Origin: a virus
Direction: 5' to 3' (one strand)
DNA length: 64,000 bases
Virus record (IMG/VR): IMGVR_UViG_3300020424_000652
In this document: piece after piece, positions 1 to 64,000 of the stretch
Numbering within the stretch: position 1 is the first letter of the stretch
How the letters are laid out: each line of letters begins with the position of its first letter
Notes under the pieces: model-generated
Database searches by the model: none
What the model was told of the DNA's origin: nothing
The model's input: the letters and a program-made list of their open reading frames with translations, nothing else
Program-made: the position numbers and the translations under genes

Positions 1-1221
1 GCTGATCCTTCTTTCACAGGTAAAGTGCATATTAGAGAAAGAGCTTTTGACAGCAATAAACAAGAATATCTTAATACACAAGGTAAAAATTATACAGTAG
101 AACGTCTAATGCCTACACCATATACATTAACAGTTCAAGCTGATATATGGTCAACAAACACAGAACAAAAATTACAAATTTTAGAACAAATATTGATGTT
201 GTTCAATCCAAGTTTAGAAATACAAACCACAGACAACTATGTTGACTGGACAAGTTTATCAGTTGTTAATTTAGAAAACATGACCTTTAGTTCAAGGAGT
301 ATACCAGTTGGTACTGAATCAGACATAGACGTTTGTACACTAAATTTTAGCACACCAATTTATATTTCACCTCCTGCTAAAGTTAAAAAATTAGGAGTCA
401 TTACAAATGTTGTAATGAGTATATTTGATGAAAAACGTGGTACAGTAGACTTGAGTCAAACAATGCCTGAGCTACAAGCATATGATGATAGCTATGCAAA
501 CACAATGAAAGGTTCAGACAGCTCAACAGTTGGTAAAGAAGGCAGTGGAAGTGCAAGTAAATCAACTGCACACTTGGCAGTTTCAACTTACAGTGGTTAC
601 GATGCAATAGTGATGAACAATATTGTTCAACTTGGTAAGAATGGAATTGCAGGAGAAATTAGTTGGCGTGAAGTTTTAGAAACTACACCTGGAGTATATA
701 GAGCTTCATTAAGTAAAATTTATCTAGACAGAGTAGGATTTACAAATCCAGTTGTAGGTACTTTTGCATTGAACAGTTTAGACGAAACACAAATCATTGT
801 TAATTGGGACGAAGATACAATACCAACAAACACAGTATTAGTAGGTCCAAGTTCTACAAAAGGAACTATTGATTACATAATTGATCCAACAAAAACTAAT
901 CCAACAAATATCAAAGGTGTTGGTATTAGAGTATTATTGCTTGGTGATATAGGTGATGCTTCAAATACTGACGGTGCTGATGCATGGAAAGGTACAGAAG
1001 GTGATCTAGTTGCAAATGAAAATGATATTGTTGAATGGGATGGAAATAATTGGCGTATCGTATTTGATGCAAGTGCCAATGATGGTGCTGATTCAACAGC
1101 AGTAGAATTTGTATATACAACCAATTTAAATACAGGTATCCAATATAAATGGGACGGTATTGCATGGACATTAACGTTTGAAGGCGAATACCGAAAAGGA
1201 ACCTGGCGTCTAGTACTTTAA
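1..1221 (+). CDS. Tail sheath stabiliser/tail completion protein (T4 gp15-like) with C-terminal extension; 5'-truncated by the window
   Basis: Frame is open from base 1. The motif MPTPYTLTVQADIWSTNTEQKLQILEQILMLFNP resembles gp15-family proteins. The C-terminal DIVEWDGNNW segment is an extra domain. Confidence 0.7.
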   Translation, partial: ADPSFTGKVHIRERAFDSNKQEYLNTQGKNYTVERLMPTPYTLTVQADIWSTNTEQKLQILEQILMLFNPSLEIQTTDNYVDWTSLSVVNLENMTFSSRSIPVGTESDIDVCTLNFSTPIYISPPAKVKKLGVITNVVMSIFDEKRGTVDLSQTMPELQAYDDSYANTMKGSDSSTVGKEGSGSASKSTAHLAVSTYSGYDAIVMNNIVQLGKNGIAGEISWREVLETTPGVYRASLSKIYLDRVGFTNPVVGTFALNSLDETQIIVNWDEDTIPTNTVLVGPSSTKGTIDYIIDPTKTNPTNIKGVGIRVLLLGDIGDASNTDGADAWKGTEGDLVANENDIVEWDGNNWRIVFDASANDGADSTAVEFVYTTNLNTGIQYKWDGIAWTLTFEGEYRKGTWRLVL

Positions 1222-1234
1222 AATAAGTAATTAC

Positions 1235-1672
1235 ATGGATAAGATTATTTGTAGTGGAGGTCTCTTCTACTCTCTAGATACACAAAGGTTTTTGTTTTTA
1301 CACAGAACACAAAGCAAACAACCAAACGTATGGGGATTAGTTGGTGGAACCAATGAAACAGAAGAAATACCATACCAAGCATTATTAAGAGAAATAAAAG
1401 AAGAAATTGGTGATACTTCTGACATAGTAAAATCTATTCCTTTAGAAACTTTTGTAAGCAACGATGAAAAATTTAATTTTCACACATATCTTTGTGTTGT
1501 AAAAAATGAATTTATTCCTAAATTAAATGGTGAACACAATGGTTATGCTTGGGTAACTTTTGAAAACTGGCCAAAGCCGTTACATCAAGGATTAAGAAAC
1601 ACTCTACAAAATAAACAAAATTTAATTAAACTACAAACTGTATTTCAACTAGTATCTTTGATGGAGAAATAA
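1235..1672 (+). CDS. NUDIX hydrolase
   Basis: Nudix box GGTNETEEIPYQALLREIKEEIG (Gx5Ex7REUxEExG). Confidence 0.9.
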   Translation: MDKIICSGGLFYSLDTQRFLFLHRTQSKQPNVWGLVGGTNETEEIPYQALLREIKEEIGDTSDIVKSIPLETFVSNDEKFNFHTYLCVVKNEFIPKLNGEHNGYAWVTFENWPKPLHQGLRNTLQNKQNLIKLQTVFQLVSLMEK

Positions 1673-1673
1673 A

Positions 1674-1739
1674 ATGACAAAGATAATCTTTTGGATATTA
1701 TTTCTTATAGTAGCATTCTATATAGGACTGTACATATGA
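1674..1739 (+). CDS. 21-aa hydrophobic micro-protein MTKIIFWILFLIVAFYIGLYI (single TM helix), not in the ORF track
   Basis: GGAG Shine-Dalgarno at 1663-1666 and ATG at 1674. Its TGA overlaps the ATG of the next gene (ATGA, 1736-1739), so it exactly fills the intergenic gap. Confidence 0.6.
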   Translation: MTKIIFWILFLIVAFYIGLYI

Positions 1740-2983
1740 TAAAAGTTTATGGTGATGTTATGCTGGACCGTTGGATAGTAGGTGAAGCAAATAGAATGTC
1801 GCCTGAGGCACCAGTACCAGTGCTGTTAGAAACTAATCAAGAATTTAGTATTGGTGGTGCAGGAAATTTAGCACTTAATATAAAAAGTTTAGGATCAGAA
1901 GTAGAGCTTACAAGTGTGGCAGGTAATGATAAAGAAGGTTTCAAATTACTAGAACTTATTGAAGCTAGTAAATTAGATGTCATAATGGCACAAGATCATA
2001 GTGTAACAACAACTAAAACAAGACTTGTTGGACAACGTGGACAACACATTGTACGTTGGGATAGAGAAGAACAATATGTTGGCACAGTGGCAAAAAGATT
2101 TAATAATCATGTAAAGAAACATGATATTATTTGCATCAGCGATTATGCAAAAGGCACAGTAAAAAGAGATACAATAGGAAATTTACTTGATAAAGATATT
2201 AAAATTTTAGTTGATCCTAAACAAGATGCAAATTTTTATCATGGAGCATATCTTGTAAAACCTAATATGCAAGAATATGAAACATGGTTTGGCAAGTATG
2301 ATAAAGTTAATGCTTTACGTGAAATGAAAAAATTAGATTGGACCTGGTTAGTTGTAACAGATGGTGCAAAAGGTATGCACGTATTAAACAACCAAGGAGA
2401 ATACAAACACTTTGTAGAACCTGTCAAAGAAGTAGCAGATGTAACAGGTGCAGGAGATACTGTAATGGCAGTCATAGCCTATGGTATTGATAAAGGAATG
2501 GACATTTTCGAAACCTGTAAATTGGCTTGTTATGCCGCGGCTAGAATAGTTGAAAAAAGAGGTGTTGCTATAATACAACAGGATGATTTGGAACGCAATA
2601 TCGTATGGACTAATGGGGTGTTTGATATACTTCATACTGGCCATTTAAAGCTACTTAGACACGCACACACGCTGGGAAAACGCCTCGTGGTGGGCATTAA
2701 TAGTGATTCTTCGGTCAAGCGTTTAAAAGGCGATTTAAGACCCATTAACGACCAAGAAAAACGCAAAGCACAGTTATTAGAATTGGGTTTTGTAGACGAT
2801 GTTGTAATTTTTGAAGAAGACACTCCATACGAAGCTATTAAAGAAATACGTCCAGATGTCATAGTAAAAGGTGGTGACTACACAGTGGAACAAGTGGTTG
2901 GAAATGATATTGCAAAAGTTGAAATATTTCCAACAGTAAAGGATTATTCAACAACCAATATAATTGAAAGAATGAAAGCATGA
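1736..2983 (+). CDS. hldE: Bifunctional heptose-7-phosphate kinase / heptose-1-phosphate nucleotidyltransferase (HldE/RfaE-like)
   Basis: N-terminal PfkB kinase (GDVMLD, RMSPEAPVPV, GGAGN, SDYAKG, DVTGAGD) plus C-terminal cytidylyltransferase-like domain (GVFDILHTGH, VGINSD, VKGGDY). ATG 1736 is preferred over TTG 1691. Confidence 0.9.
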   Translation: MIKVYGDVMLDRWIVGEANRMSPEAPVPVLLETNQEFSIGGAGNLALNIKSLGSEVELTSVAGNDKEGFKLLELIEASKLDVIMAQDHSVTTTKTRLVGQRGQHIVRWDREEQYVGTVAKRFNNHVKKHDIICISDYAKGTVKRDTIGNLLDKDIKILVDPKQDANFYHGAYLVKPNMQEYETWFGKYDKVNALREMKKLDWTWLVVTDGAKGMHVLNNQGEYKHFVEPVKEVADVTGAGDTVMAVIAYGIDKGMDIFETCKLACYAAARIVEKRGVAIIQQDDLERNIVWTNGVFDILHTGHLKLLRHAHTLGKRLVVGINSDSSVKRLKGDLRPINDQEKRKAQLLELGFVDDVVIFEEDTPYEAIKEIRPDVIVKGGDYTVEQVVGNDIAKVEIFPTVKDYSTTNIIERMKA

Positions 2984-3822
2984 GAATATTAGTCACAGGA
3001 CATAAAGGATTTATAGGTAGAAACTTATGTGCTTATTTGCAACACCAAGGACACCAAGTAGAAGGTTGGGAATGGCAGATTAATAAAGTTCCTGATCCAC
3101 AAAATTATGATAGGGTTGTTCATCTTGGTGCTATCAGTAGCACAACAGAACGTGATGTAGAAAAAATATTAAAACAAAATTTAGAATTCAGCACAAGATT
3201 ATTGCAACTTTGCAACCAAACTGGCACAACATTAATATATGCCTCAAGTGCAAGTGTATATGGTAACGTGCAAGTTGATAAAGATCTAAAACAAATTAAA
3301 GAAAGTGATCCAGTATATCCAATGAGTCCTTATTCTTGGAGCAAGTATTTGTTTGATAAACTTATGATGGAAGTTCCAGAATATACAATTAATGTTCAAG
3401 GTTTAAGACTTTTCAATGTTTACGGTCCTGGAGAACAGGATAAAGGTGAACAACAAAGTGTGTTTGGTAAGTTTGAATTACAAGCAAAAAATTTAAAAAA
3501 GATTACATTATTTGAAAAGAGTGGATTCATAAGAAGAGACTTTATATGGGTAGGAGATGTTTGTCAGATAATTGAAAAAATGTTTGATGTTGATGCAACT
3601 GACATTTGGAACGTAGGTACAGGCGTTGCACCATCATTTTTAGATATTGCAGAAGGATATGCAGAAAAATATGGAGCAGAAATTGAATATGTTCCACTAC
3701 CAGAACACCTAAAAGGACAGTATCAGTTCTTCACGTGTGCCGATAATAGCAAACTAATTAATAGTATAGGACCGTATAAATTTAAAACGGTTAAGGAGTA
3801 CATAGATGCCAGCAAGACATAG
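2980..3822 (+). CDS. hldD: ADP-L-glycero-D-manno-heptose 6-epimerase-like NAD-dependent epimerase
   Basis: TGHKGFIG Rossmann motif, HLGAISSTTE, YASSASVYG, catalytic YSWSK, GLRLFNVYGP, RDFIWVGDV. Confidence 0.85.
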   Translation: MRILVTGHKGFIGRNLCAYLQHQGHQVEGWEWQINKVPDPQNYDRVVHLGAISSTTERDVEKILKQNLEFSTRLLQLCNQTGTTLIYASSASVYGNVQVDKDLKQIKESDPVYPMSPYSWSKYLFDKLMMEVPEYTINVQGLRLFNVYGPGEQDKGEQQSVFGKFELQAKNLKKITLFEKSGFIRRDFIWVGDVCQIIEKMFDVDATDIWNVGTGVAPSFLDIAEGYAEKYGAEIEYVPLPEHLKGQYQFFTCADNSKLINSIGPYKFKTVKEYIDASKT

Positions 3823-4210
3823 TGGTAAGGTTGAAAAAGGTTGGGGTTACGAAATAATTTGGGCCACAAATGATCTTTACTGCGGGAAAATTTTAGTATT
3901 TGATAAAGCCGGAAAAAAGATGTCCATGCACTTTCATAAAGAAAAGCATGAAAGCTGGTTTGTAAACCAAGGTAGATTCAAATTAAGATATTTGGATACC
4001 CAAACTGCTACACCTATGGAAGTTGAGATTAAGGCCGGAGATACGTGGACAAATACTCCGTTGATGCCACATCAACTTGAAGCATTAGAAGACAATAGTT
4101 CAATAACAGAAGTATCTACACCTGACTCAATAGAGGACAATTACAGAATTGCTCCTGGTGATAGCCAGTTACAACAACAGGCAATACCAGATGATAACCC
4201 TACTACATAG
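3806..4210 (+). CDS. Cupin-fold protein (sugar-phosphate isomerase-like)
   Basis: VEKGWGYE, SMHFHKEKHE and PHQL cupin metal motifs, EVSTPD. Confidence 0.75.
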   Translation: MPARHSGKVEKGWGYEIIWATNDLYCGKILVFDKAGKKMSMHFHKEKHESWFVNQGRFKLRYLDTQTATPMEVEIKAGDTWTNTPLMPHQLEALEDNSSITEVSTPDSIEDNYRIAPGDSQLQQQAIPDDNPTT

Positions 4211-5375
4211 TTTTACAGATCCAAAACACGTAAGCATTACACCAGACAAGATGCTAGAACACAGCATCTATGTTGATGGCAAACCTTACTTTGATCTATT
4301 TGCAGGTCATGGCTGTAATATGTTAGGATATACACAGCCCGAACTTACACAAAAAATTAAAGAAGCAAACGATACCTATGCAAATCACAGCTGGTTAGTC
4401 AAACCTAAAATATGGAATGACTTAGAATATTATTTAGAAAGTTTATTACCGCCACAATATGAAAATGTTATTGCAGGACTCACTGGTAGTGATAGTATAG
4501 ACAATGCAATAAAATTTGTTTGGAAATATTGGCAAAACAAAGGCACACCAAGGAAAACAATCCTTGTTAGAAAAGGTAGTTTTCATTCAGGAAGTATAAC
4601 CGGTTGGAAAATGACCATTGATACGATGCGTTGGACCAAACATATACCAGATGTTAATTACGTTGATTTTTATGATAAAGACTTTAATGATGTTTATGAA
4701 AAACATAAAGAAGACGTTGCAGGTGTAATTGTAGATACTGTAAGTTGGTTTAACGGTATCAATAAAATAGATGATGAAACAATCAAACTTTTAAAACGTA
4801 TGCAATACTTAGATCATGTGCCAGTTATAGCAGATGAAATTATTACAGGCTTTTGGAGACTTGGTGCATTTAGTCATTCATTAGAAATAGGACTTACTCC
4901 TAATATAATTTGTTTTGGAAAATTTAGTGGTGGTGGATTTGCTGATATATCTTTATGTGTAGTTGACAAATTTATTATGGAGTCAGTTGCTAGAAACAAC
5001 GATCAAGGTTATCCTGATCCTTTACCAATGGGCAACACAAGAAGTCAAAATACAAGTGGAGCAGTTGCCTGTGTAGAAATTATTAAACATTGTATGAAAC
5101 ACAAGATGGGCGATCATATCAAACAAAACATTTTTCCTTTTGTTGTTGAATGTGCAAGTGTTTTATCAGAATGCAGAGGATTCAACATTACATTTTATGG
5201 TAGTATGCTGATATGTGACTTTGGTGAAAATGATGTTAAAGACTTTTTAATGAAAAAAGGTTTATGGCAACCTAGCAATAGTAGGATGTTTTTCTTTCCA
5301 TTTTATAATATTACAAATCAAGAAAAAGATCATATTTTAAAAACATTCAAGGAGTTGGTCAATGAAATACGATAA
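4191..5375 (+). CDS. Class III PLP-dependent aminotransferase
   Basis: DLFAGHGCNMLG, TGSDSIDNAIK, GSFHSG, DEIITGFWRLG and the PLP lysine in FGKFSGGG. ATG 4191 is preferred over the upstream TTG. Confidence 0.8.
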   Translation: MITLLHSFTDPKHVSITPDKMLEHSIYVDGKPYFDLFAGHGCNMLGYTQPELTQKIKEANDTYANHSWLVKPKIWNDLEYYLESLLPPQYENVIAGLTGSDSIDNAIKFVWKYWQNKGTPRKTILVRKGSFHSGSITGWKMTIDTMRWTKHIPDVNYVDFYDKDFNDVYEKHKEDVAGVIVDTVSWFNGINKIDDETIKLLKRMQYLDHVPVIADEIITGFWRLGAFSHSLEIGLTPNIICFGKFSGGGFADISLCVVDKFIMESVARNNDQGYPDPLPMGNTRSQNTSGAVACVEIIKHCMKHKMGDHIKQNIFPFVVECASVLSECRGFNITFYGSMLICDFGENDVKDFLMKKGLWQPSNSRMFFFPFYNITNQEKDHILKTFKELVNEIR

Positions 5376-5937
5376 TATATTTCCAACTGGTATACTTGTA
5401 CATGATGTTCCCGTATGGGTAGCTAAACAAGTAGAGAAACTTGTAGAAGAACGTGTAGACAAATTACAAAGACCAGATGATAATGCTCCTCACGCCACTG
5501 ATTATTTTGAAAAAGAAAAAGTTATAGATCTAAAATATGATACACCTGAACTTATGTCTGAAATAGATATGTGTGTTAGAAATTATCAAAATAAAAATGC
5601 AATGAATAGAATACAAGAAGGTTATTCTTATAATTGGTGGACACAAGATTACAAGGAAGGTGATATTCATAATGAACATCATCATAATGTAGGACAAATA
5701 AGTGGTGTATACTATGTTCGTGCAAATGAAAATGCAGGTGGAATAATGTTTAGAAATCCAAATCCTTTTGTTGAATATGGACACACAATGAGAGATTCAG
5801 CACCTTACTCTTGGCAAGAATATGTTTATCAACCTATTAAAGGAAGAATATTAATGTTTCCAAGTTATTTGAAACATCAAGTATTACCTAGCAAAAAAGA
5901 TTGTATTAGAACTGTAATTGCATTCAACGTAAGATAA
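5362..5937 (+). CDS. 2OG-Fe(II) oxygenase (TIGR02466-like)
   Basis: HNEHHH, SGVYY, FPSYLKHQV, RTVIAFN. Confidence 0.8.
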   Translation: MKYDNIFPTGILVHDVPVWVAKQVEKLVEERVDKLQRPDDNAPHATDYFEKEKVIDLKYDTPELMSEIDMCVRNYQNKNAMNRIQEGYSYNWWTQDYKEGDIHNEHHHNVGQISGVYYVRANENAGGIMFRNPNPFVEYGHTMRDSAPYSWQEYVYQPIKGRILMFPSYLKHQVLPSKKDCIRTVIAFNVR

Positions 5938-8900
5938 TTACGCCTGTGCTTCACCCCAACGTATGATGATGTTCGCATTTGTTGATGCACCACTGGCCTT
6001 ATAAACATTGATCGCCAACACATCTGGTCCATTCGGGAACGTACCTCTACCACCCAATGTAGTATTAGTCAACTCTTTCAATGTTCCTAACATTAAGGAT
6101 GATTGTTCACCTGGTGTTGCAATAAATGAAAATACAGTTTCACCTGGTAGTGCATAAGGCGGTTGTCCAAATAAGAATGAAACCGTTGTACCTGCTGTGA
6201 TGTTCTGCAACGAACTCTGTGTAAATGTAACTCTATAATATTCTACTCCACCATAAGTAGATGGTCCTTGTACTCCAGATACGTATGTACCACCTGGAAA
6301 CTTGCTATCACTTACCTCTGTACCTGCAATGGCTCCTGTTGCCTCCCAACTTGCTTTTGTAAAGTACAAGTAGTTTGTTTTGTCTAATGCACCAGTTGGG
6401 TTAATTGATACTGTTACAGTTTCGCCATTACTAATTGTTGCAGTATTTCTGTTACTGAATCTCATTAATTTCGGATTGTAATATTCATAAATGTCAGTGA
6501 TTGTAGTACCATCTGGGAAGTCTGAACTTCCTGATTGTGCATTACTTGTTGCAGTAACAGTATTACCTGTTGATACTTCACTGCTTACCAAGTTCCAAGA
6601 AGCATTTGTAAAGAAGTGATAGTTGGTATTATTTCTATTATATGAAGCTACCAAATCATTTGTCATTTCAGCAGTTGTAGTTGCGTTTCTAAGAACCTGT
6701 GTCTCACCTGTTGACCATACAACAGATCCACCTGGTGCCACCTGTGCAAAACTAGGTTGACCACCAGCCGCCGCTCCTGTTAATGGTGACCAACCAACGT
6801 CACCTGGATCAAGTGGATAGTTTTGTGGATTTAAAATTCCTTCAACAACAATTCCTCCAACAATCGGATTACCACTACCGTCAACACCATCTGATGTGAT
6901 CTCAATACCTTCTAGTAATAATTGAGCTCTGTTTAACAGTTCTCTCTCACCTAAGTCACCAACGATTGCGTTTGATACACTAGGTGCTAGTCTTAACATG
7001 AACACCGTATTTCTTGTTGAACTAATAACGTTTCCTGTAGATGTATATGAAAAGATATAACCTCTATCACTGTCAAATCCACCATCTGTTTGGAAAGCTG
7101 ATCCCCAGTGTGATATAATTGGTGTTATAGTATTACTGATCAAAATTACACCAGTACGTGCTGTGTGTTCTGCGGCAACACCTGCCGTATAAGTTCTTGT
7201 TGCACCTGCGGCAAAGTTTGTTAATGGAGCACTTCTTGTACAACCTGTCAATGTATCTCCTGTGATACCTGTGTATTGTATCATCTCGTTATCAATGATA
7301 ACAGTACCACCGCCTGGTGGGAAGAAACTAGCATCTTCTAGAGGTATTGTTGTTTGTGTTGCGTCCATTGCCGCACCTAATCTATCATTAGGTCCTTCAT
7401 TAGTTACTTCATATCTAACTGGCATATTACCAGTTCTCATAAATGCTTCTGTGTTTACGTTGGAGTTTCTCATTCTGTGATAGAAAATAAAGTTACCATC
7501 ATCACCTCTGAGCATCCAATCGATAAATCCAGCTCCATACCAACTGTACTGTATCCCAATCATCTGCATCTTAGAAATATCTAGTATGTAACCTGATGAT
7601 CCTGTACCGTCTAACACGTCACCGTTGAAGTCTGCTTGTTTTGATTTCTTATCTGCAACCAAACATATCTTGGCTCCACTTGCAGGAGTTACACCTCTAA
7701 AGTCTGGAGTAACATTCATTGATGTTTGACTTGTTACCTGTGATACAACGTGTGTCATACCTTTAATAACAACTCTATCACCTGCTTTAACTTGATCTCT
7801 AAATCTTGTTCCAATTCCTGTAACTGCGTTACTGTCAACACCTAAAGATATTGTTCCTGATAATTGTAGTGTTGCAGTTCTTTGTACAGCATTATAATTT
7901 GCTCCATCATATTCCATGAAGATACCATTTTGATCATCAAATGCACCCGAACGCACAGTTGCACCATGCCAGTATAACAATGATACTTGGGCTTTTGGAC
8001 TTAATATTGGAGTAGTTGCACCTAAATCTGTTTGTGCAATTACTTTAAATTCTCTTTCACTTACAATAGCTGATACTGTATAATCTCCATTGTATCCTGG
8101 AGTTTCAATACCTATCAATCTAATTTGTCCACCAACCTGTAAACCATGGTCAACATCATCAGTTGTTACATTAATAAATGATCCTGAGGTAACTGCATCT
8201 GCTGTGACAGTTAACAAGTCATAACTTGGAGCAAACAAGGCACCAGTTGTATACATGATACCTTTACCTGATTGGTATCTAATATATTTTTTAGATTGAC
8301 GTATTGCCTGTGCACCGTGTTGTGGTCCACCTGTTCCTAGCTGTACACCTCCATCATATGGTCTATGCACAAAGAATGAATCTGGTCTTGGATAAAGTAT
8401 AGCATTAATGTCGTTGACATCACTAATGGCTCCTGCCGCTCTACACTGATATCTTAGTGTTGTTGTGGTTGGAACCTGTTGTGCAAAGAACGGACCTTCT
8501 AACAATGTGTGATTGTTTGATCCATCGTCTGTACTTACAGTAACCAAGAATGAATCTCCTGGAATTAATCCGTGTGCAGTTGTAAACGAAACTTCAACTG
8601 TTGCCAACGCGGCAAACTGTAATGTGTAATTTTGTGGAACTGCCGCAACTAAATTCTCTGACATAGTTACTGTTGAATAAGTTTTTACAACTGTTCCTGC
8701 AACCGCTGTACCTGAACTTGTTACAGAAATAATACCACCGTCTGTTGCAACTTCTGTTACGTTTATTATCACATCGTTGGTTACATCTGTACCACCTACT
8801 GAACTACCAACTAATTTAATCTTGTTTCCTACTTGATAGTTGATACCGTCAAGTGCAACTGTGGCAGTTGAATAAGCACCACCATTTCTTGTAACATTAA

Positions 8901-11900
8901 ACGTTGCTTGTTCACCTGTGTTTTGTAAATTTTGTCCACCAATTGCTGTGTAACTTGCTGTTCCACCTGGTGCTGTACCTGTAGCAGTAATTCCTGTGAT
9001 TGCTCCTGAGGCATCAACAGAGGAAATAGTAATTGTAACATCATTGGCCGGACTTGCACCACCTAATGTTGTACCTTGAATTCTAATTGACTGATCAACA
9101 TAATATCCTGCACCTGGAGTATTAACTGTTACAGTATATGATCCTGCATTTAAAACAACATCAAACGTTCCTGTTGATCCAACTTGGTTAATTGCTTCTC
9201 CGTCAAATTGACTTAACTGTGTTACTGTTTTAGTATCTAAGGCCGTACCTGCAATAGTTACACCTGTAATTTCACCAGTGCTGGCATCAACTGCCGAAAT
9301 TGTAATTGTTGCGTTGTTAGTTACATCAACACCACCTAAGTTACTTCCTAAAATTACAAATTCTTCTCCAGCTAGATAACCTGTACCACCAACAACTACT
9401 GATGCAGAATAAGACGTATCTAATCTCGTAACGTTGAATGTTGCGTCTGCACCACCAACTGTGTTAGAAGTGTAAGCTGGATTGTTATAACTTTCAGTGG
9501 CATCTGGTGCCGTACCAGTTACACTAATTGTATTAATTCTTCCTGTGCCACTTACTGCATCTACTTTTACAATAGCATCATTGGCAGGACTTGCACCACC
9601 TATGTTACTTCCTAATATTTTTAATCTATCACCTGCGGCATATCCTGATGTTGCGTCTGCGGCCGTACCTGATGAACTAAATGATGTTATTGCACCAGTT
9701 CCTGCATTTATTCCTGTGACCGTTATTGTTAAATCATTTGCTGGTGATGTACCACCTAAGTTGTTACCTGCAATTATAATGGTGTTTCCATTTGCATAAT
9801 TTGTTCCTGGTTCATTACCTTGTGTAACTGTATAACTGTTATTATAATTTACTGTAACGTTGAATGTTGCCGCCGCTCCTACAAGATTTTGTCCAGAGGT
9901 AATATTAGTATATGATCTTGAGTTTACTGCTGTTCCAGTAATACTAATTGCTGTGATAACACCCGAACCATCAACTGAGTCAATTGTAACAGTTGCATCG
10001 TTGGCAGGACTTTGTCCACCTAAATTTGTTCCTGCAATCACTAAAGTTTCTGATGCACTATATCCTGAACCTGCATTAACAAGTGTTACACCATAAGTTG
10101 ATCCAGTAAAGTTTACGTTTACTGCGGCATCTGTACCAACACCACCGTAAGTATAACTTGGTTCTGTGAAACTGTTTGATGCGTCTGGTCCAGATCCTGC
10201 AGATGTAAATGATGTAATACCACCCGAACCATCTACACCAGTGATTGAAATTGTTAAATCGTTTGTTGCATCACCACCAAATTCTGTTCCGTTTATTCTA
10301 ATTGCATCACCGACAACGTAACCTGCATCAGTGGCTCCTGAATTTTCTGCAACGGTATAGTTATTATTTGCAAGAGTAATGTCCCAAGCCGCACCAGTTC
10401 CTGTACCACCTTGTGTTACACCAGTTCCATTGTTTGCATAGGTTGGTTGTGCTAAACTTACTGAATAAGTATTGTTTGTGTAGGTTAAATCAAATATTGC
10501 ACCTAAACCATTTCCGTTTAAGTTAGAACCTGCTACATTAGAATAACTTCCTGTACCATCAAAAGCTGATCCTGTTGCTGTAAAAGTAACTACTGATCCA
10601 CTTGAATCGATTGAATCAACTGTAATTCTACAATCATTAGTTCCTGTTTGTCCACCTAACAAGTTACCAAGCACAATAATTACATCGCCTACTAGGTAAT
10701 TGTCTCCACCTGTACCATTTAGCACAGCGGTATAATTTCCGCCTGCTCTATCAATATCAAAAGTTGCTCCAGTACCAGTTGGATTTACATTTGTTCCTGC
10801 AAGTCCTGTATAGTTAACATTGTTTCCAACAATAGGACTTGTTGTATTACCATCTAGGTTTACATTGTTTCCACTTACACTTGAAACATGAATTGCATTT
10901 CCGTCACCTCTGTCTATGGCCTGTCCTGCTAATATGCCTGTAACATCGCTAACTGCTATTTGGTTTACACCTGCGGCGTAATCTGCCGCAACTGATAATG
11001 TTGCAATTTCACCACCACTGCCTGTAACAACAGTAACCTGAGCACCTGAGGCAACTCCTGTTCCTGCATTTACACTTGCAACCAAGAATGTTAAGTCTGG
11101 TGCACCACCGCCTCCTATTGAAGCATCTGGTACAGTGATTGTGTCACCTACAGCGTTGTTTCTACCACCTAAAAAGTTACTTGCTATGCCGGCACCTGAG
11201 CCATCGATTGTAACAGTCATTGTGCCTACAATTAATTCTGCTGTAACACTAGATGATGTTGCATTTGTAACTGTATATGTTCCTGGTGTTCTTGACGCAC
11301 TTGCCGCCGAATAAGTATTAACCGTTGCAATTTGTCCTGAAACGTTTTGCATCGGAGCACCAATCTCTGGTGTGTTACCAATCCATGTAACTTTATCACT
11401 GCCATTCAAAGCACCTAATGGGTTTGTAAATACACCTGCTGTACCTTGCGAAAGAATAGTAAATGTAGGAACACCAATTGCCGCTCCTGTATAAAATCCA
11501 CCTTCTCTTAACTGTGTGTAGTAAGTTGAAAGCACTTGATTGTTTGCTGTACCAACTTTAGATTTTGCAAAATATGTAAATGTACTTGCAGTAGGTACAG
11601 TCGATACAATAAATGAACCTTCTGCTCTACTTGCCCCTTGAATACTATTTTCAAGTGCCTTGATTGTAATTGGAGTACCAGCAGTAATACCGTGTCCTCC
11701 AACTGTTGTTACTGTAATTAAACTTTGTCCTACTCCACCTGTACCAGTTGAAGCATCTGTTTTAACACTTGCTACAACTTTATCAGTACCTGGAACTTCG
11801 TATATACTTGGATAACCTCTTTGCATAGCAATGGCTTGCCACTTCGTAGGCTGTAATCCATATTCAAAGTCAGCGTCAAGCATGGATACTGAGTTTGAAA

Positions 11901-13314
11901 CTCTCATACGTTCAATAGCATCAGTACCAAAATCAAATGGTCTAATTCTCATTTCACCTTGATCAATGAAAATTTGTAAATCGTCAGTTGAATGATATAA
12001 AGGTATTCTTTCTACAGTTGGTAAACTGTCTAAACCATTAGCAATTACACTGGTAGTAATTTCAAAAAGTTGTGTTACTCTTGTTGTCACACCAGCTTCT
12101 GGTAAAGATAAAAGTGTGTTTTGTGCAACAGCACTTCCACCTGACTGTAAAGTTGTCCAAGTTGTGTTTGTTAATACATATCCGTTAATTAAATCCTTAA
12201 GCCAGTTTCTAATGGTCGTTTCAGGAGTTCTTGTTCCTGTTATCAACGGTGTTGTTTGTACCCAATATGTTTTTGCTTGATCATATGTGTAACCATTGCC
12301 GCCATATTTTATATCATTGACCAAAGCAGTAAGTTCTTGATTAATGTCTCTTTCCATCGCAACGGAATTATAACTGTAACCGTCAAACGTTGATCCTGCT
12401 GTTGCTGTTGAAACTGCATTGGCCACATAAGCCAAAGTTTCCTTCTTCAAGAAGTTCATGTTTGCATTTAGTACTGCTATTGCATTTGGAGAATACTCAA
12501 CGTTGTCTGTATCTTTCTTAAGATAAACTGTTGTTACTGTTCCTGTTTTTTCTAAGAATTTAGGAAAGTCTTCTTCAATACCTTTTGTTAATTTGTCAGT
12601 GTCATCTGTTTGGTATTGTACAGTTGCACCTAATTCTGGATCACTAAAATTAAACAACACTTCGTTGTTTGTAGTGTCTGTCATTAACAATAAATCATTT
12701 GTTGGAATACGTGTTTGCATTTTCACACTTGAAATTTTTGATCTGTCAAGTGCAGGAACATTATCAAGACCGTTTTGAATAACGTCTGTGATAATTGCCA
12801 TCAATGCAGTAATTCTAGTATCTGCTCCTGATTCATATGCAATACCTGAATTTGTGTATTGTGTTGTTACCACAGGACTTTGTTTTGTTGTGTAAGCTGT
12901 TTGTGGTAAAATGTAATTGTTAATTAAACTTACAATAAAGTTTTTGGTTAAAATTTCTGGTTGTCTATCACCATCAAGCTGTGGTGTTGAGTTGATCCAA
13001 TACTTACTTGCTAGATATCTTGCCTGTGCATTTCCACCATAACGCAAATCAAATATTACACCACCGTTTCCATCAGTGCCTTCTAAATTGTATCCTGTAT
13101 CTCTTTCACACTTGGGAGAATTGTATGTATAGTTGTACCAAGGGCTACTTGAATTACCTGCATTAAGAGTAACCTGTTCAGCAATCCAACCAACAGCTTC
13201 GTCTTTGATAAATTCAATGTTATTTTTTATTAGCTCATAAGCATTAGGATACCTATTACCTGAAAGTGGAATTCCCGGTTGAAATATATACGTATCTATC
13301 TTTTGTTTAGCCAT
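5938..13314 (-). CDS. Giant modular virion structural / tail-fibre-like protein (2458 aa)
   Basis: Gly/Thr/Ser-rich beta composition, tandem ~70-aa repeats (LGGxSPANDxTITV), repeated helical module (YNSxKCERD...DxxYGGN...YW); located in the structural region. Confidence 0.7.
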   Translation of the reverse strand: MAKQKIDTYIFQPGIPLSGNRYPNAYELIKNNIEFIKDEAVGWIAEQVTLNAGNSSSPWYNYTYNSPKCERDTGYNLEGTDGNGGVIFDLRYGGNAQARYLASKYWINSTPQLDGDRQPEILTKNFIVSLINNYILPQTAYTTKQSPVVTTQYTNSGIAYESGADTRITALMAIITDVIQNGLDNVPALDRSKISSVKMQTRIPTNDLLLMTDTTNNEVLFNFSDPELGATVQYQTDDTDKLTKGIEEDFPKFLEKTGTVTTVYLKKDTDNVEYSPNAIAVLNANMNFLKKETLAYVANAVSTATAGSTFDGYSYNSVAMERDINQELTALVNDIKYGGNGYTYDQAKTYWVQTTPLITGTRTPETTIRNWLKDLINGYVLTNTTWTTLQSGGSAVAQNTLLSLPEAGVTTRVTQLFEITTSVIANGLDSLPTVERIPLYHSTDDLQIFIDQGEMRIRPFDFGTDAIERMRVSNSVSMLDADFEYGLQPTKWQAIAMQRGYPSIYEVPGTDKVVASVKTDASTGTGGVGQSLITVTTVGGHGITAGTPITIKALENSIQGASRAEGSFIVSTVPTASTFTYFAKSKVGTANNQVLSTYYTQLREGGFYTGAAIGVPTFTILSQGTAGVFTNPLGALNGSDKVTWIGNTPEIGAPMQNVSGQIATVNTYSAASASRTPGTYTVTNATSSSVTAELIVGTMTVTIDGSGAGIASNFLGGRNNAVGDTITVPDASIGGGGAPDLTFLVASVNAGTGVASGAQVTVVTGSGGEIATLSVAADYAAGVNQIAVSDVTGILAGQAIDRGDGNAIHVSSVSGNNVNLDGNTTSPIVGNNVNYTGLAGTNVNPTGTGATFDIDRAGGNYTAVLNGTGGDNYLVGDVIIVLGNLLGGQTGTNDCRITVDSIDSSGSVVTFTATGSAFDGTGSYSNVAGSNLNGNGLGAIFDLTYTNNTYSVSLAQPTYANNGTGVTQGGTGTGAAWDITLANNNYTVAENSGATDAGYVVGDAIRINGTEFGGDATNDLTISITGVDGSGGITSFTSAGSGPDASNSFTEPSYTYGGVGTDAAVNVNFTGSTYGVTLVNAGSGYSASETLVIAGTNLGGQSPANDATVTIDSVDGSGVITAISITGTAVNSRSYTNITSGQNLVGAAATFNVTVNYNNSYTVTQGNEPGTNYANGNTIIIAGNNLGGTSPANDLTITVTGINAGTGAITSFSSSGTAADATSGYAAGDRLKILGSNIGGASPANDAIVKVDAVSGTGRINTISVTGTAPDATESYNNPAYTSNTVGGADATFNVTRLDTSYSASVVVGGTGYLAGEEFVILGSNLGGVDVTNNATITISAVDASTGEITGVTIAGTALDTKTVTQLSQFDGEAINQVGSTGTFDVVLNAGSYTVTVNTPGAGYYVDQSIRIQGTTLGGASPANDVTITISSVDASGAITGITATGTAPGGTASYTAIGGQNLQNTGEQATFNVTRNGGAYSTATVALDGINYQVGNKIKLVGSSVGGTDVTNDVIINVTEVATDGGIISVTSSGTAVAGTVVKTYSTVTMSENLVAAVPQNYTLQFAALATVEVSFTTAHGLIPGDSFLVTVSTDDGSNNHTLLEGPFFAQQVPTTTTLRYQCRAAGAISDVNDINAILYPRPDSFFVHRPYDGGVQLGTGGPQHGAQAIRQSKKYIRYQSGKGIMYTTGALFAPSYDLLTVTADAVTSGSFINVTTDDVDHGLQVGGQIRLIGIETPGYNGDYTVSAIVSEREFKVIAQTDLGATTPILSPKAQVSLLYWHGATVRSGAFDDQNGIFMEYDGANYNAVQRTATLQLSGTISLGVDSNAVTGIGTRFRDQVKAGDRVVIKGMTHVVSQVTSQTSMNVTPDFRGVTPASGAKICLVADKKSKQADFNGDVLDGTGSSGYILDISKMQMIGIQYSWYGAGFIDWMLRGDDGNFIFYHRMRNSNVNTEAFMRTGNMPVRYEVTNEGPNDRLGAAMDATQTTIPLEDASFFPPGGGTVIIDNEMIQYTGITGDTLTGCTRSAPLTNFAAGATRTYTAGVAAEHTARTGVILISNTITPIISHWGSAFQTDGGFDSDRGYIFSYTSTGNVISSTRNTVFMLRLAPSVSNAIVGDLGERELLNRAQLLLEGIEITSDGVDGSGNPIVGGIVVEGILNPQNYPLDPGDVGWSPLTGAAAGGQPSFAQVAPGGSVVWSTGETQVLRNATTTAEMTNDLVASYNRNNTNYHFFTNASWNLVSSEVSTGNTVTATSNAQSGSSDFPDGTTITDIYEYYNPKLMRFSNRNTATISNGETVTVSINPTGALDKTNYLYFTKASWEATGAIAGTEVSDSKFPGGTYVSGVQGPSTYGGVEYYRVTFTQSSLQNITAGTTVSFLFGQPPYALPGETVFSFIATPGEQSSLMLGTLKELTNTTLGGRGTFPNGPDVLAINVYKASGASTNANIIIRWGEAQA
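8700..10775 (-). repeat. Eight ~70-aa protein repeat units (seven intact, one split) in the 2458-aa protein
   Basis: Recurrent GAxFxV...Y...GxGYxxGDxIxIxGxxLGGxxxxNDxxITVxxVDxxGxI...GTA. Boundaries are approximate. Confidence 0.8.
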
Positions 13315-13317
13315 TTA

Positions 13318-14349
13318 TTAACTTCCCAATGCTATTGCTAGTGCAGTTGCTCTGCTGTCTACATATCTTTTGTTTGCAACATTAGTCTTTAATGTAGGGG
13401 TTGCCTGCACCTTTGCACTAGTAAATTCTGCCGTAGTTGGCGTTGTATCACCAATTACTGTATTATTTATCGTACCTGCGGTTGCTGTAAGACTGTTTGT
13501 TTTCACTATTCCAGGCGTTGTAACACCTATATTCATGTTGTCAATTGTGCCTCCAGCCGCTGGATTTACCATAAGTGTACCAGCACTACCAGTTGGAGCA
13601 ATTCTTATATCAGCGTTTGTGCCTGAAAGTGTAACATTATCCAATGCAGTTAACCTTTGAGCAGTGATATCCATGTTGCTAATGGTACCGCCATTTGATG
13701 GATTTATAACGACTGTTCCTGAACTGCCTGTTGGTGACAATGTGATCACAGCATTTTCACCCTGTGCTGTGATGTTACCTGTTGTTAAAATACTTGAAAA
13801 ACTTCCAACTCCAGTGATTGTTGGATCAATTATTGTAAAAGTACCAATTGGATTGTTGTCTCCATCTGCATAATACAAAGTATTAGGAGCATTTGTTGGT
13901 ACAGTAAAAGTCACCTTGCCTGAAAACAATCCTTGTGCTTCAGAACCTTCTTTTTTAGTTGATTGATCTGTGCTTAAATGTGTTACACCGGTATCATAAG
14001 CTGTGTAACCTCCACTGTCTGCCTGCACAATGTTGAATGTTAAGTTACCAAGTGTTTGTCCTGCTTGGTTTGTTGTTCTTAAAATTAAGTTGAATACGTA
14101 TGCACTACCTCTGGTCAATGTAACACCAGGATTTGATTTTAATTGTGTTGTGCTACCTGGTTCAAATTCACCATCAAATGTAAAATTACCACCAGCATCT
14201 CTTACCACATAGTCACCAGATACATCAGTTGTTTCTTCTGTGACAGTATAAGTTACACTTCTTAGTGTAACGTTACCTGCTTCATCAACTGTGAATCCAG
14301 GTGATTTGAATCCATGTTGTGCTTCAAAGGGTGATTTAACAACAGCCAT
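13318..14349 (-). CDS. Virion structural / fibre-associated protein
   Basis: LTRGSAYVF...VTFTVPTNAPNTLYY domain, GGTIDNMNIG fibre-type repeats, C-terminal ANKRYVD...AIALG. Confidence 0.6.
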   Translation of the reverse strand: MAVVKSPFEAQHGFKSPGFTVDEAGNVTLRSVTYTVTEETTDVSGDYVVRDAGGNFTFDGEFEPGSTTQLKSNPGVTLTRGSAYVFNLILRTTNQAGQTLGNLTFNIVQADSGGYTAYDTGVTHLSTDQSTKKEGSEAQGLFSGKVTFTVPTNAPNTLYYADGDNNPIGTFTIIDPTITGVGSFSSILTTGNITAQGENAVITLSPTGSSGTVVINPSNGGTISNMDITAQRLTALDNVTLSGTNADIRIAPTGSAGTLMVNPAAGGTIDNMNIGVTTPGIVKTNSLTATAGTINNTVIGDTTPTTAEFTSAKVQATPTLKTNVANKRYVDSRATALAIALGS

Positions 14350-14378
14350 TACAGTTCTCCATACATATTTATCTGCAT

Positions 14379-16070
14379 TTAACTCACCACTATTAATCCG
14401 TGCATAGCACTATGATATTGACAGTTGTAATGATACGTGCCTGTGGTATTTGGTGTCCAAGTTATGTTGCCACTTGTGGCTCCTTGTCCCGTTGCCGCTG
14501 GTGTTGTTACCTGATAAGCTGTACCAGTACTGTTGGTTGTTTTCAAAAACACCGGATGTCCTGGTGCATTTACAGTAATTGTTAAATTGTCATTTGTGTT
14601 AATATTGATCTGTGCATTGTTTCCGCTCACAGCACCATTTCTATCTGTGCCTGACAGTGAATAAGCACCTGCACCAACATTTGTCATTGTGATGGTGTAG
14701 TTGTTACCTGGTGTTATGCTGGTATCATTGATGCCCACATTGATTGTTGCTTCACCATTGTCTAATGCAATGGTAAAAGTTTCTGCACCTTCAGTGGTTG
14801 CATCTGCTGTGACATTGAATACTCTTGATTCTTGTGAACCAACAATGAAGTCTCCTGTCAACGCACCGCCACCTATGTCTGCACTTTGTATTCCTGTAAT
14901 GGTGTATGGTAAACTGGTTCCATTGGCCACATTGGTTGTTGTAAGAGTGATTGTGAACGCACCACCTTCATTAACACTTGATGAACTGGTTGATAATGCG
15001 TAACTTGGCACAGCCGCCGCCTGTGAAGTGTCAGCTATGATTACCTGTGCCTGTGCTTCACCATTGTCCAATGCTATATTGAAACTTTCAACACCTTCTG
15101 TTGTGGTATCTTCTGCCAACGTGAAGTCAAAAAAGTCTGTTGTGCCTACCACGAATGTGCCAGTCAACGATCCTGTGGTTAAATCATTAGCATCAATGCC
15201 AGTCACTGTGTAATTTAATTGTGTGCCTGCTGTGACATTTGTGGTTGCAAGTGTGATTCTAAATGTGCCACCTTCATCAACGTTGGATAGGTTACTGCTC
15301 AATTGATATGTGATGGCAGGTGTTTGTGATGTGTCATTGATTGACACAGCCGCACTGGTTGTCTTGCCATCAAGTGTCATGGTAAATGTTTCAGTTCCTT
15401 CAGATTGAAGATCAGCTGTGACTGGATATGTGAAAGTTTCCGTTTGGCCAACTATAAAGTTTCCTGTCAAATTTGCACCACCTATATCTGCACTTTGTAC
15501 ACCAGTGATAGTGAACGGAACCACTGTGCCTGCATTTACATTTGTTGTGATCAATGTTATGTTGAATGATCCACCTTCGTTTACACTTGAAGTTGAACGT
15601 GAAAGTGTGTATGTTGGTGAATATGCACTTGCACTTGATCCAGCAATAACAGGTCCTGGTTCATTCAGTGTTGCATAGTAGTTTGCACTATGTATGATTT
15701 TTGCTCCAACGATTGCTGAAGAGTCATCTTGAATTCTTGGATATGCCATCAGTTTAAAATAAGCATCTGTTACTTCAACTTCAAGCTGTAATAAATCGTC
15801 TCCTAGATTACTACGGCCATAGATCACTATGTTTGCTGTGCTTGTACTTGCTGTACATAAGCATTTTATTATCTCTTTACGTGCTGAATTAACATCACAA
15901 GCAATGGTGTATTCAACGCCAAAATAAGAGCCCACATACCAACGATCTATCTCAGTTCCTGCCTCCACAAGTGTAGCTGATGGGCCTGCATAAGCCAGGT
16001 TAGCACCATCTCTGAATTCAACTGTGTTGTTTTGTCCTCTACGTAGGAACTTTGATATGTCAAAAGCCAT
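14379..16070 (-). CDS. Virion surface protein with three Calx-beta-like repeats and a C-terminal cupredoxin-like domain
   Basis: Three ~100-aa repeats (YxLSxSxSSVNEGGxFxITLxTTNV...ADxxxEGxETFxxxLD...IxDTS). The C-terminus has GHP...YNCQYHSAMHG. Confidence 0.7.
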   Translation of the reverse strand: MAFDISKFLRRGQNNTVEFRDGANLAYAGPSATLVEAGTEIDRWYVGSYFGVEYTIACDVNSARKEIIKCLCTASTSTANIVIYGRSNLGDDLLQLEVEVTDAYFKLMAYPRIQDDSSAIVGAKIIHSANYYATLNEPGPVIAGSSASAYSPTYTLSRSTSSVNEGGSFNITLITTNVNAGTVVPFTITGVQSADIGGANLTGNFIVGQTETFTYPVTADLQSEGTETFTMTLDGKTTSAAVSINDTSQTPAITYQLSSNLSNVDEGGTFRITLATTNVTAGTQLNYTVTGIDANDLTTGSLTGTFVVGTTDFFDFTLAEDTTTEGVESFNIALDNGEAQAQVIIADTSQAAAVPSYALSTSSSSVNEGGAFTITLTTTNVANGTSLPYTITGIQSADIGGGALTGDFIVGSQESRVFNVTADATTEGAETFTIALDNGEATINVGINDTSITPGNNYTITMTNVGAGAYSLSGTDRNGAVSGNNAQININTNDNLTITVNAPGHPVFLKTTNSTGTAYQVTTPAATGQGATSGNITWTPNTTGTYHYNCQYHSAMHGLIVVS

Positions 16071-16125
16071 TAATAATCCTCTTTAGTATATTTACCTAAT
16101 TAACAGAGGTCACTGCTCAAAACCG

Positions 16126-16180
16126 TTTTACCGCTTTTTACCGCTTCGCGGTCCTTAAAATGCTTTTTACCGCTCCGCGG
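16126..16180 (-). repeat. Three TTTTACCGCT direct repeats with two CCGC-GNA-GCGG mini-hairpins
   Basis: Repeats at 16126, 16136 and 16165. Minus-strand hairpins ACCGC-GAA-GCGGT (16140-16152) and CCGC-GGA-GCGG (16170-16180). Confidence 0.75.
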
Positions 16181-16802
16181 ATTCCCGCATAATACCCAAG
16201 TACCACATATCTAACGGATACTGTTTACTTGCAAAATCATGTGTAATTTTTAAATTATTTTTTTGCAACATTGGCTCGAAAATGTTAGGATTAGATCCCC
16301 ATACATTTTCAGCTAACACTATTATACCATCTTTTGACAAATAATCACCTACATTATCAAAAAAATCTTTGTGTATTTTCCAGTCTTTGTCTTTGTATTT
16401 TCTTGGATCATCATAATGTTGCACATATGGGTCCATGTTAAAATGAGGAGGATTTGCAACAATCAAATCAAAAGTTTGTTTGGGTATTTCTTTAAAATTA
16501 TCACTCAAGAAAAACTGTGCATTATGGTCTAAATTATTTGCAAGTATAGTTTGTAAAACAGCTGGTTTGTTTGGCTCCCAAATATCTGACAAAGTTATCT
16601 TTTCAACCACTCCTGTAAACAATAAACCAAATCCCCAGAAGCCCGGGCCACTACACCATTCAAGTGCATTAAAAAATTTTCTATCTCCTGATATAAAACT
16701 GGTGGCATCAAGAAAATCATCAATCATTGTGTTACCACAACCATCAATTTCGTCAGTCCAGTAAATTTTTTTGTCGAAGTATTGGGTATGTTTATCCGGC
16801 AT
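16167..16802 (-). CDS. Class I SAM-dependent methyltransferase (NPPx type)
   Basis: ALEWCSGPGFWG motif I and FDLIVANPPHF motif IV. Confidence 0.8.
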   Translation of the reverse strand: MPDKHTQYFDKKIYWTDEIDGCGNTMIDDFLDATSFISGDRKFFNALEWCSGPGFWGFGLLFTGVVEKITLSDIWEPNKPAVLQTILANNLDHNAQFFLSDNFKEIPKQTFDLIVANPPHFNMDPYVQHYDDPRKYKDKDWKIHKDFFDNVGDYLSKDGIIVLAENVWGSNPNIFEPMLQKNNLKITHDFASKQYPLDMWYLGIMRESAER

Positions 16803-18597
16803 TTTTCAATGTAATTAGTTTTTTGTATTCAGGTAGATATAGATATTCAATTTTACTGTTGGCTAATGTGCGTACAGCATCATCTAATGTTTCTACTAAT
16901 GGTTCACCACCCAAATTAAAACTAGTATTGAAAATAATAGGCAAGCCTGTTTCTTTTTTCCATGCTTTAATTAATTTATAATAGTTAGGATTTTGTTTTT
17001 CACTGACTGTTTGTATTCTACAAGTTCCATCAACGTGTATAATTGAAGGAATCTTTTCTGCAATACCATCTTGACAGTTTACTGCATACATCATGGTTGG
17101 TGAAGATTTCATTCCACGTAGATCAAACCAATCAAGAGCGTCTTCTTCAAGTATACTTCCTGCAAAAGGTCTAAAATATTCTCTACGTTTGATTAAATTT
17201 ACATGATCCTTACCATCTGGGTCACTCGGATCATACATTATAGTTCTGTTACCTAATGCACGTGGACCATTTTCTGAACGTCCTTGCCATATAGTACAAA
17301 TATTTCTATCTTTTAAGATTCCTACTACTTTTTCATCGTCAGCATCTTCCCATGTAGCATTATATTTGTTTACTATTTCTTCAATTTCATTTAATGAGTG
17401 ACAATATGCAGGTCCTTCATACAAAGTTTCCTGTTGTTCCTGTCTTGTAATGTCTTTTGTAAGTTTTCTATGCATCAACATAGCGGCACCCATGGCCGTA
17501 CCTGCATCATTAGATACTGGTTCTACGTATATTTCAATATCTGTATCTTTTAAGGCGTCAAGATAGAAATAATTTGCTACACAATTAAGTCCATAACCAC
17601 CACTTATTACAACTTTATTTTTTCCTGTGATTTCTGCGGCTTGTTTTATTAGTTTTGCTACCTGTTCTTGTGTTTCAGTTTGTATTGCATAAGCTAAATC
17701 TCTTCTGTTATCTAATTTACTTACATCTTCGTTATCATGTGTTTGTAAATAATCAAAAAAGTTGTAATTTACGTGAGCACCATTAGGATATGTTGGTACA
17801 ATTAGTTGTCTATCTGGTATAGGCCATAAAGTATCGTCTCTAAAAATTTTAGGACACTTGTCATTGGCTTTTCCATATGGAAATAGTCCCATTGTTTTGC
17901 CTGCTTCAATAAAACTAAAGCCACAGTATTCAGTTACTGCTTCATATGCCTTAACTATTCCTGCATTTTCAGTTAAAAGTACGTCATGTTTGCTATCACT
18001 ACTTTCATCATACAACTCACTTGACATATTTTTTAAATATTGATTAGTCAAAGGACCGTTTGTGCCTAAATGTTTATATTTTGTTGTAAATGTATCAGGA
18101 TAATTACAATCAAAAATAGTTTCTGTTTCCCAAACCGTCATAGGATCTTGACTTGTTTGTAAATCTATAAAAGTACCAGCACCATCTACTATTAATGCCG
18201 CGGCAGTATCAAATCCTGATCTATAAAAGGCACAGGCGGCGTGTAATTTGTGATGGATATGACTCATGTCTACCACTTGTGGGTGTGCTGAGCCGTCATA
18301 TGGCTTTCTACTAATTAATCCTAACTTTCTAGCAAGACCTGTATACACATCATCACCACTGAAATCAACTTTTCCAGCAGTTGCTTGTAAATTTTGTGTA
18401 TGTGCAATTACTAACCAATCAAGTTTGTCAGTATATTCAAGAATTTTAACCATACTTGCATATGGACCACCATCATATTTTTGTCTTGTTAACCTTTCTT
18501 CTTCGATTGCAAAAATTACTTCACCATCTTTTAGAAGACAAACACCTGCATTGTGTCCTCTGGCTATCCCTGCTATCCAAACTGGTTTTTTCTTCAT
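16792..18597 (-). CDS. O-carbamoyltransferase (NodU/CmcH family)
   Basis: EEERLTRQK, HHKLHA, EAGKTMGL, SGGYGLNCVAN, NDAGTAMGAA, GPRALGNR, KRREYFRPFA, HVDGTCRIQTV, NTSFN. Confidence 0.92.
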   Translation of the reverse strand: MKKKPVWIAGIARGHNAGVCLLKDGEVIFAIEEERLTRQKYDGGPYASMVKILEYTDKLDWLVIAHTQNLQATAGKVDFSGDDVYTGLARKLGLISRKPYDGSAHPQVVDMSHIHHKLHAACAFYRSGFDTAAALIVDGAGTFIDLQTSQDPMTVWETETIFDCNYPDTFTTKYKHLGTNGPLTNQYLKNMSSELYDESSDSKHDVLLTENAGIVKAYEAVTEYCGFSFIEAGKTMGLFPYGKANDKCPKIFRDDTLWPIPDRQLIVPTYPNGAHVNYNFFDYLQTHDNEDVSKLDNRRDLAYAIQTETQEQVAKLIKQAAEITGKNKVVISGGYGLNCVANYFYLDALKDTDIEIYVEPVSNDAGTAMGAAMLMHRKLTKDITRQEQQETLYEGPAYCHSLNEIEEIVNKYNATWEDADDEKVVGILKDRNICTIWQGRSENGPRALGNRTIMYDPSDPDGKDHVNLIKRREYFRPFAGSILEEDALDWFDLRGMKSSPTMMYAVNCQDGIAEKIPSIIHVDGTCRIQTVSEKQNPNYYKLIKAWKKETGLPIIFNTSFNLGGEPLVETLDDAVRTLANSKIEYLYLPEYKKLITLKNAG

Positions 18598-19416
18598 TTA
18601 AAATCCTCTATAAGTCCTGTCCCAATTTACGTTTTGCGATATCTTTGCAATAGTGTCCTTATAGTCGTCACTTTTCAAAGCATTAACACTATCTATCAAA
18701 TTTTCTTGATCCAAACTTGGAATCTGGTTGTGATCTTTTACCCAACTCAAGTGTTGTGATGGACTAGGATGTAATTCTATCCATTTATTACCTTGATCAT
18801 CAGTAAACCACCAACTTTCATTTGGCATATTCCAAGCATGAAGACCTAAAGCACAAAGCCAATGTTTACCTTGTAGTATATGCCTGTATTCTTCTAAATT
18901 ATATTCTTGAAATGCGTCTGCAAGTTCGGGAGTATTCCTTAAATTTTCTCCGTGTCCTTTTTGATGTGGAATATCAGTGCCTAAAGTTTTTAAATCACTT
19001 ATGCTTGTGAAATAAAATTCGCAACCTGTTGATTCTAACAGTCCTTTTGTCAATTGTATGTAATTTAGTGTGTGTAAGAAGAATGCCTTCTCATCATAAA
19101 ATGTATCAACCCATTTTTTGTCAAAAATGTCTTCGTTTTGATAACTGAAAACACTACCTTTTGTTTGCCAAGGTTCTTTTTCACTAAATTTTAGATAATC
19201 ATGTCGTAAATGACTTGTCCATTGAACAATAACTTGGTCATTTTTTGTGAATTTGTTTTTTATGTGACATTCTGCAACACGTTCAGCAATAGCTCTGTTG
19301 CCTATTCCTGCATGACCCCAGTTTTCGAAGTGTTCAACTTCTAATCCTAATAGGTCTGCCCATGTTGGCCAATTCCATGAAGTATACGAACAACCGAATG
19401 TAAACAGTCTTCGCAT
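18598..19416 (-). CDS. SGNH/GDSL-hydrolase-like protein
   Basis: FGCSYT block I, NWGHAGIGN, VQWT and a C-terminal ELHPS...H. Confidence 0.6.
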   Translation of the reverse strand: MRRLFTFGCSYTSWNWPTWADLLGLEVEHFENWGHAGIGNRAIAERVAECHIKNKFTKNDQVIVQWTSHLRHDYLKFSEKEPWQTKGSVFSYQNEDIFDKKWVDTFYDEKAFFLHTLNYIQLTKGLLESTGCEFYFTSISDLKTLGTDIPHQKGHGENLRNTPELADAFQEYNLEEYRHILQGKHWLCALGLHAWNMPNESWWFTDDQGNKWIELHPSPSQHLSWVKDHNQIPSLDQENLIDSVNALKSDDYKDTIAKISQNVNWDRTYRGF

Positions 19417-20393
19417 TAATCTTCCTTGTACTTATGGCCTATTCTTTCTTTACCTGTCAAACCGTTTGTAACACTTTGTACAATAATATCTTCTACTTTG
19501 TCATTCATTGCCATAATACCGTCATTGACTCTGTCGGAATATTCGTCATGTGTTAGTCTTATAGGTGAATAGACTCTTGCACCTTCACCCATATCAAGTA
19601 TGTCTATGTTTTCATCACCAGGATAACTTACATTTACCGGATATGTAGAACCTATTACAACTGTTGCTTTCTTTTCTAATGCGTGTACCATGTGTTGTCC
19701 TGAACTATCACAACCTAAAAAGTAATCTGCACTTGCAATAATGCCTGCCCAGTGTCTTAAACTCGCACCCATTGGACTTGCAACTGGTTCTTTGACTTCG
19801 TGTTTATTAAAATCAATACCAAACTCTGCCATATGTATTACGCCAAACTTTTTAGATAATTTTTTTACAATAGCAACGGCATTTTCAGCCTCAAAACTTC
19901 TACCACTGTAATCAGATATCATACCATTTTCATGATGTACTGTTCTGCCAAATGGTTGAAACACTAAAACTTTATCTTTTTTTGTTTTTTCCCTAACTTC
20001 ATCAACTAATTTTTTACCAAACACCATTTCTTCTCTGCTTAATCTGATTCTTGGTCTAGGTAATTCTCTTAATCCTTTGTTGTTTATGGAAATATCATAT
20101 GCTTCTGCAATACTACATTGTTGATTGTAATACTCATACACTCTGTAAGGTTCAGGTGTGATTAAATTTCTTGTTTTTAGTTTATCTTCAAATAAACCTT
20201 TGTGCCAATGATCGTATGCTCTTTTATATAATGTAGGATGTCCTTTGTAAAAGTCTGTGCCACCCTCACATACAATTACAAAATCATCATCTGGATTTTC
20301 CTTTTCAAATAATTCTAATGCAGGAATTGATGCAATAAGTCTACCGGCGCCGCCATTAACAAATATGGCCGAGTTTCTTTTATCTTTTGACAT
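19416..20393 (-). CDS. Glycosyltransferase family 9 (heptosyltransferase-like)
   Basis: NGGAGRLIASIPAL N-terminus, VFQPFG, LRHWAGIIASADYFLGCDSSGQHMVHAL...GST (GT9 DSGxxH-like motif). Confidence 0.7.
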   Translation of the reverse strand: MSKDKRNSAIFVNGGAGRLIASIPALELFEKENPDDDFVIVCEGGTDFYKGHPTLYKRAYDHWHKGLFEDKLKTRNLITPEPYRVYEYYNQQCSIAEAYDISINNKGLRELPRPRIRLSREEMVFGKKLVDEVREKTKKDKVLVFQPFGRTVHHENGMISDYSGRSFEAENAVAIVKKLSKKFGVIHMAEFGIDFNKHEVKEPVASPMGASLRHWAGIIASADYFLGCDSSGQHMVHALEKKATVVIGSTYPVNVSYPGDENIDILDMGEGARVYSPIRLTHDEYSDRVNDGIMAMNDKVEDIIVQSVTNGLTGKERIGHKYKED

Positions 20394-20459
20394 TTATTAT
20401 CCTTTAATATGCGTAATTCAGTGCTTTTTGCACTACACAATTATTTAAAGAATAACGTA

Positions 20460-21890
20460 TTAGGAAGTTTGTTTTCTGGCAGTAATAGTACCAATGACTC
20501 TGCTGTTTCCTTTAGCGTCTGTAGGCGCCGCAGGTAGTCCATCATCAATACCATCGTCAAATGATGTGTTATTTGTGCTTAAATCTAAGCGAGACAAGTC
20601 ACTTGCAGAGTAATTACCACCCATTTCTGGTGGAATAAAGTGGCAAGTTGCTGGGTGATATGTGTGTTCCATTAACCAACCATCTGCTGGATTATCTCTG
20701 TTTGCTTCTTTAGTACCATCTGGTATGTTATCACCAAGTGTTGTGTCAGCACTCATACCATCTACAACTGCACCGTAACGTCCAGTTTGTCCTGGGAACT
20801 GATCATTTTCACCCCAAATACCTGGTGTTAATGCTTTTGGTGATTGTGGAATTCTAACTTTCCAAGGATCAATACGTACATTTTTTTCTAACGTAAATTT
20901 TGCACCACTACCTGATCCTGAATATGTTGTTGCTGGTTCATCAATTGTTTTTGCTTCTTTAATATGACGAGCATTAAAGGCGTTACGTGTTCTTACTCCT
21001 GTAATAGCACCGTCACCGTCAACACTTGTTATAATAATTGTAACATCTAAGTTGGGTGATTCATTTGGATTCATTGAACTTGTATTGTCTAATGTAGTAT
21101 CTGCAAAGTCAAATCCTGGTCTTGCACCCATTGGTGCTGACAAGTCATCTAATGTTCCTATTTGTGAATCTGTAAAACCTAGTGCAGTTGCTGGAACAGT
21201 AATTTTTTCATCTTTGCTGTATCCTGTACCTGCCGCTTTGATTGTAATTTTCCAAGCCGCACCGCATAATTCTGGTAAGTCTCTTAATTCTTGTCTAAAA
21301 TTTGTCCACTTTGTAGCAAGTTCTGCCGGCATATCATCTGATACGTGTGAGTCTGACCATGAAAGTTGTGACCAACGTGTTTTCTTAATGTCATCATAGT
21401 TAACGTGTGGCTTTAAGAATGGAAATGGTGTGTTCCATTCTTTCTTAACTGGATCATAAGTAATTTCATCTCTGTCATATGTATGATCTGGTGTTGGAAC
21501 TTTAGGCTCAATGTGTACAAAATTTTTACCATAAATATCTTTTATTGGTAATGTTTCTGATACGTGTTCTCTTCCTTCTAAGAATAAAGTGTCTTGGTGC
21601 ACTTCCATAAGTTCACACAACAATGGATTTTCTTTACAGTCTACCAACACCATGTATTCGTGTGCTGATGGAACAAAATCTGCTTCAACTTCATATGAAT
21701 ATTTTACTTCACCTGAACGTTTGTTGTCTGCTTTTCTCATAAACACCCACATTTTTTCTGGGCCTTTATAAGTCCATTGACCTACTTTACCTTCATTTGT
21801 AGTTTGATACAAATATGCATCGGGCATATCATATGAAAACTGAACTTCAATTTCGTTTTTTCTATTCTGTGCGTCTAATCCGTGTCCCAT
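20460..21890 (-). CDS. Tail-fibre assembly chaperone-like protein with inserted fibre module
   Basis: RWSQLSWSD...WTNFRQELRDLP chaperone motif. The N-terminus (FSYDMPDAYL...YKGPEK, PTPDHTY) is paralogous to 23497-24192. Confidence 0.65.
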   Translation of the reverse strand: MGHGLDAQNRKNEIEVQFSYDMPDAYLYQTTNEGKVGQWTYKGPEKMWVFMRKADNKRSGEVKYSYEVEADFVPSAHEYMVLVDCKENPLLCELMEVHQDTLFLEGREHVSETLPIKDIYGKNFVHIEPKVPTPDHTYDRDEITYDPVKKEWNTPFPFLKPHVNYDDIKKTRWSQLSWSDSHVSDDMPAELATKWTNFRQELRDLPELCGAAWKITIKAAGTGYSKDEKITVPATALGFTDSQIGTLDDLSAPMGARPGFDFADTTLDNTSSMNPNESPNLDVTIIITSVDGDGAITGVRTRNAFNARHIKEAKTIDEPATTYSGSGSGAKFTLEKNVRIDPWKVRIPQSPKALTPGIWGENDQFPGQTGRYGAVVDGMSADTTLGDNIPDGTKEANRDNPADGWLMEHTYHPATCHFIPPEMGGNYSASDLSRLDLSTNNTSFDDGIDDGLPAAPTDAKGNSRVIGTITARKQTS

Positions 21891-21899
21891 AATTATATC

Positions 21900-22700
21900 C
21901 TAGTAGTATACCACATAAACAGCACCTTCGGCACCTGGTGATCCACAACAACATCCACCTCCATAAGCAGATCCGTGTACTCCACCTCCACCTGGCCATG
22001 ATCCAAATTGATCACCTCCACGTGTACAACAACCGTTTGGTCCTATTCTTGGTCCTGATTGTGCCATTGGCGCAACCGGTGTAAATTGTAATCCTCTATC
22101 TCCACAATGCTGTGATCTTTGTGAAGATCCTGTGTAACTTGCTATACCAAAGTCAACGTTGTTTGGTTGGTGTTCACATCTATAACAAGACATACAACAT
22201 CCATAACAACCAAAGTATCCATGACAGTGAGTACAGTTAGAACAACCACCTCCACAAGCAACAGCACAAAAACATGATCCACCTGTTGGTGTTCCCATAA
22301 CGAAACTGTTGTGTCCTGCATAGTTGTTACCTGCATATAAACAACATCCTGATCTACCTGCACAAATTGTAAATGAGTCTCCACTCGCAACTGCTGTAGA
22401 TTTAATTGCGTATCCTCCGCCGTCAGCAGGCATACCGTGCATACAGCAACAGCCACCTGTTCCTGAAGCACCACCGCCCCACATTTCAAATACGACAAAA
22501 GTAGCACCATTTGGTACTACGAAATTACAACATTTTCCTCCGTTGTTATTGCAACAGAATCTTGATGATGGTGGAACGCCTCTTGCCTGAGCCGGCCACG
22601 CTTCATTATGATCACTGTTCCAAGCATAACTTACTGTAAATGCAGTAGGAGCCTTGACACCTGTATCATAACCTGGTACAAAAGATCTTAAACTTGACAT
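21900..22700 (-). CDS. Cys/Gly-rich adhesin-like protein (paralogue C)
   Basis: About 10% Cys. Motifs NNGGKCC, FEMWGGGASGTGGCCCM, WPGGGG, CCCGSPGAEGAVYVVY. Confidence 0.7.
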   Translation of the reverse strand: MSSLRSFVPGYDTGVKAPTAFTVSYAWNSDHNEAWPAQARGVPPSSRFCCNNNGGKCCNFVVPNGATFVVFEMWGGGASGTGGCCCMHGMPADGGGYAIKSTAVASGDSFTICAGRSGCCLYAGNNYAGHNSFVMGTPTGGSCFCAVACGGGCSNCTHCHGYFGCYGCCMSCYRCEHQPNNVDFGIASYTGSSQRSQHCGDRGLQFTPVAPMAQSGPRIGPNGCCTRGGDQFGSWPGGGGVHGSAYGGGCCCGSPGAEGAVYVVYY

Positions 22701-22712
22701 CTATACTCCTCC

Positions 22713-23483
22713 TTATCCTATATCGGATTGATAGTAAACTACTACTAATCCGCCTGCGCCTGGACCACCACAGTAACAAGTACCGTTGTGTGTATGAAGT
22801 GTACCACCACCTCCTCCTGGGAAGTCAGCTGGTCCATCTGCTTCTCGTCCATGCGTTTTATAACAATTATCTCTAGTCATTCTAGCACCTTGACCACCCA
22901 TTGGTGCTGAAGTCATGTTCTCCCATGATGAACTAGAACACATTGATGTTCCTGCTCCACCACCGTTGAATCCACAAATACTAAAATCTGCTCCTTTTAC
23001 ACAACCACATACCATATTAGGACATCCACAATGTCCTCCCCATGCAGTTCCAAATCCGCAAACAGCACAACCGTATCCACCACCTGATGAACATAAACAG
23101 AAGTAAGTTCCGTCACAACATCCATTTGATGAACAAGCATAACTACCGCAACCTGGACAGCCCATTACTGGACGACAGCAACCTCTTGCTCCCGCACATA
23201 AAGTAAATGCCGCACCTGGTGTAATTTCTGCAATTTTTCTTCCATATGATCCTGATCCACCTGGGAATCCTGCCATACAACAACAGCCACCGCCGCCGTC
23301 TCCGCCTGCACCCCAAGTTTCAAATGCCGCCCATTTTGTATCTGAACTTGAAGTCCATAAACAACAGCATCCTGGGTTACTGTTACGTGTAGTATCCATG
23401 TTTGTGTGGTAAACATAGATTGAACGCAAAGCCATAGCCGTTGCGTCACCGCCTAATTGTAACAAAGTTCTTAATGCAGACAT
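22713..23483 (-). CDS. Cys/Gly-rich adhesin-like protein (paralogue B)
   Basis: PGCCCLWT, FETWGAGGDGGGGCCCM, FPGGGG, GGPGAGGLVVVYY. Confidence 0.7.
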   Translation of the reverse strand: MSALRTLLQLGGDATAMALRSIYVYHTNMDTTRNSNPGCCCLWTSSSDTKWAAFETWGAGGDGGGGCCCMAGFPGGSGSYGRKIAEITPGAAFTLCAGARGCCRPVMGCPGCGSYACSSNGCCDGTYFCLCSSGGGYGCAVCGFGTAWGGHCGCPNMVCGCVKGADFSICGFNGGGAGTSMCSSSSWENMTSAPMGGQGARMTRDNCYKTHGREADGPADFPGGGGGTLHTHNGTCYCGGPGAGGLVVVYYQSDIG

Positions 23484-23496
23484 CTATATCTCCTTA

Positions 23497-24192
23497 TTAA
23501 CCTATTCCTACACCGTCATCTGCTGGTGGTTCAGCATATCCTCCAGTCACTGGTTCTTCTGGAAACTTAACCATATGTGCTGGAAATTCATCTGCTTCAC
23601 CTCTTTTCCATGTAACAGGTATATCTCTTAATTTTTGTCTAAACTCTATCCAAGGTTGCTTGACTGAGTCTGGAGAATCACTAGCTACTTTTGAATCAGT
23701 AGCATCAAGTCTATCATTTCTTAATTGTGTGAGTGTTTCCCATGTCTGCCAAGGTTGTTTCCAAGTCAAAGTCCAATTTCCTGATGCTTCATCATGAGTT
23801 GATAATGTTCTCTCATATGCGTGATCTGGATATGGTGGCCAAGGATAAGAATACTTACCATAACCTGTTGGTAATTCTACGTCTTGATCTGTTTGAGTTA
23901 GTGTAACTGTGTGTGGTAAAAATATTGCACACATTAAGGTATCTTCACCTTTACAATCCAAAATTACAACACGCTCCCCGTCTGGTGCTGTATCCGTTGA
24001 TGGATTATAATGAAAATCTTCATCTGGTGGATTCTGTGCTTCAGTATTTCTACCTGTTACTTGATCTACGAACACATACAGTTTTTCTGGTCCTGTATAC
24101 GTTGCAGTAGCCGTATCTCCCTTTGAATTTGTTTGAGACAAATAATCATCGGGGATATCATATGTAAATTGCTTTGTTATTTCTGTAGCCAT
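23497..24192 (-). CDS. Tail-fibre assembly chaperone-like protein
   Basis: LRNDRLDATD...WIEFRQKLRDIP...FPEEP, typical of Tfa/tail-assembly chaperones. Confidence 0.75.
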   Translation of the reverse strand: MATEITKQFTYDIPDDYLSQTNSKGDTATATYTGPEKLYVFVDQVTGRNTEAQNPPDEDFHYNPSTDTAPDGERVVILDCKGEDTLMCAIFLPHTVTLTQTDQDVELPTGYGKYSYPWPPYPDHAYERTLSTHDEASGNWTLTWKQPWQTWETLTQLRNDRLDATDSKVASDSPDSVKQPWIEFRQKLRDIPVTWKRGEADEFPAHMVKFPEEPVTGGYAEPPADDGVGIG

Positions 24193-24227
24193 TTTATGTC
24201 TCTTCCTTTATATTTATTTCCTATTCA

Positions 24228-24968
24228 TTAAGAGTATGAAATCTTAACCATTCCTCCTGAGCCCCAGTGTCCCCAACAGCAACCGCCTCCACAGCCTGTT
24301 CCGTTGTATCCACCGTCTGCTGGATATGGTTGAGCACAACCCCATCCACAACCTGAACACGTCATTGGCTTACCGCAGTAATCCTTGCCGTGTCTTGTCA
24401 TTCCACCTTTTGGTGGTCCACTTACATAATCCCACATTTGGTTGTGACAATAGTGAGTATGAAAAGTAGAATTTCGTGAGTGCCCTAATCTGAAGTCACC
24501 TTGTGTTCCATCGGAAATACAAGAACATCCGTAACAACAGTTATAGGCATAGTGAGCATGACAGTTAGTTCTTCCTGTACATCCTCCTCTAGCACACGTT
24601 GTTGGGATACCTGATCCTGTCACGTATGACGTTGAACCATCGTATCCTAAACAATCTCTTTCGCAACAGTTTCCGTTACCTGCCGCACAAACCGTATATT
24701 GGCATCCAGCCACTGTGTTCACAGTTCTAATTGCATAAGAACCGCCTCCTGCATTCTGTGAACTCCACATACAGCAACAGCCGCCGGCTCCCGCCGCGCC
24801 TGCACCCCATAATTCGAAAGTTACATTTTTAATATCTGCTGGCACCGTCCATAGACAGCAACATCCACCATTATTAATACCTCTATTGTTATTATAGATG
24901 TATACATATTTGGTAGGTATTGATGCACCTTCTACCTGATCGGCCATTAACGTTCTTAATCGTGCCAT
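24228..24968 (-). CDS. Cys/Gly-rich adhesin-like protein (paralogue A)
   Basis: NNGGCCCLWTVP, FELWGAGAAGAGGCCCM, GGGCCWGHWGSGGMVKISY. Confidence 0.7.
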   Translation of the reverse strand: MARLRTLMADQVEGASIPTKYVYIYNNNRGINNGGCCCLWTVPADIKNVTFELWGAGAAGAGGCCCMWSSQNAGGGSYAIRTVNTVAGCQYTVCAAGNGNCCERDCLGYDGSTSYVTGSGIPTTCARGGCTGRTNCHAHYAYNCCYGCSCISDGTQGDFRLGHSRNSTFHTHYCHNQMWDYVSGPPKGGMTRHGKDYCGKPMTCSGCGWGCAQPYPADGGYNGTGCGGGCCWGHWGSGGMVKISYS

Positions 24969-24989
24969 AGTAACTTCCTCTCTATAATC

Positions 24990-25322
24990 TTACGTACCTG
25001 AAATTATCCAACCGTAAGTTGGTCCAGTGTATATAAAAGTAACCGCGATGTTATTAATATCGAGTACCAAGTCCTCAGCTAGATTCTGAATTTTTGCTCC
25101 GTTTCTTGCAATGGTAACATTGTTTGTATTAAAGTTACCAGTTACATCCACGACTTGAATAACATCGTTTACTAACAAACTTGTTGAAAGTGGAAAAGTG
25201 ATTGTAAATGCTCCCCCAGATGAATTAGCAAGAATTCTATCATTAACTGTGGCGGTAAAAGTAGTTGATACATTTCGTATAACACTACTTGCAGTTCCAG
25301 TTGTTGATATATATCTTCCCAT
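24990..25322 (-). CDS. Small virion/baseplate-fibre connector-like protein
   Basis: SSGGAFTITFP...IQVVDVTGNFNTNNVTIARNGAKI...YTGPTYGW, resembling small fibre/baseplate modules of T4-like phages. Confidence 0.55.
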   Translation of the reverse strand: MGRYISTTGTASSVIRNVSTTFTATVNDRILANSSGGAFTITFPLSTSLLVNDVIQVVDVTGNFNTNNVTIARNGAKIQNLAEDLVLDINNIAVTFIYTGPTYGWIISGT

Positions 25323-25349
25323 TTTTCTTTCCTTTTATGTATTTATCAT

Positions 25350-25670
25350 TTAGCCCGTAGAGGTCTCAATACCTAACGCAACGGCGCTTACATTTGCGGC
25401 AGATGAATAAACTACCAGAATTTGCCCTGCCGCCATTGCAATTCCTGATCTTTCTAATACCCCTTTGGGTAAAAGCTCGACATCGTACTCGATGTATTCG
25501 CTTAATTGCGGTGATCCCGCACTTGCGACCGCAACTCTTATCGACACAGCACTATTCCCTCTATTGCAGACAGATAAAGTAACGATCCCGAAGGTGTTAG
25601 CTGGTACTGTGTACAGAGAAGTATTAGTAGCCGCTGTCAAGTCTGCGTGTCCTAGTCTTCCTGTGGCCAT
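25350..25670 (-). CDS. Small beta-sandwich virion protein (paralogue family with 37760 and 41917)
   Basis: LYTVPA...LSVCNR...EYDVEL; 106 aa. Confidence 0.6.
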   Translation of the reverse strand: MATGRLGHADLTAATNTSLYTVPANTFGIVTLSVCNRGNSAVSIRVAVASAGSPQLSEYIEYDVELLPKGVLERSGIAMAAGQILVVYSSAANVSAVALGIETSTG

Positions 25671-25685
25671 TTAGTTTTCTCCTTT

Positions 25686-28600
25686 TTAACTCAATAAAAA
25701 TTGTTGCATCGCTACTGGTGATCCACTTATACCACCAGTAAAGTTCATTGTTGCAGTTATATTTATCGGAACATTCGTTGTTGTAGTAATCGTATTGCCC
25801 GAAATATGAACTACCCCTGCTGTAACAGTATTTACGTTCAATTCTGAAGCACCACCACCAATTTGGGACGTAATATACGTCTTAATTGCTTTTTGTGTTG
25901 GCACAATACTATCGGAATTTGCCGCAAAAGTACCGTCTGTACTAAACTCGTTAACTGTTGCTCCAGTTCCTCCTAGTGCAACACTACCAAGTTGTAGTTC
26001 TTGTAACCCTGTGATGCTAAATGCATCTGCGTTCAACGTAGCAACACCTGTTGCCTGTTCAACGTTAAACAATCCACCAACTCTGAAGTTACCATCTTGG
26101 TCAGTAGATGTAAAGAACACTCTTCCACCGCCGCCTGTTACTGTTTCATCATTTGGATCAGCTGGTATTGTTGGAGTTCCTGGGTAATTTGTAGTTGTAA
26201 ATCCACCAGTACCAACGTCAAGGAAGTCATGACCAGTTAATCGAACCTGTGAATATCTTATTCTCATCTCCACAGATGTTCCATGTGCTGGTGCATCATT
26301 GATCGCCATGTCTGGTGAAAGTTGTAATAATGCTGAGTATGGATTAGATCCTGTTAATCCTGTAACACTAACAAGTTTGAAAACTGTGTTTGGTAAGTGA
26401 CTGAATACAACGTTTGCTCCCGCTTGTGGAATGCTTTCCATTGCTTCAACTTTTACATATTTTCCTGACTGTTTAGCATCTCTGAATCCTGCGCCATATT
26501 TTACTTTACCGCCGGATACATAAGCAGTTCCATTTTTATAAACTGCTGGGAATAATAAATCATTATCCAAATATAATTGTAATGTATTTCCATCAATTAC
26601 TTTAACAAAATAACTATTTGCGTTTAATTGTGTTGTTCCAACTATCTCTGAAATAGTAATTTTTGTTCTTTCTAAAATATTATGCGTTGCAACTGTTAAG
26701 TTAACACAACCAGCACCACCATTAGTTGGCATTGAAGCTAATCCGTTTGCAATAGTTTCTGTAACTATGTCAATTAGTTCTCCAACTTTAGTTTGTCCTG
26801 CCGCTTCACCATTGTTTGAATTAGTTGTTTGTGTAGTGACTGATTGTAATGAACTGTAAGATGTATTATCTAAAATGTAATCTAATAAAATAGTTTTCAT
26901 TTGTACGAAACTTGCAATTCTTTGTTGTTGTGCATTTGGTAATTGTGTTTGTGTTCCAATCCAATATGCTCTTGCCGCCGCAGTTGTGTCTTTAGTTCCA
27001 CCAAACTTGACATCATTTGCAAGTGCATCAATTAATGTACCTGTTTGTGTTTCCCATAAGTCTGCATCATAAATGAATCCATCCCATAATGTTCCACCTA
27101 CTGTTGAAATTTGGTTGTTGATCCATGCAATAACTTCATCTTTAACATATTCTTTGTTAGCTGTTAACAATGTATTTGCATAAGGATTTTCACTGAATGA
27201 AACTCCTGTGATGTTTTTCTCTGAACCTGTGTCATCTATTGTTGCAGTAAGAGTTGTGTAACCTGTACCTCTTGAAGTAAATGATGGTTGATTCAATACA
27301 CCGTCTCCAATGAATACTTCTAGAGGAGCATCTGCTGTATTGTTAGGATCAGTAAATGTAACTGTTGGAGGTGTTGTGTAAGAAGCACCTGGGTGTATAA
27401 TTCTTACTTCACTAATTTTACCATCTGCAACTTTGGCTCTTGCCAATGCTTGAGCAGTTGCAGTTGATCCATCATTGCCAGGAGCACTAATTACTACTCT
27501 TGGTTCAACACTATAAACTGTTGTGTTGTCTAAAGCGGCCTCAATTGCTCTACCACTTACGATTTGATCCCAACCGTCACTTCCATCTGAATATTTTTTA
27601 ATTGTAGCAACTTTTGTACCTGCGTTGTATGTGTTTACGTAACCGTACTGTCCAGCACCTTTACCACCTGTTAAAAATACTGCCATACCAACATACGCGG
27701 CACTTAAAGCTGTGTCAGTGTTGGATAATGTAATTTGTGTACTTGTACCAGCCTGTGGTGTGTTTGTCGCAAATTTGTAATCTGCACCACCAAATGTATT
27801 TGCGTTACCTGTTAGTCTAATTTCCATTACACCACCAGTACTAGTTACTGGAGTTAATCCAGTTACGCCGTAACCGTCACCACTTAAACTAATAGTTGTA
27901 GTTGATACATTGTAATCTCTTCCCGCATTTGCATATTCTAATGCAATAATATTATTGTTATCTGTTATAGTTGCTGTTACAACTGCCTCAAATGATCTGT
28001 TGTCAACGTATGCTTTGATAGGAGTTTCAGTTAAGTCAACACCTTCTGCAACTGTACCAAAGTCACCATAAGATGAGTTACCATTTGTTGCTCTAATTTT
28101 TCCGCCGTTCTCTGCAAGGTATCCCATGTGTCCATAATATGAGAACACAGAAACAAGTTCTGCTCTACCTAAGTTTGTAACCCAAGCACCAATACCTTGA
28201 TCTAAAATTTGTGTAAAGTCGTTTGCAACGATAGAATCGTTACCACCTGCGTGTATGTCACCGTCTACCTTCATTCCAATACATTTTGTTCCAAAAGTTG
28301 TAACATTTTGTACGTAAGGTGAACGTGTTGAAATCCATGCTCTTGTATCTGCTGGTCCCCAACTTGGATCTAATGAAACAAAAGCACCAGCTGTTGGACG
28401 TTTAGTTCCGTATGCGTTTTCTGATCCTAATGTTCCTGATAAACCTCTAACAGTACAGTTTCTTAAACCAGTTCCATTCTGCATATAGAACATATCTGAA
28501 GTTGAAGATCCCATAATTGAATTTACAAGATATCTTGCTGATGTCAAGGACATATAGTTTCCAAAGTTTTCTAAATCCCACATGATACCTTCAAGGTAAC

Positions 28601-31600
28601 GTTTTAAATCATCTCTACATTTTGCTCCATGTTTAGATCCATATAGAGCTTCTTTTTCCATGTATAATTTAGTATTGTTTGCTTTGATATATTCTTGTCC
28701 TTCGTAAATTAAAAAGTCTAAGTTTGCAAGTATTCTTCCTCTTGCATATACATCACCAGCTCTGCTGTTTGTAGTTGTTTGTCCTGTTTTTTCTGGATAT
28801 GCAGTACCAACACCATTAACACCATAATCAATGTAAGCCTTAATTTCTGTAATTAAGTTTGTAGTGTTTGTTACTGATGTTGCGTCACCTGGCTCTCTAT
28901 TTGTGTCTTGTGTTTGAGTATTACCTGTTGCAATTTCTTGGACATCCATTGTAAAGTTTGCGGCACCACCGCCACCTAATGCACTATCTTGAATAGTAAT
29001 TGTATCGTTTACAGCATGACCTGTTCCACCAGTTACAACTACAACACCTGTTACAGCACCGCCGGCTCCAACAGTAATGTTAAATGTTCCTACTGTTCCT
29101 GATCCTGCTGATGAACCTGTTACTGCATTGTAAGTTCCTGGTGTTCTACTTGCATCTGCGGCACTAAAGCTATCCATTTTTACGTGTGCACCTGCTGGTG
29201 TTTTTGTAATTGAATTGTTTTGTATCAAGTCACTCATTACAGCTGATATTCTTGTAAGAGCCGCCATTGATAAAGTTGCATCTGAAGTCAAAGTAATTCC
29301 TGTTGGATATACTCCAATGTCAGTTGAACGTAATTCATCTCCTACTAGAGCTGTGTCTGCCGGTATAACTATTGGACAAACTTCTGTGTATGTTCCTGTT
29401 TTTACAAAAACAGTTGTGTTTGGTTTTACTTTTGCATCTAATCCTGTTAAATCTCCTGCATCAATAACTTCATTAATCAATGTTATTAATGTTGAAACCT
29501 GTGTGCCTATCATTTCTGGAACAACACCTGCTGGATTATATTGTGTTACAGTATTTGATTCACTGTTTAAACTTTGATAGTTTGTTGTTACAACTAAATT
29601 TTGTACAATTCTTTGCAACATTGTGTTTACATAACTGTTTACTGCACTTATTTGTGATGCTTGAGAGGCTGGTGCAAAAGAACCTGTTGAGAAATAAGAC
29701 TGAGCTCTTTCTCTTGAGCGTTCATTACCACCATGGCTTATGTCATAAGCAATAGCATCAACAAGTAAACCTACTAATTCTTGATATTTTGCCGCATCAT
29801 ATGTAAAGCCGTTCCATATTCCACTACCACCTGCGTTTGCTACTTGATAGTCAACATATGATTTACCTGCTTCACGCATGATAAACATTTTGTTACGCAT
29901 AATAAGATCTTTTGTAAGTGGATTTCTTGGTCCAAATCTAATTTCTCTCATTGCGTGTCTAATTGTTTTCCAAGGCTTGTCAATAGTTACACCATATCCT
30001 GGTGCATCTTCATCTGCTCCGCCTTTACCTACATAATAAACTTGATCAACTTGACCAAAGTATGCCCATTCCGGAGCATTACCTTCGTCATTAACTTTTA
30101 AAACCTGTCCTGCAATTCCAATTGGTAATCTTGTTGGACCTGATCCACCATAGTAAACTAAATCACCAGCAGTTGTTAAGTTGCCTGATTCAGCACCACC
30201 TGATAATAGTTTCCATTCACTACCATCAACATCTTGATCTGGTCTATTTTGTGCACCTGTTTGATCAGCTGTGTGTGCCGTTACACAAATATAAGAGTTG
30301 ACGTTGTTAATTCCTCTGACTGCATCACCTACATCATAGTAAGTTCCGTTTGCCCAACTGTCTCTCCAATTGATACCTTCATTTAATTTTTCCCAGTAAC
30401 TTGCATTAGGTGGTCTGTTGCCTGTTGAGTCTGCAATATTAAGATAAGTGTAACCACCAACTCTAACAACATCACCTGTTTTGTATGCTGTGTTGAAAGC
30501 CAAGTCAACATTGTTACCTAATGTTTGTGCTGAACTTAATACTAAATTATTTTGGTCTGTGACTGTTGCTACTGTTACTGTTCCAGAAATACCTGTACCA
30601 GTTACTACCATGCCTTGTACAATAGTTCCAACATTTGTATCAACTACTAATGCTGTTGTACTTGATATTGCACCATTTACTTTTGCTGTTGCACTTGCAT
30701 AGTCACCTTTTAAACTAAATCCTGTTGTAAATAAATCCCATGTTGCCGCGTTGTTGTAAGGTATAACGTTGCTGTGATTTGTTTTTGAAACATAACCATA
30801 TCCACCATATGTAACAAAGTCACCTGGTTGATAGTTAGTTGCTGAATTCCATGAATCTTCAAATTCTAAACCTGGAACAAATTGTGACCAATTGGTTGTT
30901 TGTGTAATTGTTGCAACTTGGAATGTTAAAGATGCACCACCGCCACCACCTAGGTCGCCATCTGTTACTGTGATAACATCTGTTGCTGAATGTCCTTCAC
31001 CACCTTTTACTATTGTAATAGATGCCGCTCCAGTTCCATCAATAGTAATATTAAATCTTTGTCCTGTACCTGAACCACCTGATGAACCATTTACATCTTT
31101 GTATGTGCCTGCTGTTCTACTTGCGTCAGCGGCCGATATAGATCCAACTGTTGCAATTACTCCTGATACTGCATTGTCACTTGCAAGGTTAGTTCCACCT
31201 GATGTGTGTTCTCTTGTAGCAATCCATAAACCGCCACCATACTTGACAACATCATTTACTTTGTATCTTGTGTTTGTTTGGTGAACTGATTTGTATTCAA
31301 TACCTTTGTGTGCGTAATCCCATTTGCTTTGATCTGCCTCAAGTCCTAATGTTGTGTTTGCGGATGATAAGTGAGCTTCGTTACAGATGTAAAGTTGTCC
31401 ACCATACTTAACTGTATCGTTGACTCTGTATTTTGTTGCCGGTGCCCAATCTTGTTTCCAATCAATACCTTTTGCAAAAACGTCCCACTTGCTTTGATCT
31501 GCTTCTAATCCATCTGCGTCTGCGGCAAAAGTTGCACTTGAAGTATGTGCAGTATTACAAAGATAAACTGTTCCACCATATTTTACTAAATCATTAACTT

Positions 31601-31997
31601 TGTAAATTGTTGCAACTGTCCAAATATTTTTCCAATCAAATCCTTCTGCAAATAAATCCCATTTAGCTTGATCAGTTTCTAATTTACCTGGAGTTGCACC
31701 ATCAACTTCAGCTGTGTGAGCCGTGTTGGCAATGTAAATGTAACCACCATACTTAACAATATCATTTTGTTTGTAGTATGTTCCAGCTACCCAATCACCT
31801 AAAAATGCTGAACCGTCTGTGAATAGATTCCATTTAGTTGCTTCGTCTGTTGTGAATAATGTTGAAGCTGTGTGTCCAACCGAACAGTAGTAGGTTCTAC
31901 CACCATGTCTTACAATATCGTCTTTATAGTAGACGGTGCCGGAAGCCCACGCTCCCTTCCAAACAAATCTAATTCTACCTAGTTTAAACTCAGCCAT
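25686..31997 (-). CDS. Giant virion protein with N-terminal CBM5/12-like repeats and a beta-helix-like core (2103 aa)
   Basis: Repeated WxxxTxYxxNDxVxYGGxxYxCxxxHTS; VYYV...VFVKTGTYTE...VGDELRST; C-terminal RYSQVRLTGHDFLDVGTG...STDQDGNFRVG. Confidence 0.75.
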   Translation of the reverse strand: MAEFKLGRIRFVWKGAWASGTVYYKDDIVRHGGRTYYCSVGHTASTLFTTDEATKWNLFTDGSAFLGDWVAGTYYKQNDIVKYGGYIYIANTAHTAEVDGATPGKLETDQAKWDLFAEGFDWKNIWTVATIYKVNDLVKYGGTVYLCNTAHTSSATFAADADGLEADQSKWDVFAKGIDWKQDWAPATKYRVNDTVKYGGQLYICNEAHLSSANTTLGLEADQSKWDYAHKGIEYKSVHQTNTRYKVNDVVKYGGGLWIATREHTSGGTNLASDNAVSGVIATVGSISAADASRTAGTYKDVNGSSGGSGTGQRFNITIDGTGAASITIVKGGEGHSATDVITVTDGDLGGGGGASLTFQVATITQTTNWSQFVPGLEFEDSWNSATNYQPGDFVTYGGYGYVSKTNHSNVIPYNNAATWDLFTTGFSLKGDYASATAKVNGAISSTTALVVDTNVGTIVQGMVVTGTGISGTVTVATVTDQNNLVLSSAQTLGNNVDLAFNTAYKTGDVVRVGGYTYLNIADSTGNRPPNASYWEKLNEGINWRDSWANGTYYDVGDAVRGINNVNSYICVTAHTADQTGAQNRPDQDVDGSEWKLLSGGAESGNLTTAGDLVYYGGSGPTRLPIGIAGQVLKVNDEGNAPEWAYFGQVDQVYYVGKGGADEDAPGYGVTIDKPWKTIRHAMREIRFGPRNPLTKDLIMRNKMFIMREAGKSYVDYQVANAGGSGIWNGFTYDAAKYQELVGLLVDAIAYDISHGGNERSRERAQSYFSTGSFAPASQASQISAVNSYVNTMLQRIVQNLVVTTNYQSLNSESNTVTQYNPAGVVPEMIGTQVSTLITLINEVIDAGDLTGLDAKVKPNTTVFVKTGTYTEVCPIVIPADTALVGDELRSTDIGVYPTGITLTSDATLSMAALTRISAVMSDLIQNNSITKTPAGAHVKMDSFSAADASRTPGTYNAVTGSSAGSGTVGTFNITVGAGGAVTGVVVVTGGTGHAVNDTITIQDSALGGGGAANFTMDVQEIATGNTQTQDTNREPGDATSVTNTTNLITEIKAYIDYGVNGVGTAYPEKTGQTTTNSRAGDVYARGRILANLDFLIYEGQEYIKANNTKLYMEKEALYGSKHGAKCRDDLKRYLEGIMWDLENFGNYMSLTSARYLVNSIMGSSTSDMFYMQNGTGLRNCTVRGLSGTLGSENAYGTKRPTAGAFVSLDPSWGPADTRAWISTRSPYVQNVTTFGTKCIGMKVDGDIHAGGNDSIVANDFTQILDQGIGAWVTNLGRAELVSVFSYYGHMGYLAENGGKIRATNGNSSYGDFGTVAEGVDLTETPIKAYVDNRSFEAVVTATITDNNNIIALEYANAGRDYNVSTTTISLSGDGYGVTGLTPVTSTGGVMEIRLTGNANTFGGADYKFATNTPQAGTSTQITLSNTDTALSAAYVGMAVFLTGGKGAGQYGYVNTYNAGTKVATIKKYSDGSDGWDQIVSGRAIEAALDNTTVYSVEPRVVISAPGNDGSTATAQALARAKVADGKISEVRIIHPGASYTTPPTVTFTDPNNTADAPLEVFIGDGVLNQPSFTSRGTGYTTLTATIDDTGSEKNITGVSFSENPYANTLLTANKEYVKDEVIAWINNQISTVGGTLWDGFIYDADLWETQTGTLIDALANDVKFGGTKDTTAAARAYWIGTQTQLPNAQQQRIASFVQMKTILLDYILDNTSYSSLQSVTTQTTNSNNGEAAGQTKVGELIDIVTETIANGLASMPTNGGAGCVNLTVATHNILERTKITISEIVGTTQLNANSYFVKVIDGNTLQLYLDNDLLFPAVYKNGTAYVSGGKVKYGAGFRDAKQSGKYVKVEAMESIPQAGANVVFSHLPNTVFKLVSVTGLTGSNPYSALLQLSPDMAINDAPAHGTSVEMRIRYSQVRLTGHDFLDVGTGGFTTTNYPGTPTIPADPNDETVTGGGGRVFFTSTDQDGNFRVGGLFNVEQATGVATLNADAFSITGLQELQLGSVALGGTGATVNEFSTDGTFAANSDSIVPTQKAIKTYITSQIGGGASELNVNTVTAGVVHISGNTITTTTNVPINITATMNFTGGISGSPVAMQQFLLS

Positions 31998-32035
31998 TTT
32001 GTAATAAATCCTTGTTGTTTATATTTATCATTGTG

Positions 32036-35000
32036 TTATCCATTACTATTATATCCGTTACCTGCATCGTTATAATATAGTCCATCACCCTCATAATCAT
32101 CCTGAGAATCTATCAATGTAAGAGCTTCCATACCCAAGTTATTGTATGCTTGAGCAACCATAGTTCCCCCTGGAATCTTAGAACTGCTTAATGGTACTGG
32201 AATATTGATTGGTAAATCACCAGTATTTGACAAGTGATTTATTTGATCAAACTTACAAGTACCAGCCGTAAGTGCGTTAGCCGCCACGTTTGCTCCACCA
32301 CCTGATATTCTTGATTGGATATAAGCCGCAATAGCTCTTTGTGTAGGAACAATAGCATTACTATTAGCAACGAAAGTTTGTTCTTTTGAAAATTCTCTAA
32401 TTACAGCATTTGTTCCACCAAGTACAAAAGCACCCAATCTCAATTCATTCAATCCAGATAGGTCAAACTGTGATGCACTTATAGAAACAATACCTGTGCT
32501 TTGTTCAACTTTAAATAATTCACCAACTCTAAAGTTTCCATCTTGGTCAGTTGATGCATAGAAAACTCTTCCACCATTGTATTCATTGGCTTCCCACATC
32601 TGTTCTGGTGGATTAACTGATCCAAACCCTTCAAGATAAAGTTTAGGATAATCAGTGTTGTTAAAGTTTCCAGTACCTATGTCTAGGAAATCATGGAACG
32701 TTAATCTTACCTGACTGTATTTTTGTCTAATAGTAACTGAAGTTCCGTGTTCTGGTGATTCTTGTATACCCATTGTAGGTGCTATGGAAATTTTTGCTCT
32801 AATGTTTGGAGCAGATCCTGAAATAACAGTTGCACTTCCTACTTTGTAAATAACATCTGTGATTCCTGCAAATCTCATGTTATCACCCGGACTTGGTAAT
32901 AATGTTAAATCGTCAACAACTACTTCTCCTCCGGTTTGATATTTGTCAATAAATCCATTACCTGTGATTGTAACTGCATTAAATCTTACATAACCAGATC
33001 CTCTTGATTTGAATGCTGGTTGTGCCAATACATTATTTTTAATTCTTACAGAAATATTTGCATCTTGTGTTTTTTGTGTATCGATAACATCAACAGTTGG
33101 CGGAGTAGCTGAGTCATAACCAGATCCTGGATCAGTCATTACAAATCTTGTAATTCTTCCAGTATCAATTGTTGCTCTCATCTGTGCTTGTCTACCAGTT
33201 TTAATAGTGTTAATAGTTGCAGTTGATCCTGTGTCTATCACAACAAACTGTGGACCTTTTGTTCCTGTACCTACGTGTACCTTTGGTGTAAATGCTCCAA
33301 CTGGTGGAGTAATTTGTGGCTTGACTACCCAAGTATCACCTCCGTCACTTTGTCTTACATTACCAGCTGAGTCAACTGCCATAAACACTCCATCTGTGTA
33401 ATCCAGTCCCCATTCATTTTCATTAATAATGTTGGAAGCCTCTACAGGTCTCCAAGTTGCGTTGTTGGCTCCTTCTGCATAATCAGTAAAACTTAAATAG
33501 AAAGTTGATGGTAAACCAAATGTTGCAGTGGTTGTTGAAGTGCCATCACTAATCATTGTTGAAGGACTTGCTGGGTTGAAAGGAAAAGTAGCAGTACCGT
33601 TTGGCTTCACTGCCGCAATAAATCTTCCGTTACCAAAAGTAAAATCAGTTACGTTAAATGTTGTTGGACATACTCTTGTTGTTGATTGCCAGTTTTGTCC
33701 ATTGTCTGTGCTTTCAAATGCAGTACCATCTGCCTTAACAGCAATCCATTTTCCATTACCGTATCTAATATGTTTTAAACCTGTTCCCATACCTGAAGTT
33801 ACATAAGTCCAAGTTGTTCCGTCTGTTGTAGTTACAGCTAATTCATCTGAATCATCTGCTACTGCAATTACTGTATGTGACGTATCACTAAAAGGACCTT
33901 CTGCTATGTCCACCCAGTTACGTTGTGTGATTGGATATGGATTTGATCCCCAGGCTGTCGCCGCTGTTGATAAGTTTGCTCTATTTCCATTTCCTAATGC
34001 AATCCAATATTTTAATTTTCCTTTACACTTAACAATACATTGTGGTCTTACAAAACCTGCGTCAACTGTTGCCGCCGAAAATGCCGATTGGCTGTTGTCA
34101 CTGTACAATGCTAAATCTGTACCACTGCCAGGGAAACAAAATACTGTTTCATTGTGTACACCAGCAACTGGTTTCCAAACGTTTGTGTTGTTTGTGTTAT
34201 GAGCCGTTGATGCATAGTTTGGTTCAGCTACTTTTATTCTTGGTTCAATCCTGTAAGTTGTTGATCCATCTAATGATGTTTCAATTGCTTGTCCAGGAAG
34301 TATGTGATCAAATCCTCTTTTTCCATCTGATGCTTTTATTACATTAATTAATTTTGTGCTTGGGAAGTATTCATCAATAATACCAAATTGTCCTACACCT
34401 TTACCTTCTTCAATAAAAATTTGCATTGATTCAGAAATTGTAGCAACGTTAAATGTTAATGGTGCTCCTCCATAGTTTCCTAGTGATGCATCTGCAATAG
34501 TAATTGTGTCTCCAACTCTATGACTGTCTCCACCATGTGTTACCGTAACTGTACAATTACCAGTGTTGTCTACAACAACTGTAAATCTCATATTAGTTAC
34601 GCCAGCAAATTGATTGTTTGACGTTCCTGTCACATTTGTATATGTGATAGGATGGTCTAATGCGTTTTGAACTCTGTTTGCATCTGCACCGGAAATATTA
34701 TTAATTGTAAGTATTGCTCTTCCAACATATTTTTCTGCGGTCCCAGTATCTGAGTTTGCAATTTTAATGCTAAAGTTTGTTCCTTCTTGAGCAGAGTTTC
34801 TAACGGCAGTCGTGTGTCCTCTACCACCTGGTAAACTTGAATCACCTGGATCCAACAATCTTATTTCACTTATTCCTGCATTTCTTACATCAATGAAATC
34901 GTTATCAACGTCAACTCCAGAACCTGATCCAGTAATTGTGTAAGTGGCATCAGCATAGTCTTGACCTGCGTGTGTGTAACCTAATGCAAGGATTTGATTA

Positions 35001-37357
35001 CCATCATTGTAAACTACTGGTGCTTCTGCATCATAATATCTGTTGTTCAATGTTGCTGTGATTGGTGTTTCTAAAGCATATTCACCTTCAGCAAATGATC
35101 CATATTTTCCATATGAGTTGTTTCCGTTAGTTGCTCTAATTTTTCCGCCACCTGTACAATAGTAACCAATATGACAATAATATGTAAACACAGATACAAG
35201 CTCTGCTTTACCGTCATCGTTACACCATACACCTATTCCATCACTTAGAACCTGTGTAAAGTCGTTTGCAACAATAGATCTATTTCCACCATTGTGTAAT
35301 GTACCATCAATCTTCATTCCTATACAACCAGATCCTAATGTTGTTACGTTTTGTACATAAGTTGATTTGTTTGTTACCCATACACTAGTATCTGTAGGTC
35401 CTGCTCCTGGATCAAGTGCCACATAAGCACCTGTGTTAGGAATCTGTGCTCCGTAGTTGTCTGCTGAACCTAGTTGACCTACCATACCTTGTAATGTCAT
35501 GTTTCTTATACCACAACCATTTCTAACTCTAAACATATCGTTGGTTTCATAACCTGCACGTGGTTGAACAGTTGTGCTTCTTAATTCATCTCCAACAATA
35601 GCAACGCCACTTGGAACATTGATTGGAGTAATCTCACTGTATAGTCCTGTGCTAACAAAAATTGTTGCAGGAGCTCTGTTGGCCTCATCTGCTAATATAT
35701 ATTGTGTTGCGTATTTGATACTTGCAAAAGGAGCCGATATTGTTAAACCAAATCCTGAATCATCTTTTCCATTCATTGCAACATAATAAACCTTTTGAAC
35801 TTCACCTAATCTTTCCCAAGTACCTGTTCCATTAACAACTTTTAATGCTTGTCCTGGAAGACCTATTCCTAATCTTGTATGATTACTTCCGTCATGTGTT
35901 CTTAAATCACCTCTGTAAGCCAACACGTTGTTTGGATTACCCATAACCATTTTGATCCAATAACTGTTTGTTGTATCTAGGTCTGGAGTAACAAGTGTTG
36001 AATCATCACCTTGGTGTGCTTGAACACATTTGTATGACGTTCCTTTGTAAACAATAATGTCTCCTAACACATAAGACTGTGTTGAGAACCATTCACCTCT
36101 GTAATATATCCCTGTCAATAATAATTGCCAGTACATATTAATTGATCCTTCTGTGGATCTAGTTGATCCTGGATCGTAATAACCTCTTGACTCTGGTGTT
36201 AATGCATCTGGTTGTTCGTTAGTGCTATCTCTAACAGCTATGTAAACAAAACCACCATTTCTAACTATCTCACCAGTTTTGTATGACGTAGCGGAATCCC
36301 ACTCACCTTTCATCTGGTAACCAGTCAACATTAATTCCCAATCATATTGACCTTGTAAACTTTCTCCTTCGTAGAACACACCAGTTACACTTGGTGGACT
36401 ACCTGTGTTATTCTTCATTGCAACATAAGTGTATCCACCGTATACTACAATGTCACCTGGTTGATAAGTTGCCGCATTATTCCATACAGCTTCATATCCT
36501 AAACCAGGACACCATATATCAAATTTTGCTTCATCGAAACTTGCTAATGATTGGTGTGCAGTCTTACAACGCCATAACGTTGGACCGTACATAACGATAT
36601 CACCTACTTTGTATTTGATACCAGATGAATCTAAGTTTCCTTGCCATTCACCTTTGTAACAAATACCGTCAAGTATGACATCCCATTTTGCTTGATCTTG
36701 TTCTAAACCTAAAATTGTTGTTGCCGCTGATGTGTGTCCAGTGTTACATCTGTAAAGTCTTGCACCATATCTTACAAAATCATTTACTTTATATTTTGTA
36801 GTAATTGACCAATCAATCTTCCAGTCATCTGTTTTAACAACTAGATCCCACTTGGACTGATCATTTTCTAATCCAGCAACCGTTGTTGCAGAAGTGTGTT
36901 CTGTTAAACATTGGTAAACATAACCACCGTACTTGACAACATCATCTATTCTATATCTTGTTGCAGGTGCCCATTCAACTCTCCAGTTCGGACTCTTTGC
37001 ATATGGTTGTAATTTATCTGTGTCGTTGCTAATACCTAAAGCTGTGGTACTTGCTGAAACGTGTTCCTGTAAAACTTTATAAATTACACCATTGTATTTT
37101 ATTAAATCATTTGGTACATATCTTGTTTCAACTACCCAGTCACCTCTCCATTGGAAACCTTCTGTATTTTTTAACCACTTGCCTGGTGTTGCATTTAGAT
37201 CAGTTGCAAAGGAAGTTTGATCGGAAACGTGTCCAACCATACAGATATAAACATTACCACCATGTCTAACAATATCATCTTTGATATAGGTGGCACCTTT
37301 CAGCCAAACATTTTTCCAAGTGTATCTAATTCTTGCTATGTTAAATTGCTGTGCCAT
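32036..37357 (-). CDS. Giant virion protein, paralogue of 25686-31997, with BNR/propeller-like insert (1773 aa)
   Basis: Same CBM-like repeats, VGDELRST, SIVANDFTQ, ELVSVF, STDQDGNFRVG. Additional TTDGTTW, STDNGQNW and SDGGDTW Asp-box-like motifs. Confidence 0.75.
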   Translation of the reverse strand: MAQQFNIARIRYTWKNVWLKGATYIKDDIVRHGGNVYICMVGHVSDQTSFATDLNATPGKWLKNTEGFQWRGDWVVETRYVPNDLIKYNGVIYKVLQEHVSASTTALGISNDTDKLQPYAKSPNWRVEWAPATRYRIDDVVKYGGYVYQCLTEHTSATTVAGLENDQSKWDLVVKTDDWKIDWSITTKYKVNDFVRYGARLYRCNTGHTSAATTILGLEQDQAKWDVILDGICYKGEWQGNLDSSGIKYKVGDIVMYGPTLWRCKTAHQSLASFDEAKFDIWCPGLGYEAVWNNAATYQPGDIVVYGGYTYVAMKNNTGSPPSVTGVFYEGESLQGQYDWELMLTGYQMKGEWDSATSYKTGEIVRNGGFVYIAVRDSTNEQPDALTPESRGYYDPGSTRSTEGSINMYWQLLLTGIYYRGEWFSTQSYVLGDIIVYKGTSYKCVQAHQGDDSTLVTPDLDTTNSYWIKMVMGNPNNVLAYRGDLRTHDGSNHTRLGIGLPGQALKVVNGTGTWERLGEVQKVYYVAMNGKDDSGFGLTISAPFASIKYATQYILADEANRAPATIFVSTGLYSEITPINVPSGVAIVGDELRSTTVQPRAGYETNDMFRVRNGCGIRNMTLQGMVGQLGSADNYGAQIPNTGAYVALDPGAGPTDTSVWVTNKSTYVQNVTTLGSGCIGMKIDGTLHNGGNRSIVANDFTQVLSDGIGVWCNDDGKAELVSVFTYYCHIGYYCTGGGKIRATNGNNSYGKYGSFAEGEYALETPITATLNNRYYDAEAPVVYNDGNQILALGYTHAGQDYADATYTITGSGSGVDVDNDFIDVRNAGISEIRLLDPGDSSLPGGRGHTTAVRNSAQEGTNFSIKIANSDTGTAEKYVGRAILTINNISGADANRVQNALDHPITYTNVTGTSNNQFAGVTNMRFTVVVDNTGNCTVTVTHGGDSHRVGDTITIADASLGNYGGAPLTFNVATISESMQIFIEEGKGVGQFGIIDEYFPSTKLINVIKASDGKRGFDHILPGQAIETSLDGSTTYRIEPRIKVAEPNYASTAHNTNNTNVWKPVAGVHNETVFCFPGSGTDLALYSDNSQSAFSAATVDAGFVRPQCIVKCKGKLKYWIALGNGNRANLSTAATAWGSNPYPITQRNWVDIAEGPFSDTSHTVIAVADDSDELAVTTTDGTTWTYVTSGMGTGLKHIRYGNGKWIAVKADGTAFESTDNGQNWQSTTRVCPTTFNVTDFTFGNGRFIAAVKPNGTATFPFNPASPSTMISDGTSTTTATFGLPSTFYLSFTDYAEGANNATWRPVEASNIINENEWGLDYTDGVFMAVDSAGNVRQSDGGDTWVVKPQITPPVGAFTPKVHVGTGTKGPQFVVIDTGSTATINTIKTGRQAQMRATIDTGRITRFVMTDPGSGYDSATPPTVDVIDTQKTQDANISVRIKNNVLAQPAFKSRGSGYVRFNAVTITGNGFIDKYQTGGEVVVDDLTLLPSPGDNMRFAGITDVIYKVGSATVISGSAPNIRAKISIAPTMGIQESPEHGTSVTIRQKYSQVRLTFHDFLDIGTGNFNNTDYPKLYLEGFGSVNPPEQMWEANEYNGGRVFYASTDQDGNFRVGELFKVEQSTGIVSISASQFDLSGLNELRLGAFVLGGTNAVIREFSKEQTFVANSNAIVPTQRAIAAYIQSRISGGGANVAANALTAGTCKFDQINHLSNTGDLPINIPVPLSSSKIPGGTMVAQAYNNLGMEALTLIDSQDDYEGDGLYYNDAGNGYNSNG

Positions 37358-37758
37358 TATCCTGCGTACCCTGTTGCGTTTTGTCCAAATGGTAAGTGAT
37401 CACTTGAAGTTCCATCTGGATATTCATATTTTGTGTTAACTCTTAAAACAACTTCACCTTCACTGTTAAGATAATAATAAATGTTTTGATCGTCCCAACG
37501 CATTTGTTCAAACACCAAGTTGTCAAAAACCAAAACGTGGTTTGGATTTCTTCCTTCGAAGAAACTTTCTCCTGCTTGGAAGTCTGTGTAGTTTCCGTCA
37601 GTACCACCTGGTCTGTTAATTTGAATTACGTCAGTTGGAGATGCTTTATCAACCTTTGCAATAAAAAGTTGTCCATCATCATCTCTACGTAATGCGTAGA
37701 AATAACGTTCGCCTGTATCACCTTCTAACGGTGCTTGTCCTACATAGTTAAAACTCAT
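37357..37758 (-). CDS. Hypothetical virion-associated protein
   Basis: 133-aa ORF tightly coupled (1-bp overlap) within the structural operon. Confidence 0.6.
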   Translation of the reverse strand: MSFNYVGQAPLEGDTGERYFYALRRDDDGQLFIAKVDKASPTDVIQINRPGGTDGNYTDFQAGESFFEGRNPNHVLVFDNLVFEQMRWDDQNIYYYLNSEGEVVLRVNTKYEYPDGTSSDHLPFGQNATGYAG

Positions 37759-37759
37759 A

Positions 37760-38089
37760 TTACACTATCTCCACATAACTTAAAATTACATCAACAGCAT
37801 CATCTTGATCTGCTGTGACAAATAAACTATTACCTTGAGGCAAAATTAATTTTTCACCTCCGTTGATGGCTCTCAAACTGGCACTGGGAGCAATCATCAC
37901 ATCTTTTACATAAAATCCTAGTACACTGGTATCATCTTTAACTTGAATGCTTACACGAGTATTACCGTCAAGTAAGTTTGCAACTGATAAACCAATAGCA
38001 GTAACTTTAGAACCACTAGCAACACTAACAATTTCTACTGGTACAGTTCCTACTGATTTTATAACTTTATTTCTAAAAAACGTTGCCAT
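37760..38089 (-). CDS. Small beta-sandwich virion protein (paralogue family)
   Basis: IGLSVAN...VKDVMIAP...GEKLIL...DVILSYVEI. Confidence 0.6.
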   Translation of the reverse strand: MATFFRNKVIKSVGTVPVEIVSVASGSKVTAIGLSVANLLDGNTRVSIQVKDDTSVLGFYVKDVMIAPSASLRAINGGEKLILPQGNSLFVTADQDDAVDVILSYVEIV

Positions 38090-38093
38090 ATTA

Positions 38094-39569
38094 TTATCCT
38101 AAACTTAAGACTAACTCCAATGCGATGTTTTGTGCATCTGTTTGTGAAACAGCACCTGAACTACCTGCAACCGTATCCCAAGCACTACCATCGTAAATTT
38201 CTAATCTACCGTCTGTTGTATTCCAACGTGTCATTCCTAAAACAGGACTTGTATGACGTTGTGAACCAGTACCAGCCGGAACAATAAATGCGTCTGTACC
38301 TGCGATCTGGAAGTAACCTGTACCTGGATCTAAGACACTGACAGCACCACTGCTAGTGTTATTTATAGTACTTCCACTGATATTAAAATTATCAATTTGC
38401 ACACCACCTGTACCGTTAGGTATAAGGTTCAAATCAGTGTTTGCAGTAGTTGTACTAATGGTGTTGCCATCAATTTGTATGCTATCTACATTAATTTTAG
38501 CAACATTAAATTCTGTTTGTGTAATACTTGCAATTAAGTTACCATTTGAGTAAAATCTAATAGTGTTATCATTTGCTCCAGGCGTTAATTCAGCAGTAAT
38601 ATATGTGTCAGCATCTAAATCATACACACCTGTTAACACTATCCAGTTACCGTCGTAACCTTCAAATTTAGATGTTGTGGTGTTGTAACGTATCATACCT
38701 ACTGCTGGTACAGTTGGTCTTTCCGCAGTAGAACCTGCTGGTATTCTAATTGATCCTGTTCCTTGTACATTTACTTGTCCAGAGCCTGGAACAAATGTCA
38801 TGTCAGTACTTGCAGTTTCTATTCTGCTTTGTTTGATCACAAAATCATCTATAACAATAGCACCAGAACCATTTGTTCTTAATTCTAAATCTGCATTAGA
38901 AGTTGTGTTTTGTATTACGTTAGAATCAATTACTATATCATCAATGTATGCCGCACCGGCGTGTACGCTGTTCCATTTTCTTCCTGGAGTACCTAAATTG
39001 TATTGAGCACTTGCATCTGGTTTTAAGTCTGATGTTATACCAGCAGTAATACTAATAGTATCAGTTGCTTCATCACCAATTTGTACATTTCCTGAAATAG
39101 TAATATCACCATCAGCAGTTAAATTTCCAGTGATATCTAAGTTACCTGTGACAGCTAAATTTCCTTGTACATCAACTTTACCTGATCCTGATGGTACAAT
39201 ATCTATATCAGCATTTGATACAGTTGTGCTAATCACGTTTGTTGAAAATCTTAAATCATCAATTTCAAGAGTTTTTAATGCTGTAACTTTGTCTGATCCT
39301 ACTGTTGTTAAGTTTAATGTGTTTGCAACTGAATCAATAGTGTTGCCAGAAATTCTAACATCACCTATATATGCTGTTCCTGTTGTGATTAAATCTGTTG
39401 ATCTTGTAGTACCGTTTACATCTAGTTCGTATTGAGGAGTAGTAGTCTTAATACCGATCCTACTGTTATTAACATCCAAATATAGTAAATCCGTCTCAAA
39501 TGCTAAATCTACGCCGTTACGCAGAAGATTAGCCTTAAGTAGCGGACCTGATATACGACCTACAGCCAC
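38094..39569 (-). CDS. Tail-fibre-like structural protein (GTG start)
   Basis: RISGPLLKANL...LAFETDLLY, repeated ISTTxxNADxxL, PAGxxxxRP...GMxRYNTT...EGYDG; SD AGGAG upstream. Confidence 0.7.
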   Translation of the reverse strand: MAVGRISGPLLKANLLRNGVDLAFETDLLYLDVNNSRIGIKTTTPQYELDVNGTTRSTDLITTGTAYIGDVRISGNTIDSVANTLNLTTVGSDKVTALKTLEIDDLRFSTNVISTTVSNADIDIVPSGSGKVDVQGNLAVTGNLDITGNLTADGDITISGNVQIGDEATDTISITAGITSDLKPDASAQYNLGTPGRKWNSVHAGAAYIDDIVIDSNVIQNTTSNADLELRTNGSGAIVIDDFVIKQSRIETASTDMTFVPGSGQVNVQGTGSIRIPAGSTAERPTVPAVGMIRYNTTTSKFEGYDGNWIVLTGVYDLDADTYITAELTPGANDNTIRFYSNGNLIASITQTEFNVAKINVDSIQIDGNTISTTTANTDLNLIPNGTGGVQIDNFNISGSTINNTSSGAVSVLDPGTGYFQIAGTDAFIVPAGTGSQRHTSPVLGMTRWNTTDGRLEIYDGSAWDTVAGSSGAVSQTDAQNIALELVLSLG

Positions 39570-39690
39570 TTGTTTCTCCTAATACGGGGATCCTGTCCCA
39601 CTAACCTGATTGCATTGCCGGTTAACCACAGTATGTCCTATAAAACGTCTTTGGGTATCTCTCCCTCAGATGGTCTTGTCTTATATTACT
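39570..39690 (-). promoter_or_regulatory. Long, putatively structured 5' leader of the 38094-39569 gene
   Basis: About 120 nt between the late promoter (39693-39699) and the SD. Minus-strand stems CTGT..TTAACC/GGTTAG..ACAG and GGGA/TCCC lie next to the SD. Confidence 0.4.
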
Positions 39691-39711
39691 TGTATTTATC
39701 GTTTTTGGTAA

Positions 39712-41169
39712 TTATGCTAGTGCTAAGGTATAGATATTAGTAAGTTCTTCCATATATTCTGTGGTCACAGAATCACCAGCACCTGATACGTTTGCCCACT
39801 GTGTACCTTCCCAAGTTTCAAGATATTTAAGTGTAGTGTTATATCTTGTTGCACCTATAGGAACGTTTGCAGGTCTATCAGCAACTGACCCTGCTGGTAT
39901 TACAAATCCACCTGTTCCACCAAATTTTACAACACCTAAATTACCTGCACCTATGGTTGAAAACACCATGTTGCCCGAACCTGTGTTTGTAATTGTGTTA
40001 ACATTAATTGCATAATTGCCAATTACAACGTTACCTGTTGCTGTTAAAACAATATCAGCATTTGTTGAAGCACTTGATATATTTGCATTATCTAAAACAA
40101 TATTATCTTGAGATACTAGTCTATTTGTAACTAATCCATCTGGTGTAAGTGTAGTATTTGTTTGGTTATTTGTAACAAAACTAAACGTGTTATTATCATT
40201 TGCTAATACGTAAGTTTGTCTGTTTTCACTCCATATTCCCCTTAACGGAGTGTATGCAGTAGAAAATAATTCAAAGAAATTTGTTGTTGAATTATACCTT
40301 ACATCTCTGTATTGACTAGGTCTTTCAGCTTCTGTACCAACCGGAACTTTCAATGACCTAACAGCGGCTAAATTTAAATTGTTACCTCCTGGTGCAATTT
40401 CTAAATCATTAGATCCCAGACTACGCATTTCACTTCCGCTTATAGCAAAATTATCATGTACAATTTGCCCTGTGCCAGATGCTCTAATAAACAAGTTATT
40501 ATTTAATGTGCTGGTTGAAATAAAATTAGTATCTATTTCAATGTCACCTATTTGTGCTTTTCCTGTGTTTATATCTTTCCAAGTTTTTGTAGCACTTCCT
40601 AAATTTAATAAATCTTCAGTTCTTCTTGGTAATAAATCTTGTGAAAAATTTACAAAATCAAAATCAATTGTATCACTAGCTTGATCACCTATATCAAAGT
40701 TGCCACCGACTAAAACGTTACCTGGAACTGTGACATTACCAGTTGCACTTACATCACCAGTTACAAGTGTGTTCTTTTTAAATTGTGTGGTTCCTGTTTG
40801 ATTAGGATTAAATGTAATATCAAATCCACCTAAACTTGAAATTTGTCTTCCATTTACTTGTAAATTATCTGTTTTTAAATTATCAATTTTAATTTTTTCA
40901 ACAGCATTTAAATTAATATCTCCAACAACTGCTTCTGCACCTGTTGTACTGAATCTTACATTTCCGCCTGTAAGTCTTGTGGCATAAACATTAGGAGATT
41001 CAATTTGTCCATTAACATTTAGTTCAGCATTAGGACTAGAAGTTCTAATTCCTACTCTGCCATTTAATGCACCAATGTATAATAGATCAGTTTCAAACGC
41101 AAGATTAGACTGCGTTCTTTTTAAATTTGCCGCTAGTAATGGTCCTGATATACGTGCTACTTGAGCCAT
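39712..41169 (-). CDS. Tail-fibre-like structural protein, paralogue of 38094-39569
   Basis: RISGPLLAANL...LAFETDLLY; PxGxxAxRP...RYNxT twice. Confidence 0.7.
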   Translation of the reverse strand: MAQVARISGPLLAANLKRTQSNLAFETDLLYIGALNGRVGIRTSSPNAELNVNGQIESPNVYATRLTGGNVRFSTTGAEAVVGDINLNAVEKIKIDNLKTDNLQVNGRQISSLGGFDITFNPNQTGTTQFKKNTLVTGDVSATGNVTVPGNVLVGGNFDIGDQASDTIDFDFVNFSQDLLPRRTEDLLNLGSATKTWKDINTGKAQIGDIEIDTNFISTSTLNNNLFIRASGTGQIVHDNFAISGSEMRSLGSNDLEIAPGGNNLNLAAVRSLKVPVGTEAERPSQYRDVRYNSTTNFFELFSTAYTPLRGIWSENRQTYVLANDNNTFSFVTNNQTNTTLTPDGLVTNRLVSQDNIVLDNANISSASTNADIVLTATGNVVIGNYAINVNTITNTGSGNMVFSTIGAGNLGVVKFGGTGGFVIPAGSVADRPANVPIGATRYNTTLKYLETWEGTQWANVSGAGDSVTTEYMEELTNIYTLALA

Positions 41170-41199
41170 GTTTACTCCTTAACTATATTTATCGGAATA

Positions 41200-41412
41200 T
41201 TATGTCCAAGGACGACCAGCTTTTAAAGTTCCTGTTGTGATTTTCTTTAATGTACTAGAATCGTTATTGCCTGGTGTATACAATGTAGGCACTAATCCTT
41301 TTTTAAGTGTAGCTCTTTTACCTGTTGCCGCACGTTTTTCTTTTGCAAGTTTTAACTTTGCTTCTTGACGTTGTCTTTTAAAAGTTAAGTGTGATATACC
41401 GTTTTGGGACAT
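41200..41412 (-). CDS. Small basic hypothetical protein
   Basis: 70 aa, K/R-rich, coupled to the upstream gene by TAATG overlap. Confidence 0.6.
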   Translation of the reverse strand: MSQNGISHLTFKRQRQEAKLKLAKEKRAATGKRATLKKGLVPTLYTPGNNDSSTLKKITTGTLKAGRPWT

Positions 41413-41915
41413 TACTTGTCAAAGTTGTGTAGAACTGTGACTGGTTTTCCTGTTGGTACTGCTGTACCAAACACCACATACCAACCTGCCGCATAACCCG
41501 TTGGGTTTTGTTCTAGAGTATAGTTTGTTGTTGGAAGTTGAAATACGTTTTCAACAAGTACGATTAAATTTTGTGCCGCCGCCGGAGCAGGGTTATAAGT
41601 GTCTCCATTGTTTAATGGACCAAATTTAGTTTCAACATCATTGCCGTTACCTAAACTTTGCATGACAATACTTGCTGGTTCAAATCTTCTAATAGGTGCC
41701 CATGATCCTGCTTGATAGTTTTCAAACACATTTGTTGTTGTGTTGTATCTCATGTGACCATTTTCAGGACTTGTAATTTTATCAGAGGTTGTTCCTTTTG
41801 GAACTAACATCATGTCTTTGCTGTCAAGGACAACTTGTCCATTGATATCTCTGCGGATATCATCTTGTCCATAAACACCACGGACGTTCGTTGATTGTCT
41901 TCTAAGAAACCTCAT
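41412..41915 (-). CDS. Virion structural protein
   Basis: VPKGTT...GHMRYNTTTNVFENY, VLVENVFQLP, GKPVTVLHNFD. Confidence 0.6.
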   Translation of the reverse strand: MRFLRRQSTNVRGVYGQDDIRRDINGQVVLDSKDMMLVPKGTTSDKITSPENGHMRYNTTTNVFENYQAGSWAPIRRFEPASIVMQSLGNGNDVETKFGPLNNGDTYNPAPAAAQNLIVLVENVFQLPTTNYTLEQNPTGYAAGWYVVFGTAVPTGKPVTVLHNFDK

Positions 41916-41916
41916 A

Positions 41917-42249
41917 TTATACCTCTAAGTAACTAACAGTTATACTCAAGTTCAAAGGTGCTTGTGATAACACAGTTACTTTGTCACCAGCCTCTAATAC
42001 AACTTTTTCAGTGTCAAGTGTAAATGTGTCTCCACCTGCTACTGGCATTTCTTTAACAACCATGTTAGTGTTGGACTTTGCCTGTCCACTCTTCACAAAG
42101 TGTAAATCAAATGATGTATCATTAGTACCGGCGGAGTTAAATCCTGCATGATTACAAACCATAATTGTTGTAATTGCATAAGAAGTACTAGCTGGTACAG
42201 TTAGTACTACTGTATCTGTGTTTCCTATTGCCGCTTGTGCTATTGCCAT
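41917..42249 (-). CDS. Small beta-sandwich virion protein (paralogue family)
   Basis: LTVPA...AITTIMVCN...EKVVLEAGDK...SYLEV. Confidence 0.6.
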   Translation of the reverse strand: MAIAQAAIGNTDTVVLTVPASTSYAITTIMVCNHAGFNSAGTNDTSFDLHFVKSGQAKSNTNMVVKEMPVAGGDTFTLDTEKVVLEAGDKVTVLSQAPLNLSITVSYLEV

Positions 42250-42258
42250 TTTCTATCC

Positions 42259-43230
42259 TTAAAAGATCATGCTTAAAAGCAATGATCTGTTTTTACTAAT
42301 TATTTCATCTCTTACATTATTACTATTTACATAATATAAGCCTGTTTTACCTACTCCTTGACTCTTTGCGTATATCTTTAAACCATCTGTTGGTTGTGCT
42401 GGATCAACAGCAGAATCATCTGGGCTAGGTGTCGTTAAAATTTGTAATTGATCGTCAATGACAACTGAACCTGTACCTGGAGCGGATAAAGTTAAATCTG
42501 CATTACTAGTGGTAGTGCTAATTCTTGAACCATCAATTCTTAAATCATGTAATTCTGATCTATTGTCATAAAAATTAACATTGTTTACTCCATCAACTGT
42601 TATTGATGCAACACTTGTAAGTCCAGTTGTTTCAAAATCTGCAACAACCATTTCTGTGAAACTTGAACTTCCATCTCTAATTTTTTGGAAGTCTGCCGCG
42701 GCAACCTGTGCCGCAATCTGTACGTCAACATATTTTTTGTTTGGAATATCATCATCGTCAGTAACCTGATTTTCATATGCGTTTGTTCCGCTTACACTGA
42801 TAACACCAGTTCCTGCATTAATAAGATACAAGTCTCCACCACCAGTTGAAATACTTCTTACTTCAAGTCCAATGTTTCCACCATTGATGTCTCTTGTTTT
42901 AAATCCACCTTGTTTAATTGTTTGTGTAACTGGATCGTTCCAACTTACAGTTTCATCAAAAACAAATTGTGTATTTGGTTTACTACCTCTGTCAATCTCA
43001 ATACCTGCTGTTGATAAACTTACACCAGCACCTTGCTCTCCAGAATTTAAAACTATGATGTTGTCTTTTAGATCTAAATTTGTTGCGTCAACTTGAGTAG
43101 TAGTACCTTTCACAACAAGGTTACCTGTCATGTAAACTTGGCCAATCTGGTTACCTGTGTCCAGGAAGATACTTCCTGCATCATTTGTCTTTATGTGATA
43201 ATCACCTGATGTTACTACATACTTTGTCAT
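42259..43230 (-). CDS. Virion structural / fibre protein
   Basis: GNLVVKGTTTQV...DNIIVLNSGE...AGIEIDRG, IPNKKYVD. Confidence 0.6.
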   Translation of the reverse strand: MTKYVVTSGDYHIKTNDAGSIFLDTGNQIGQVYMTGNLVVKGTTTQVDATNLDLKDNIIVLNSGEQGAGVSLSTAGIEIDRGSKPNTQFVFDETVSWNDPVTQTIKQGGFKTRDINGGNIGLEVRSISTGGGDLYLINAGTGVISVSGTNAYENQVTDDDDIPNKKYVDVQIAAQVAAADFQKIRDGSSSFTEMVVADFETTGLTSVASITVDGVNNVNFYDNRSELHDLRIDGSRISTTTSNADLTLSAPGTGSVVIDDQLQILTTPSPDDSAVDPAQPTDGLKIYAKSQGVGKTGLYYVNSNNVRDEIISKNRSLLLSMIF

Positions 43231-43249
43231 TTACAATTCCCTTAAAGTG

Positions 43250-43273
43250 TTGTGGGGACCAAAGCCCCCACAA
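43250..43273 (-). terminator. Hairpin downstream of the 43283-43729 gene (possible terminator or processing site)
   Basis: Inverted repeat TTGTGGGG...CCCCACAA; the U tail is weak. Confidence 0.45.
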
Positions 43274-43282
43274 ACAAACTAA

Positions 43283-43729
43283 TTACGCATTTGCGAAATC
43301 GTCGTCGTCAGTACCTGCTTTTGTATCATCGTCACCAGCTTCTTCAATTTGAGCGGCTCCGTCTGATCCAGATGCTGTAAATGTCCAAGCTAATGATGTT
43401 CCTGATAGTGCATTTGAACCTGTACCATCTGGTGCAATCACAGTAGCTTTTCTACCAGCGATTTTTGAGATCTGATAAGTTTCATTATCATCACCTTTTA
43501 CAGTAATACACATTTCTGTACCTGTAAGTGCTGATGCTAATTTACCTGTAGTTAAGAAACGATCGTACTCTGTTGAGCCACCGATTTCCTTAACACGGAA
43601 CTTTTTTGATCCTAACTGCTTAACGATGTAACCTTCAGTAACAGCTGAGCCATCATGAAAGTCTACTTTGATCTCGTTTCCACCCGCTGTAGGTGTTCCG
43701 AAAAATCTTTTATTAATTGGTCTTCCCAT
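43283..43729 (-). CDS. Hypothetical late protein downstream of the capsid gene
   Basis: 148-aa ORF with strong SD (AAGGAG) and its own late promoter at 43815-43821. Confidence 0.7.
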   Translation of the reverse strand: MGRPINKRFFGTPTAGGNEIKVDFHDGSAVTEGYIVKQLGSKKFRVKEIGGSTEYDRFLTTGKLASALTGTEMCITVKGDDNETYQISKIAGRKATVIAPDGTGSNALSGTSLAWTFTASGSDGAAQIEEAGDDDTKAGTDDDDFANA

Positions 43730-43812
43730 TTGTTTCTCCTTTGACGTTCTAGGTCTACGGGGTTATGTCCCCATAAGTCCGCCGTAAATGCGGCTCGCTT
43801 TTTATAGACACA
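43730..43812 (-). promoter_or_regulatory. Structured 5' leader of the 43283-43729 gene
   Basis: Minus-strand stems GCCG-cattta-CGGC, TTATGGGG-acataa-CCCCGTAG and GTCTA/TAGAC, immediately before the SD. Confidence 0.45.
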
Positions 43813-43850
43813 AGTATTTATCAAAGTTATGGGAATGGGTAAAGAAAGGT

Positions 43851-44064
43851 ATAGCAAAATAGGTAGGACTTGGTTACACCTACAAGCACGTACCGGAATA
43901 CCATTCTAATACGTACAACCTAACCCCGCTAGTGACTGCGATGTGAACCTGCGGATTTCTCCTACAAGCCCTGGGTACCACCCCTGGTTAGTCAAGTTCG
44001 ACCCTTCTGGTAAAGGCCTCTTCCTTGCACTATAATTAAGAGTTAATTACTCTCCTAATGCTAT
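43851..44064 (-). ncRNA. Candidate ~214-nt multi-stem non-coding RNA of unknown class
   Basis: sigma70 promoter at 44071-44099. The predicted +1 (ATAGCA, ~44064) pairs with the 3' TGCTAT (43851-43856). Several internal stems including a GAAA tetraloop; no credible ORF. Confidence 0.6.
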
Positions 44065-44070
44065 GTTTAT

Positions 44071-44099
44071 AATATAACACCGTTTTTTGAAAAAATCAA
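44071..44099 (-). promoter_or_regulatory. sigma70-type (early) promoter
   Basis: TTGATT-17 bp-TATATT with extended -10 TGn. Confidence 0.65.
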
Positions 44100-44143
44100 C
44101 CATAAAATGCAAAAAGGTTGTCCAAAATAGAAAGAATATCCAC

Positions 44144-44173
44144 AAAAAAAGATAGGCCCCGAAGGGCCTATCT
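44144..44173 (-). terminator. Rho-independent terminator of the capsid operon
   Basis: AGATAGGCCC-TTCG-GGGCCTATC followed by a T run on the minus strand. Confidence 0.92.
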
Positions 44174-44197
44174 AATATTTCGTCTTAATCCTAAGGA

Positions 44198-45364
44198 TTA
44201 AGAGAATGTTACGTTACTGATAGTTACAGTACCTAAGTAGTCTGCCGCATTACCAAGAGATGATGCTGTGTTGTTTAACTCAACATAACCATATCTTGTC
44301 ATGAAACTTACTACTGGCTCAAATGTAGACGGATCTAACACTACACCACTAGACATTAGTGGAATGTATGGGCAGTAGAATGCCGCCGCATCAGATTCGC
44401 TTGATCCTTTGTAACCAACTAGTACTGCTGTTGCATCAGTGGCATATGAATCAACATATACCTTCATCGCACCGTTCAAAGTACCAACAAATTTAGTATT
44501 TGTTGGAGCCTCAAAAGCACCTTCAGTTGTTCTTGCGAACGCTGAAGTTGTTGCAGACTGAAGTACTGTTAATGTGTGTGGTGAAACCACAGCCCAGTTA
44601 CCAGCGCCACGTCTTGTTCTTTGTGCGATTGTGTTAGCAACACGGTTGATCATCACAGCCAAAGCCGCGTGTTCATCACCAACGAATGTAGCAGTTCCTG
44701 ATACACCGTTTTGATCGTATGCTTGTTGGTTTGTAGAACCTGCTAAAGCACGTAATGATGCAAGTACTTCTTGATCAATCTCAGCAGTAATTTCTTGAGC
44801 TAATGCCGCCATAATTTCTGCTTCGATGTCAATACCTTGCTGTGCTTGAGCATCTTGAGCCGCTTCAAAAGTCCATCTAGCTGATAGCTTTCTGGTTTTT
44901 GCTTCGACTGTTTGTTTTAAGATCTGGATCGATAATCTCTTTCCAGCGTCCCCTTCTAGTCCAGCCGTAGCCGCACCTTTTGGAGTTGCATCAGTGGCAT
45001 TACCTGAGTATGCCGCCGCGATCTTGAATGGTGATAGAGCTTCTTCACCAACTTCGTTACCATCAGATGAATCTGCATAACGAACTCTTAATGTGTGGAT
45101 TTGACCCACTGGTCCTGTCATAGGTTGTACACCAACTATTTCGTTAGCTATAACCGTAGGCATAACCCTTCTGATTACTGGTAGGATAACTCTGTTAAGA
45201 GTTGCTACATTACCGGCGCTTGTAGAACCAGCTGTTGCAGTCTCATTCAACCACTTGCGTGTGTTTTCTAGAGTACTTGCCATTACAGCCTTTTTGTTAC
45301 CGTTTAGGCCTTCTAAAAGAGCAGTTTTGGTATCCTGCCAGCGACTTTCTAGTAGTTCTGACAT
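44198..45364 (-). CDS. gp23: Major capsid protein (T4 gp23 family)
   Basis: VIRRVMP...IVGVQPMTGPVGQIHTLR, VEAKTRKLSARWT.EAAQD, EITAEIDQE, TRRGAGN, FYCPYIPL, FMTRYG. Confidence 0.95.
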   Translation of the reverse strand: MSELLESRWQDTKTALLEGLNGNKKAVMASTLENTRKWLNETATAGSTSAGNVATLNRVILPVIRRVMPTVIANEIVGVQPMTGPVGQIHTLRVRYADSSDGNEVGEEALSPFKIAAAYSGNATDATPKGAATAGLEGDAGKRLSIQILKQTVEAKTRKLSARWTFEAAQDAQAQQGIDIEAEIMAALAQEITAEIDQEVLASLRALAGSTNQQAYDQNGVSGTATFVGDEHAALAVMINRVANTIAQRTRRGAGNWAVVSPHTLTVLQSATTSAFARTTEGAFEAPTNTKFVGTLNGAMKVYVDSYATDATAVLVGYKGSSESDAAAFYCPYIPLMSSGVVLDPSTFEPVVSFMTRYGYVELNNTASSLGNAADYLGTVTISNVTFS

Positions 45365-45374
45365 TGTTTTCTCC

Positions 45375-46478
45375 TTATTTCAATCCAGCAAGTTTTTGAA
45401 TACTAATGATATTGTCATTAGTTTCTTGACTTACTCTACTAACTTGTGATTCTTTATTGCCTGTAATTGCTTTTGCCTCTGACTCTGTAAGTGTAGCCTT
45501 CTTCTTGGCTGGAGTTTTCCCGTCAATAACTGCCGGTATGTACTTATCAAATGCTTTTTGTAATCCATCTGTCTGTACGTTTTCCAGTAAGTCTACCATA
45601 ATCTCACGCTGGTCCTTGCTCAAAGGTCCAGTAAGTTCGTGCATTACTTTTTCTCTCTTAGCCGCATCATTAATCTGTTTGATTTCTGCGTCTTTACTCT
45701 CGACGATTTTCTTAACTTCTTCAACTTCTGCTTTAGCTTCTGCAACTGCTTTGTCTTTAACATCTACAACTTTCATAAGTTTAGCTGTTTCTGACTTTTC
45801 GTTTAAGTAGCTATTAGCATACTCGCCTGCGAAAGTTTCGAAAATTTTGCGACCAAAATCATTTCTACGTGCTGAATCAATATCTTCTTTGAGTTGTGTA
45901 ATTTCTTTGTTAAGATTCTTACTAACTCCTTCGGATACAATTTTTGCACTTTTCTCAACAAAAGTCTTACGTACTTTTGCAAGATGTTCCTTAGCTTCTC
46001 TAACAAGTTTAACTTTAGTTTCAGCTAGGTCTTTTTTATCTTCGTGGAACTCTGCTATTTCTTTAGCTAGAGCCTCTACAACAAATTCCTCTAACTTGCC
46101 AAACTTATCTGACATAGTTTTTTGGTCTTCATGTAGTTCACCCACTTCCTTCTTCAACTGTTCAAAAACAAAACCTTTTAACAGATCTGCGTTTTCACGC
46201 ATAGCAACAGCATACTTGGCTCTTGCTTCTGCTAATTGTTTTCTATCTTCAGCAAATTCGGAAATTTCTTCGCTTAACTTTTCAGTTACCATTTTGTCGA
46301 TTGCCTCAACCATAGTAGCTTTATCGTGTTCGTACTTTTGTGCGAACTCTTCGCGAAGTTCAGCTGTGACATTCAGTTTGTTTTCAGCAATCTGTGTGTC
46401 CCATGCTTTTTGGATGTCGGCTCTGATCTCTTCAGAAATTGCGTTGTTTTCAAAGAGTGATTTCAGTGCTTCCAACAT
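45375..46478 (-). CDS. gp22: Prohead core scaffold protein (gp22-like)
   Basis: Coiled-coil and E/K-rich, FGRKIFETF; lies between the protease and MCP genes. Confidence 0.75.
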   Translation of the reverse strand: MLEALKSLFENNAISEEIRADIQKAWDTQIAENKLNVTAELREEFAQKYEHDKATMVEAIDKMVTEKLSEEISEFAEDRKQLAEARAKYAVAMRENADLLKGFVFEQLKKEVGELHEDQKTMSDKFGKLEEFVVEALAKEIAEFHEDKKDLAETKVKLVREAKEHLAKVRKTFVEKSAKIVSEGVSKNLNKEITQLKEDIDSARRNDFGRKIFETFAGEYANSYLNEKSETAKLMKVVDVKDKAVAEAKAEVEEVKKIVESKDAEIKQINDAAKREKVMHELTGPLSKDQREIMVDLLENVQTDGLQKAFDKYIPAVIDGKTPAKKKATLTESEAKAITGNKESQVSRVSQETNDNIISIQKLAGLK

Positions 46479-46493
46479 AATGTTTTCTCCTTA

Positions 46494-47129
46494 TTACTGG
46501 AGGCCTTTAATTATATTAATTAAAGATTCCTTCAAATAGTTTTGTGCCTTCGCGTCGCCTTGAACTTCACGTGCTAATCTAAGTGCCTGATACCCCCCAC
46601 GGGCATTTAATAAATGCTCGTAAATTGGTGTTGGGTAGGCACCTGGAGCACTGGGTTGAGCAACTACGTCGACTGTAATAATCTCGTAATCACTAACTTG
46701 TCCGGAACCGTCTTCTGTGACGTTTCCACTACCACGTGATGAGACACCTAGTTTAACTCCGCTTTCCAGCATTGTTTTAACTAGGTTGCCCATCGGCGTA
46801 GGTAATACTTTTAACTTACCATAACCGTTTGGACCATCCATCCACATTTCTGTGATCATATGGCTTACACGGTCTAAGTTAATGTTAAGTCCTTCTGGGT
46901 GATCAACTTCACCTAGAACACTATATCCACCGCTAATCTGGTCATTGAGAGTTTCGACAGCTCTACCAATCTCGGTAACAGGGTAAACACGTTGGTTTGC
47001 GTTACGCACACCACCTTGGATACAAATTCCTTTTAGAAAAAGGTCTTTGCCCCCTTTATCGTTTTCAGTAGTCTCGATGACCATCTTCGCTTGGTCGAAC
47101 GATAGTCTTTCAGTTAAGTTTATATTCAC
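46494..47129 (-). CDS. gp21: Prohead protease (gp21 family)
   Basis: NANQRVYP, LGEVDHP, RVSH, PTPMG, LGVSSRGSG, DVVAQPSAPGA. Confidence 0.93.
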   Translation of the reverse strand: MNINLTERLSFDQAKMVIETTENDKGGKDLFLKGICIQGGVRNANQRVYPVTEIGRAVETLNDQISGGYSVLGEVDHPEGLNINLDRVSHMITEMWMDGPNGYGKLKVLPTPMGNLVKTMLESGVKLGVSSRGSGNVTEDGSGQVSDYEIITVDVVAQPSAPGAYPTPIYEHLLNARGGYQALRLAREVQGDAKAQNYLKESLINIIKGLQ

Positions 47130-47155
47130 TTTAACTCCTTAACAGTTACGCAAAA

Positions 47156-48199
47156 TTAAGAACCGATAGTCGATTTCTTGTTATCTGCGCCTTCGCCTGA
47201 TCCTTTTTTCTCAGCACCATGGCCTTTTGAGTCTTTCGACATTGACTTACTTGCTTTTCCACCTGGAACATTCACGTTACCCATGCTGTCCTCTTTTGGT
47301 GCATCAGCTTTTCCACCAGTTTCTTCGCCACCTTTGACGATGTTACTAGCGTCTCCGCCCATATCGTTTTTACCAGCTACTGGAGACTTCTTGTTGTCTG
47401 CCGCATCATTTTTTGAAGGTTCTGCAACTTTTGTTACATACTCTCTCATTAACTCTGCACTAGACTGAACAGGTTTGTCTGCATTTTCAAATGCTGGTTG
47501 CTCAAGCTCGGCTTCCGGAGCAATTACATCAATTGCTTCGTCTTCCTTCTCTTCATCATCTCCGGCTTCCATGTCATCCATGTCATCGCCTTTGTCTTCG
47601 TCACCCATGTCGTCATCTTTTTTATCTGACATCATAGCGTCGAATTCAGCTTTAAGATCATCAAGAGCATCTTCTAAGTCAACAACTCTGTCTTCCATGT
47701 CTTTGTCGTCAGCGTCGTCTTCTTTATCTTCACCGTCATCTTCGATGTCAGCAATCATATCATCAGCGGCATCGCCACCCATGTCATCATCGCCTTCTGG
47801 TGTAATAACTTCTTCGAAGTCTTCGTTTGCTTTTTCGTCTTTAGCGTCTGAATCATCTGAAGCTTCTTCTACTTTGTCTTCATCTTTTTCTTCTGCTTTT
47901 TCTTCAACTTTGTCTTCGTCTTTTGCATCAGCTTTTTCTTCAACTTTGTCGTCTGCATCTTCTTTTGATGCTTCGTCAACTGCTTCGTCGTCAGCTTTTG
48001 CTTCTTTTTCGTCAACTTTTTCGTCTTCAGATTTTGAAGCTTCATCAACTTCTACGTCTTTAACATCGTCTTCGATTAGACCTTCATATATTGAACGAGA
48101 TTTCTCAACAACTATTTCGTGAAATAGCTCTTCAGCTCCCGCTTTGTCTTCTGCGATTAACTTTTCTAGCATCGCTTCAAATTTAGATTGATTTGCCAT
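47156..48199 (-). CDS. Highly acidic prohead core protein (gp67/68 position)
   Basis: D/E-rich low complexity with repeated VEE/VDE motifs; located upstream of the protease gene with a late promoter. Confidence 0.6.
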   Translation of the reverse strand: MANQSKFEAMLEKLIAEDKAGAEELFHEIVVEKSRSIYEGLIEDDVKDVEVDEASKSEDEKVDEKEAKADDEAVDEASKEDADDKVEEKADAKDEDKVEEKAEEKDEDKVEEASDDSDAKDEKANEDFEEVITPEGDDDMGGDAADDMIADIEDDGEDKEDDADDKDMEDRVVDLEDALDDLKAEFDAMMSDKKDDDMGDEDKGDDMDDMEAGDDEEKEDEAIDVIAPEAELEQPAFENADKPVQSSAELMREYVTKVAEPSKNDAADNKKSPVAGKNDMGGDASNIVKGGEETGGKADAPKEDSMGNVNVPGGKASKSMSKDSKGHGAEKKGSGEGADNKKSTIGS

Positions 48200-48309
48200 T
48201 GTTTTCTCCTTCTCCTGTTGGTTTAGATGGTAAGGCTGTCACTTGTATTTACTATTTTAGAGGAAAAGTGCGTAGATATGTGCCAAAAATCGCCTATTTT
48301 ACATTAAGA

Positions 48310-48903
48310 TTATAAAATTTGTAAGCGATTTTTGAAATCGTGTATAGTTATGTGTTCAAGGTTGACTAATTGCTGTAAATTATCTGGACAATAATCCTCC
48401 AAGTTCACTACTACTCGTATATATCTCTTTTGTGGATTTTTTTGAATTACTATTGCAGTTTGTCTGGCCCAATTACCATGGTATGTAGCTGGGTCTGAAG
48501 ATTTTTTGTAATTTTCTGTATCTGCATAGATGTTATTCAACAATCCGCCCGATCCCTCAAAGTCAAATCCTAGTATGTATATTGGGTCATTGTCATGTCC
48601 TTTGCCATATGTAGCCAACCACAATGCAGTAGGTCCACTGCTCCAACCCAACGATTCTTCAAAAAAGTTGAGTTTGTTCATTTTATCAAATACTTTGTTT
48701 GGATTAGTCCATACTTCATGGGTATGTTGCCACTTATGTCTATCAATCTCACTTACCATCTTTGTGTCAACTGCAACAAGATAGTCTGGTTCAAACGTTC
48801 TATAGACTGCGTTGCAGGCATATATCTTGCCATGTGGTCTAAGTTTGTTTAGGTCTAAGTGTTGTCTTGATTTGCCATTACCTATTATAAAGGCTGTGGT
48901 CAT
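48310..48903 (-). CDS. DUF115/Maf-like (glycosyltransferase-related) protein
   Basis: AFIIGNGKSR, IYACNA, PDYLVAVD, SSGPTA, IYILGFD. Confidence 0.55.
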   Translation of the reverse strand: MTTAFIIGNGKSRQHLDLNKLRPHGKIYACNAVYRTFEPDYLVAVDTKMVSEIDRHKWQHTHEVWTNPNKVFDKMNKLNFFEESLGWSSGPTALWLATYGKGHDNDPIYILGFDFEGSGGLLNNIYADTENYKKSSDPATYHGNWARQTAIVIQKNPQKRYIRVVVNLEDYCPDNLQQLVNLEHITIHDFKNRLQIL

Positions 48904-48923
48904 TTAGATTCTCCGTAAAGCGT

Positions 48924-49166
48924 TTATGCCGGTTCGGCGTTAGCCGCTAGTCCGTACATTTGACGAACAAAGTGCAATTCTTTCTCCTGCTCTTCTTTAT
49001 GTAGCTCTGATGCTTTACGAATTTTATTGATTTGGCGTAATGTTAATCTTGTTTTACGTGTATCGTCTTTTGTCACAATGGACTGGTCATAGGAAGGATC
49101 ATACCCCTTCTGTTCACCTGGCTCAAGTGTTTCTTTATCAAAATAAAATAGTTCACGTAATTGCAT
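48924..49166 (-). CDS. Small head-module hypothetical protein
   Basis: 80 aa, DTRKTRLTLRQINKIRK...VRQMYG; a TATAAATA promoter overlaps the portal stop codon. Confidence 0.65.
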   Translation of the reverse strand: MQLRELFYFDKETLEPGEQKGYDPSYDQSIVTKDDTRKTRLTLRQINKIRKASELHKEEQEKELHFVRQMYGLAANAEPA

Positions 49167-49174
49167 AATACTAT

Positions 49175-50929
49175 TTATACTCCTGCTGGTGGTGTTGCTC
49201 CGCCTCCAGGTGCTCCTCCGCCTGTTGCTGTGTCCGGTGGTGTTGCTGATCCACCATCTACTGGTGCTGGTTCTTCACCTGCCGCAACGTCTTCACCTGC
49301 TCCTGCTCCACCTAAGTCTGCACCAATACCTGCGGCACTAACTCCTCCGCCACGTAATTCACCTGCGGCGTCTGTTGGTGGTGGAGTGATGTTTTCATCA
49401 TTTTCTTCACGCCATAGTCTTTCGTTATCAGCAAGTTCTTCTTCAGTCAAGCCTAAGAAACGTTTTAGTGCAAATCTATTTGATATGTAAGGTATTGCAC
49501 TCATTTGTGTGTAAGTCGGTACTCTTGCATTATCAATTTCACTTTGTCTGTAAGCGGCAAAGTTTTGTGGTGTTTGGAATCTTAAATCAAACATAGCAGT
49601 ATCAATGTTGATACCTTTTTCAATCATGTAACGTTTAAATTCTTGATTTACTTCTTCAACTACTAAATTTTGTAGTCTTTCACAGTATGTATTGAATCTT
49701 AATTCTTGTATGTATGCAGTTCCAACTCTACCATCTTGAAACTGTGTTGCACCATCATCTGGTCCTGTTGGCAAGTAAGAACTTGGAATACGTAAACCTC
49801 TAACAAGTTTGTTAGTAAAGTATTTCAAGTCATCAATCTCACCTAAGTTTGTACCACCTGGTAATGTTTCAACCTTAGATCCTCTTCCTTCTGCTGTTTG
49901 TGGAAAGAAGTAATCCTCATTGATTGATAATGGATTGTATGCACTATCAATAACATTTTGTCCGCCACCTGTTGCACTAGGTATACGTCTTTGATGTATA
50001 TCTGTTTTAACACGTTCTACAAATTGCATAGCCAAGTGTGATGGCATATTACCTACATCAACGTAAAATACTCTACGTTCCGGAGCTCTTTGTACACGAT
50101 AAATTATAATTGCATCTTCAAGTAATTCTTTTTGTTTGTATACTTTAAATATTGATTCTAATAAACTGTTACCAAAAGGAAAGTTGTTGTCTAATCCTTC
50201 TGATAAACTTAGATGCACAACATTCTCAGCATCAACGGCAATCTCTTGCACATCTTTTTGAAATCTTCCGCCTTGCATTCCTTGATTAGGAGCACCAACA
50301 TAACCACGAACACCACCTTGCATATAACCACTGCCACCACCTGTAACGTTACCTGTTGTTTGATGTGGAGTTGTTGCAACAGCATCTTTGAAATTCAAGT
50401 TCATGTTTCTAATGATGTATTGCTCAGGCTTTTTGCCTTGTGATTCGTTTACAATGATACGTGATACGTTTACTGGATCAATGTAAAACCATCTTTTAGT
50501 TTCTGGATCTCTAATAAAGAAAGCATCACCATATTTGAAAATGTTACGCATGATACGAAACATCTTGGTTTCAAAGTTTTGTATCTTGCACCATTGTTGT
50601 AAGTATAGTTTAAGTGTCTGTACTTCTGAATTCGTTGCTTTTTGTTTGAAGTCAATTATAAAAGGCGTGTTGTTGCTTTTATTTTTTTGTGTTGTAAATT
50701 CTGCTAAAATATCAAGTGCGGCATTAACTTCTGAGTCTAAGTCCATTGTGTTGTATTGACCATAACGTTCAACACGATTAGGACTACCTACATATACATC
50801 TGGTAGATAAGAAGAATAGTTTGCTTGGGCTGGACCCATGCCTGAACTGCCAGTGCCTCCTAAAGGACTGTAATTGCCAGATCCACCTTCTTCTGTTTTT
50901 ACCGGATTGAAATATCTTTTCCAACTCAT
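49175..50929 (-). CDS. gp20: Portal vertex protein (T4 gp20 family)
   Basis: LLEDAIIIYRVQRAPERRVFYVDVGNMP, EDYFFP...GRGSKVETLPGG.NLGEIDD, LRIPSS, ELRF. Confidence 0.95.
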   Translation of the reverse strand: MSWKRYFNPVKTEEGGSGNYSPLGGTGSSGMGPAQANYSSYLPDVYVGSPNRVERYGQYNTMDLDSEVNAALDILAEFTTQKNKSNNTPFIIDFKQKATNSEVQTLKLYLQQWCKIQNFETKMFRIMRNIFKYGDAFFIRDPETKRWFYIDPVNVSRIIVNESQGKKPEQYIIRNMNLNFKDAVATTPHQTTGNVTGGGSGYMQGGVRGYVGAPNQGMQGGRFQKDVQEIAVDAENVVHLSLSEGLDNNFPFGNSLLESIFKVYKQKELLEDAIIIYRVQRAPERRVFYVDVGNMPSHLAMQFVERVKTDIHQRRIPSATGGGQNVIDSAYNPLSINEDYFFPQTAEGRGSKVETLPGGTNLGEIDDLKYFTNKLVRGLRIPSSYLPTGPDDGATQFQDGRVGTAYIQELRFNTYCERLQNLVVEEVNQEFKRYMIEKGINIDTAMFDLRFQTPQNFAAYRQSEIDNARVPTYTQMSAIPYISNRFALKRFLGLTEEELADNERLWREENDENITPPPTDAAGELRGGGVSAAGIGADLGGAGAGEDVAAGEEPAPVDGGSATPPDTATGGGAPGGGATPPAGV

Positions 50930-50937
50930 TTATTTTC

Positions 50938-53541
50938 CTATGCCAAATTGTCAGCAGTATCTCTTGACGTACTTGCTATCTTTCTTAATTCTGCTAACAT
51001 CATTTGTACACTATTATTTAACTGATCTAGCTTATCTGCGGCACCCTTCTGGCCTTCACCAAAAGCAGTAAAGTTACTTGTCAAGTTTGCTTTGGTTTCT
51101 GAATCCATTTTACTGTACTGTTCTTGGTATTCACCTAATTGTTTTGTAAGTTCTGTAAGTGACTTGGACACGTTTCGTAAATTGGCTCCGTCCATTTTTT
51201 CGATAAAGTTTGCAATACCTTGTAAACCTTCACCAATTGCTTTTAATCCTTGTGCATCAACGTCAGCAAATTCTTTTACATCTTCTGCAAGATCTGATAT
51301 ACTACCCGAACTGCCTCCAAATAAACTTCCTAATGCTTTACTGATACTGTCAAGCACACCGTCTCCTGTGAATGCACTCATTCCTTTGTGTAAACTTGTT
51401 AAGGCAGGTCCAACTGCGTGTAATTTGGTTGGATCAACACTTTCAAATTCTCTAATACCATTTGCAAGATTTTCAAAAGCACCAGAACCAACAAAGTTTG
51501 CAACAATACCACCTTTGGCAAGATCCATGATTGGACCTGTAAGTTCTTTAAGTCCGCCACCTACAAGTTTAAGTTGGTCTGCATCAAGGTCTTCGAACTT
51601 CTTGGCTCCGTCAGCTAGATTGCCTACTGCATTCGTTATGGCATTGATAAGCATGGATATACCACCTGCCGCAACACCTATTCCTGCAAACGCGGCACCA
51701 ATTGCTAATAGTCCTGGTGACGCCGCCGCGGCTGGTCCTGCCAATGCCGTTAGGGCTAATCCTATTCCGCCTAATACTAATGCAAGTCCTACTCCACCTA
51801 TAACAAGATATTTGCCGATGTCCTTGAACGCATCAACTATTGGAGATAGTATGCCTCCACTACTTTGTCCTTCTGATGATTGGGATCCTCCTGGATTACT
51901 TGGATCTCTTGCTTCTGCTGGCGCACCAAACAATAATTTTTTGATCGGAGCAAATATGTATTTGTCAACTAGTTCTTTAAAGTCTAGTTTGCCAAGGTCA
52001 GCCATGAACCCATCTAGGAATGTGTTAAACTTGCCGATGTATTCCTGGATCAAGTCTAACCCTTTGCTGTTCATAAAATCTGTAAATTTGTTTTGTAGCT
52101 TACCCATAATCTCTGCAAACTTATCAAATAAGCCACTATCAAGTAATTGATTAAAGATTTTATTTCTTATTTTTTGTATTGCTTCTTCAAAGTTAAGTAA
52201 AGCTCTTTGTACATTTTGCTGTGCTTCAAGCTGTTCTGCTCTTGCGTCTGCATCCATGCCTGCAATCTTACCTGCTTTTGCTAAATCCAAGACTGAATCA
52301 AAAAGTGTAACACCCATTGTTTTTTGTGTGGCAATGTTTTGACCTTCTACCGCTAATCTTTCCTGTGCCCTTTTCTGACTTTGTTGTAAAATTTTTGTAA
52401 ACTCATCTTGGTCAATAGCACCAGATGCCAAGTCTTTAGATGCTTGGACAACTTCTGGCATCATTGCCGCAATACTTTCACCCATTTCACTCATCGGTAC
52501 ACCACCACTTGCTACCAACTCAGTGATTCCATCTTTGAATGCTGGTCCTACGTTTCCTAATGCAACAAAAGTTCCTTCAAGATTTTCCTTGATAGCAGGA
52601 TCAACTGCCGCCAACAAAGCCTGCACTCTTTTGTCATTCATTTGTTCTCTCAATGCTTCAGCGGCCTGTTTTCTTGACATACCTGTAATTTTTGAAAGTC
52701 TGTCCAACTGCATTATGTATTGATTTGTACCTGCGGCTAATTGTTTTGCATTTCTGCCTTCAACTCCACCTCTCATCTTTTGCAGTTCTAAGTAATCATT
52801 TGTAAATTCTGCAACCTGTTCATTGCTTATACCAAGTGCATTCAAACCTTTAATGTTTGGTTGCATTTCTCTACTTAAATTTGTAAATGCCCTTGCACCA
52901 GCTGTTGCTCCTCCAAACAATGCCGCAAGATTGTTAGATCCATCTGATAATGCTCCAGCAAATGTTTCAAGGTTAAATGATGTTTGTGTGGCCATTTTTT
53001 GTACTTCAAACAATCCGCCACCAAAGTCAATACCAGCATCACTTAGATTTCTAAATGAATCTATACTCATGTCTATAAAATTGACCAATGATTGTACAGC
53101 ACCTCCTAGCATAGGTCCAAGTAAAGGTATTGTACTGATCAGTCCTGTGACGTGTTGTGAGAAATCACTGAGCCTATTTCCGCCCATTAATAATTCTTTG
53201 CCCAATGCTCCTATTGAAGCACCTGCGTTGGTAAGTCCACCAATAAGCATACCACCAACCCTTGAAGCCATGTTGCCCAATTTTTTGAGTGCGCCTGTTG
53301 TATCTTTTCCAGCCTGACCTAGACCTTTTGTTGCTTCAGTGGTTTGTTTTGTTGCTTTTGTTTGGGCCTTATTGGCTCCTATCATGCCCTTGGCATTGGC
53401 TCCATCAAAGGCACCCTGAGCTCCACCCGTATTACCGCCCTGCCCAGAAATGGCCTTTAAAAGTAGCTGTAATGTGGCTTCTGAAGCGGCGTTTGACGTA
53501 ACACCGTCCATTCCTCCGCCTTGATAAGTAACTTGAACCAT
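50938..53541 (-). CDS. Tape-measure-like protein
   Basis: 867-aa helical A/G-rich protein with hydrophobic segments, LDRLSKITGMSRKQ; divergent from the gp26-like gene. Confidence 0.65.
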   Translation of the reverse strand: MVQVTYQGGGMDGVTSNAASEATLQLLLKAISGQGGNTGGAQGAFDGANAKGMIGANKAQTKATKQTTEATKGLGQAGKDTTGALKKLGNMASRVGGMLIGGLTNAGASIGALGKELLMGGNRLSDFSQHVTGLISTIPLLGPMLGGAVQSLVNFIDMSIDSFRNLSDAGIDFGGGLFEVQKMATQTSFNLETFAGALSDGSNNLAALFGGATAGARAFTNLSREMQPNIKGLNALGISNEQVAEFTNDYLELQKMRGGVEGRNAKQLAAGTNQYIMQLDRLSKITGMSRKQAAEALREQMNDKRVQALLAAVDPAIKENLEGTFVALGNVGPAFKDGITELVASGGVPMSEMGESIAAMMPEVVQASKDLASGAIDQDEFTKILQQSQKRAQERLAVEGQNIATQKTMGVTLFDSVLDLAKAGKIAGMDADARAEQLEAQQNVQRALLNFEEAIQKIRNKIFNQLLDSGLFDKFAEIMGKLQNKFTDFMNSKGLDLIQEYIGKFNTFLDGFMADLGKLDFKELVDKYIFAPIKKLLFGAPAEARDPSNPGGSQSSEGQSSGGILSPIVDAFKDIGKYLVIGGVGLALVLGGIGLALTALAGPAAAASPGLLAIGAAFAGIGVAAGGISMLINAITNAVGNLADGAKKFEDLDADQLKLVGGGLKELTGPIMDLAKGGIVANFVGSGAFENLANGIREFESVDPTKLHAVGPALTSLHKGMSAFTGDGVLDSISKALGSLFGGSSGSISDLAEDVKEFADVDAQGLKAIGEGLQGIANFIEKMDGANLRNVSKSLTELTKQLGEYQEQYSKMDSETKANLTSNFTAFGEGQKGAADKLDQLNNSVQMMLAELRKIASTSRDTADNLA

Positions 53542-53569
53542 ATATTAAAACCCGATATAACTCCAACTC

Positions 53570-53602
53570 ATAAATATTGCATATGAATACTTTATTATTT
53601 AT
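53570..53602. promoter_or_regulatory. Face-to-face overlapping pair of late promoters
   Basis: ATAAATA on + at 53570-53576 serves the 53615 gene; ATAAATA on - at 53596-53602 serves the 53541 gene. Confidence 0.55.
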
Positions 53603-53614
53603 GCGGAGAAAATC

Positions 53615-54478
53615 ATGCCTAATGTAAAACAAACAGGACCTAATCCGTTACACAAATATTTCAGGCAACCTAAAATATATATCAACTTACCAAGTAATGG
53701 TAATTGGTATCCGGAAGGTGCTATTGAAAAAACGGAGAACAATGAATATCCAGTGTTTGCTATGACGGCCAAAGATGAACTTGCATTCAAAACACCAGAT
53801 GCGTTGCTGAATGGACAATCAGTTGTGACTGTTGTACAGAGCTGTGTTCCAAATATCAAAGATGCGTGGAATATGCCAACCATTGATGTAGATGCTTTAC
53901 TAATCGCAATCAGAATAGCAACATATGGTGAAAAACTTGAAATCAAAACTAAGGTGCCAGTAGCTGGTACTGATAGGGCTTTTGATCTTGATCTAAGAAT
54001 GCTTTTAGACAAGTATCAGAATGTCTCGTATGATTCAACAATGACAACTGGCAATTTGAAGATGACTTTGAAGCCTCAAACATATAGAGAGTTCACAAGA
54101 ACTGCTATCAAGACGTTTGAAGAACAAAGGATCAATGCAGTTGTAAATGATCAAGAAATACCAGATGCAGAAAAATTAGAAAAGTTTGCACAGTCATTTA
54201 ACAAACTAACAAACATTACCATTGACATGGTATCTAATTCTATTGTACAGATTCAAGCTGATGACACAGTGGTTGTTGACAAGAATCACATCGCAGAATT
54301 TATTGCCAAAGGTGATAAATCATTCTTTACTGATGTGGTTGATCATTTGTCAGCTCAAAAAGAAAAGTTTGATGTCAAACCTTTCAACATTGAAACCACA
54401 GCTGAAGAGCGTGAAGCTGGTGCACCTGAATCATTTGAAGTGCCTATTACGTTTGATCAATCAAATTTTTTCGCGTAA
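53615..54478 (+). CDS. Baseplate hub assembly protein (T4 gp26-like)
   Basis: NPLHKYFRQPKIYINLPS, MTAKDE, TPDALLNG, DVDALLIAIRIATYGE; ends in a slippery sequence. Confidence 0.75.
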   Translation: MPNVKQTGPNPLHKYFRQPKIYINLPSNGNWYPEGAIEKTENNEYPVFAMTAKDELAFKTPDALLNGQSVVTVVQSCVPNIKDAWNMPTIDVDALLIAIRIATYGEKLEIKTKVPVAGTDRAFDLDLRMLLDKYQNVSYDSTMTTGNLKMTLKPQTYREFTRTAIKTFEEQRINAVVNDQEIPDAEKLEKFAQSFNKLTNITIDMVSNSIVQIQADDTVVVDKNHIAEFIAKGDKSFFTDVVDHLSAQKEKFDVKPFNIETTAEEREAGAPESFEVPITFDQSNFFA

Positions 54479-54702
54479 GGATCTTAAGTAGGTCTCTCGA
54501 AGAGATCCTAAAAGAAGTTGAAAATTTAGATAACGAGACTAAAAACTTCAAGCTAGAACTTGCAAGACTATGCTGGTATATGCGTGGGGGTGTGACCCTT
54601 GACGAAATGTATGCAGTTGGTCCTGAGGATCGAGAGATATTCGCAAAACTTGTAAAAGAAAATCTAGAAACTGCTAAAAAGACAAATATGCCTTTCTTTT
54701 AG
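54469..54702 (+). CDS. -1 frame extension of the gp26-like gene (gp51-like hub assembly catalyst), probably reached by programmed frameshift
   Basis: Open -1 frame FRVRILSRSLEEILKEVENLDNETKNFKLELARLCWYMRGGVTLDEMYAVGPEDREIFAKLVKENLETAKKTNMPFF* with no ATG/GTG/TTG until 54580. Slippery A_AAT_TTT_TTC at 54463-54472. Confidence 0.65.
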   Translation, partial: FRVRILSRSLEEILKEVENLDNETKNFKLELARLCWYMRGGVTLDEMYAVGPEDREIFAKLVKENLETAKKTNMPFF

Positions 54703-57311
54703 GCTACTTGTTTTTGTGTAAGTTGTGCCTTAACGGCTTTTTGTAATCCAGCATCACTTATTTGACTTGCTAACGTAGGCAAGTCAATTTGCATTCCTGA
54801 ACCAAGGTCTTTTCCAGTACCTGCACTTGCACCTGCTTTAGGTGGTTGACTTAATTGACTTTTAACTTGATCACCTATGCCAGCCTTTTTGATTTGATCA
54901 GCTAGTCCTGGTACATCAACATCCATTCCTGTTGCTTGTTGTCCTTTGGCTGTGCTTGGTGGCTTAGGTTGTTTGCCGCCTATTGCAGTTTTACCTGCTG
55001 TGCCTGGTGGCTTAGGTTGCTTATCACCAATTGCTTTTCCAATGCCGCTCTTAGGAGCATCAACTCCGTCTGCTGGTTTTGTTCCAGGCATCTGTATAAC
55101 TTTGCCTGTCTTGTCGTCTTTGCCATCTTTGTTAGCATCAACTGGTTTTGCAGTAGCGTCAGTTGCCTTTGGATCTTCACCTGGTTTTGCTGTTGCTCCA
55201 CCTGGTGTTGGTGCTTTAGGATCTTCTTCTCCTGCGTCTGGTTTTGCCGCTGGTTTCAAAGGTACCTTTGTGTTTGTTGCTATGGTACCGATGGATTCAT
55301 CTGATAATCCTGCGTCAGATAAAATATTAACAATGGTTCCCATGTCTTTTGGTTTGCCCATCTTGGTCCAAGTCTTCATTAATTTTTCTTTGGTAATTTT
55401 GTTAGCTAATTGTTTTGCTCCGCTTTTAACTGCTCCTGCGGCTTTACCTACAGCACCTGAAACTTTTTCTCCTGCTTTGTCCATAGCATCACCAACCTTG
55501 TTGGCTCCTGCTTTTGCAAGTGCTTTCATTTTATCTAACACTGGACCTTCTTCTAGGTTGTCTTCTAAGAAATCGTTGTAGTCTTCAACTATGCTGTTGT
55601 ATTTTTCTATGTCTATTGATTCTTCTTTTGCATCAGCCTTTTTATCGTCAGCTTTTTTATCGTCTGGTTTGACTTCCATGCCTGCTAATGCGCCACCAAG
55701 TCCAACTGCCGCCGCGGCTTTTACAACATTTTGAGCCATGTCGTCAACTGCTGTTTCCATTGAACCTTTTACTACTGATGATAAAACCTTATCATATAAT
55801 TCATCTGAAAGATCATCTGGTAAATTTTCTAAAGCCTTGTCTAGAGCTTCTGTGTATGGATTAGGACTTACAAATACACTTTTTACTCTATAAACAGGAT
55901 TTCCGTCTGCATCAACACCTTCAATCATTGATTCAACAGTACCTTCATACACAGTTCCGTCTGGTAATGTTTTAGTAACAGTTGACTCCCATGTTTGACC
56001 AACTGTAAGGTCCTCTGGTACACCATCAACTTGTATATCATCACCAGTAATAATTTTATCTGAAGCAGATATTCTCGTTCCTAAGAATTCTTTTTGATCT
56101 ACTGCTCTGTTAAATGCTTGTGCATTTTGTAATGCTTCAATGTCTTCTTCTGTCATACCCGCATCTAACAATTTTTGTGTGTTGTCAGTAATCCATTGGT
56201 TGTCTGGAAAGTCTGCTGAATTTATTCCTGCGGCGTTTAATTCTTCTGCATCAAGTTCAGCTACAACTTCTATATCAGTTGTGTCTGCTACATCAGTACC
56301 TGATGTATCTGTAGTTTTAGTTATTTCAACATCTGTGCCTTCAATACCAAATTCGTCTTGCATAGAATCAATAGCCTGATTCAAGTTTCCACCATCTTCA
56401 CCTGCAAGAGAAAATATCTTGTCGTTAACCTGTTTCAATTGACCTTGTAAAACTTCTTTTGCATCTGAATCAAGATCAGGTGAACGCATCAATTCAGCCA
56501 TTGCACTTCTTGATTGTATAAGTTCTTTGGCCGCATCAGCATCTAGATCAGCCATGCTTGTTGCATCCATGCCGTCAAGTGCCGTTATGTCAATTTCTCC
56601 TGAAGCATCATTTATAAATGTGTTTGTGATCTCTGGAGGTAACAGCTTGTCTAAAGCATCTCCTAATGCACCTGCCGCCGCACCAATTGCCGCACCTTTA
56701 ACGGATTTAGCAACTGCTGTTGACAATTGATCACCTTTCAATGTGTTACTTGCAAGTTTTAAAAAGAAACCAATTGCCGCACCAGATACAACACCACCAC
56801 TTGCAAATGCAAGTACAGAAGTCATTGCACCAATTACAAATGCCGCTTTGGCTGGATTTTCTTTTGCAAAGCCACCATAACCATCGACAACCTTGAGTAT
56901 CTTTTGACCCATTGGGTTGCCTTGAAGTTTTGTTTTTAATTCTGCTTTTAGTTTTTCAAATTGTGCGTCAAAGTTTTTTACAGGGCCACTGTTCTGTGCC
57001 GCTTTCAATAATTGATCTATCTGTGCTTGTAATTTTTTTGCTTGATCGCCAACAACACCTGCGGCCTTGCCTAGTGCAGTTTTGTTATCGCCACTTTGTA
57101 CAGCAACCTTTTCTGCGTTTGTAAAGATGCCATCAATTTGTTTGTCAGTAAGTTCTGCTTCAAATAGTGTGTTGATGCTTTCAACTAATGGCCAAACATC
57201 CTTTTCCCATTTTCCAATATAAATGCGTTGTGCTTCTGTTAGCTCTTGCCAACCTTCCGCAAGTATTGTTTTTGATTTTAAATTATAAGATGTAACTTCA
57301 CCTAGTCGCAT
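54699..57311 (-). CDS. Large hypothetical protein, candidate internal head/ejection protein
   Basis: 870 aa; MRLGE N-terminus, hydrophobic hairpin AAFVIGAMTSVLAFASGGVVSGAAIGFFL, acidic middle, P/K/G-rich duplicated tail. Confidence 0.55.
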   Translation of the reverse strand: MRLGEVTSYNLKSKTILAEGWQELTEAQRIYIGKWEKDVWPLVESINTLFEAELTDKQIDGIFTNAEKVAVQSGDNKTALGKAAGVVGDQAKKLQAQIDQLLKAAQNSGPVKNFDAQFEKLKAELKTKLQGNPMGQKILKVVDGYGGFAKENPAKAAFVIGAMTSVLAFASGGVVSGAAIGFFLKLASNTLKGDQLSTAVAKSVKGAAIGAAAGALGDALDKLLPPEITNTFINDASGEIDITALDGMDATSMADLDADAAKELIQSRSAMAELMRSPDLDSDAKEVLQGQLKQVNDKIFSLAGEDGGNLNQAIDSMQDEFGIEGTDVEITKTTDTSGTDVADTTDIEVVAELDAEELNAAGINSADFPDNQWITDNTQKLLDAGMTEEDIEALQNAQAFNRAVDQKEFLGTRISASDKIITGDDIQVDGVPEDLTVGQTWESTVTKTLPDGTVYEGTVESMIEGVDADGNPVYRVKSVFVSPNPYTEALDKALENLPDDLSDELYDKVLSSVVKGSMETAVDDMAQNVVKAAAAVGLGGALAGMEVKPDDKKADDKKADAKEESIDIEKYNSIVEDYNDFLEDNLEEGPVLDKMKALAKAGANKVGDAMDKAGEKVSGAVGKAAGAVKSGAKQLANKITKEKLMKTWTKMGKPKDMGTIVNILSDAGLSDESIGTIATNTKVPLKPAAKPDAGEEDPKAPTPGGATAKPGEDPKATDATAKPVDANKDGKDDKTGKVIQMPGTKPADGVDAPKSGIGKAIGDKQPKPPGTAGKTAIGGKQPKPPSTAKGQQATGMDVDVPGLADQIKKAGIGDQVKSQLSQPPKAGASAGTGKDLGSGMQIDLPTLASQISDAGLQKAVKAQLTQKQVA

Positions 57312-57320
57312 TAAACTTCC

Positions 57321-57887
57321 TTACAATAATTTTACTAGTTCTGCTTTTTGTTGTGCATTCAATCCGTCAAGAGCTTTTTGTATGTTTGCCGGAATAGTTG
57401 CACCACCTTTTGCCGGAGCCGCCGCTTGATCAGTACCTCCTGCTGGCTTATCACCGCCACCGTATTTTTGTCCTAGTGTTTGCGGAGCGTCAGCATCAGT
57501 TCCTGCTTGGGCTTTTCCAAGATCACCTTTGAATGTGTCCTGTGCAGTTTTTTGTAATATATCATCAACCTGTTTAGGAGTAATCTGTCCTTGCAATCCT
57601 TTTAGTCTCGTGGTAGAAAGACCTTGTTTTTGCATGAAGTCCTGTAAGGCATTTACAGATGGTGCTTTAGGATTGCCACCTGTTTGTCCCATATATTGAC
57701 GATATTGAGTGAATATTTCTTTGGCACGTTTGTTTGCGTCAACTTTTCCAGTCATTCCAGCGGCGGTGCCTTTGGCACCCACGGCGCCAGCCACTTTTGC
57801 GCCTACTTTACGTGCTATGTTACCTAATGCACTACCACCAGGAGCTTCGTTAACTGCATCTGTGCTTGTTATTTGCGTTATTTTCAT
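57321..57887 (-). CDS. Hypothetical late protein, candidate internal head protein
   Basis: 188 aa, MKITQI...NEAPGG; TATAAATA at 57910-57917 and AGGAG SD. Confidence 0.6.
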   Translation of the reverse strand: MKITQITSTDAVNEAPGGSALGNIARKVGAKVAGAVGAKGTAAGMTGKVDANKRAKEIFTQYRQYMGQTGGNPKAPSVNALQDFMQKQGLSTTRLKGLQGQITPKQVDDILQKTAQDTFKGDLGKAQAGTDADAPQTLGQKYGGGDKPAGGTDQAAAPAKGGATIPANIQKALDGLNAQQKAELVKLL

Positions 57888-57951
57888 GGTTTACTCTCCT
57901 GTTACTTTATATTTATACATAATTCATCGACTGTACCCCGTAAATATTGTA

Positions 57952-58146
57952 ATGCCTCAGACGAGATATAATGTTTTTGAGAAAGGCAACTCAGAACCCT
58001 TAACACAATGTAGCGATATGCACGAAGCGGATATTGTTATACAACAGTTAAAGGATGCCAATCCACACAAAGAATATGTAGTGGAACCTGTTGTTGTCTA
58101 CGATAGTGATGCTTTTCGTTATGGACGCGATCCGGAATTGCATTAG
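57952..58146 (+). CDS. Small hypothetical protein (64 aa)
   Basis: ATG 57952 lies just downstream of a TAAATA motif (57941-57946); MPQTRYNVFEKG...GRDPELH. Confidence 0.5.
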   Translation: MPQTRYNVFEKGNSEPLTQCSDMHEADIVIQQLKDANPHKEYVVEPVVVYDSDAFRYGRDPELH

Positions 58147-58147
58147 T

Positions 58148-58560
58148 AGTTGAGCTAAAGCTCAACTTTGTTTTCGTTGTCACTCAAACAATTTTATTAT
58201 ATGAAATAAGTTGCGAAGCAACTGCTATCATGTAGATAGTTGAGCCATACTTCGCCCGTCTCCGGGCAAAGCAATGATGCCATCATGTAAGATGAGCTTA
58301 CCATCTTAACTAAGAAGATTGCATTTCTGCATGGAGGCGGTAACCCGTCAACCCCCTACTTCAGCCTTCGCATAAGTTACGGAATATTAACACACCCTAG
58401 TTAAGCAAAGTGTGTTAACATTGTGGTTGCTTTTTCTCAGAGCCACGATCTTTTAATACCTAAGTTAGTATCAACCTTGCAACGCACCAGTTCCAGTCAT
58501 AAGATCAGTATGACCTCAAGGTGAGTCGAGCTATCCCGACCAAACAATGTTGCTATATAG
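58148..58560 (-). ncRNA. Candidate ~410-nt highly structured non-coding RNA/DNA element
   Basis: No ORF. More than ten stem-loops, including a 15-bp stem (58384-58421), GAAA and GAGA tetraloops and G-U pairs on the minus strand, and a possible loop-distal pairing. Confidence 0.65.
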
Positions 58561-58564
58561 AATT

Positions 58565-58987
58565 TTATTTTGCCTTGAGTGCTTCTTTAAGTAATTTAGA
58601 TCCGCCTACTCTCACGTTTATTATGCCATTGTAGTATTCATCTGTTTCTAACACTCTACGTTCAAACTGTTCTCTTGCCTCTAAGTAACTTGCTACGCCT
58701 CTGCTTGGACAATAATGTAATATTTCTCTTGTGAATTTTTCTTCGCCTAGTTTTTCTACGTCTGATTGCAAATGATCTGATGATCCCCAGTAGTCACGCC
58801 AGTCACTTTCAACTTTGCTTCTACGTTTGTTTATCTTACCCTTGAGAGGTGGGCGTGTCTTTCTGAATTTTGCTAGTTTTTTGCCGACATATTTCATACC
58901 GTTGGTTGTATTTGTGATCAAATACACAAATGCTTCACAGTCTTCAGGTAAGTTTTCTACGGTTTTTCCTTGATATGTCCAGTGCAT
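58565..58987 (-). CDS. Stand-alone GIY-YIG family nuclease domain protein
   Basis: AFVYLITNTTNGMKYVGKK (GIY...YIG variant), YWGSS, FTREIL, conserved Glu in YLEARE, YYNG. No C-terminal DNA-binding domain. Confidence 0.8.
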   Translation of the reverse strand: MHWTYQGKTVENLPEDCEAFVYLITNTTNGMKYVGKKLAKFRKTRPPLKGKINKRRSKVESDWRDYWGSSDHLQSDVEKLGEEKFTREILHYCPSRGVASYLEAREQFERRVLETDEYYNGIINVRVGGSKLLKEALKAK

Positions 58988-59004
58988 TATAAAGATACTT
59001 ACAC

Positions 59005-59205
59005 TTAATCTTTATTTGGATCTTCTTTTTTGGCTTTGTAGTCGTCTATTATTTCTTTTCTTCGGTCAGTAGCAAGTCTACGTATCTCGCTTAACCATTT
59101 TCTAGCAGAACGTTTAGTGCGTTCGCTCTTGCGTATTTCCCAGGCTTCGTTAGCCTTATAGTATTCTAGATATGCTTTTGTTAACTTGTCGTGTGTATCG
59201 TCCAT
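59005..59205 (-). CDS. Small basic helical protein (possibly nucleic-acid binding)
   Basis: 66 aa, RKSERTKRSARKWLSEIRRL; TAATG-coupled to gp46. Confidence 0.6.
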   Translation of the reverse strand: MDDTHDKLTKAYLEYYKANEAWEIRKSERTKRSARKWLSEIRRLATDRRKEIIDDYKAKKEDPNKD

Positions 59206-60977
59206 TATGTCATTACCTCTACATCATTATCGTATGATGTAAATCCATTTTCTTTGATTACTTTCAACACGTTTGTAACACGACTTGCTAATTCTTCTTT
59301 GTGTGATATCAAATAAATGTTCTTTTGACGTTCTCTACCCATTTTCTTCAATACAGCAATAGCATTTTCTACACCATTTGCATCCATACCACTATCAACC
59401 AATTCATCAATAAACAATAGGTTGATGTTTTGATACAAACTTTCCCACACATCTCTAAATGCCCAACTCAATCCTAGTATTAATCTGTTTCTTTCACCTC
59501 TTGACAAGTTATCAAAGTCTAAATCTTGTCCTAGTTGTGTGATTTCAACAGTTAGATCATTTTTAAACACCACTGTGTGTGGAAGTTGTAGTCTATCCAA
59601 ATAATGTGTAAGTCTATTGTTTAGATATGCTAGATTTTGATCAATAATCTTCTTTCTAATGAAAGAATCTTTGTTTGTCAACAGCTTGTATAAAAAGTCT
59701 TGGTGATCCTTTGTGTCATTTAATTCATTAACGACATCCCAGTTTACTTCTTGTATTGCAGTTTTTTCTAAATCATCAATTTGTTCTGTGTATGGATCAA
59801 GTTCATCAGTCTTTTCTTTTAAACTTTGTTTCAAACTGTCAACGTTGCTTCTGTGTTGATATGCTTCTTTGGCAGTTTCATAAAATGTATTTGGCTTACT
59901 GTCAAGTTCGCCTATGTCTTCAATAAGTTTTTCAACCTTTTGCATTTTTTCAGCCATGCTTGTTTGATAAACGTGTGCATCACCATAATCTTTTTGCAGT
60001 TTATCTTTCATTTCTTCAAGTTTGTCATCATGCAAGTCTTGACCACAAGCATAACATTTCGCAGTTTCTAGTTCATCAAGTTGTTTACCAAGTTTGTTTA
60101 CATTATTATCAGCTTGTTCTAATGCACGTTCAACAGTTGCACGTTCTTTTCTTAAATTAGTAAGATGTTTACTGTTTTCTTCCCAAGTTTTAAGTTTTTC
60201 ATGATCTTCAAGTTCACTATCTATGTCAAGTTGCTCTAATTCACGTATTGCTTTTTCTAGTTTATCTCTGTCTTGTTTGTTTTGTGCAATCCAAGCCTTT
60301 TTTCTGCTGTGCAATCTTTCAATATTTTCTTTGATCTTATCATTGCTGTTTGTGATTGCTTGTATTCTTGCGTTTTCTTCTGTAAGTTTATCTCTTGTTA
60401 TTTTTGTTGCCTCTCTTAATAGATCAGCTTTTTCAGAAAGAATTGTAATACCAAGTAATTGTTCTATTATAGCACGTTGATCGTTTGGCTTTAGTGCTAA
60501 AAAGGGCTCTGTGTAAGTATTAAGTGCCACAATATGCTTGAACATATCATGACTCATACCTAACAAGTCATTTATATCGCCTTGTGTTTTACGTGAATCA
60601 CCTTGGCTTTCATCTGTAAGTTCTTGTTCTTTTTGATCTATGTAAAATTTAAGTGTGTTAGGTTTACGTCCTCTTTCTATTCTATAATCTTTGCCATTTT
60701 TAGTAAATGCAAGAGTAACTAACATACCTTTGTTGTTTGTTTTGTTTACAAGATTATCACGTCTAATGTTTGTAAGTGCTTGTCCGTAAAGTGCATAACT
60801 CAAAGCATTAATAATTGTTGTTTTACCTGTACCGTTACGTGATCCACTGTCGTCTCCACCTTGATCTAAGTTTTCACCTAACACCAATGTAAGTTGTTGC
60901 TTGTTGAAATCTACTGCCTGTGTTGTGTTACCAACACTCATAAAATTTTTAACTGTCAAATCTTGTATTCTAATCAT
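59205..60977 (-). CDS. gp46: Recombination endonuclease ATPase subunit (gp46 / Rad50-SbcC)
   Basis: Walker A RNGTGKT, Zn-hook CYAC, signature LSRGE, Walker B LLFIDE, ISH. Confidence 0.95.
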   Translation of the reverse strand: MIRIQDLTVKNFMSVGNTTQAVDFNKQQLTLVLGENLDQGGDDSGSRNGTGKTTIINALSYALYGQALTNIRRDNLVNKTNNKGMLVTLAFTKNGKDYRIERGRKPNTLKFYIDQKEQELTDESQGDSRKTQGDINDLLGMSHDMFKHIVALNTYTEPFLALKPNDQRAIIEQLLGITILSEKADLLREATKITRDKLTEENARIQAITNSNDKIKENIERLHSRKKAWIAQNKQDRDKLEKAIRELEQLDIDSELEDHEKLKTWEENSKHLTNLRKERATVERALEQADNNVNKLGKQLDELETAKCYACGQDLHDDKLEEMKDKLQKDYGDAHVYQTSMAEKMQKVEKLIEDIGELDSKPNTFYETAKEAYQHRSNVDSLKQSLKEKTDELDPYTEQIDDLEKTAIQEVNWDVVNELNDTKDHQDFLYKLLTNKDSFIRKKIIDQNLAYLNNRLTHYLDRLQLPHTVVFKNDLTVEITQLGQDLDFDNLSRGERNRLILGLSWAFRDVWESLYQNINLLFIDELVDSGMDANGVENAIAVLKKMGRERQKNIYLISHKEELASRVTNVLKVIKENGFTSYDNDVEVMT

Positions 60978-61986
60978 CTTTGTTTAGGTCTCTATAAATT
61001 TGCAACAATTTACCTTTGTTAAATTGTTCTGATTCAATTGCTTCAATCTCTTTTGCAACTATTTCATCAACACTTTCAAACTTTGTAATGTCGATATCTG
61101 AATTCATTTCTTCTTCTTGTGTGTTTGGTATTAAACTTATCTCTCTACAGTTGTACTGATTGATAAAAGTTTCTTTTATGAAGTTTGCTTCTTCATAACT
61201 AATAGGCAAATCAAGTGTAACTCTTAGATACATCTTAGATTTTAGTATAGTTTCTTTTTCATCAAGCAGTCTTGATAATTTTATTGTTCTATACTTGGGA
61301 CAATTCCACCAATTGATGTACTGCGGTTCTCCACCATGTTCTAGTATCATCATACCACGTTCATCATCCCACGCATCTGCGTAATTGTGTGGCAATGCGT
61401 TACCAATGTAATGCACAGGACCTTTGACTTGGCGTTTGTGGAAGTGTCCACTGAACACATATTCTTGATGTTTAAAGTGATCTGCTTGTAATTCACCAGT
61501 GTCTGGCATCTGAACCATTGCATTCATGTAAAAGTTAGGAAGTTCAAAGTGTCCAAAGATGTATTTGCTTTTTATTTTAGGAATCTTCTTCCATTCATCT
61601 CCAACCAACCACGGAATTAGTGTAACATCACCTTCTGTCATCATCTCATTTACCATTGTGATGCCTTCAATGTGTCTTGCAAAGTCTATGGAGTTGATAT
61701 CTCTTTTGTCTTTGTAGTATAAATCATGATTGCCAGGAAAGAAATAAAATTTTTCAAAAGCCTTGCCTAGCTTTTCAAGACTTCTAATAGTTGCGTCCAT
61801 GGTCAGCATATTCAAACTGTTTCTGTTGTGATGCCAGTCGCCACAAAAGATACCAGTTTCGCAACCGTTTTCTTTGGCTTGTTCTATATACCAATCAATA
61901 AATTCTTCACAGTCATCATTGTGAATTTTTGAATTAGACTTCAATCCAAAATGGATGTCTGTAAATACTGCCGCTTTCTTAAACAA
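60970..61986 (-). CDS. gp47: Recombination endonuclease nuclease subunit (gp47 / Mre11-SbcD)
   Basis: DIHFG, GDWHH, GNHD, FGHFE, SGHFH metallophosphoesterase motifs; TTG start with GAGG SD. Confidence 0.95.
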   Translation of the reverse strand: MFKKAAVFTDIHFGLKSNSKIHNDDCEEFIDWYIEQAKENGCETGIFCGDWHHNRNSLNMLTMDATIRSLEKLGKAFEKFYFFPGNHDLYYKDKRDINSIDFARHIEGITMVNEMMTEGDVTLIPWLVGDEWKKIPKIKSKYIFGHFELPNFYMNAMVQMPDTGELQADHFKHQEYVFSGHFHKRQVKGPVHYIGNALPHNYADAWDDERGMMILEHGGEPQYINWWNCPKYRTIKLSRLLDEKETILKSKMYLRVTLDLPISYEEANFIKETFINQYNCREISLIPNTQEEEMNSDIDITKFESVDEIVAKEIEAIESEQFNKGKLLQIYRDLNKDD

Positions 61987-62008
61987 AATATTTCCTCGCG
62001 ATTATCAT

Positions 62009-62037
62009 AGTGTACACGAAATAAGTGTATTTGTCAA
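62009..62037 (-). promoter_or_regulatory. sigma70-type promoter of the gp47-gp46-GIY-YIG operon
   Basis: TTGACA-17 bp-TACACT. Confidence 0.7.
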
Positions 62038-62045
62038 ATACTTCC

Positions 62046-62876
62046 TTATTCTTTTTCTGTTGTTTTGTTTGCTTCTTTAACTTGTCTTTCCCAAGTGCCT
62101 TGGTTCTGTCTAGTAAAAGATGGATTCATGTGATTCATTTCTAGTATATCGTCACGTATGTTTTGATTACGTTTTTCAATATTAATGATTCTCACAAACG
62201 AATTTGTTACCGCCGCTGTGTAATATGCAAAAGGATTATTTGATTTTGATTCATCAAATTGCAAACCTATCTGTGTAAGTTGGAGAATAGCTTGTCCTTT
62301 CATTTCATCATTGTATGTGTAACCTCTAACGTTACCTCTTGTTGCATATCTTTCACACAACTTCATCCACATCAATGCAAGTTTGTTAGTTGCCATTCCG
62401 TGGCTTTTATTGAAGCTACCATTTGACATTCCGCCTTCCCAATGGCTTTTGCCCACACATATCAATTCATCTTTTTCATTGAATTTGAAATGTTGGAATG
62501 GTGGAAAGTTCAATTTTACCTTTGTATCAGCTACGTTTTTTGGATTTTTCTTTCTACCTTTTTCTTCTGGAATGTGATCATACGTCATAATTCGGAAAAC
62601 AACATCAGTTTTTGCTATTTTTCTGTAGTCTACGGCACAATCAGCCTGCTTGACACGTTCACCTGCTTCTTTCCTTTGCTCATATTCCTGCAAACCAAGC
62701 CGTTTTGCCTTGTTTCTTTTGGCATCTGCTATGGTTCTGATGTTTATTTTGTCTATACTTGGTAGGATTATGTCATAACGTGCAAAATCGTCGTCTGTGT
62801 AACTGCAAAACGTGTTCTTTGACTTATGTATCTCCGCCAGTATATCTCTGTTATTGAGATAGTTTACTCTCTTCAT
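62046..62876 (-). CDS. gp55: Late-transcription sigma factor (T4 gp55-like)
   Basis: NYLNNRDIL, GYTYNDEM, FDESKSNNPFAYYT...NSFVRIINIEK. ATG 62876 with a GGAG SD is preferred over TTG 62888. Confidence 0.85.
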   Translation of the reverse strand: MKRVNYLNNRDILAEIHKSKNTFCSYTDDDFARYDIILPSIDKINIRTIADAKRNKAKRLGLQEYEQRKEAGERVKQADCAVDYRKIAKTDVVFRIMTYDHIPEEKGRKKNPKNVADTKVKLNFPPFQHFKFNEKDELICVGKSHWEGGMSNGSFNKSHGMATNKLALMWMKLCERYATRGNVRGYTYNDEMKGQAILQLTQIGLQFDESKSNNPFAYYTAAVTNSFVRIINIEKRNQNIRDDILEMNHMNPSFTRQNQGTWERQVKEANKTTEKE

Positions 62877-62932
62877 TGTATTCTCCAAATATTCCGAGTT
62901 ATAGACGGGGATGTCTTAAGTAAATAAATATT

Positions 62933-62961
62933 ATTATAAACTACGCACATAACTTTGTCAA
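62933..62961 (-). promoter_or_regulatory. Perfect-consensus sigma70 promoter for gp55
   Basis: TTGACA-17 bp-TATAAT. Confidence 0.85.
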
Positions 62962-62988
62962 CTAAATATATGTAAGGAGTTAGCCAAA

Positions 62989-63945
62989 ATGACTACATTT
63001 AGAAACGGAAAAATATCAAAAGACAATATTGTTCGTGCAGATGGTTTCACTGACCGTGAACGTGCCAACGAATTTGATCTTGGTAACAAGCCAGTTGGAT
63101 CTGATCCATCAGCTAATGGTTTCTTTAACGGCAAAGACCCGTTTGTAAATGGAGTTAAGGACTTTTTCAATCCTAGTGAATTAGCAAAAAGTATACGCAG
63201 TAAAAATGCTCCTGTAGACGGTATAGGTAATGTACAAAAAGCTAAGGAATCTGCACCAGCAGGTTTCAAAAAATCAACGGAACAAGACTGGCGAGTAAAA
63301 TTAAGTATTCCCACTATTGAACCTTTTAAATCCTCTGCCTTGTTGGCGCCTTTAAGACACACTGGCGGTTTAGTTTTTCCATACACACCTTCAATCATTG
63401 TATCGCATAGTGCAAACTACAATGCTATTGCCCCTACACATACTAATTATCCTTACTATGCTTATCAAAACTCACAAGTGGATCAGTTGGTTATCACTGG
63501 CGACTTTTTTGTACAGAATGGATTAGAAGCACAATATTGGGTGGCGGCTTTACATTACTTAAGAAGTATGTCAAAGATGTTCTTTGGAGGAGAAGCTGAC
63601 ACAATTGGTGCACCTCCGCCTATAGCAAAACTAAACGGATATGGAGATCACATTTTCAATAACGTTCCTGTAATTGTAACACAGTTTACAACTGACTTGC
63701 CGCAAGACGTTGATTACATAGCAACAGGTTTTTCAACAGGCAAGGAACAAAAACGTCAAGTTGGTCCACAAGGAAGATACACAGAAACTTATTCCGACGG
63801 AAAACTTATGACAGGATGGGCACCTACACAATCATTAATTACTGTAACTGTACAACCAGTCTACTCAAGAAGCGAGATTGCACAGTTCAGCTTAAACAAA
63901 TATGTCAATGGTGGATACATTGCCGATGGTAAAGGATTTATTTAA
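62989..63945 (+). CDS. Baseplate / tail-tube initiator-like protein (gp48/gp54-like)
   Basis: DWRVKLS, GGLVFPYTP, HTNYP, GAPPP...LNGYG, VPVIVTQF...LPQDVDY; TAAATA and AAGGAG upstream. Confidence 0.55.
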   Translation: MTTFRNGKISKDNIVRADGFTDRERANEFDLGNKPVGSDPSANGFFNGKDPFVNGVKDFFNPSELAKSIRSKNAPVDGIGNVQKAKESAPAGFKKSTEQDWRVKLSIPTIEPFKSSALLAPLRHTGGLVFPYTPSIIVSHSANYNAIAPTHTNYPYYAYQNSQVDQLVITGDFFVQNGLEAQYWVAALHYLRSMSKMFFGGEADTIGAPPPIAKLNGYGDHIFNNVPVIVTQFTTDLPQDVDYIATGFSTGKEQKRQVGPQGRYTETYSDGKLMTGWAPTQSLITVTVQPVYSRSEIAQFSLNKYVNGGYIADGKGFI

Positions 63946-64000
63946 TGCCAAATTACAGAGAGTCAAGTCCTTATGCTGACACAAATTATAATGAGACTAA
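63945..64000 (+). CDS. Start of the next (probably baseplate) gene, truncated by the window end
   Basis: TAATG overlap; MPNYRESSPYADT... is open to the window end. Confidence 0.45.
   Translation, partial: MPNYRESSPYADTNYNET

Follow-up and report, generated by a model that had tools for sequence, protein, structure and literature searches.

The window analysed here, the whole 64,000-nt stretch of IMG/VR record IMGVR_UViG_3300020424_000652, carries on its minus strand, behind a gp23-type major capsid gene, a structured RNA of 214 nt which, judged from its sequence, is a divergent member of the manA family (RF01745). We read it, at a probability of about 0.6, as a free-standing and probably self-assembling manA-type RNA. 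A free-standing product is favoured over a gene switch by the dedicated promoter, the terminator or tRNA gene that stands behind the RNA, the fixed slot, the metatranscriptomes and the loop covariation, all taken together. In cyanophages, manA was put forward as a candidate riboswitch acting in cis (Weinberg et al. 2010, PMC2864571), and Rfam likewise classes RF01745 as cis-regulatory. This classification speaks for the rival reading of a cis-regulatory leader, in which a sigma70 transcript would run through the RNA into the following 148-aa gene and beyond, and the fold would respond to a ligand or factor and thereby adjust read-through or translation; we regard this as possible but doubtful, and the evidence on both sides is given below where it arises.

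44064-43851, minus strand: manA-type RNA of 214 nt, from the predicted +1 A44064 to U43851, with an Rfam manA match, covariation and metatranscriptome contigs

Assignment of the RNA to the manA family

When the whole window was scanned against Rfam at gathering thresholds, no match was returned. A permissive scan placed manA RF01745 on 44058-43853, covering all 192 model positions (1-192), with a score of 44.8 bits (E 3.1e-10 for the 701 nt searched and 2.8e-8 for the 64-kb window), which is about 10 bits below the RF01745 gathering score of 55.2, itself an operational cut-off. The window holds one such copy. By blastn the sole similar phage record was that of Pelagibacter phage Mosig EXVC030M (MT647606.1, 108164-108371), where an unannotated intergenic stretch is 71% identical and scores 64.0 bits to manA, over the gathering score. 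The Mosig RNA has the junction motif and the promoter in common with that of the window, and differs from it in passing the Rfam threshold and on its downstream side, where a rubrerythrin gene begins after 22 nt and no terminator intervenes. Scanning IMG/VR with the motif AGTGCAAGGAAGAG...GAACTTGAC yielded at least 120 contigs that carry an RNA of this subgroup; 16 relatives from IMG/VR scored 40-58 bits to manA, two of them over the threshold (L003 at 57.9 and L018 at 57.5). The full-length match, together with relatives that reach 58-64 bits, indicates a divergent subgroup lying astride the curated cut-off and no new class.

The likeness to manA extends to the order and number of helices (a 5' hairpin, the closing stem, a hairpin, a three-hairpin domain and two 3' hairpins), to the GUG junction and the GGUGGU-type loop, to the marine T4-like phage setting and to a sigma70 promoter that abuts the first helix. 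Of the conserved elements in the manA consensus, the window RNA retains AGUG, GGUGGUAC, the ACC-type loop and the UCC..CCU tail, and has other sequences in place of the CUGAAUAAACUU block and of the GACG loop. The canonical cyanophage copies score 169-197 bits against the 44.8 bits of the window RNA, which has the junction CAAGGAAGAG in place of CUGAAUAAACUU, a P1 loop of 9 nt with a palindrome in place of GACG, and an extra terminal helix, P0; it also stands behind a giant-phage capsid gene, whereas the canonical copies stand before metabolic genes. A string search for the subgroup's junction motif gave no match in the portion of the Weinberg et al. 2010 supplement that was searched, in which the alignment carries gap characters, so that this result is uninformative.

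The original prediction had left the RNA outside any known class and had offered a decoy, an antitoxin mimic or a ribozyme as its function. The manA model now matches over its full length and relatives exceed the threshold, which amounts to the strong Rfam hit that was named there as removing the novelty, though the match of the window RNA itself is sub-threshold. A wholly new class could still point to the failure of every Rfam family to reach its gathering score in the window, and to the junction sequence AGUGCAAGGAAGAG and the P0 clamp, both of which depart from the Rfam manA consensus. Against it stand the helix-by-helix match over the full length of the model (E 3e-10), the continuous series of relatives up to 58-64 bits, and a locus in which neither a nearby toxin gene nor a cleavage-site signature was seen; nothing was found in favour of any of the three proposed functions, and we consider a new class scarcely tenable. 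ARAGORN found no tRNA and no tmRNA in the window, in agreement with what had been predicted. A coding reading was also rejected: no conserved peptide frame was found, the only open reading frame inside the RNA being one of 33 aa that is intact in merely 10 of 50 relatives.

Covariation and secondary structure

The pairing of the Rfam model, extended by the outer helix of the original prediction, was applied to the window RNA and scored pair by pair in 50 relatives, aligned by MAFFT with no fitting to the structure. By this count 92.1% of the cells pair, as against 74.2 ± 0.5% after shuffling (none of 500 shuffles was as high) and 36-48% when the partners were slid. Compensatory changes, on both sides of the pair, occur at 47 of the 64 pairs and all 11 helices have support. 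The minimum free energy is -67.5 kcal/mol (z = -2.45), and the corresponding fold regains most of the covarying helices, of which the main ones are as follows.

44059..44064, minus strand: 5' strand AUAGCA of P0, pairing with UGCUAU at 43856-43851; a terminal clamp outside the Rfam model, with compensatory pairs
44036..44058, minus strand: P1 hairpin UUAGGAG/CUCUUAA with the 9-nt loop AGUAAUUAA; 6 of 7 pairs with compensatory changes
43920..43991, minus strand: multi-helix domain closed by CUAACC/GGUUAG, with three hairpins whose loops are GUGGUA (43981-43976), GAAA (43959-43956) and UCAC (43935-43932)
43859..43916, minus strand: 3' hairpins P4 (GUACGU/ACGUGC, loop UGGUA) and P5 (GUAGG/CCUAC, loop UGUAACCAAGU), with covariation

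The CUAU that follows P5 closes with AUAG at 44033-44030. P0 was tested separately by duplex energy, since MAFFT misaligns its outer pairs: native combinations of 5' and 3' segments have a mean of -6.72 kcal/mol compared with -4.79 ± 0.19 kcal/mol for permuted ones, and none of 200 permutations was as low. Canonical manA RNAs have no room for such a helix because their P1 starts at +1, and a P0-like pairing that we considered in P-SSM2 was ruled out, because transcription is predicted to start only after its 5' strand. The loop of P1 contains the palindrome UAAUUA at 44049-44044, and a 6-nt palindrome (in the versions TAATTA, TTATAA and TAGCTA) is found in the P1 loop of 64 of 78 distinct relatives.

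Most of the helices first drawn from the single sequence are upheld by covariation among the 50 relatives, namely ATAGCA/TGCTAT, AGAGT/ACTCT (which is part of P1), GGCCTTT/AAGGGTC, GGG/CCC, GGA-GAAA-TCC on a longer stem, GTACGT/ACGTGC and GTAGG/CCTAC. The pairing CTAACC/GGTTAG is real too, but it had been labelled as an alternative pairing and is in fact a core helix. On the other hand TAGG/CCTA, TGACT/AGTCA and GGTTGTAC/GTGTAACC have to be given up, with 54.9% of their cells paired, which is the level of shuffles. A mutual-information scan for additional long-range pairs returned mainly the known helices, and the loop-loop signals of the UGGUA and ACCA type are near-invariant, which leaves covariation nothing to score.

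A conserved promoter behind the capsid gene

The minus strand is the coding strand for every gene around the RNA locus, and the features on the upstream side of the RNA are the following.

44198..45364, minus strand: gp23-type major capsid gene, upstream of the RNA (Pfam Gp23 1e-100; PHROG major head protein 2e-104)
44173-44150, minus strand: intrinsic terminator of the capsid gene, with a 10-bp stem of which 6 pairs are G-C, a UUCG loop and a TTTTTTT (T7) tail
44117-44129, minus strand: conserved box TATTTTGGACAAC, some 20 nt ahead of the RNA promoter's -35, occurring as TATTTTGGTAAA or GGACAA at the equivalent position in many relatives
44099-44071, minus strand: sigma70-type promoter, with -35 TTGATT at 44099-44094, a 17-nt spacer and the extended -10 TGnTATATT at 44079-44071 (TATATT at 44076-44071)

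TTGATT-17-TATATT is the sole sigma70-like site on the minus strand at the locus, and the predicted +1, A44064, lies seven bases past the -10 and is the opening base of ATAGCA. As a match by itself this promoter is not significant (2 sites found against 4.9 expected from shuffles). What marks it out is its constancy: in 72 of 80 distinct upstream contexts of relatives there is a TTGACA-like hexamer (at least 4 of 6 bases matching), a spacer of 16-18 nt and TATAWT, at a fixed distance from the RNA, and a TG ahead of the -10 is common. The promoter is the best-conserved flank of the RNA, and its fixed distance in the relatives places the predicted +1 on the first base of P0. Of the 101 canonical manA contexts, 91 have an equivalent promoter, and here +1 coincides with the base that opens P1. 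Together with the covariation, these counts bear out the core of the original prediction: beyond the terminator of the capsid gene lies a structured RNA, about 214 nt in length, which has a host-type promoter to itself. The early expression that was also predicted is suggested by the type of promoter only, and early timing is thus something that we infer. The upstream box TATTTTGGACAAC could be a phage-specific promoter or binding site.

At many canonical manA loci (L135, L156 and L193 among them) the -35 TTGACA is found in a hairpin loop; the hairpin, GAGGGT-TGAC-ACCCTC with a T7 run behind it, resembles a terminator, so that a single compact element ends the upstream gene and starts the RNA.

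The order capsid gene, RNA, 148-aa gene and 323-aa gene is constant in about 55 related viral contigs, in which the gp23-type capsid protein is 73-98% identical to that of the window. A prohead protease gene and the gp23-type capsid gene accompany the RNA, which is the marine T4-like phage setting that the manA family has as well, and the head module is nearest to those of jumbo myophages such as PA5oct; the source of the window is an uncultured marine giant T4-like phage. The window also holds three very long open reading frames on the minus strand, at 5938-13314, 25686-31997 and 32036-37357 (2458, 2103 and 1773 aa), which would be consistent with the structural region of a giant phage. A glutamine riboswitch (RF01739, 43-60 bits) is present in close relatives, in the interval that separates the capsid gene from the manA-type RNA and some 300 nt ahead of the latter (L031 742-791, L073 230-279, L003 2812-2861, L071 1828-1875 and L039 1996-2042); it is absent from the window.

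The fixed slot behind the capsid gene in these contigs could also be taken to mean that the RNA serves the late capsid operon as a processed element for stability or insulation and has no function of its own. We consider this very unlikely, as the RNA has its own conserved promoter with a strong terminator upstream of it, canonical members of the family occur in quite different contexts, and the conservation of its loops and junctions goes far beyond what a simple stabilising element would need.

Occurrence in seawater metatranscriptomes

The RNA stretch is contained in 18 seawater metatranscriptome runs from about 15 studies. These data are contigs, of which ends, strand and level are not definable, and depths were not used for ranking expression. 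In one run (X9) a 196-nt contig lies on 43871-44064 with zero mismatches and ends at the predicted +1, with zero depth at 44083-44196 and at 43798-43854; in another (X5) a contig on 43843-44042 runs into adapter sequence, again with zero depth at 44083-44196. Two studies thus have pieces that are confined to the RNA, one of them ending at the predicted +1, and we take this as a weak hint of a discrete transcript; that these contigs end near the ends of the RNA also speaks against a leader. For the leader, two further runs (X1 and X2) have long contigs across the capsid gene, the RNA and the downstream gene and so bridge the RNA and the 148-aa gene, but these may represent either DNA or read-through RNA. 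With the conserved promoter, the terminators that most relatives have behind the RNA and the contigs confined to it, the independent transcription unit of the original prediction is plausible.

The downstream side of the RNA

Past the 3' strand of P0 the window shows the following features.

43823..43850, minus strand: G-free, C-rich spacer at the place where most relatives carry a hairpin terminator, found in the window and its 7 closest distinct relatives
43815..43822, minus strand: GATAAATA, T4-late-promoter-like; 24 of 32 syntenic contexts have [G/T]ATAAATA past the RNA or past its terminator
43727..43794, minus strand: freshwater-2-like leader RF02980 (score 42.7 bits, gathering score 49.9, E 4e-5), covering the SD and AUG of the 148-aa gene
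43283..43729, minus strand: 148-aa gene (MGRPINKRFFG...), of no known family; its family is downstream of the RNA in 27 loci including the window

Several features of this side speak for the leader reading. The 148-aa gene begins 121 nt past the RNA with no hairpin terminator between, and an intrinsic terminator after the RNA is absent from the window and its 7 closest distinct relatives. In these the 30 nt past the RNA contain 8-10 C and only 1 G, which lies inside the following GATAAATA; a Rho-dependent stop in this C-rich tract would be a guess. Many manA RNAs lie 15-80 nt before an open reading frame without a terminator (rubrerythrin in Mosig, purL in P-SSM2), and in Mosig and P-SSM2 the frame starts 16-22 nt past the RNA. 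Moreover, a terminator right behind an aptamer, as in other relatives, is a common riboswitch platform.

An intrinsic terminator follows the RNA in 23 of 32 distinct syntenic contexts and in 46 of 87 distinct downstream contexts overall, beginning 11-17 nt past the core and just behind the 3' strand of P0. The stems of these terminators lie clear of the RNA and their sequences vary freely, so that no antiterminator is apparent; a riboswitch platform in which the 3' strand of the RNA overlaps the relatives' terminator stems or is complementary to them was not found, and a new TTGAC -35 often stands directly after the terminator. All this argues against a leader, as do the expression signals of the gene that it would control. 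GATAAATA resembles the T4-type late promoter, TATAAATA, and is probably the downstream gene's own promoter; homologues of the freshwater-2-like leader score 66-73 bits in relatives. With a late-type promoter motif and a conserved leader of its own, the 148-aa gene has its own expression signals. The pair of GATAAATA and the freshwater-2-like leader recurs behind the manA terminator in many contigs; a literature search for 'freshwater-2' returned only unrelated results.

The genes behind the RNA are, moreover, unrelated to one another, which speaks against a leader: they are gp32-like (31 loci, a call that is our reading of the N-terminus together with the Mosig and Syn9 annotations), of the 148-aa family (27), cold-shock protein (Csp), rubrerythrin, cytidylyltransferase-like and others, and at some loci even tRNAs. 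A tRNA gene follows the manA RNA after 7-13 nt in L146 (2878-2950) and L129 (344-417), and in L139 a conserved hairpin and then a tRNA (3764-3834) follow it; the manA copies at these three loci are canonical, at 169-197 bits. A tRNA directly behind canonical manA points to transcription units that contain RNA only. A conserved long hairpin, AGACCUAAGAUGCAACUC...GAGUGGGGCAGAUGGUCU, with a U-run stands right behind many canonical manA RNAs (in L139, for example, at about 3720-3760), and it matches no Rfam family.

We therefore prefer the free-standing RNA, for which the following course of events may be proposed. The host sigma70 RNA polymerase would start at the conserved extended -10 promoter, exactly at the first base of P0, and P0 would pair the 5' end of the RNA with its 3' end. 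The resulting RNA would be a discrete, compact molecule of about 214 nt, as opposed to a leader for the gene that follows. Synthesis would stop, in most relatives, at the intrinsic terminator directly behind P0, with the G-free, C-rich tract taking its place in the clade of the window, where we infer the end of the transcript; read-through from the RNA promoter into the 148-aa gene is possible. The 148-aa gene would be expressed from its own late-type promoter and its own leader. Once made, the RNA would multimerise by homology with canonical manA, to serve as a scaffold, in sequestration or in another role.

Loop contacts and probable self-assembly

ROOL and GOLLD are phage-borne, free-standing structured RNAs of roughly 500-800 nt which often lie near tRNA genes and homo-oligomerise. 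Going by description, the window RNA shares with them its free-standing, phage-borne nature, but they are far longer and unrelated to it in sequence.

A closer precedent is manA itself, which in vitro forms octamers, decamers and a 60-mer T=1 cage of pentamers, held by the kissing loops L5-L7', L8-L9' and L3-L8' and by a GNRA loop-receptor contact (Ren et al., bioRxiv 10.64898/2026.07.01.735769). This assembly is known in vitro only, at high RNA and Mg and for other members of the family, in which the L5-L7' pairing is seen by cryo-EM as intermolecular (10.64898/2026.07.01.735769). Defined homo-oligomers would be unusual for an aptamer, which counts against the leader as well.

We equated L5, L6 and L7 of that study with the three hairpin loops of the central domain by helix order alone. 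So equated, L6 of the window RNA is GAAA, which gives the middle one of the three hairpins a GNRA loop as in the cryo-EM assemblies, and L5 (GUGGUA) and L7 (UCAC) are complementary. In the relatives L5 and L7 covary (UGC/GCA, UGU/ACA, UAU/AUA and GGUA/UACC), with a covariation score of 0.28 compared with 0.14 after shuffling and compensatory changes at all three pairs, a signal in which contacts within and between molecules are indistinguishable. In all, the loops of the window RNA comprise one GAAA, two UGGUA, two ACCA and the palindromic L1; the complementary UGGUA and ACCA loops are a further likeness to the cryo-EM assemblies, while the palindrome of L1 would suit a homotypic contact. The window RNA lies outside the set that was studied by cryo-EM, and the palindromic L1 and the P0 clamp are not described there.

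By homology to these relatives, the window RNA most likely acts as a self-assembling multimer, and we would expect such assembly to take place in cells also. A more specific proposal is that in infected cells the RNA, made early from its host-type promoter next to the capsid gene, assembles into an RNA-only multimer or cage, in which the subgroup-specific L1 palindrome would add a two-fold contact and the P0 clamp would fix the ends; we offer this as a speculation that is rather unlikely to hold in full.

Significance for the manA family

Taken singly, the RNA of the window is a sub-threshold member of a catalogued family. manA has been an orphan riboswitch candidate since 2010, and the preprint reports cages in vitro with its natural role not given. 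The arrangement of the locus and its relatives in their genomes is relevant to this role, in that the slot for the RNA behind the capsid gene is kept across a clade of abundant marine giant phages, and the natural variants found here, with a palindromic L1 loop and a P0 clamp, are candidates for assembly testing. Were the cage reading true, the phage would be building from this RNA a compartment or scaffold that plays a part in infection.

What the first reader, a model, noticed from the sequence alone, without database searches (positions are those of the whole stretch)
58148..58987. Stand-alone GIY-YIG protein immediately followed by a ~410-nt densely structured non-coding element: possible nuclease-RNA system or RNA-primed origin
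Seen: starting just after the nuclease stop, the minus strand forms GTCGGG/CTCGAC, ACCTTG/CAAGGT enclosing GGTCATA/TATGACT, GATAC/GTATT and GTGG/CCAC. It continues with a 15-bp stem (58384-58421) whose loop region CTTAACTA is complementary to TAGTTAAG ~90 nt downstream (58305-58312), a pseudoknot or switch that competes with a TAAGATG/CATCTTA stem. Then come GGGGG..CGG/CCG..CCTCC, TGCA-GAAA-TGCA, GCTTTGCCCG-GAGA-CGGGCGAAGT, CTATC/GATAG and terminal perfect palindromic hairpins (58209-58223, reading GCGAAGC on +; 58148-58167). GNRA loops and G-U pairs favour the minus strand as RNA, co-transcribed from the gp47 promoter. The 140-aa protein lacks the DNA-binding tail of homing endonucleases but has a basic insertion (KFRKTRPPLKGKINKRRSK). 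Inference: either (a) an RNP in which the RNA supplies scaffold or specificity to the nuclease, by analogy to HEARO/OMEGA RNAs, or (b) an R-loop/primer RNA plus ssDNA hairpins forming a replication origin beside gp46/47. I could not match it to group I/II introns, RNase P or tmRNA.
Basis: partly seen in the sequence, partly recalled or inferred. Interest (0 to 1): 0.85.

Follow-up and report, generated by a model that had tools for sequence, protein, structure and literature searches.

The report
Twin-box phage RNA beside nuclease gene
The gene-free stretch behind this small DNA-cutting enzyme gene encodes a real, doubly knotted RNA of about 350 bases and unknown job. It is shared by hundreds of uncultured aquatic giant phages and by lab-grown E. 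coli giant phages, and the enzyme looks like a replaceable neighbour rather than the RNA's partner.

Summary
Window 58205-58557 (minus strand) encodes a ~350-nt non-coding RNA, followed by terminator hairpins down to 58148. Across 59 relatives the fold covaries far beyond controls (score 0.302; shuffles 0.146, slid 0.06-0.12). Two pseudoknots are carried by compensatory changes.

Two short "twin boxes" (UCU-ACAUGAUG) change between lineages mostly in concert: CAUGAAG, GAUAAUG, and CGUCAA in E. coli phages.

The RNA-guided-nuclease reading is not supported.
- The 140-aa protein is a SegE-type GIY-YIG catalytic domain found in 461 cultured phage records. ORFs follow it directly in the two checked (P-HM1, phiM12), and Melnitz (72% identical) shows no credible RNA match.
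- The RNA occurs with a PD-(D/E)XK nuclease in the same slot, beside an opposite-strand endonuclease VII in phage 121Q, and with no nuclease nearby.
- It is best read as an autonomous RNA gene in a conserved gp47-gp46-nuclease slot.

My model finds three copies each in 121Q and PBECO4. Rfam knows only the first 141 nt of a freshwater subclade (Polynucleobacter-1, RF01718); this window does not match it.

Function is unknown. An origin or primer role stays open.

This scan found the same family before on other DNA.

The parts
58205..58557 (-). Twin-box structured ncRNA (~350 nt), from the invariant AUAGCAAC to the H12 terminator hairpin and its U-rich tail
   Evidence: MFE z -5.6; conserved in >300 related loci; covariation 0.302 against 0.146 shuffled, 0/500 shuffles as high; model R1 scores 153 bits here and hits nowhere else in the window; no codon periodicity
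58383..58553 (-). 5' domain: closing helix GCAAC/GUUGC (58549-58553 with 58479-58483) around H1 and H2/H3, then hairpins H4, H5 and the 15-bp H6 (58408-58422 with 58383-58397)
   Evidence: closing helix 99.7% paired, H1 100%, H5 99% with 3 of 4 pairs covarying. H3, H4 and outer H6 covary by eye but are blurred by indels. This domain is lineage-specific; only the 3' half aligns in divergent clades
58398..58405 (-). Pseudoknot 1, 5' strand: H6 loop CUUAACUA, pairing with UAGUUAAG at 58305-58312
   Evidence: helix 9: 93% of cells paired, 6 of 8 pairs changed on both sides (for example UUAACAA:UUGUUAA, UUGAUA:UAUCAA, UGCAAA:UUUGCA)
58305..58312 (-). Pseudoknot 1, 3' strand (UAGUUAAG)
   Evidence: helix 9
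58375..58380 (-). Pseudoknot 2, 5' strand GUAACU, pairing with GGUUAC (58340-58345) in the H8 loop
   Evidence: helix 10: 100% paired, 4 of 6 pairs covary. The same pairing covaries among 121Q paralogues (GUCAU:AUGAC against GUUGC:GCAAC)
58314..58362 (-). Three-way junction core: H7 (GAAG/CUUC) enclosing H8 (GGGGG/CCUCC) and H9 (UGCA/UGCA)
   Evidence: H7 100% paired with 4 of 4 pairs covarying; H8 100%; H9 87%. H7 also covaries in 121Q paralogues (GAAG:CUUC against GCGA:UCGC)
58279..58297 (-). Box-1 hairpin (H10); box 1 is UCUUACAUGAUG at 58281-58292
   Evidence: helix 15: 90% paired. Box variants
58249..58272 (-). H11, a 10-bp stem with a GNRA-type loop (GAGA)
   Evidence: helix 16: 95% paired; conserved in all clades
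58225..58243 (-). Pre-box segment CUCAAC and box 2 (UCUACAUGAU at 58227-58236)
   Evidence: The two boxes share an identical 6-mer in 156 of 184 distinct RNAs across three variants. The proposed third contact UUGA:UCAA is 91.5% paired but has only one-sided changes, so it is unproven (helix 13)
58209..58223 (-). H12 hairpin (GUUGC-UUC-GCAAC) followed by a U-rich tract: likely 3' end of the RNA
   Evidence: Terminator-like site; the hairpin covaries by eye (AGUGC/GCACU, ACAUA/UAUGU)
58148..58167 (.). Perfect palindromic hairpin: bidirectional terminator between the RNA and the convergent ORF
   Evidence: Terminator-like on the + strand; abuts the stop of ORF 57955-58146 (+)
58565..58987 (-). 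140-aa stand-alone GIY-YIG nuclease (SegE-type catalytic domain only)
   Evidence: PF19835 E 2e-34; phrog_447 E 1e-37; model pLDDT 84.7; best structural match is the I-TevI catalytic domain, Z 7.9; 80% mean column identity over 30 relatives
59005..59205 (-). 66-aa ORF of unknown function between gp46 and the nuclease slot
   Evidence: L295 has an 88-aa ORF at the same place sharing the motif DDTHDKL-KAYLEY-KANE by eye; no formal comparison was run
59205..61986 (-). gp46 (Rad50-like, 59205-60977) and gp47 (Mre11-like, 60970-61986) recombination nuclease genes, which define the conserved slot
   Evidence: Pfam AAA_23 / Rad50 zinc hook and Metallophos; window gp46 is 34% identical to 121Q gene 593, E 2e-124
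57955..58146 (+). Convergent 63-aa ORF ending at the shared terminator
   Evidence: a 60-65-aa ORF at the same place in many relatives; no family match

Best explanation
Window ~58205-58557 (minus strand) is a gene for a ~350-nt, independently folding non-coding RNA of a large, essentially uncatalogued phage family, called 'twin-box RNA' here.

Its conserved 3' domain is a three-way junction. Two covarying pseudoknots lock that junction to the upstream hairpin loop and linker. It is followed by two hairpin-plus-box modules that display the same short word twice.

Shown:
- The fold covaries.
- The family spans marine and freshwater giant T4-related phages and the cultured E. coli phages 121Q and PBECO4.
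- It sits in a conserved slot gp47 - gp46 - [small DNA nuclease] - RNA.
- The nuclease in that slot can be GIY-YIG (here), PD-(D/E)XK or endonuclease VII.

Inferred:
- The GIY-YIG protein is a domesticated SegE-type catalytic domain doing a DNA job of the endonuclease-VII kind (branch or junction cutting) without the RNA.
- The RNA is a trans-acting scaffold whose working end is the twin boxes. These hold two copies of one lineage-specific partner, either a dimeric protein or a repeated nucleic-acid site.
- That role is probably in DNA replication or recombination rather than in guiding the nuclease.
For: RNA reality:
- MFE z -5.6 on the minus strand against -2.8 on the plus strand.
- 80.7% of cells paired against 33-45% when slid; covariation 0.302 against 0.146 shuffled, with 0 of 500 shuffles as high.
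- no codon periodicity.
- single 153-bit hit in the window.

Breadth:
- Downstream of 68 of 70 non-redundant GIY-YIG homologues.
- Motif scans of IMG/VR find the GIY gene upstream in 115 of 115, 82 of 82 and 97 of 105 informative loci.
- Model R1 hits 121Q and PBECO4 three times each (E 6e-7 to 3e-3), all in ORF-free gaps. H7 and pseudoknot 2 covary among the paralogues, and their own twin boxes read CGUCAA.

Independence from the nuclease:
- A PD-(D/E)XK gene (PF24608, E 1e-25; phrog_244) occupies the same slot in L295/L383.
- 121Q copy 3 follows gp47-gp46-endonuclease VII, with the endonuclease on the opposite strand. A TG-extended -10 TATAAT promoter-like site lies just upstream of the RNA.
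- L326 and L396 have no nuclease nearby, and in L396 the upstream gene is divergent.
- The GIY-YIG family occurs in 461 cultured phage records, with ORFs directly downstream in P-HM1 and phiM12. Homologues of 43-53% identity show the same.
- Model R1 gives no convincing hit in Melnitz, P-HM1 or phiM12 (E 0.034, none, 0.9).

Twin boxes: an identical 6-mer in 156 of 184 distinct RNAs, across CAUGAU, CAUGAA and GAUAAU variants.

Protein conservation: 80% mean column identity. That pattern is unlike a decaying selfish endonuclease.
Against:
- In this window the RNA starts 8 nt after the GIY stop with no convincing promoter, so co-transcription with the nuclease is likely.
- Adjacency to a nuclease holds in about 99% of loci. 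That could reflect a functional tie to 'whatever nuclease sits there' rather than mere synteny.
- The boxes are not always identical: box 1 reads CAUGAAG or CAUGAGG with box 2 CAUGAUG in L177, L023, L140, L119 and L190.
- No partner for the boxes was found. No complement lies within the RNA, and ACAUGAUG is not enriched in the window (3 sites against 4.7 expected).
- The resolvase-like role of the GIY-YIG protein rests only on slot-sharing. Its fold is closest to the homing-endonuclease I-TevI (Z 7.9), not Slx1 (Z ~3).
Confidence: 0.55

Rival explanations
1. Origin or primer RNA. The RNA is transcribed by host RNA polymerase, folds, and forms a persistent hybrid with the DNA downstream to prime leading-strand synthesis, as ColE1 RNA II or the T4 oriF/oriG R-loop transcripts do. 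The twin boxes contact DNA or a replication protein.
For: - 121Q and PBECO4 carry three co-oriented copies about 103, 134 and 111 kb apart in a 348-kb genome. Each lies in an ORF-free gap.
- TG-extended -10 promoter-like sites lie upstream of 121Q copies 1 and 3 (by eye; scanned for copy 3).
- The slot is next to gp46/gp47, the recombination-replication nuclease.
- An AT-rich tract follows the RNA.
That is not independent evidence.
Against: - The RNA ends in a terminator-like hairpin with a U tract, which does not suit a read-through primer.
- A covarying double-pseudoknot fold exceeds what known R-loop origins need.
- There is no GC-skew inflection at 58 kb (a weak test).
- Related contigs of 167-268 kb show only one detectable copy each.
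- No origin mapping exists for any of these phages.
Confidence: 0.2
2. Nuclease-RNA ribonucleoprotein. The RNA binds the adjacent nuclease as scaffold, guide or inhibitor, by analogy to OMEGA/HEARO RNAs or type III antitoxin RNAs.
For: - GIY-YIG and RNA are adjacent at a fixed distance in nearly all loci of this clade, down to ~50% protein identity.
- The protein lacks a DNA-binding domain and has a basic hairpin.
- Two repeated boxes could seat a dimer.
Against: - The GIY-YIG family is widespread without the RNA.
- The RNA occurs with PD-(D/E)XK, with an opposite-strand endonuclease VII, or with no nuclease, and keeps its twin boxes.
- No long variable unpaired segment was seen by eye.
- The protein (77-100% identical) is far more conserved than the RNA 5' half.
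- The basic insertion belongs to the SegE-type domain in general.
Confidence: 0.05
3. Cis-acting 3' element of the gp47-gp46-nuclease operon: an mRNA stabiliser against 3' exonucleases, or a processing or termination module with no trans function.
For: The RNA begins 8 nt after the stop codon with no clear promoter in this window. It always starts just behind the upstream ORF, even where a 260-356-aa ORF is inserted. It ends in terminator hairpins.
Against: - It stands alone between opposite-strand genes with a promoter-like site of its own in 121Q, and behind a divergent gene in L396.
- Spacers with sigma-70-like promoter sequences precede it in L009, L010 and L042 (by eye).
- Two covarying pseudoknots, a conserved junction and twin boxes are far more than exonuclease blocking needs.
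Confidence: 0.1
4. Catalytic RNA: a self-cleaving or other ribozyme, or a degenerate group-I-like core left behind by an intron-borne GIY-YIG endonuclease.
For: A double-pseudoknot core with invariant unpaired nucleotides. GIY-YIG endonucleases are classic intron passengers.
Against: No Rfam ribozyme or intron model matches at E <= 10. No interrupted host gene exists: a convergent ORF lies downstream. The family occurs away from any endonuclease.
Confidence: 0.05

Closest known systems
Polynucleobacter-1 RNA motif (Rfam RF01718; Weinberg et al. 2010, PMC2864571)
   Same: In freshwater relatives L219 and L203, the first 141 nt of the element directly behind the GIY-YIG stop match RF01718 at 104.6 and 83.6 bits against a cut-off of 37. 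Their 3' halves match my model of the window's 3' domain (65 and 55 bits). A contig of a 'Polynucleobacter sp.' MAG also carries GIY-YIG plus the RNA.
   Different: RF01718 covers only a 5' domain of one subclade and is an orphan motif; the held paper only lists it in a table. The window's RNA does not match it at E <= 10, and its 5' domain has a different helix layout. The conserved, doubly knotted 3' domain with the twin boxes is not in Rfam.
GOLLD (RF01998) and ROOL (RF03087), large ornate RNAs often carried by phages
   Same: Large (hundreds of nt), multi-helix, pseudoknotted non-coding RNAs of unknown function, found in phage genomes and discovered by comparative genomics.
   Different: No sequence or structure match. 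This RNA is smaller, is not next to tRNAs, and has the twin boxes and a fixed slot beside gp46/gp47.
HEARO / IscB omega-RNA and TnpB reRNA (OMEGA systems)
   Same: A structured RNA of a few hundred nt encoded right next to a small nuclease gene.
   Different: There the nuclease is RuvC/HNH-type and strictly RNA-dependent, and the RNA carries a variable guide. Here the nuclease is GIY-YIG, it is common without the RNA, other nucleases replace it, and no guide-like segment was seen.
ColE1 RNA II and the T4 oriF/oriG R-loop primer transcripts (from general knowledge, not tested here)
   Same: A promoter-driven, folded transcript of several hundred nt that could prime replication. Three spaced copies in 121Q would suit origins.
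   Different: No hybrid, RNase H site or origin has been mapped. This RNA ends in a terminator-like hairpin and has a far more elaborate conserved tertiary fold.
T4 SegE / I-TevI GIY-YIG homing endonucleases
   Same: The protein matches the SegE-type GIY-YIG domain over its whole length. It is structurally closest to the I-TevI catalytic domain (Z 7.9, rmsd 2.5 A over 81 residues).
   Different: It has no C-terminal DNA-binding domain. It is highly conserved, sits in a fixed slot in this clade, and is near-universal in cultured cyanomyophages. That is the pattern of a domesticated core gene, not of a sporadic selfish element.
T4 endonuclease VII (gp49) and phage PD-(D/E)XK putative resolvases
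   Same: They occupy the same position (gp47-gp46-[nuclease]-RNA) in 121Q and in L295/L383 respectively.
   Different: The folds are unrelated. Junction cleavage by the GIY-YIG protein is inferred from slot-sharing only and is untested.

Membership tests
Rfam RF01718 Polynucleobacter-1 | Score at or above the 37-bit gathering cut-off of the covariance model | tested here: not met
   No match in the window even at E <= 10. Met by the 5' 141 nt of relatives L219 and L203.
Twin-box RNA family (defined here by model R1) | 3' domain: H7/H8/H9 three-way junction, H11, and two box modules | tested here: met
   153 bits, E 2e-39, though the window is a seed sequence of the model. Non-seed members score 18-65 bits and 121Q/PBECO4 21-34 bits.
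Twin-box RNA family | Two pseudoknots supported by compensatory changes | tested here: met
   Pseudoknot 1 has 6 of 8 pairs and pseudoknot 2 has 4 of 6 pairs with changes on both sides. Pseudoknot 2 also covaries among 121Q paralogues.
OMEGA-type RNA-guided nuclease system | Obligate co-occurrence of nuclease and RNA | tested here: not met
   GIY-YIG without the RNA. RNA without GIY-YIG.
OMEGA-type RNA-guided nuclease system | A variable, unpaired guide segment flanked by a conserved scaffold | tested here: not met
   Judged by eye in the alignments. Variable parts are hairpin tips (H3, H9) and a linker of roughly 7-25 nt between box 1 and H11. No long unstructured hypervariable end was seen.
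Group I intron carrying a GIY-YIG homing endonuclease | Match to an intron model, and an interrupted host gene with flanking exons | tested here: not met
   No Rfam intron hit at E <= 10. Upstream is a complete 66-aa ORF and downstream a convergent ORF.
tmRNA / tRNA-like RNA | tRNA-like domain and tag reading frame | tested here: not met
   ARAGORN finds nothing in the window. The genuine permuted tmRNA of phage Melnitz is unrelated by nhmmer.
GIY-YIG nuclease, SegE-type domain (PF19835) | Full-length match to the domain profile, with a GIY-YIG fold | tested here: met
   E 2e-34 over residues 3-123 against profile 1-123. Fold matches I-TevI Z 7.9 and UvrC N-terminal domain Z 5.3.
Seg-type free-standing homing endonuclease | C-terminal DNA-binding domain and sporadic, mobile distribution | tested here: not met
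   The protein ends 17 residues after the catalytic domain. It is conserved at 77-100% identity in a fixed slot and is a near-core gene of cultured cyanomyophages.
Holliday-junction resolvase (functional class) | Structure-specific cleavage of branched DNA | not testable with these tools
   There is positional replacement by endonuclease VII and by PD-(D/E)XK. The fold is only weakly similar to Slx1 (Z ~3).
Replication origin (R-loop type) | Mapped initiation site, or skew or coverage inflection | tested here: inconclusive
   No skew change at 58 kb. Skew in this window follows transcription direction, so the test is weak. Run data were unavailable.

The most novel reading that the evidence does not exclude
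The twin-box RNA is a structured initiator or organiser of phage DNA replication or recombination. It would be a folded primer or origin RNA, or an RNA that uses its two identical, lineage-specific boxes to pair with or recruit a matching repeated site. It would be present once beside gp46/gp47 in aquatic giant phages and three times, evenly spaced, in E. coli phages 121Q and PBECO4.
Probability: 0.2. Interest if true: 0.85.

Novelty: new variant of a known kind. Interest (0 to 1): 0.6.

Why it matters
This is a widespread RNA with an elaborate conserved fold. It appears in hundreds of uncultured marine and freshwater giant-phage contigs and in cultivable E. coli phages. It is absent from RNA catalogues apart from an orphan 141-nt fragment.

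Large, intricately folded RNAs with no known job are rare, and they have repeatedly led to new biochemistry.

Two features make this one approachable:
- Two short boxes co-vary by identity rather than by complementarity. That points to one unknown reader and gives a ready handle for pull-downs and mutagenesis.
- Homologues exist in phages 121Q and PBECO4, which grow on laboratory E. coli.

The work also removes a tempting but wrong reading, an RNA-guided GIY-YIG nuclease. It suggests that the small GIY-YIG protein, annotated as 'NAD synthetase' in many of the listed cultured-phage records, fills the endonuclease-VII slot.

Tried and rejected
- Rfam scans of the window at E <= 10 found nothing in the element.
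- ARAGORN found no tRNA or tmRNA.
- blastn of the window's RNA, a divergent marine RNA and a freshwater RNA against 50,697 cultured phage records found no RNA match. Only the covariance model found 121Q and PBECO4.
- RF01718 does not hit 121Q, PBECO4, Melnitz or P-HM1.
- The idea that the region is a decayed C-terminal domain of a longer Seg protein was dropped. The ~140-aa form is the family norm and the region has no codon periodicity.
- The tmRNA idea, prompted by Melnitz's annotated tmRNA, was dropped. That is a genuine permuted tmRNA with no similarity to this RNA.
- A box-to-box or box-to-internal-complement pairing was looked for by eye and by an all-pairs covariation scan. Nothing consistent was found, and phylogenetic two-clade noise dominates single-column signals.
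- ACAUGAUG is not enriched in the window.
- Kink-turn, C/D-box, MazF-site (UACAU) and start-codon-mimic readings of the boxes were considered and dropped, because the variants GAUAAUG and GCAUGAUG break each motif.
- PA5oct's four RNA-seq ncRNAs (PMC7318152) are not this family. The only model hit there is weak (18.8 bits) and lies elsewhere.
- The sequence search of solved structures gave no meaningful hit for the protein.
- No whole genome is held for the window.
- Complex prediction was not used. It cannot take RNA, and no protein-protein claim is made.
Full report
**What is there**

The window is part of a T4-related phage.
- gp47 (60970-61986) and gp46 (59205-60977) lie on the minus strand.
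- They are followed by a 66-aa ORF and then a 140-aa ORF (58565-58987). That ORF matches the SegE-type GIY-YIG domain over its whole length (PF19835, E 2e-34; phrog_447, E 1e-37).
- The next ~417 nt to 58148 have no convincing ORF and no codon periodicity.
- A convergent 63-aa ORF (57955-58146, +) ends at the perfect hairpin 58148-58167. That hairpin scores as a terminator, as does the hairpin 58209-58223 on the minus strand.
- The RNA proper is therefore about 58557 to 58205.

**Is the structure real?**

Yes.
- The minus strand folds with z = -5.6 against dinucleotide shuffles; the plus strand gives only -2.8.
- The GIY-YIG gene was used to fetch 80 related IMG/VR loci out of more than 599. 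The element is conserved behind the stop codon down to ~68% identity. After profile iteration it is found behind 68 of 70 non-redundant homologues.
- On a 59-sequence alignment (A3) I wrote out a structure of 103 pairs in 18 helices and counted it.
- 80.7% of cells are paired, against 33-45% with the partners slid by 1-3 columns.
- The covariation score is 0.302, against 0.146 +/- 0.003 in shuffles (0 of 500 as high) and 0.06-0.12 when slid.
- Fully supported are the closing helix GCAAC/GUUGC, H1, H5, inner H6, H7 (4 of 4 pairs covary), H8, H9, H10 and H11.
- Also supported are two pseudoknots: the H6 loop CUUAACUA with UAGUUAAG (6 of 8 pairs covary), and GUAACU with GGUUAC in the H8 loop (4 of 6 covary, 100% paired).
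- A third contact (UUGA in the H8 loop with UCAA before box 2) is 91.5% paired but shows only one-sided changes, so it is unproven.
- Many conserved G-U pairs fit the minus strand as the RNA strand.

**The twin boxes**

- Two modules, each a hairpin followed by a short word, stand on either side of H11: UCUUACAUGAUG (58281-58292) and UCUACAUGAU (58227-58236).
- Across relatives the word changes (CAUGAUG, CAUGAAG, GAUAAUG) and the two copies usually change together. 156 of 184 distinct RNAs have an identical 6-mer in both boxes.
- The rule is not absolute. Several sequences have CAUGAAG or CAUGAGG in box 1 with CAUGAUG in box 2.
- This is co-variation by identity, not by complementarity.
- I found no internal complement and no enrichment of the word or its complement in the window.
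- The simplest reading is that both boxes are read by the same outside partner.

**Is the RNA the nuclease's partner?**

Three independent motif scans of IMG/VR, keyed on the RNA and not on the gene, show very tight adjacency in this clade.
- 115 of 115 informative loci carry the GIY gene upstream.
- 82 of 82 real RNAs of the GAUAAUG type have it upstream. About 20 of these have an extra 260-356-aa ORF of no known family in between.
- Of 105 informative loci of the CAUGAAG type, 96 have it adjacent and one has a 34%-identical homologue ~735 nt upstream.

The exceptions are decisive.
- In L295 and L383 the context is the same as here: gp47, gp46, an 88-aa ORF that shares a motif with the window's 66-aa ORF by eye, then the slot, the RNA and a similar downstream gene. 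There the slot holds a 184-aa PD-(D/E)XK protein (PF24608, E 1e-25; phrog_244, named RusA-like junction resolvase).
- L326 and L396 have the RNA with no nuclease nearby. In L396 the upstream gene is divergent, so the RNA must have its own promoter.
- Conversely, the GIY-YIG family is found in 461 cultured phage records: 339 Synechococcus, 22 Prochlorococcus, Sinorhizobium, Stenotrophomonas and others. Many of the listed records mislabel it 'NAD synthetase'.
- In P-HM1 and phiM12 other ORFs follow directly and gp46 is not adjacent. The same holds for homologues of 43-53% identity.
- Phage Melnitz has a 72%-identical copy but no credible RNA match anywhere in its genome.

Further points against a partnership:
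- The protein is much more conserved (mean column identity 80%) than the RNA's 5' half, which is unalignable between clades.
- I saw no long unpaired hypervariable, guide-like segment in the alignments.
- The basic insertion belongs to the SegE-type domain itself.
- The predicted structure (pLDDT 84.7) is closest to the I-TevI catalytic domain (Z 7.9), then a GIY-YIG restriction enzyme, UvrC and T4 EndoII.

**Reach of the family**

A covariance model of the 3' domain (R1: 153 positions, 33 pairs) was run as follows.
- It hits the window once (153 bits).
- It recovers the divergent marine and freshwater clades, the PD-(D/E)XK loci and L326. L396 was supported by nhmmer only, not by R1.
121Q has hits at 90.6, 193.2 and 327.0 kb, all on the + strand. 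PBECO4 has three equivalent hits (E 6e-7 to 3e-3).
- All six lie in ORF-free gaps.
- The paralogues align over ~500 nt. They covary in H7 (GAAG:CUUC against GCGA:UCGC) and in pseudoknot 2 (GUCAU:AUGAC against GUUGC:GCAAC), and they carry their own twin boxes, CGUCAA twice.
- A TG-extended -10 promoter-like site scores upstream of copy 3, and one is visible by eye upstream of copy 1.
- Copy 3 of 121Q sits behind gp47 (gene 592), gp46 (gene 593, 34% identical to the window's gp46) and an endonuclease VII gene on the opposite strand, and before a baseplate gene.
- So the slot gp47-gp46-[small nuclease]-RNA-structural module is ancient. The nuclease in it can be endonuclease VII, PD-(D/E)XK or GIY-YIG.
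- Related IMG/VR contigs of 167-268 kb are rated only 46-75% complete, which suggests genomes near 350 kb. Each shows one detectable copy.

**Relation to catalogued RNAs**

- In freshwater relatives L219 and L203, the 141 nt directly behind the GIY-YIG stop match Rfam's orphan motif Polynucleobacter-1 (RF01718; 104.6 and 83.6 bits). Their 3' halves match R1.
- A 'Polynucleobacter sp.' MAG contig carries the gene and the RNA.
- The window's RNA does not match RF01718.
- The catalogue therefore holds only one subclade's 5' domain. The held literature says nothing about function.

**How it most likely works**

Shown:
- A folded, doubly knotted RNA.
- A conserved 3' core with two identical boxes.
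- A fixed slot beside the recombination nuclease genes.
- Autonomy from any particular nuclease, and promoter-like sites of its own in some lineages.

Inferred:
- The RNA acts in trans as a scaffold that presents two copies of one word to a lineage-specific partner.
- Its neighbourhood, and the three spaced copies in 121Q, point to DNA replication or recombination.
- The GIY-YIG protein acts on DNA alone in the endonuclease-VII role.

The origin/primer variant of this idea (about 0.2) is not excluded. Against it, the skew test is weak and negative, and the RNA ends in a terminator-like hairpin.

**Limits**

- No expression data could be had.
- In this window the RNA may be co-transcribed with the nuclease gene, since no good promoter was found.
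- E-values from R1 are rough.
- The PA5oct hit is weak (18.8 bits, in a 910-nt ORF-free gap) and does not coincide with that phage's published ncRNAs.

This scan has met the same family on other DNA before. I re-tested the claims I used.

Noticed in passing
121Q NC_025447: ~90.3-90.9 kb, ~192.8-193.35 kb, ~326.55-327.3 kb (loci L418, L424, L423); PBECO4 NC_027364: three equivalent sites: Three co-oriented paralogues of the RNA in unannotated ORF-free gaps, spaced about 103, 134 and 111 kb around a 348-kb genome. Their 5' domains are nearly identical between paralogues. Copy 1 follows a sigma-factor gene.
   Followed up: partly
PA5oct MK797984 12810-13720 (locus L430/L431): A 910-nt ORF-free gap holds a weak hit of the 3'-domain model (13268-13420, 18.8 bits, E 0.008). 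It is not one of the four ncRNAs that the PA5oct RNA-seq paper annotated.
   Followed up: partly
cultured phage records, e.g. P-HM1 NC_015280 157848-158333 and phiM12 NC_027204 162711-163124: Many of the cultured-phage records listed for this ~140-aa GIY-YIG family annotate it as 'NAD synthetase'. That looks like a propagated misannotation, since Pfam and the predicted fold say GIY-YIG nuclease.
   Followed up: partly
L204 536-1606, L207 6736-8556, L213 3617-4645, L227 3025-4047, L254 6966-7757: In about 20 freshwater contigs one or two ORFs of 260-356 aa with no Pfam or PHROG match are inserted between the GIY-YIG gene and the RNA.
   Followed up: partly
window 57955-58146 (+): A small convergent ORF (63 aa, no family match). 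A 60-65-aa ORF sits at the same place in many relatives. It shares the bidirectional terminator with the RNA.
   Followed up: no
window 54699-57887 (-): An 870-aa and a 188-aa protein, rich in Ala/Gly/Lys low-complexity repeats and with no Pfam match for the 188-aa one, follow the RNA locus. A 266-aa ORF with a similar N-terminus by eye sits at the same place in L295.
   Followed up: no
Melnitz MZ577095 44732-45184 (locus L397): This OM43 phage carries a genuine permuted tmRNA (tag ANDNYVPVDYALAA by ARAGORN). It has a 72%-identical GIY-YIG gene but no credible twin-box RNA.
   Followed up: yes
IMG/VR contigs behind L096, L121, L317, L259, L242: Contigs of 167-268 kb carrying this locus are rated only 46-75% complete by CheckV, so the window's phage probably belongs to a ~350-kb giant-phage lineage related to the 121Q/RaK2 group.
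   Followed up: partly
L009/L010 3424-3490, L042 3424-3500: In some relatives a 65-75-nt spacer with a sigma-70-like promoter (TTTACA ... TATAAT) is inserted between the GIY-YIG stop and the start of the RNA. This hints at independent transcription in those phages.
   Followed up: no
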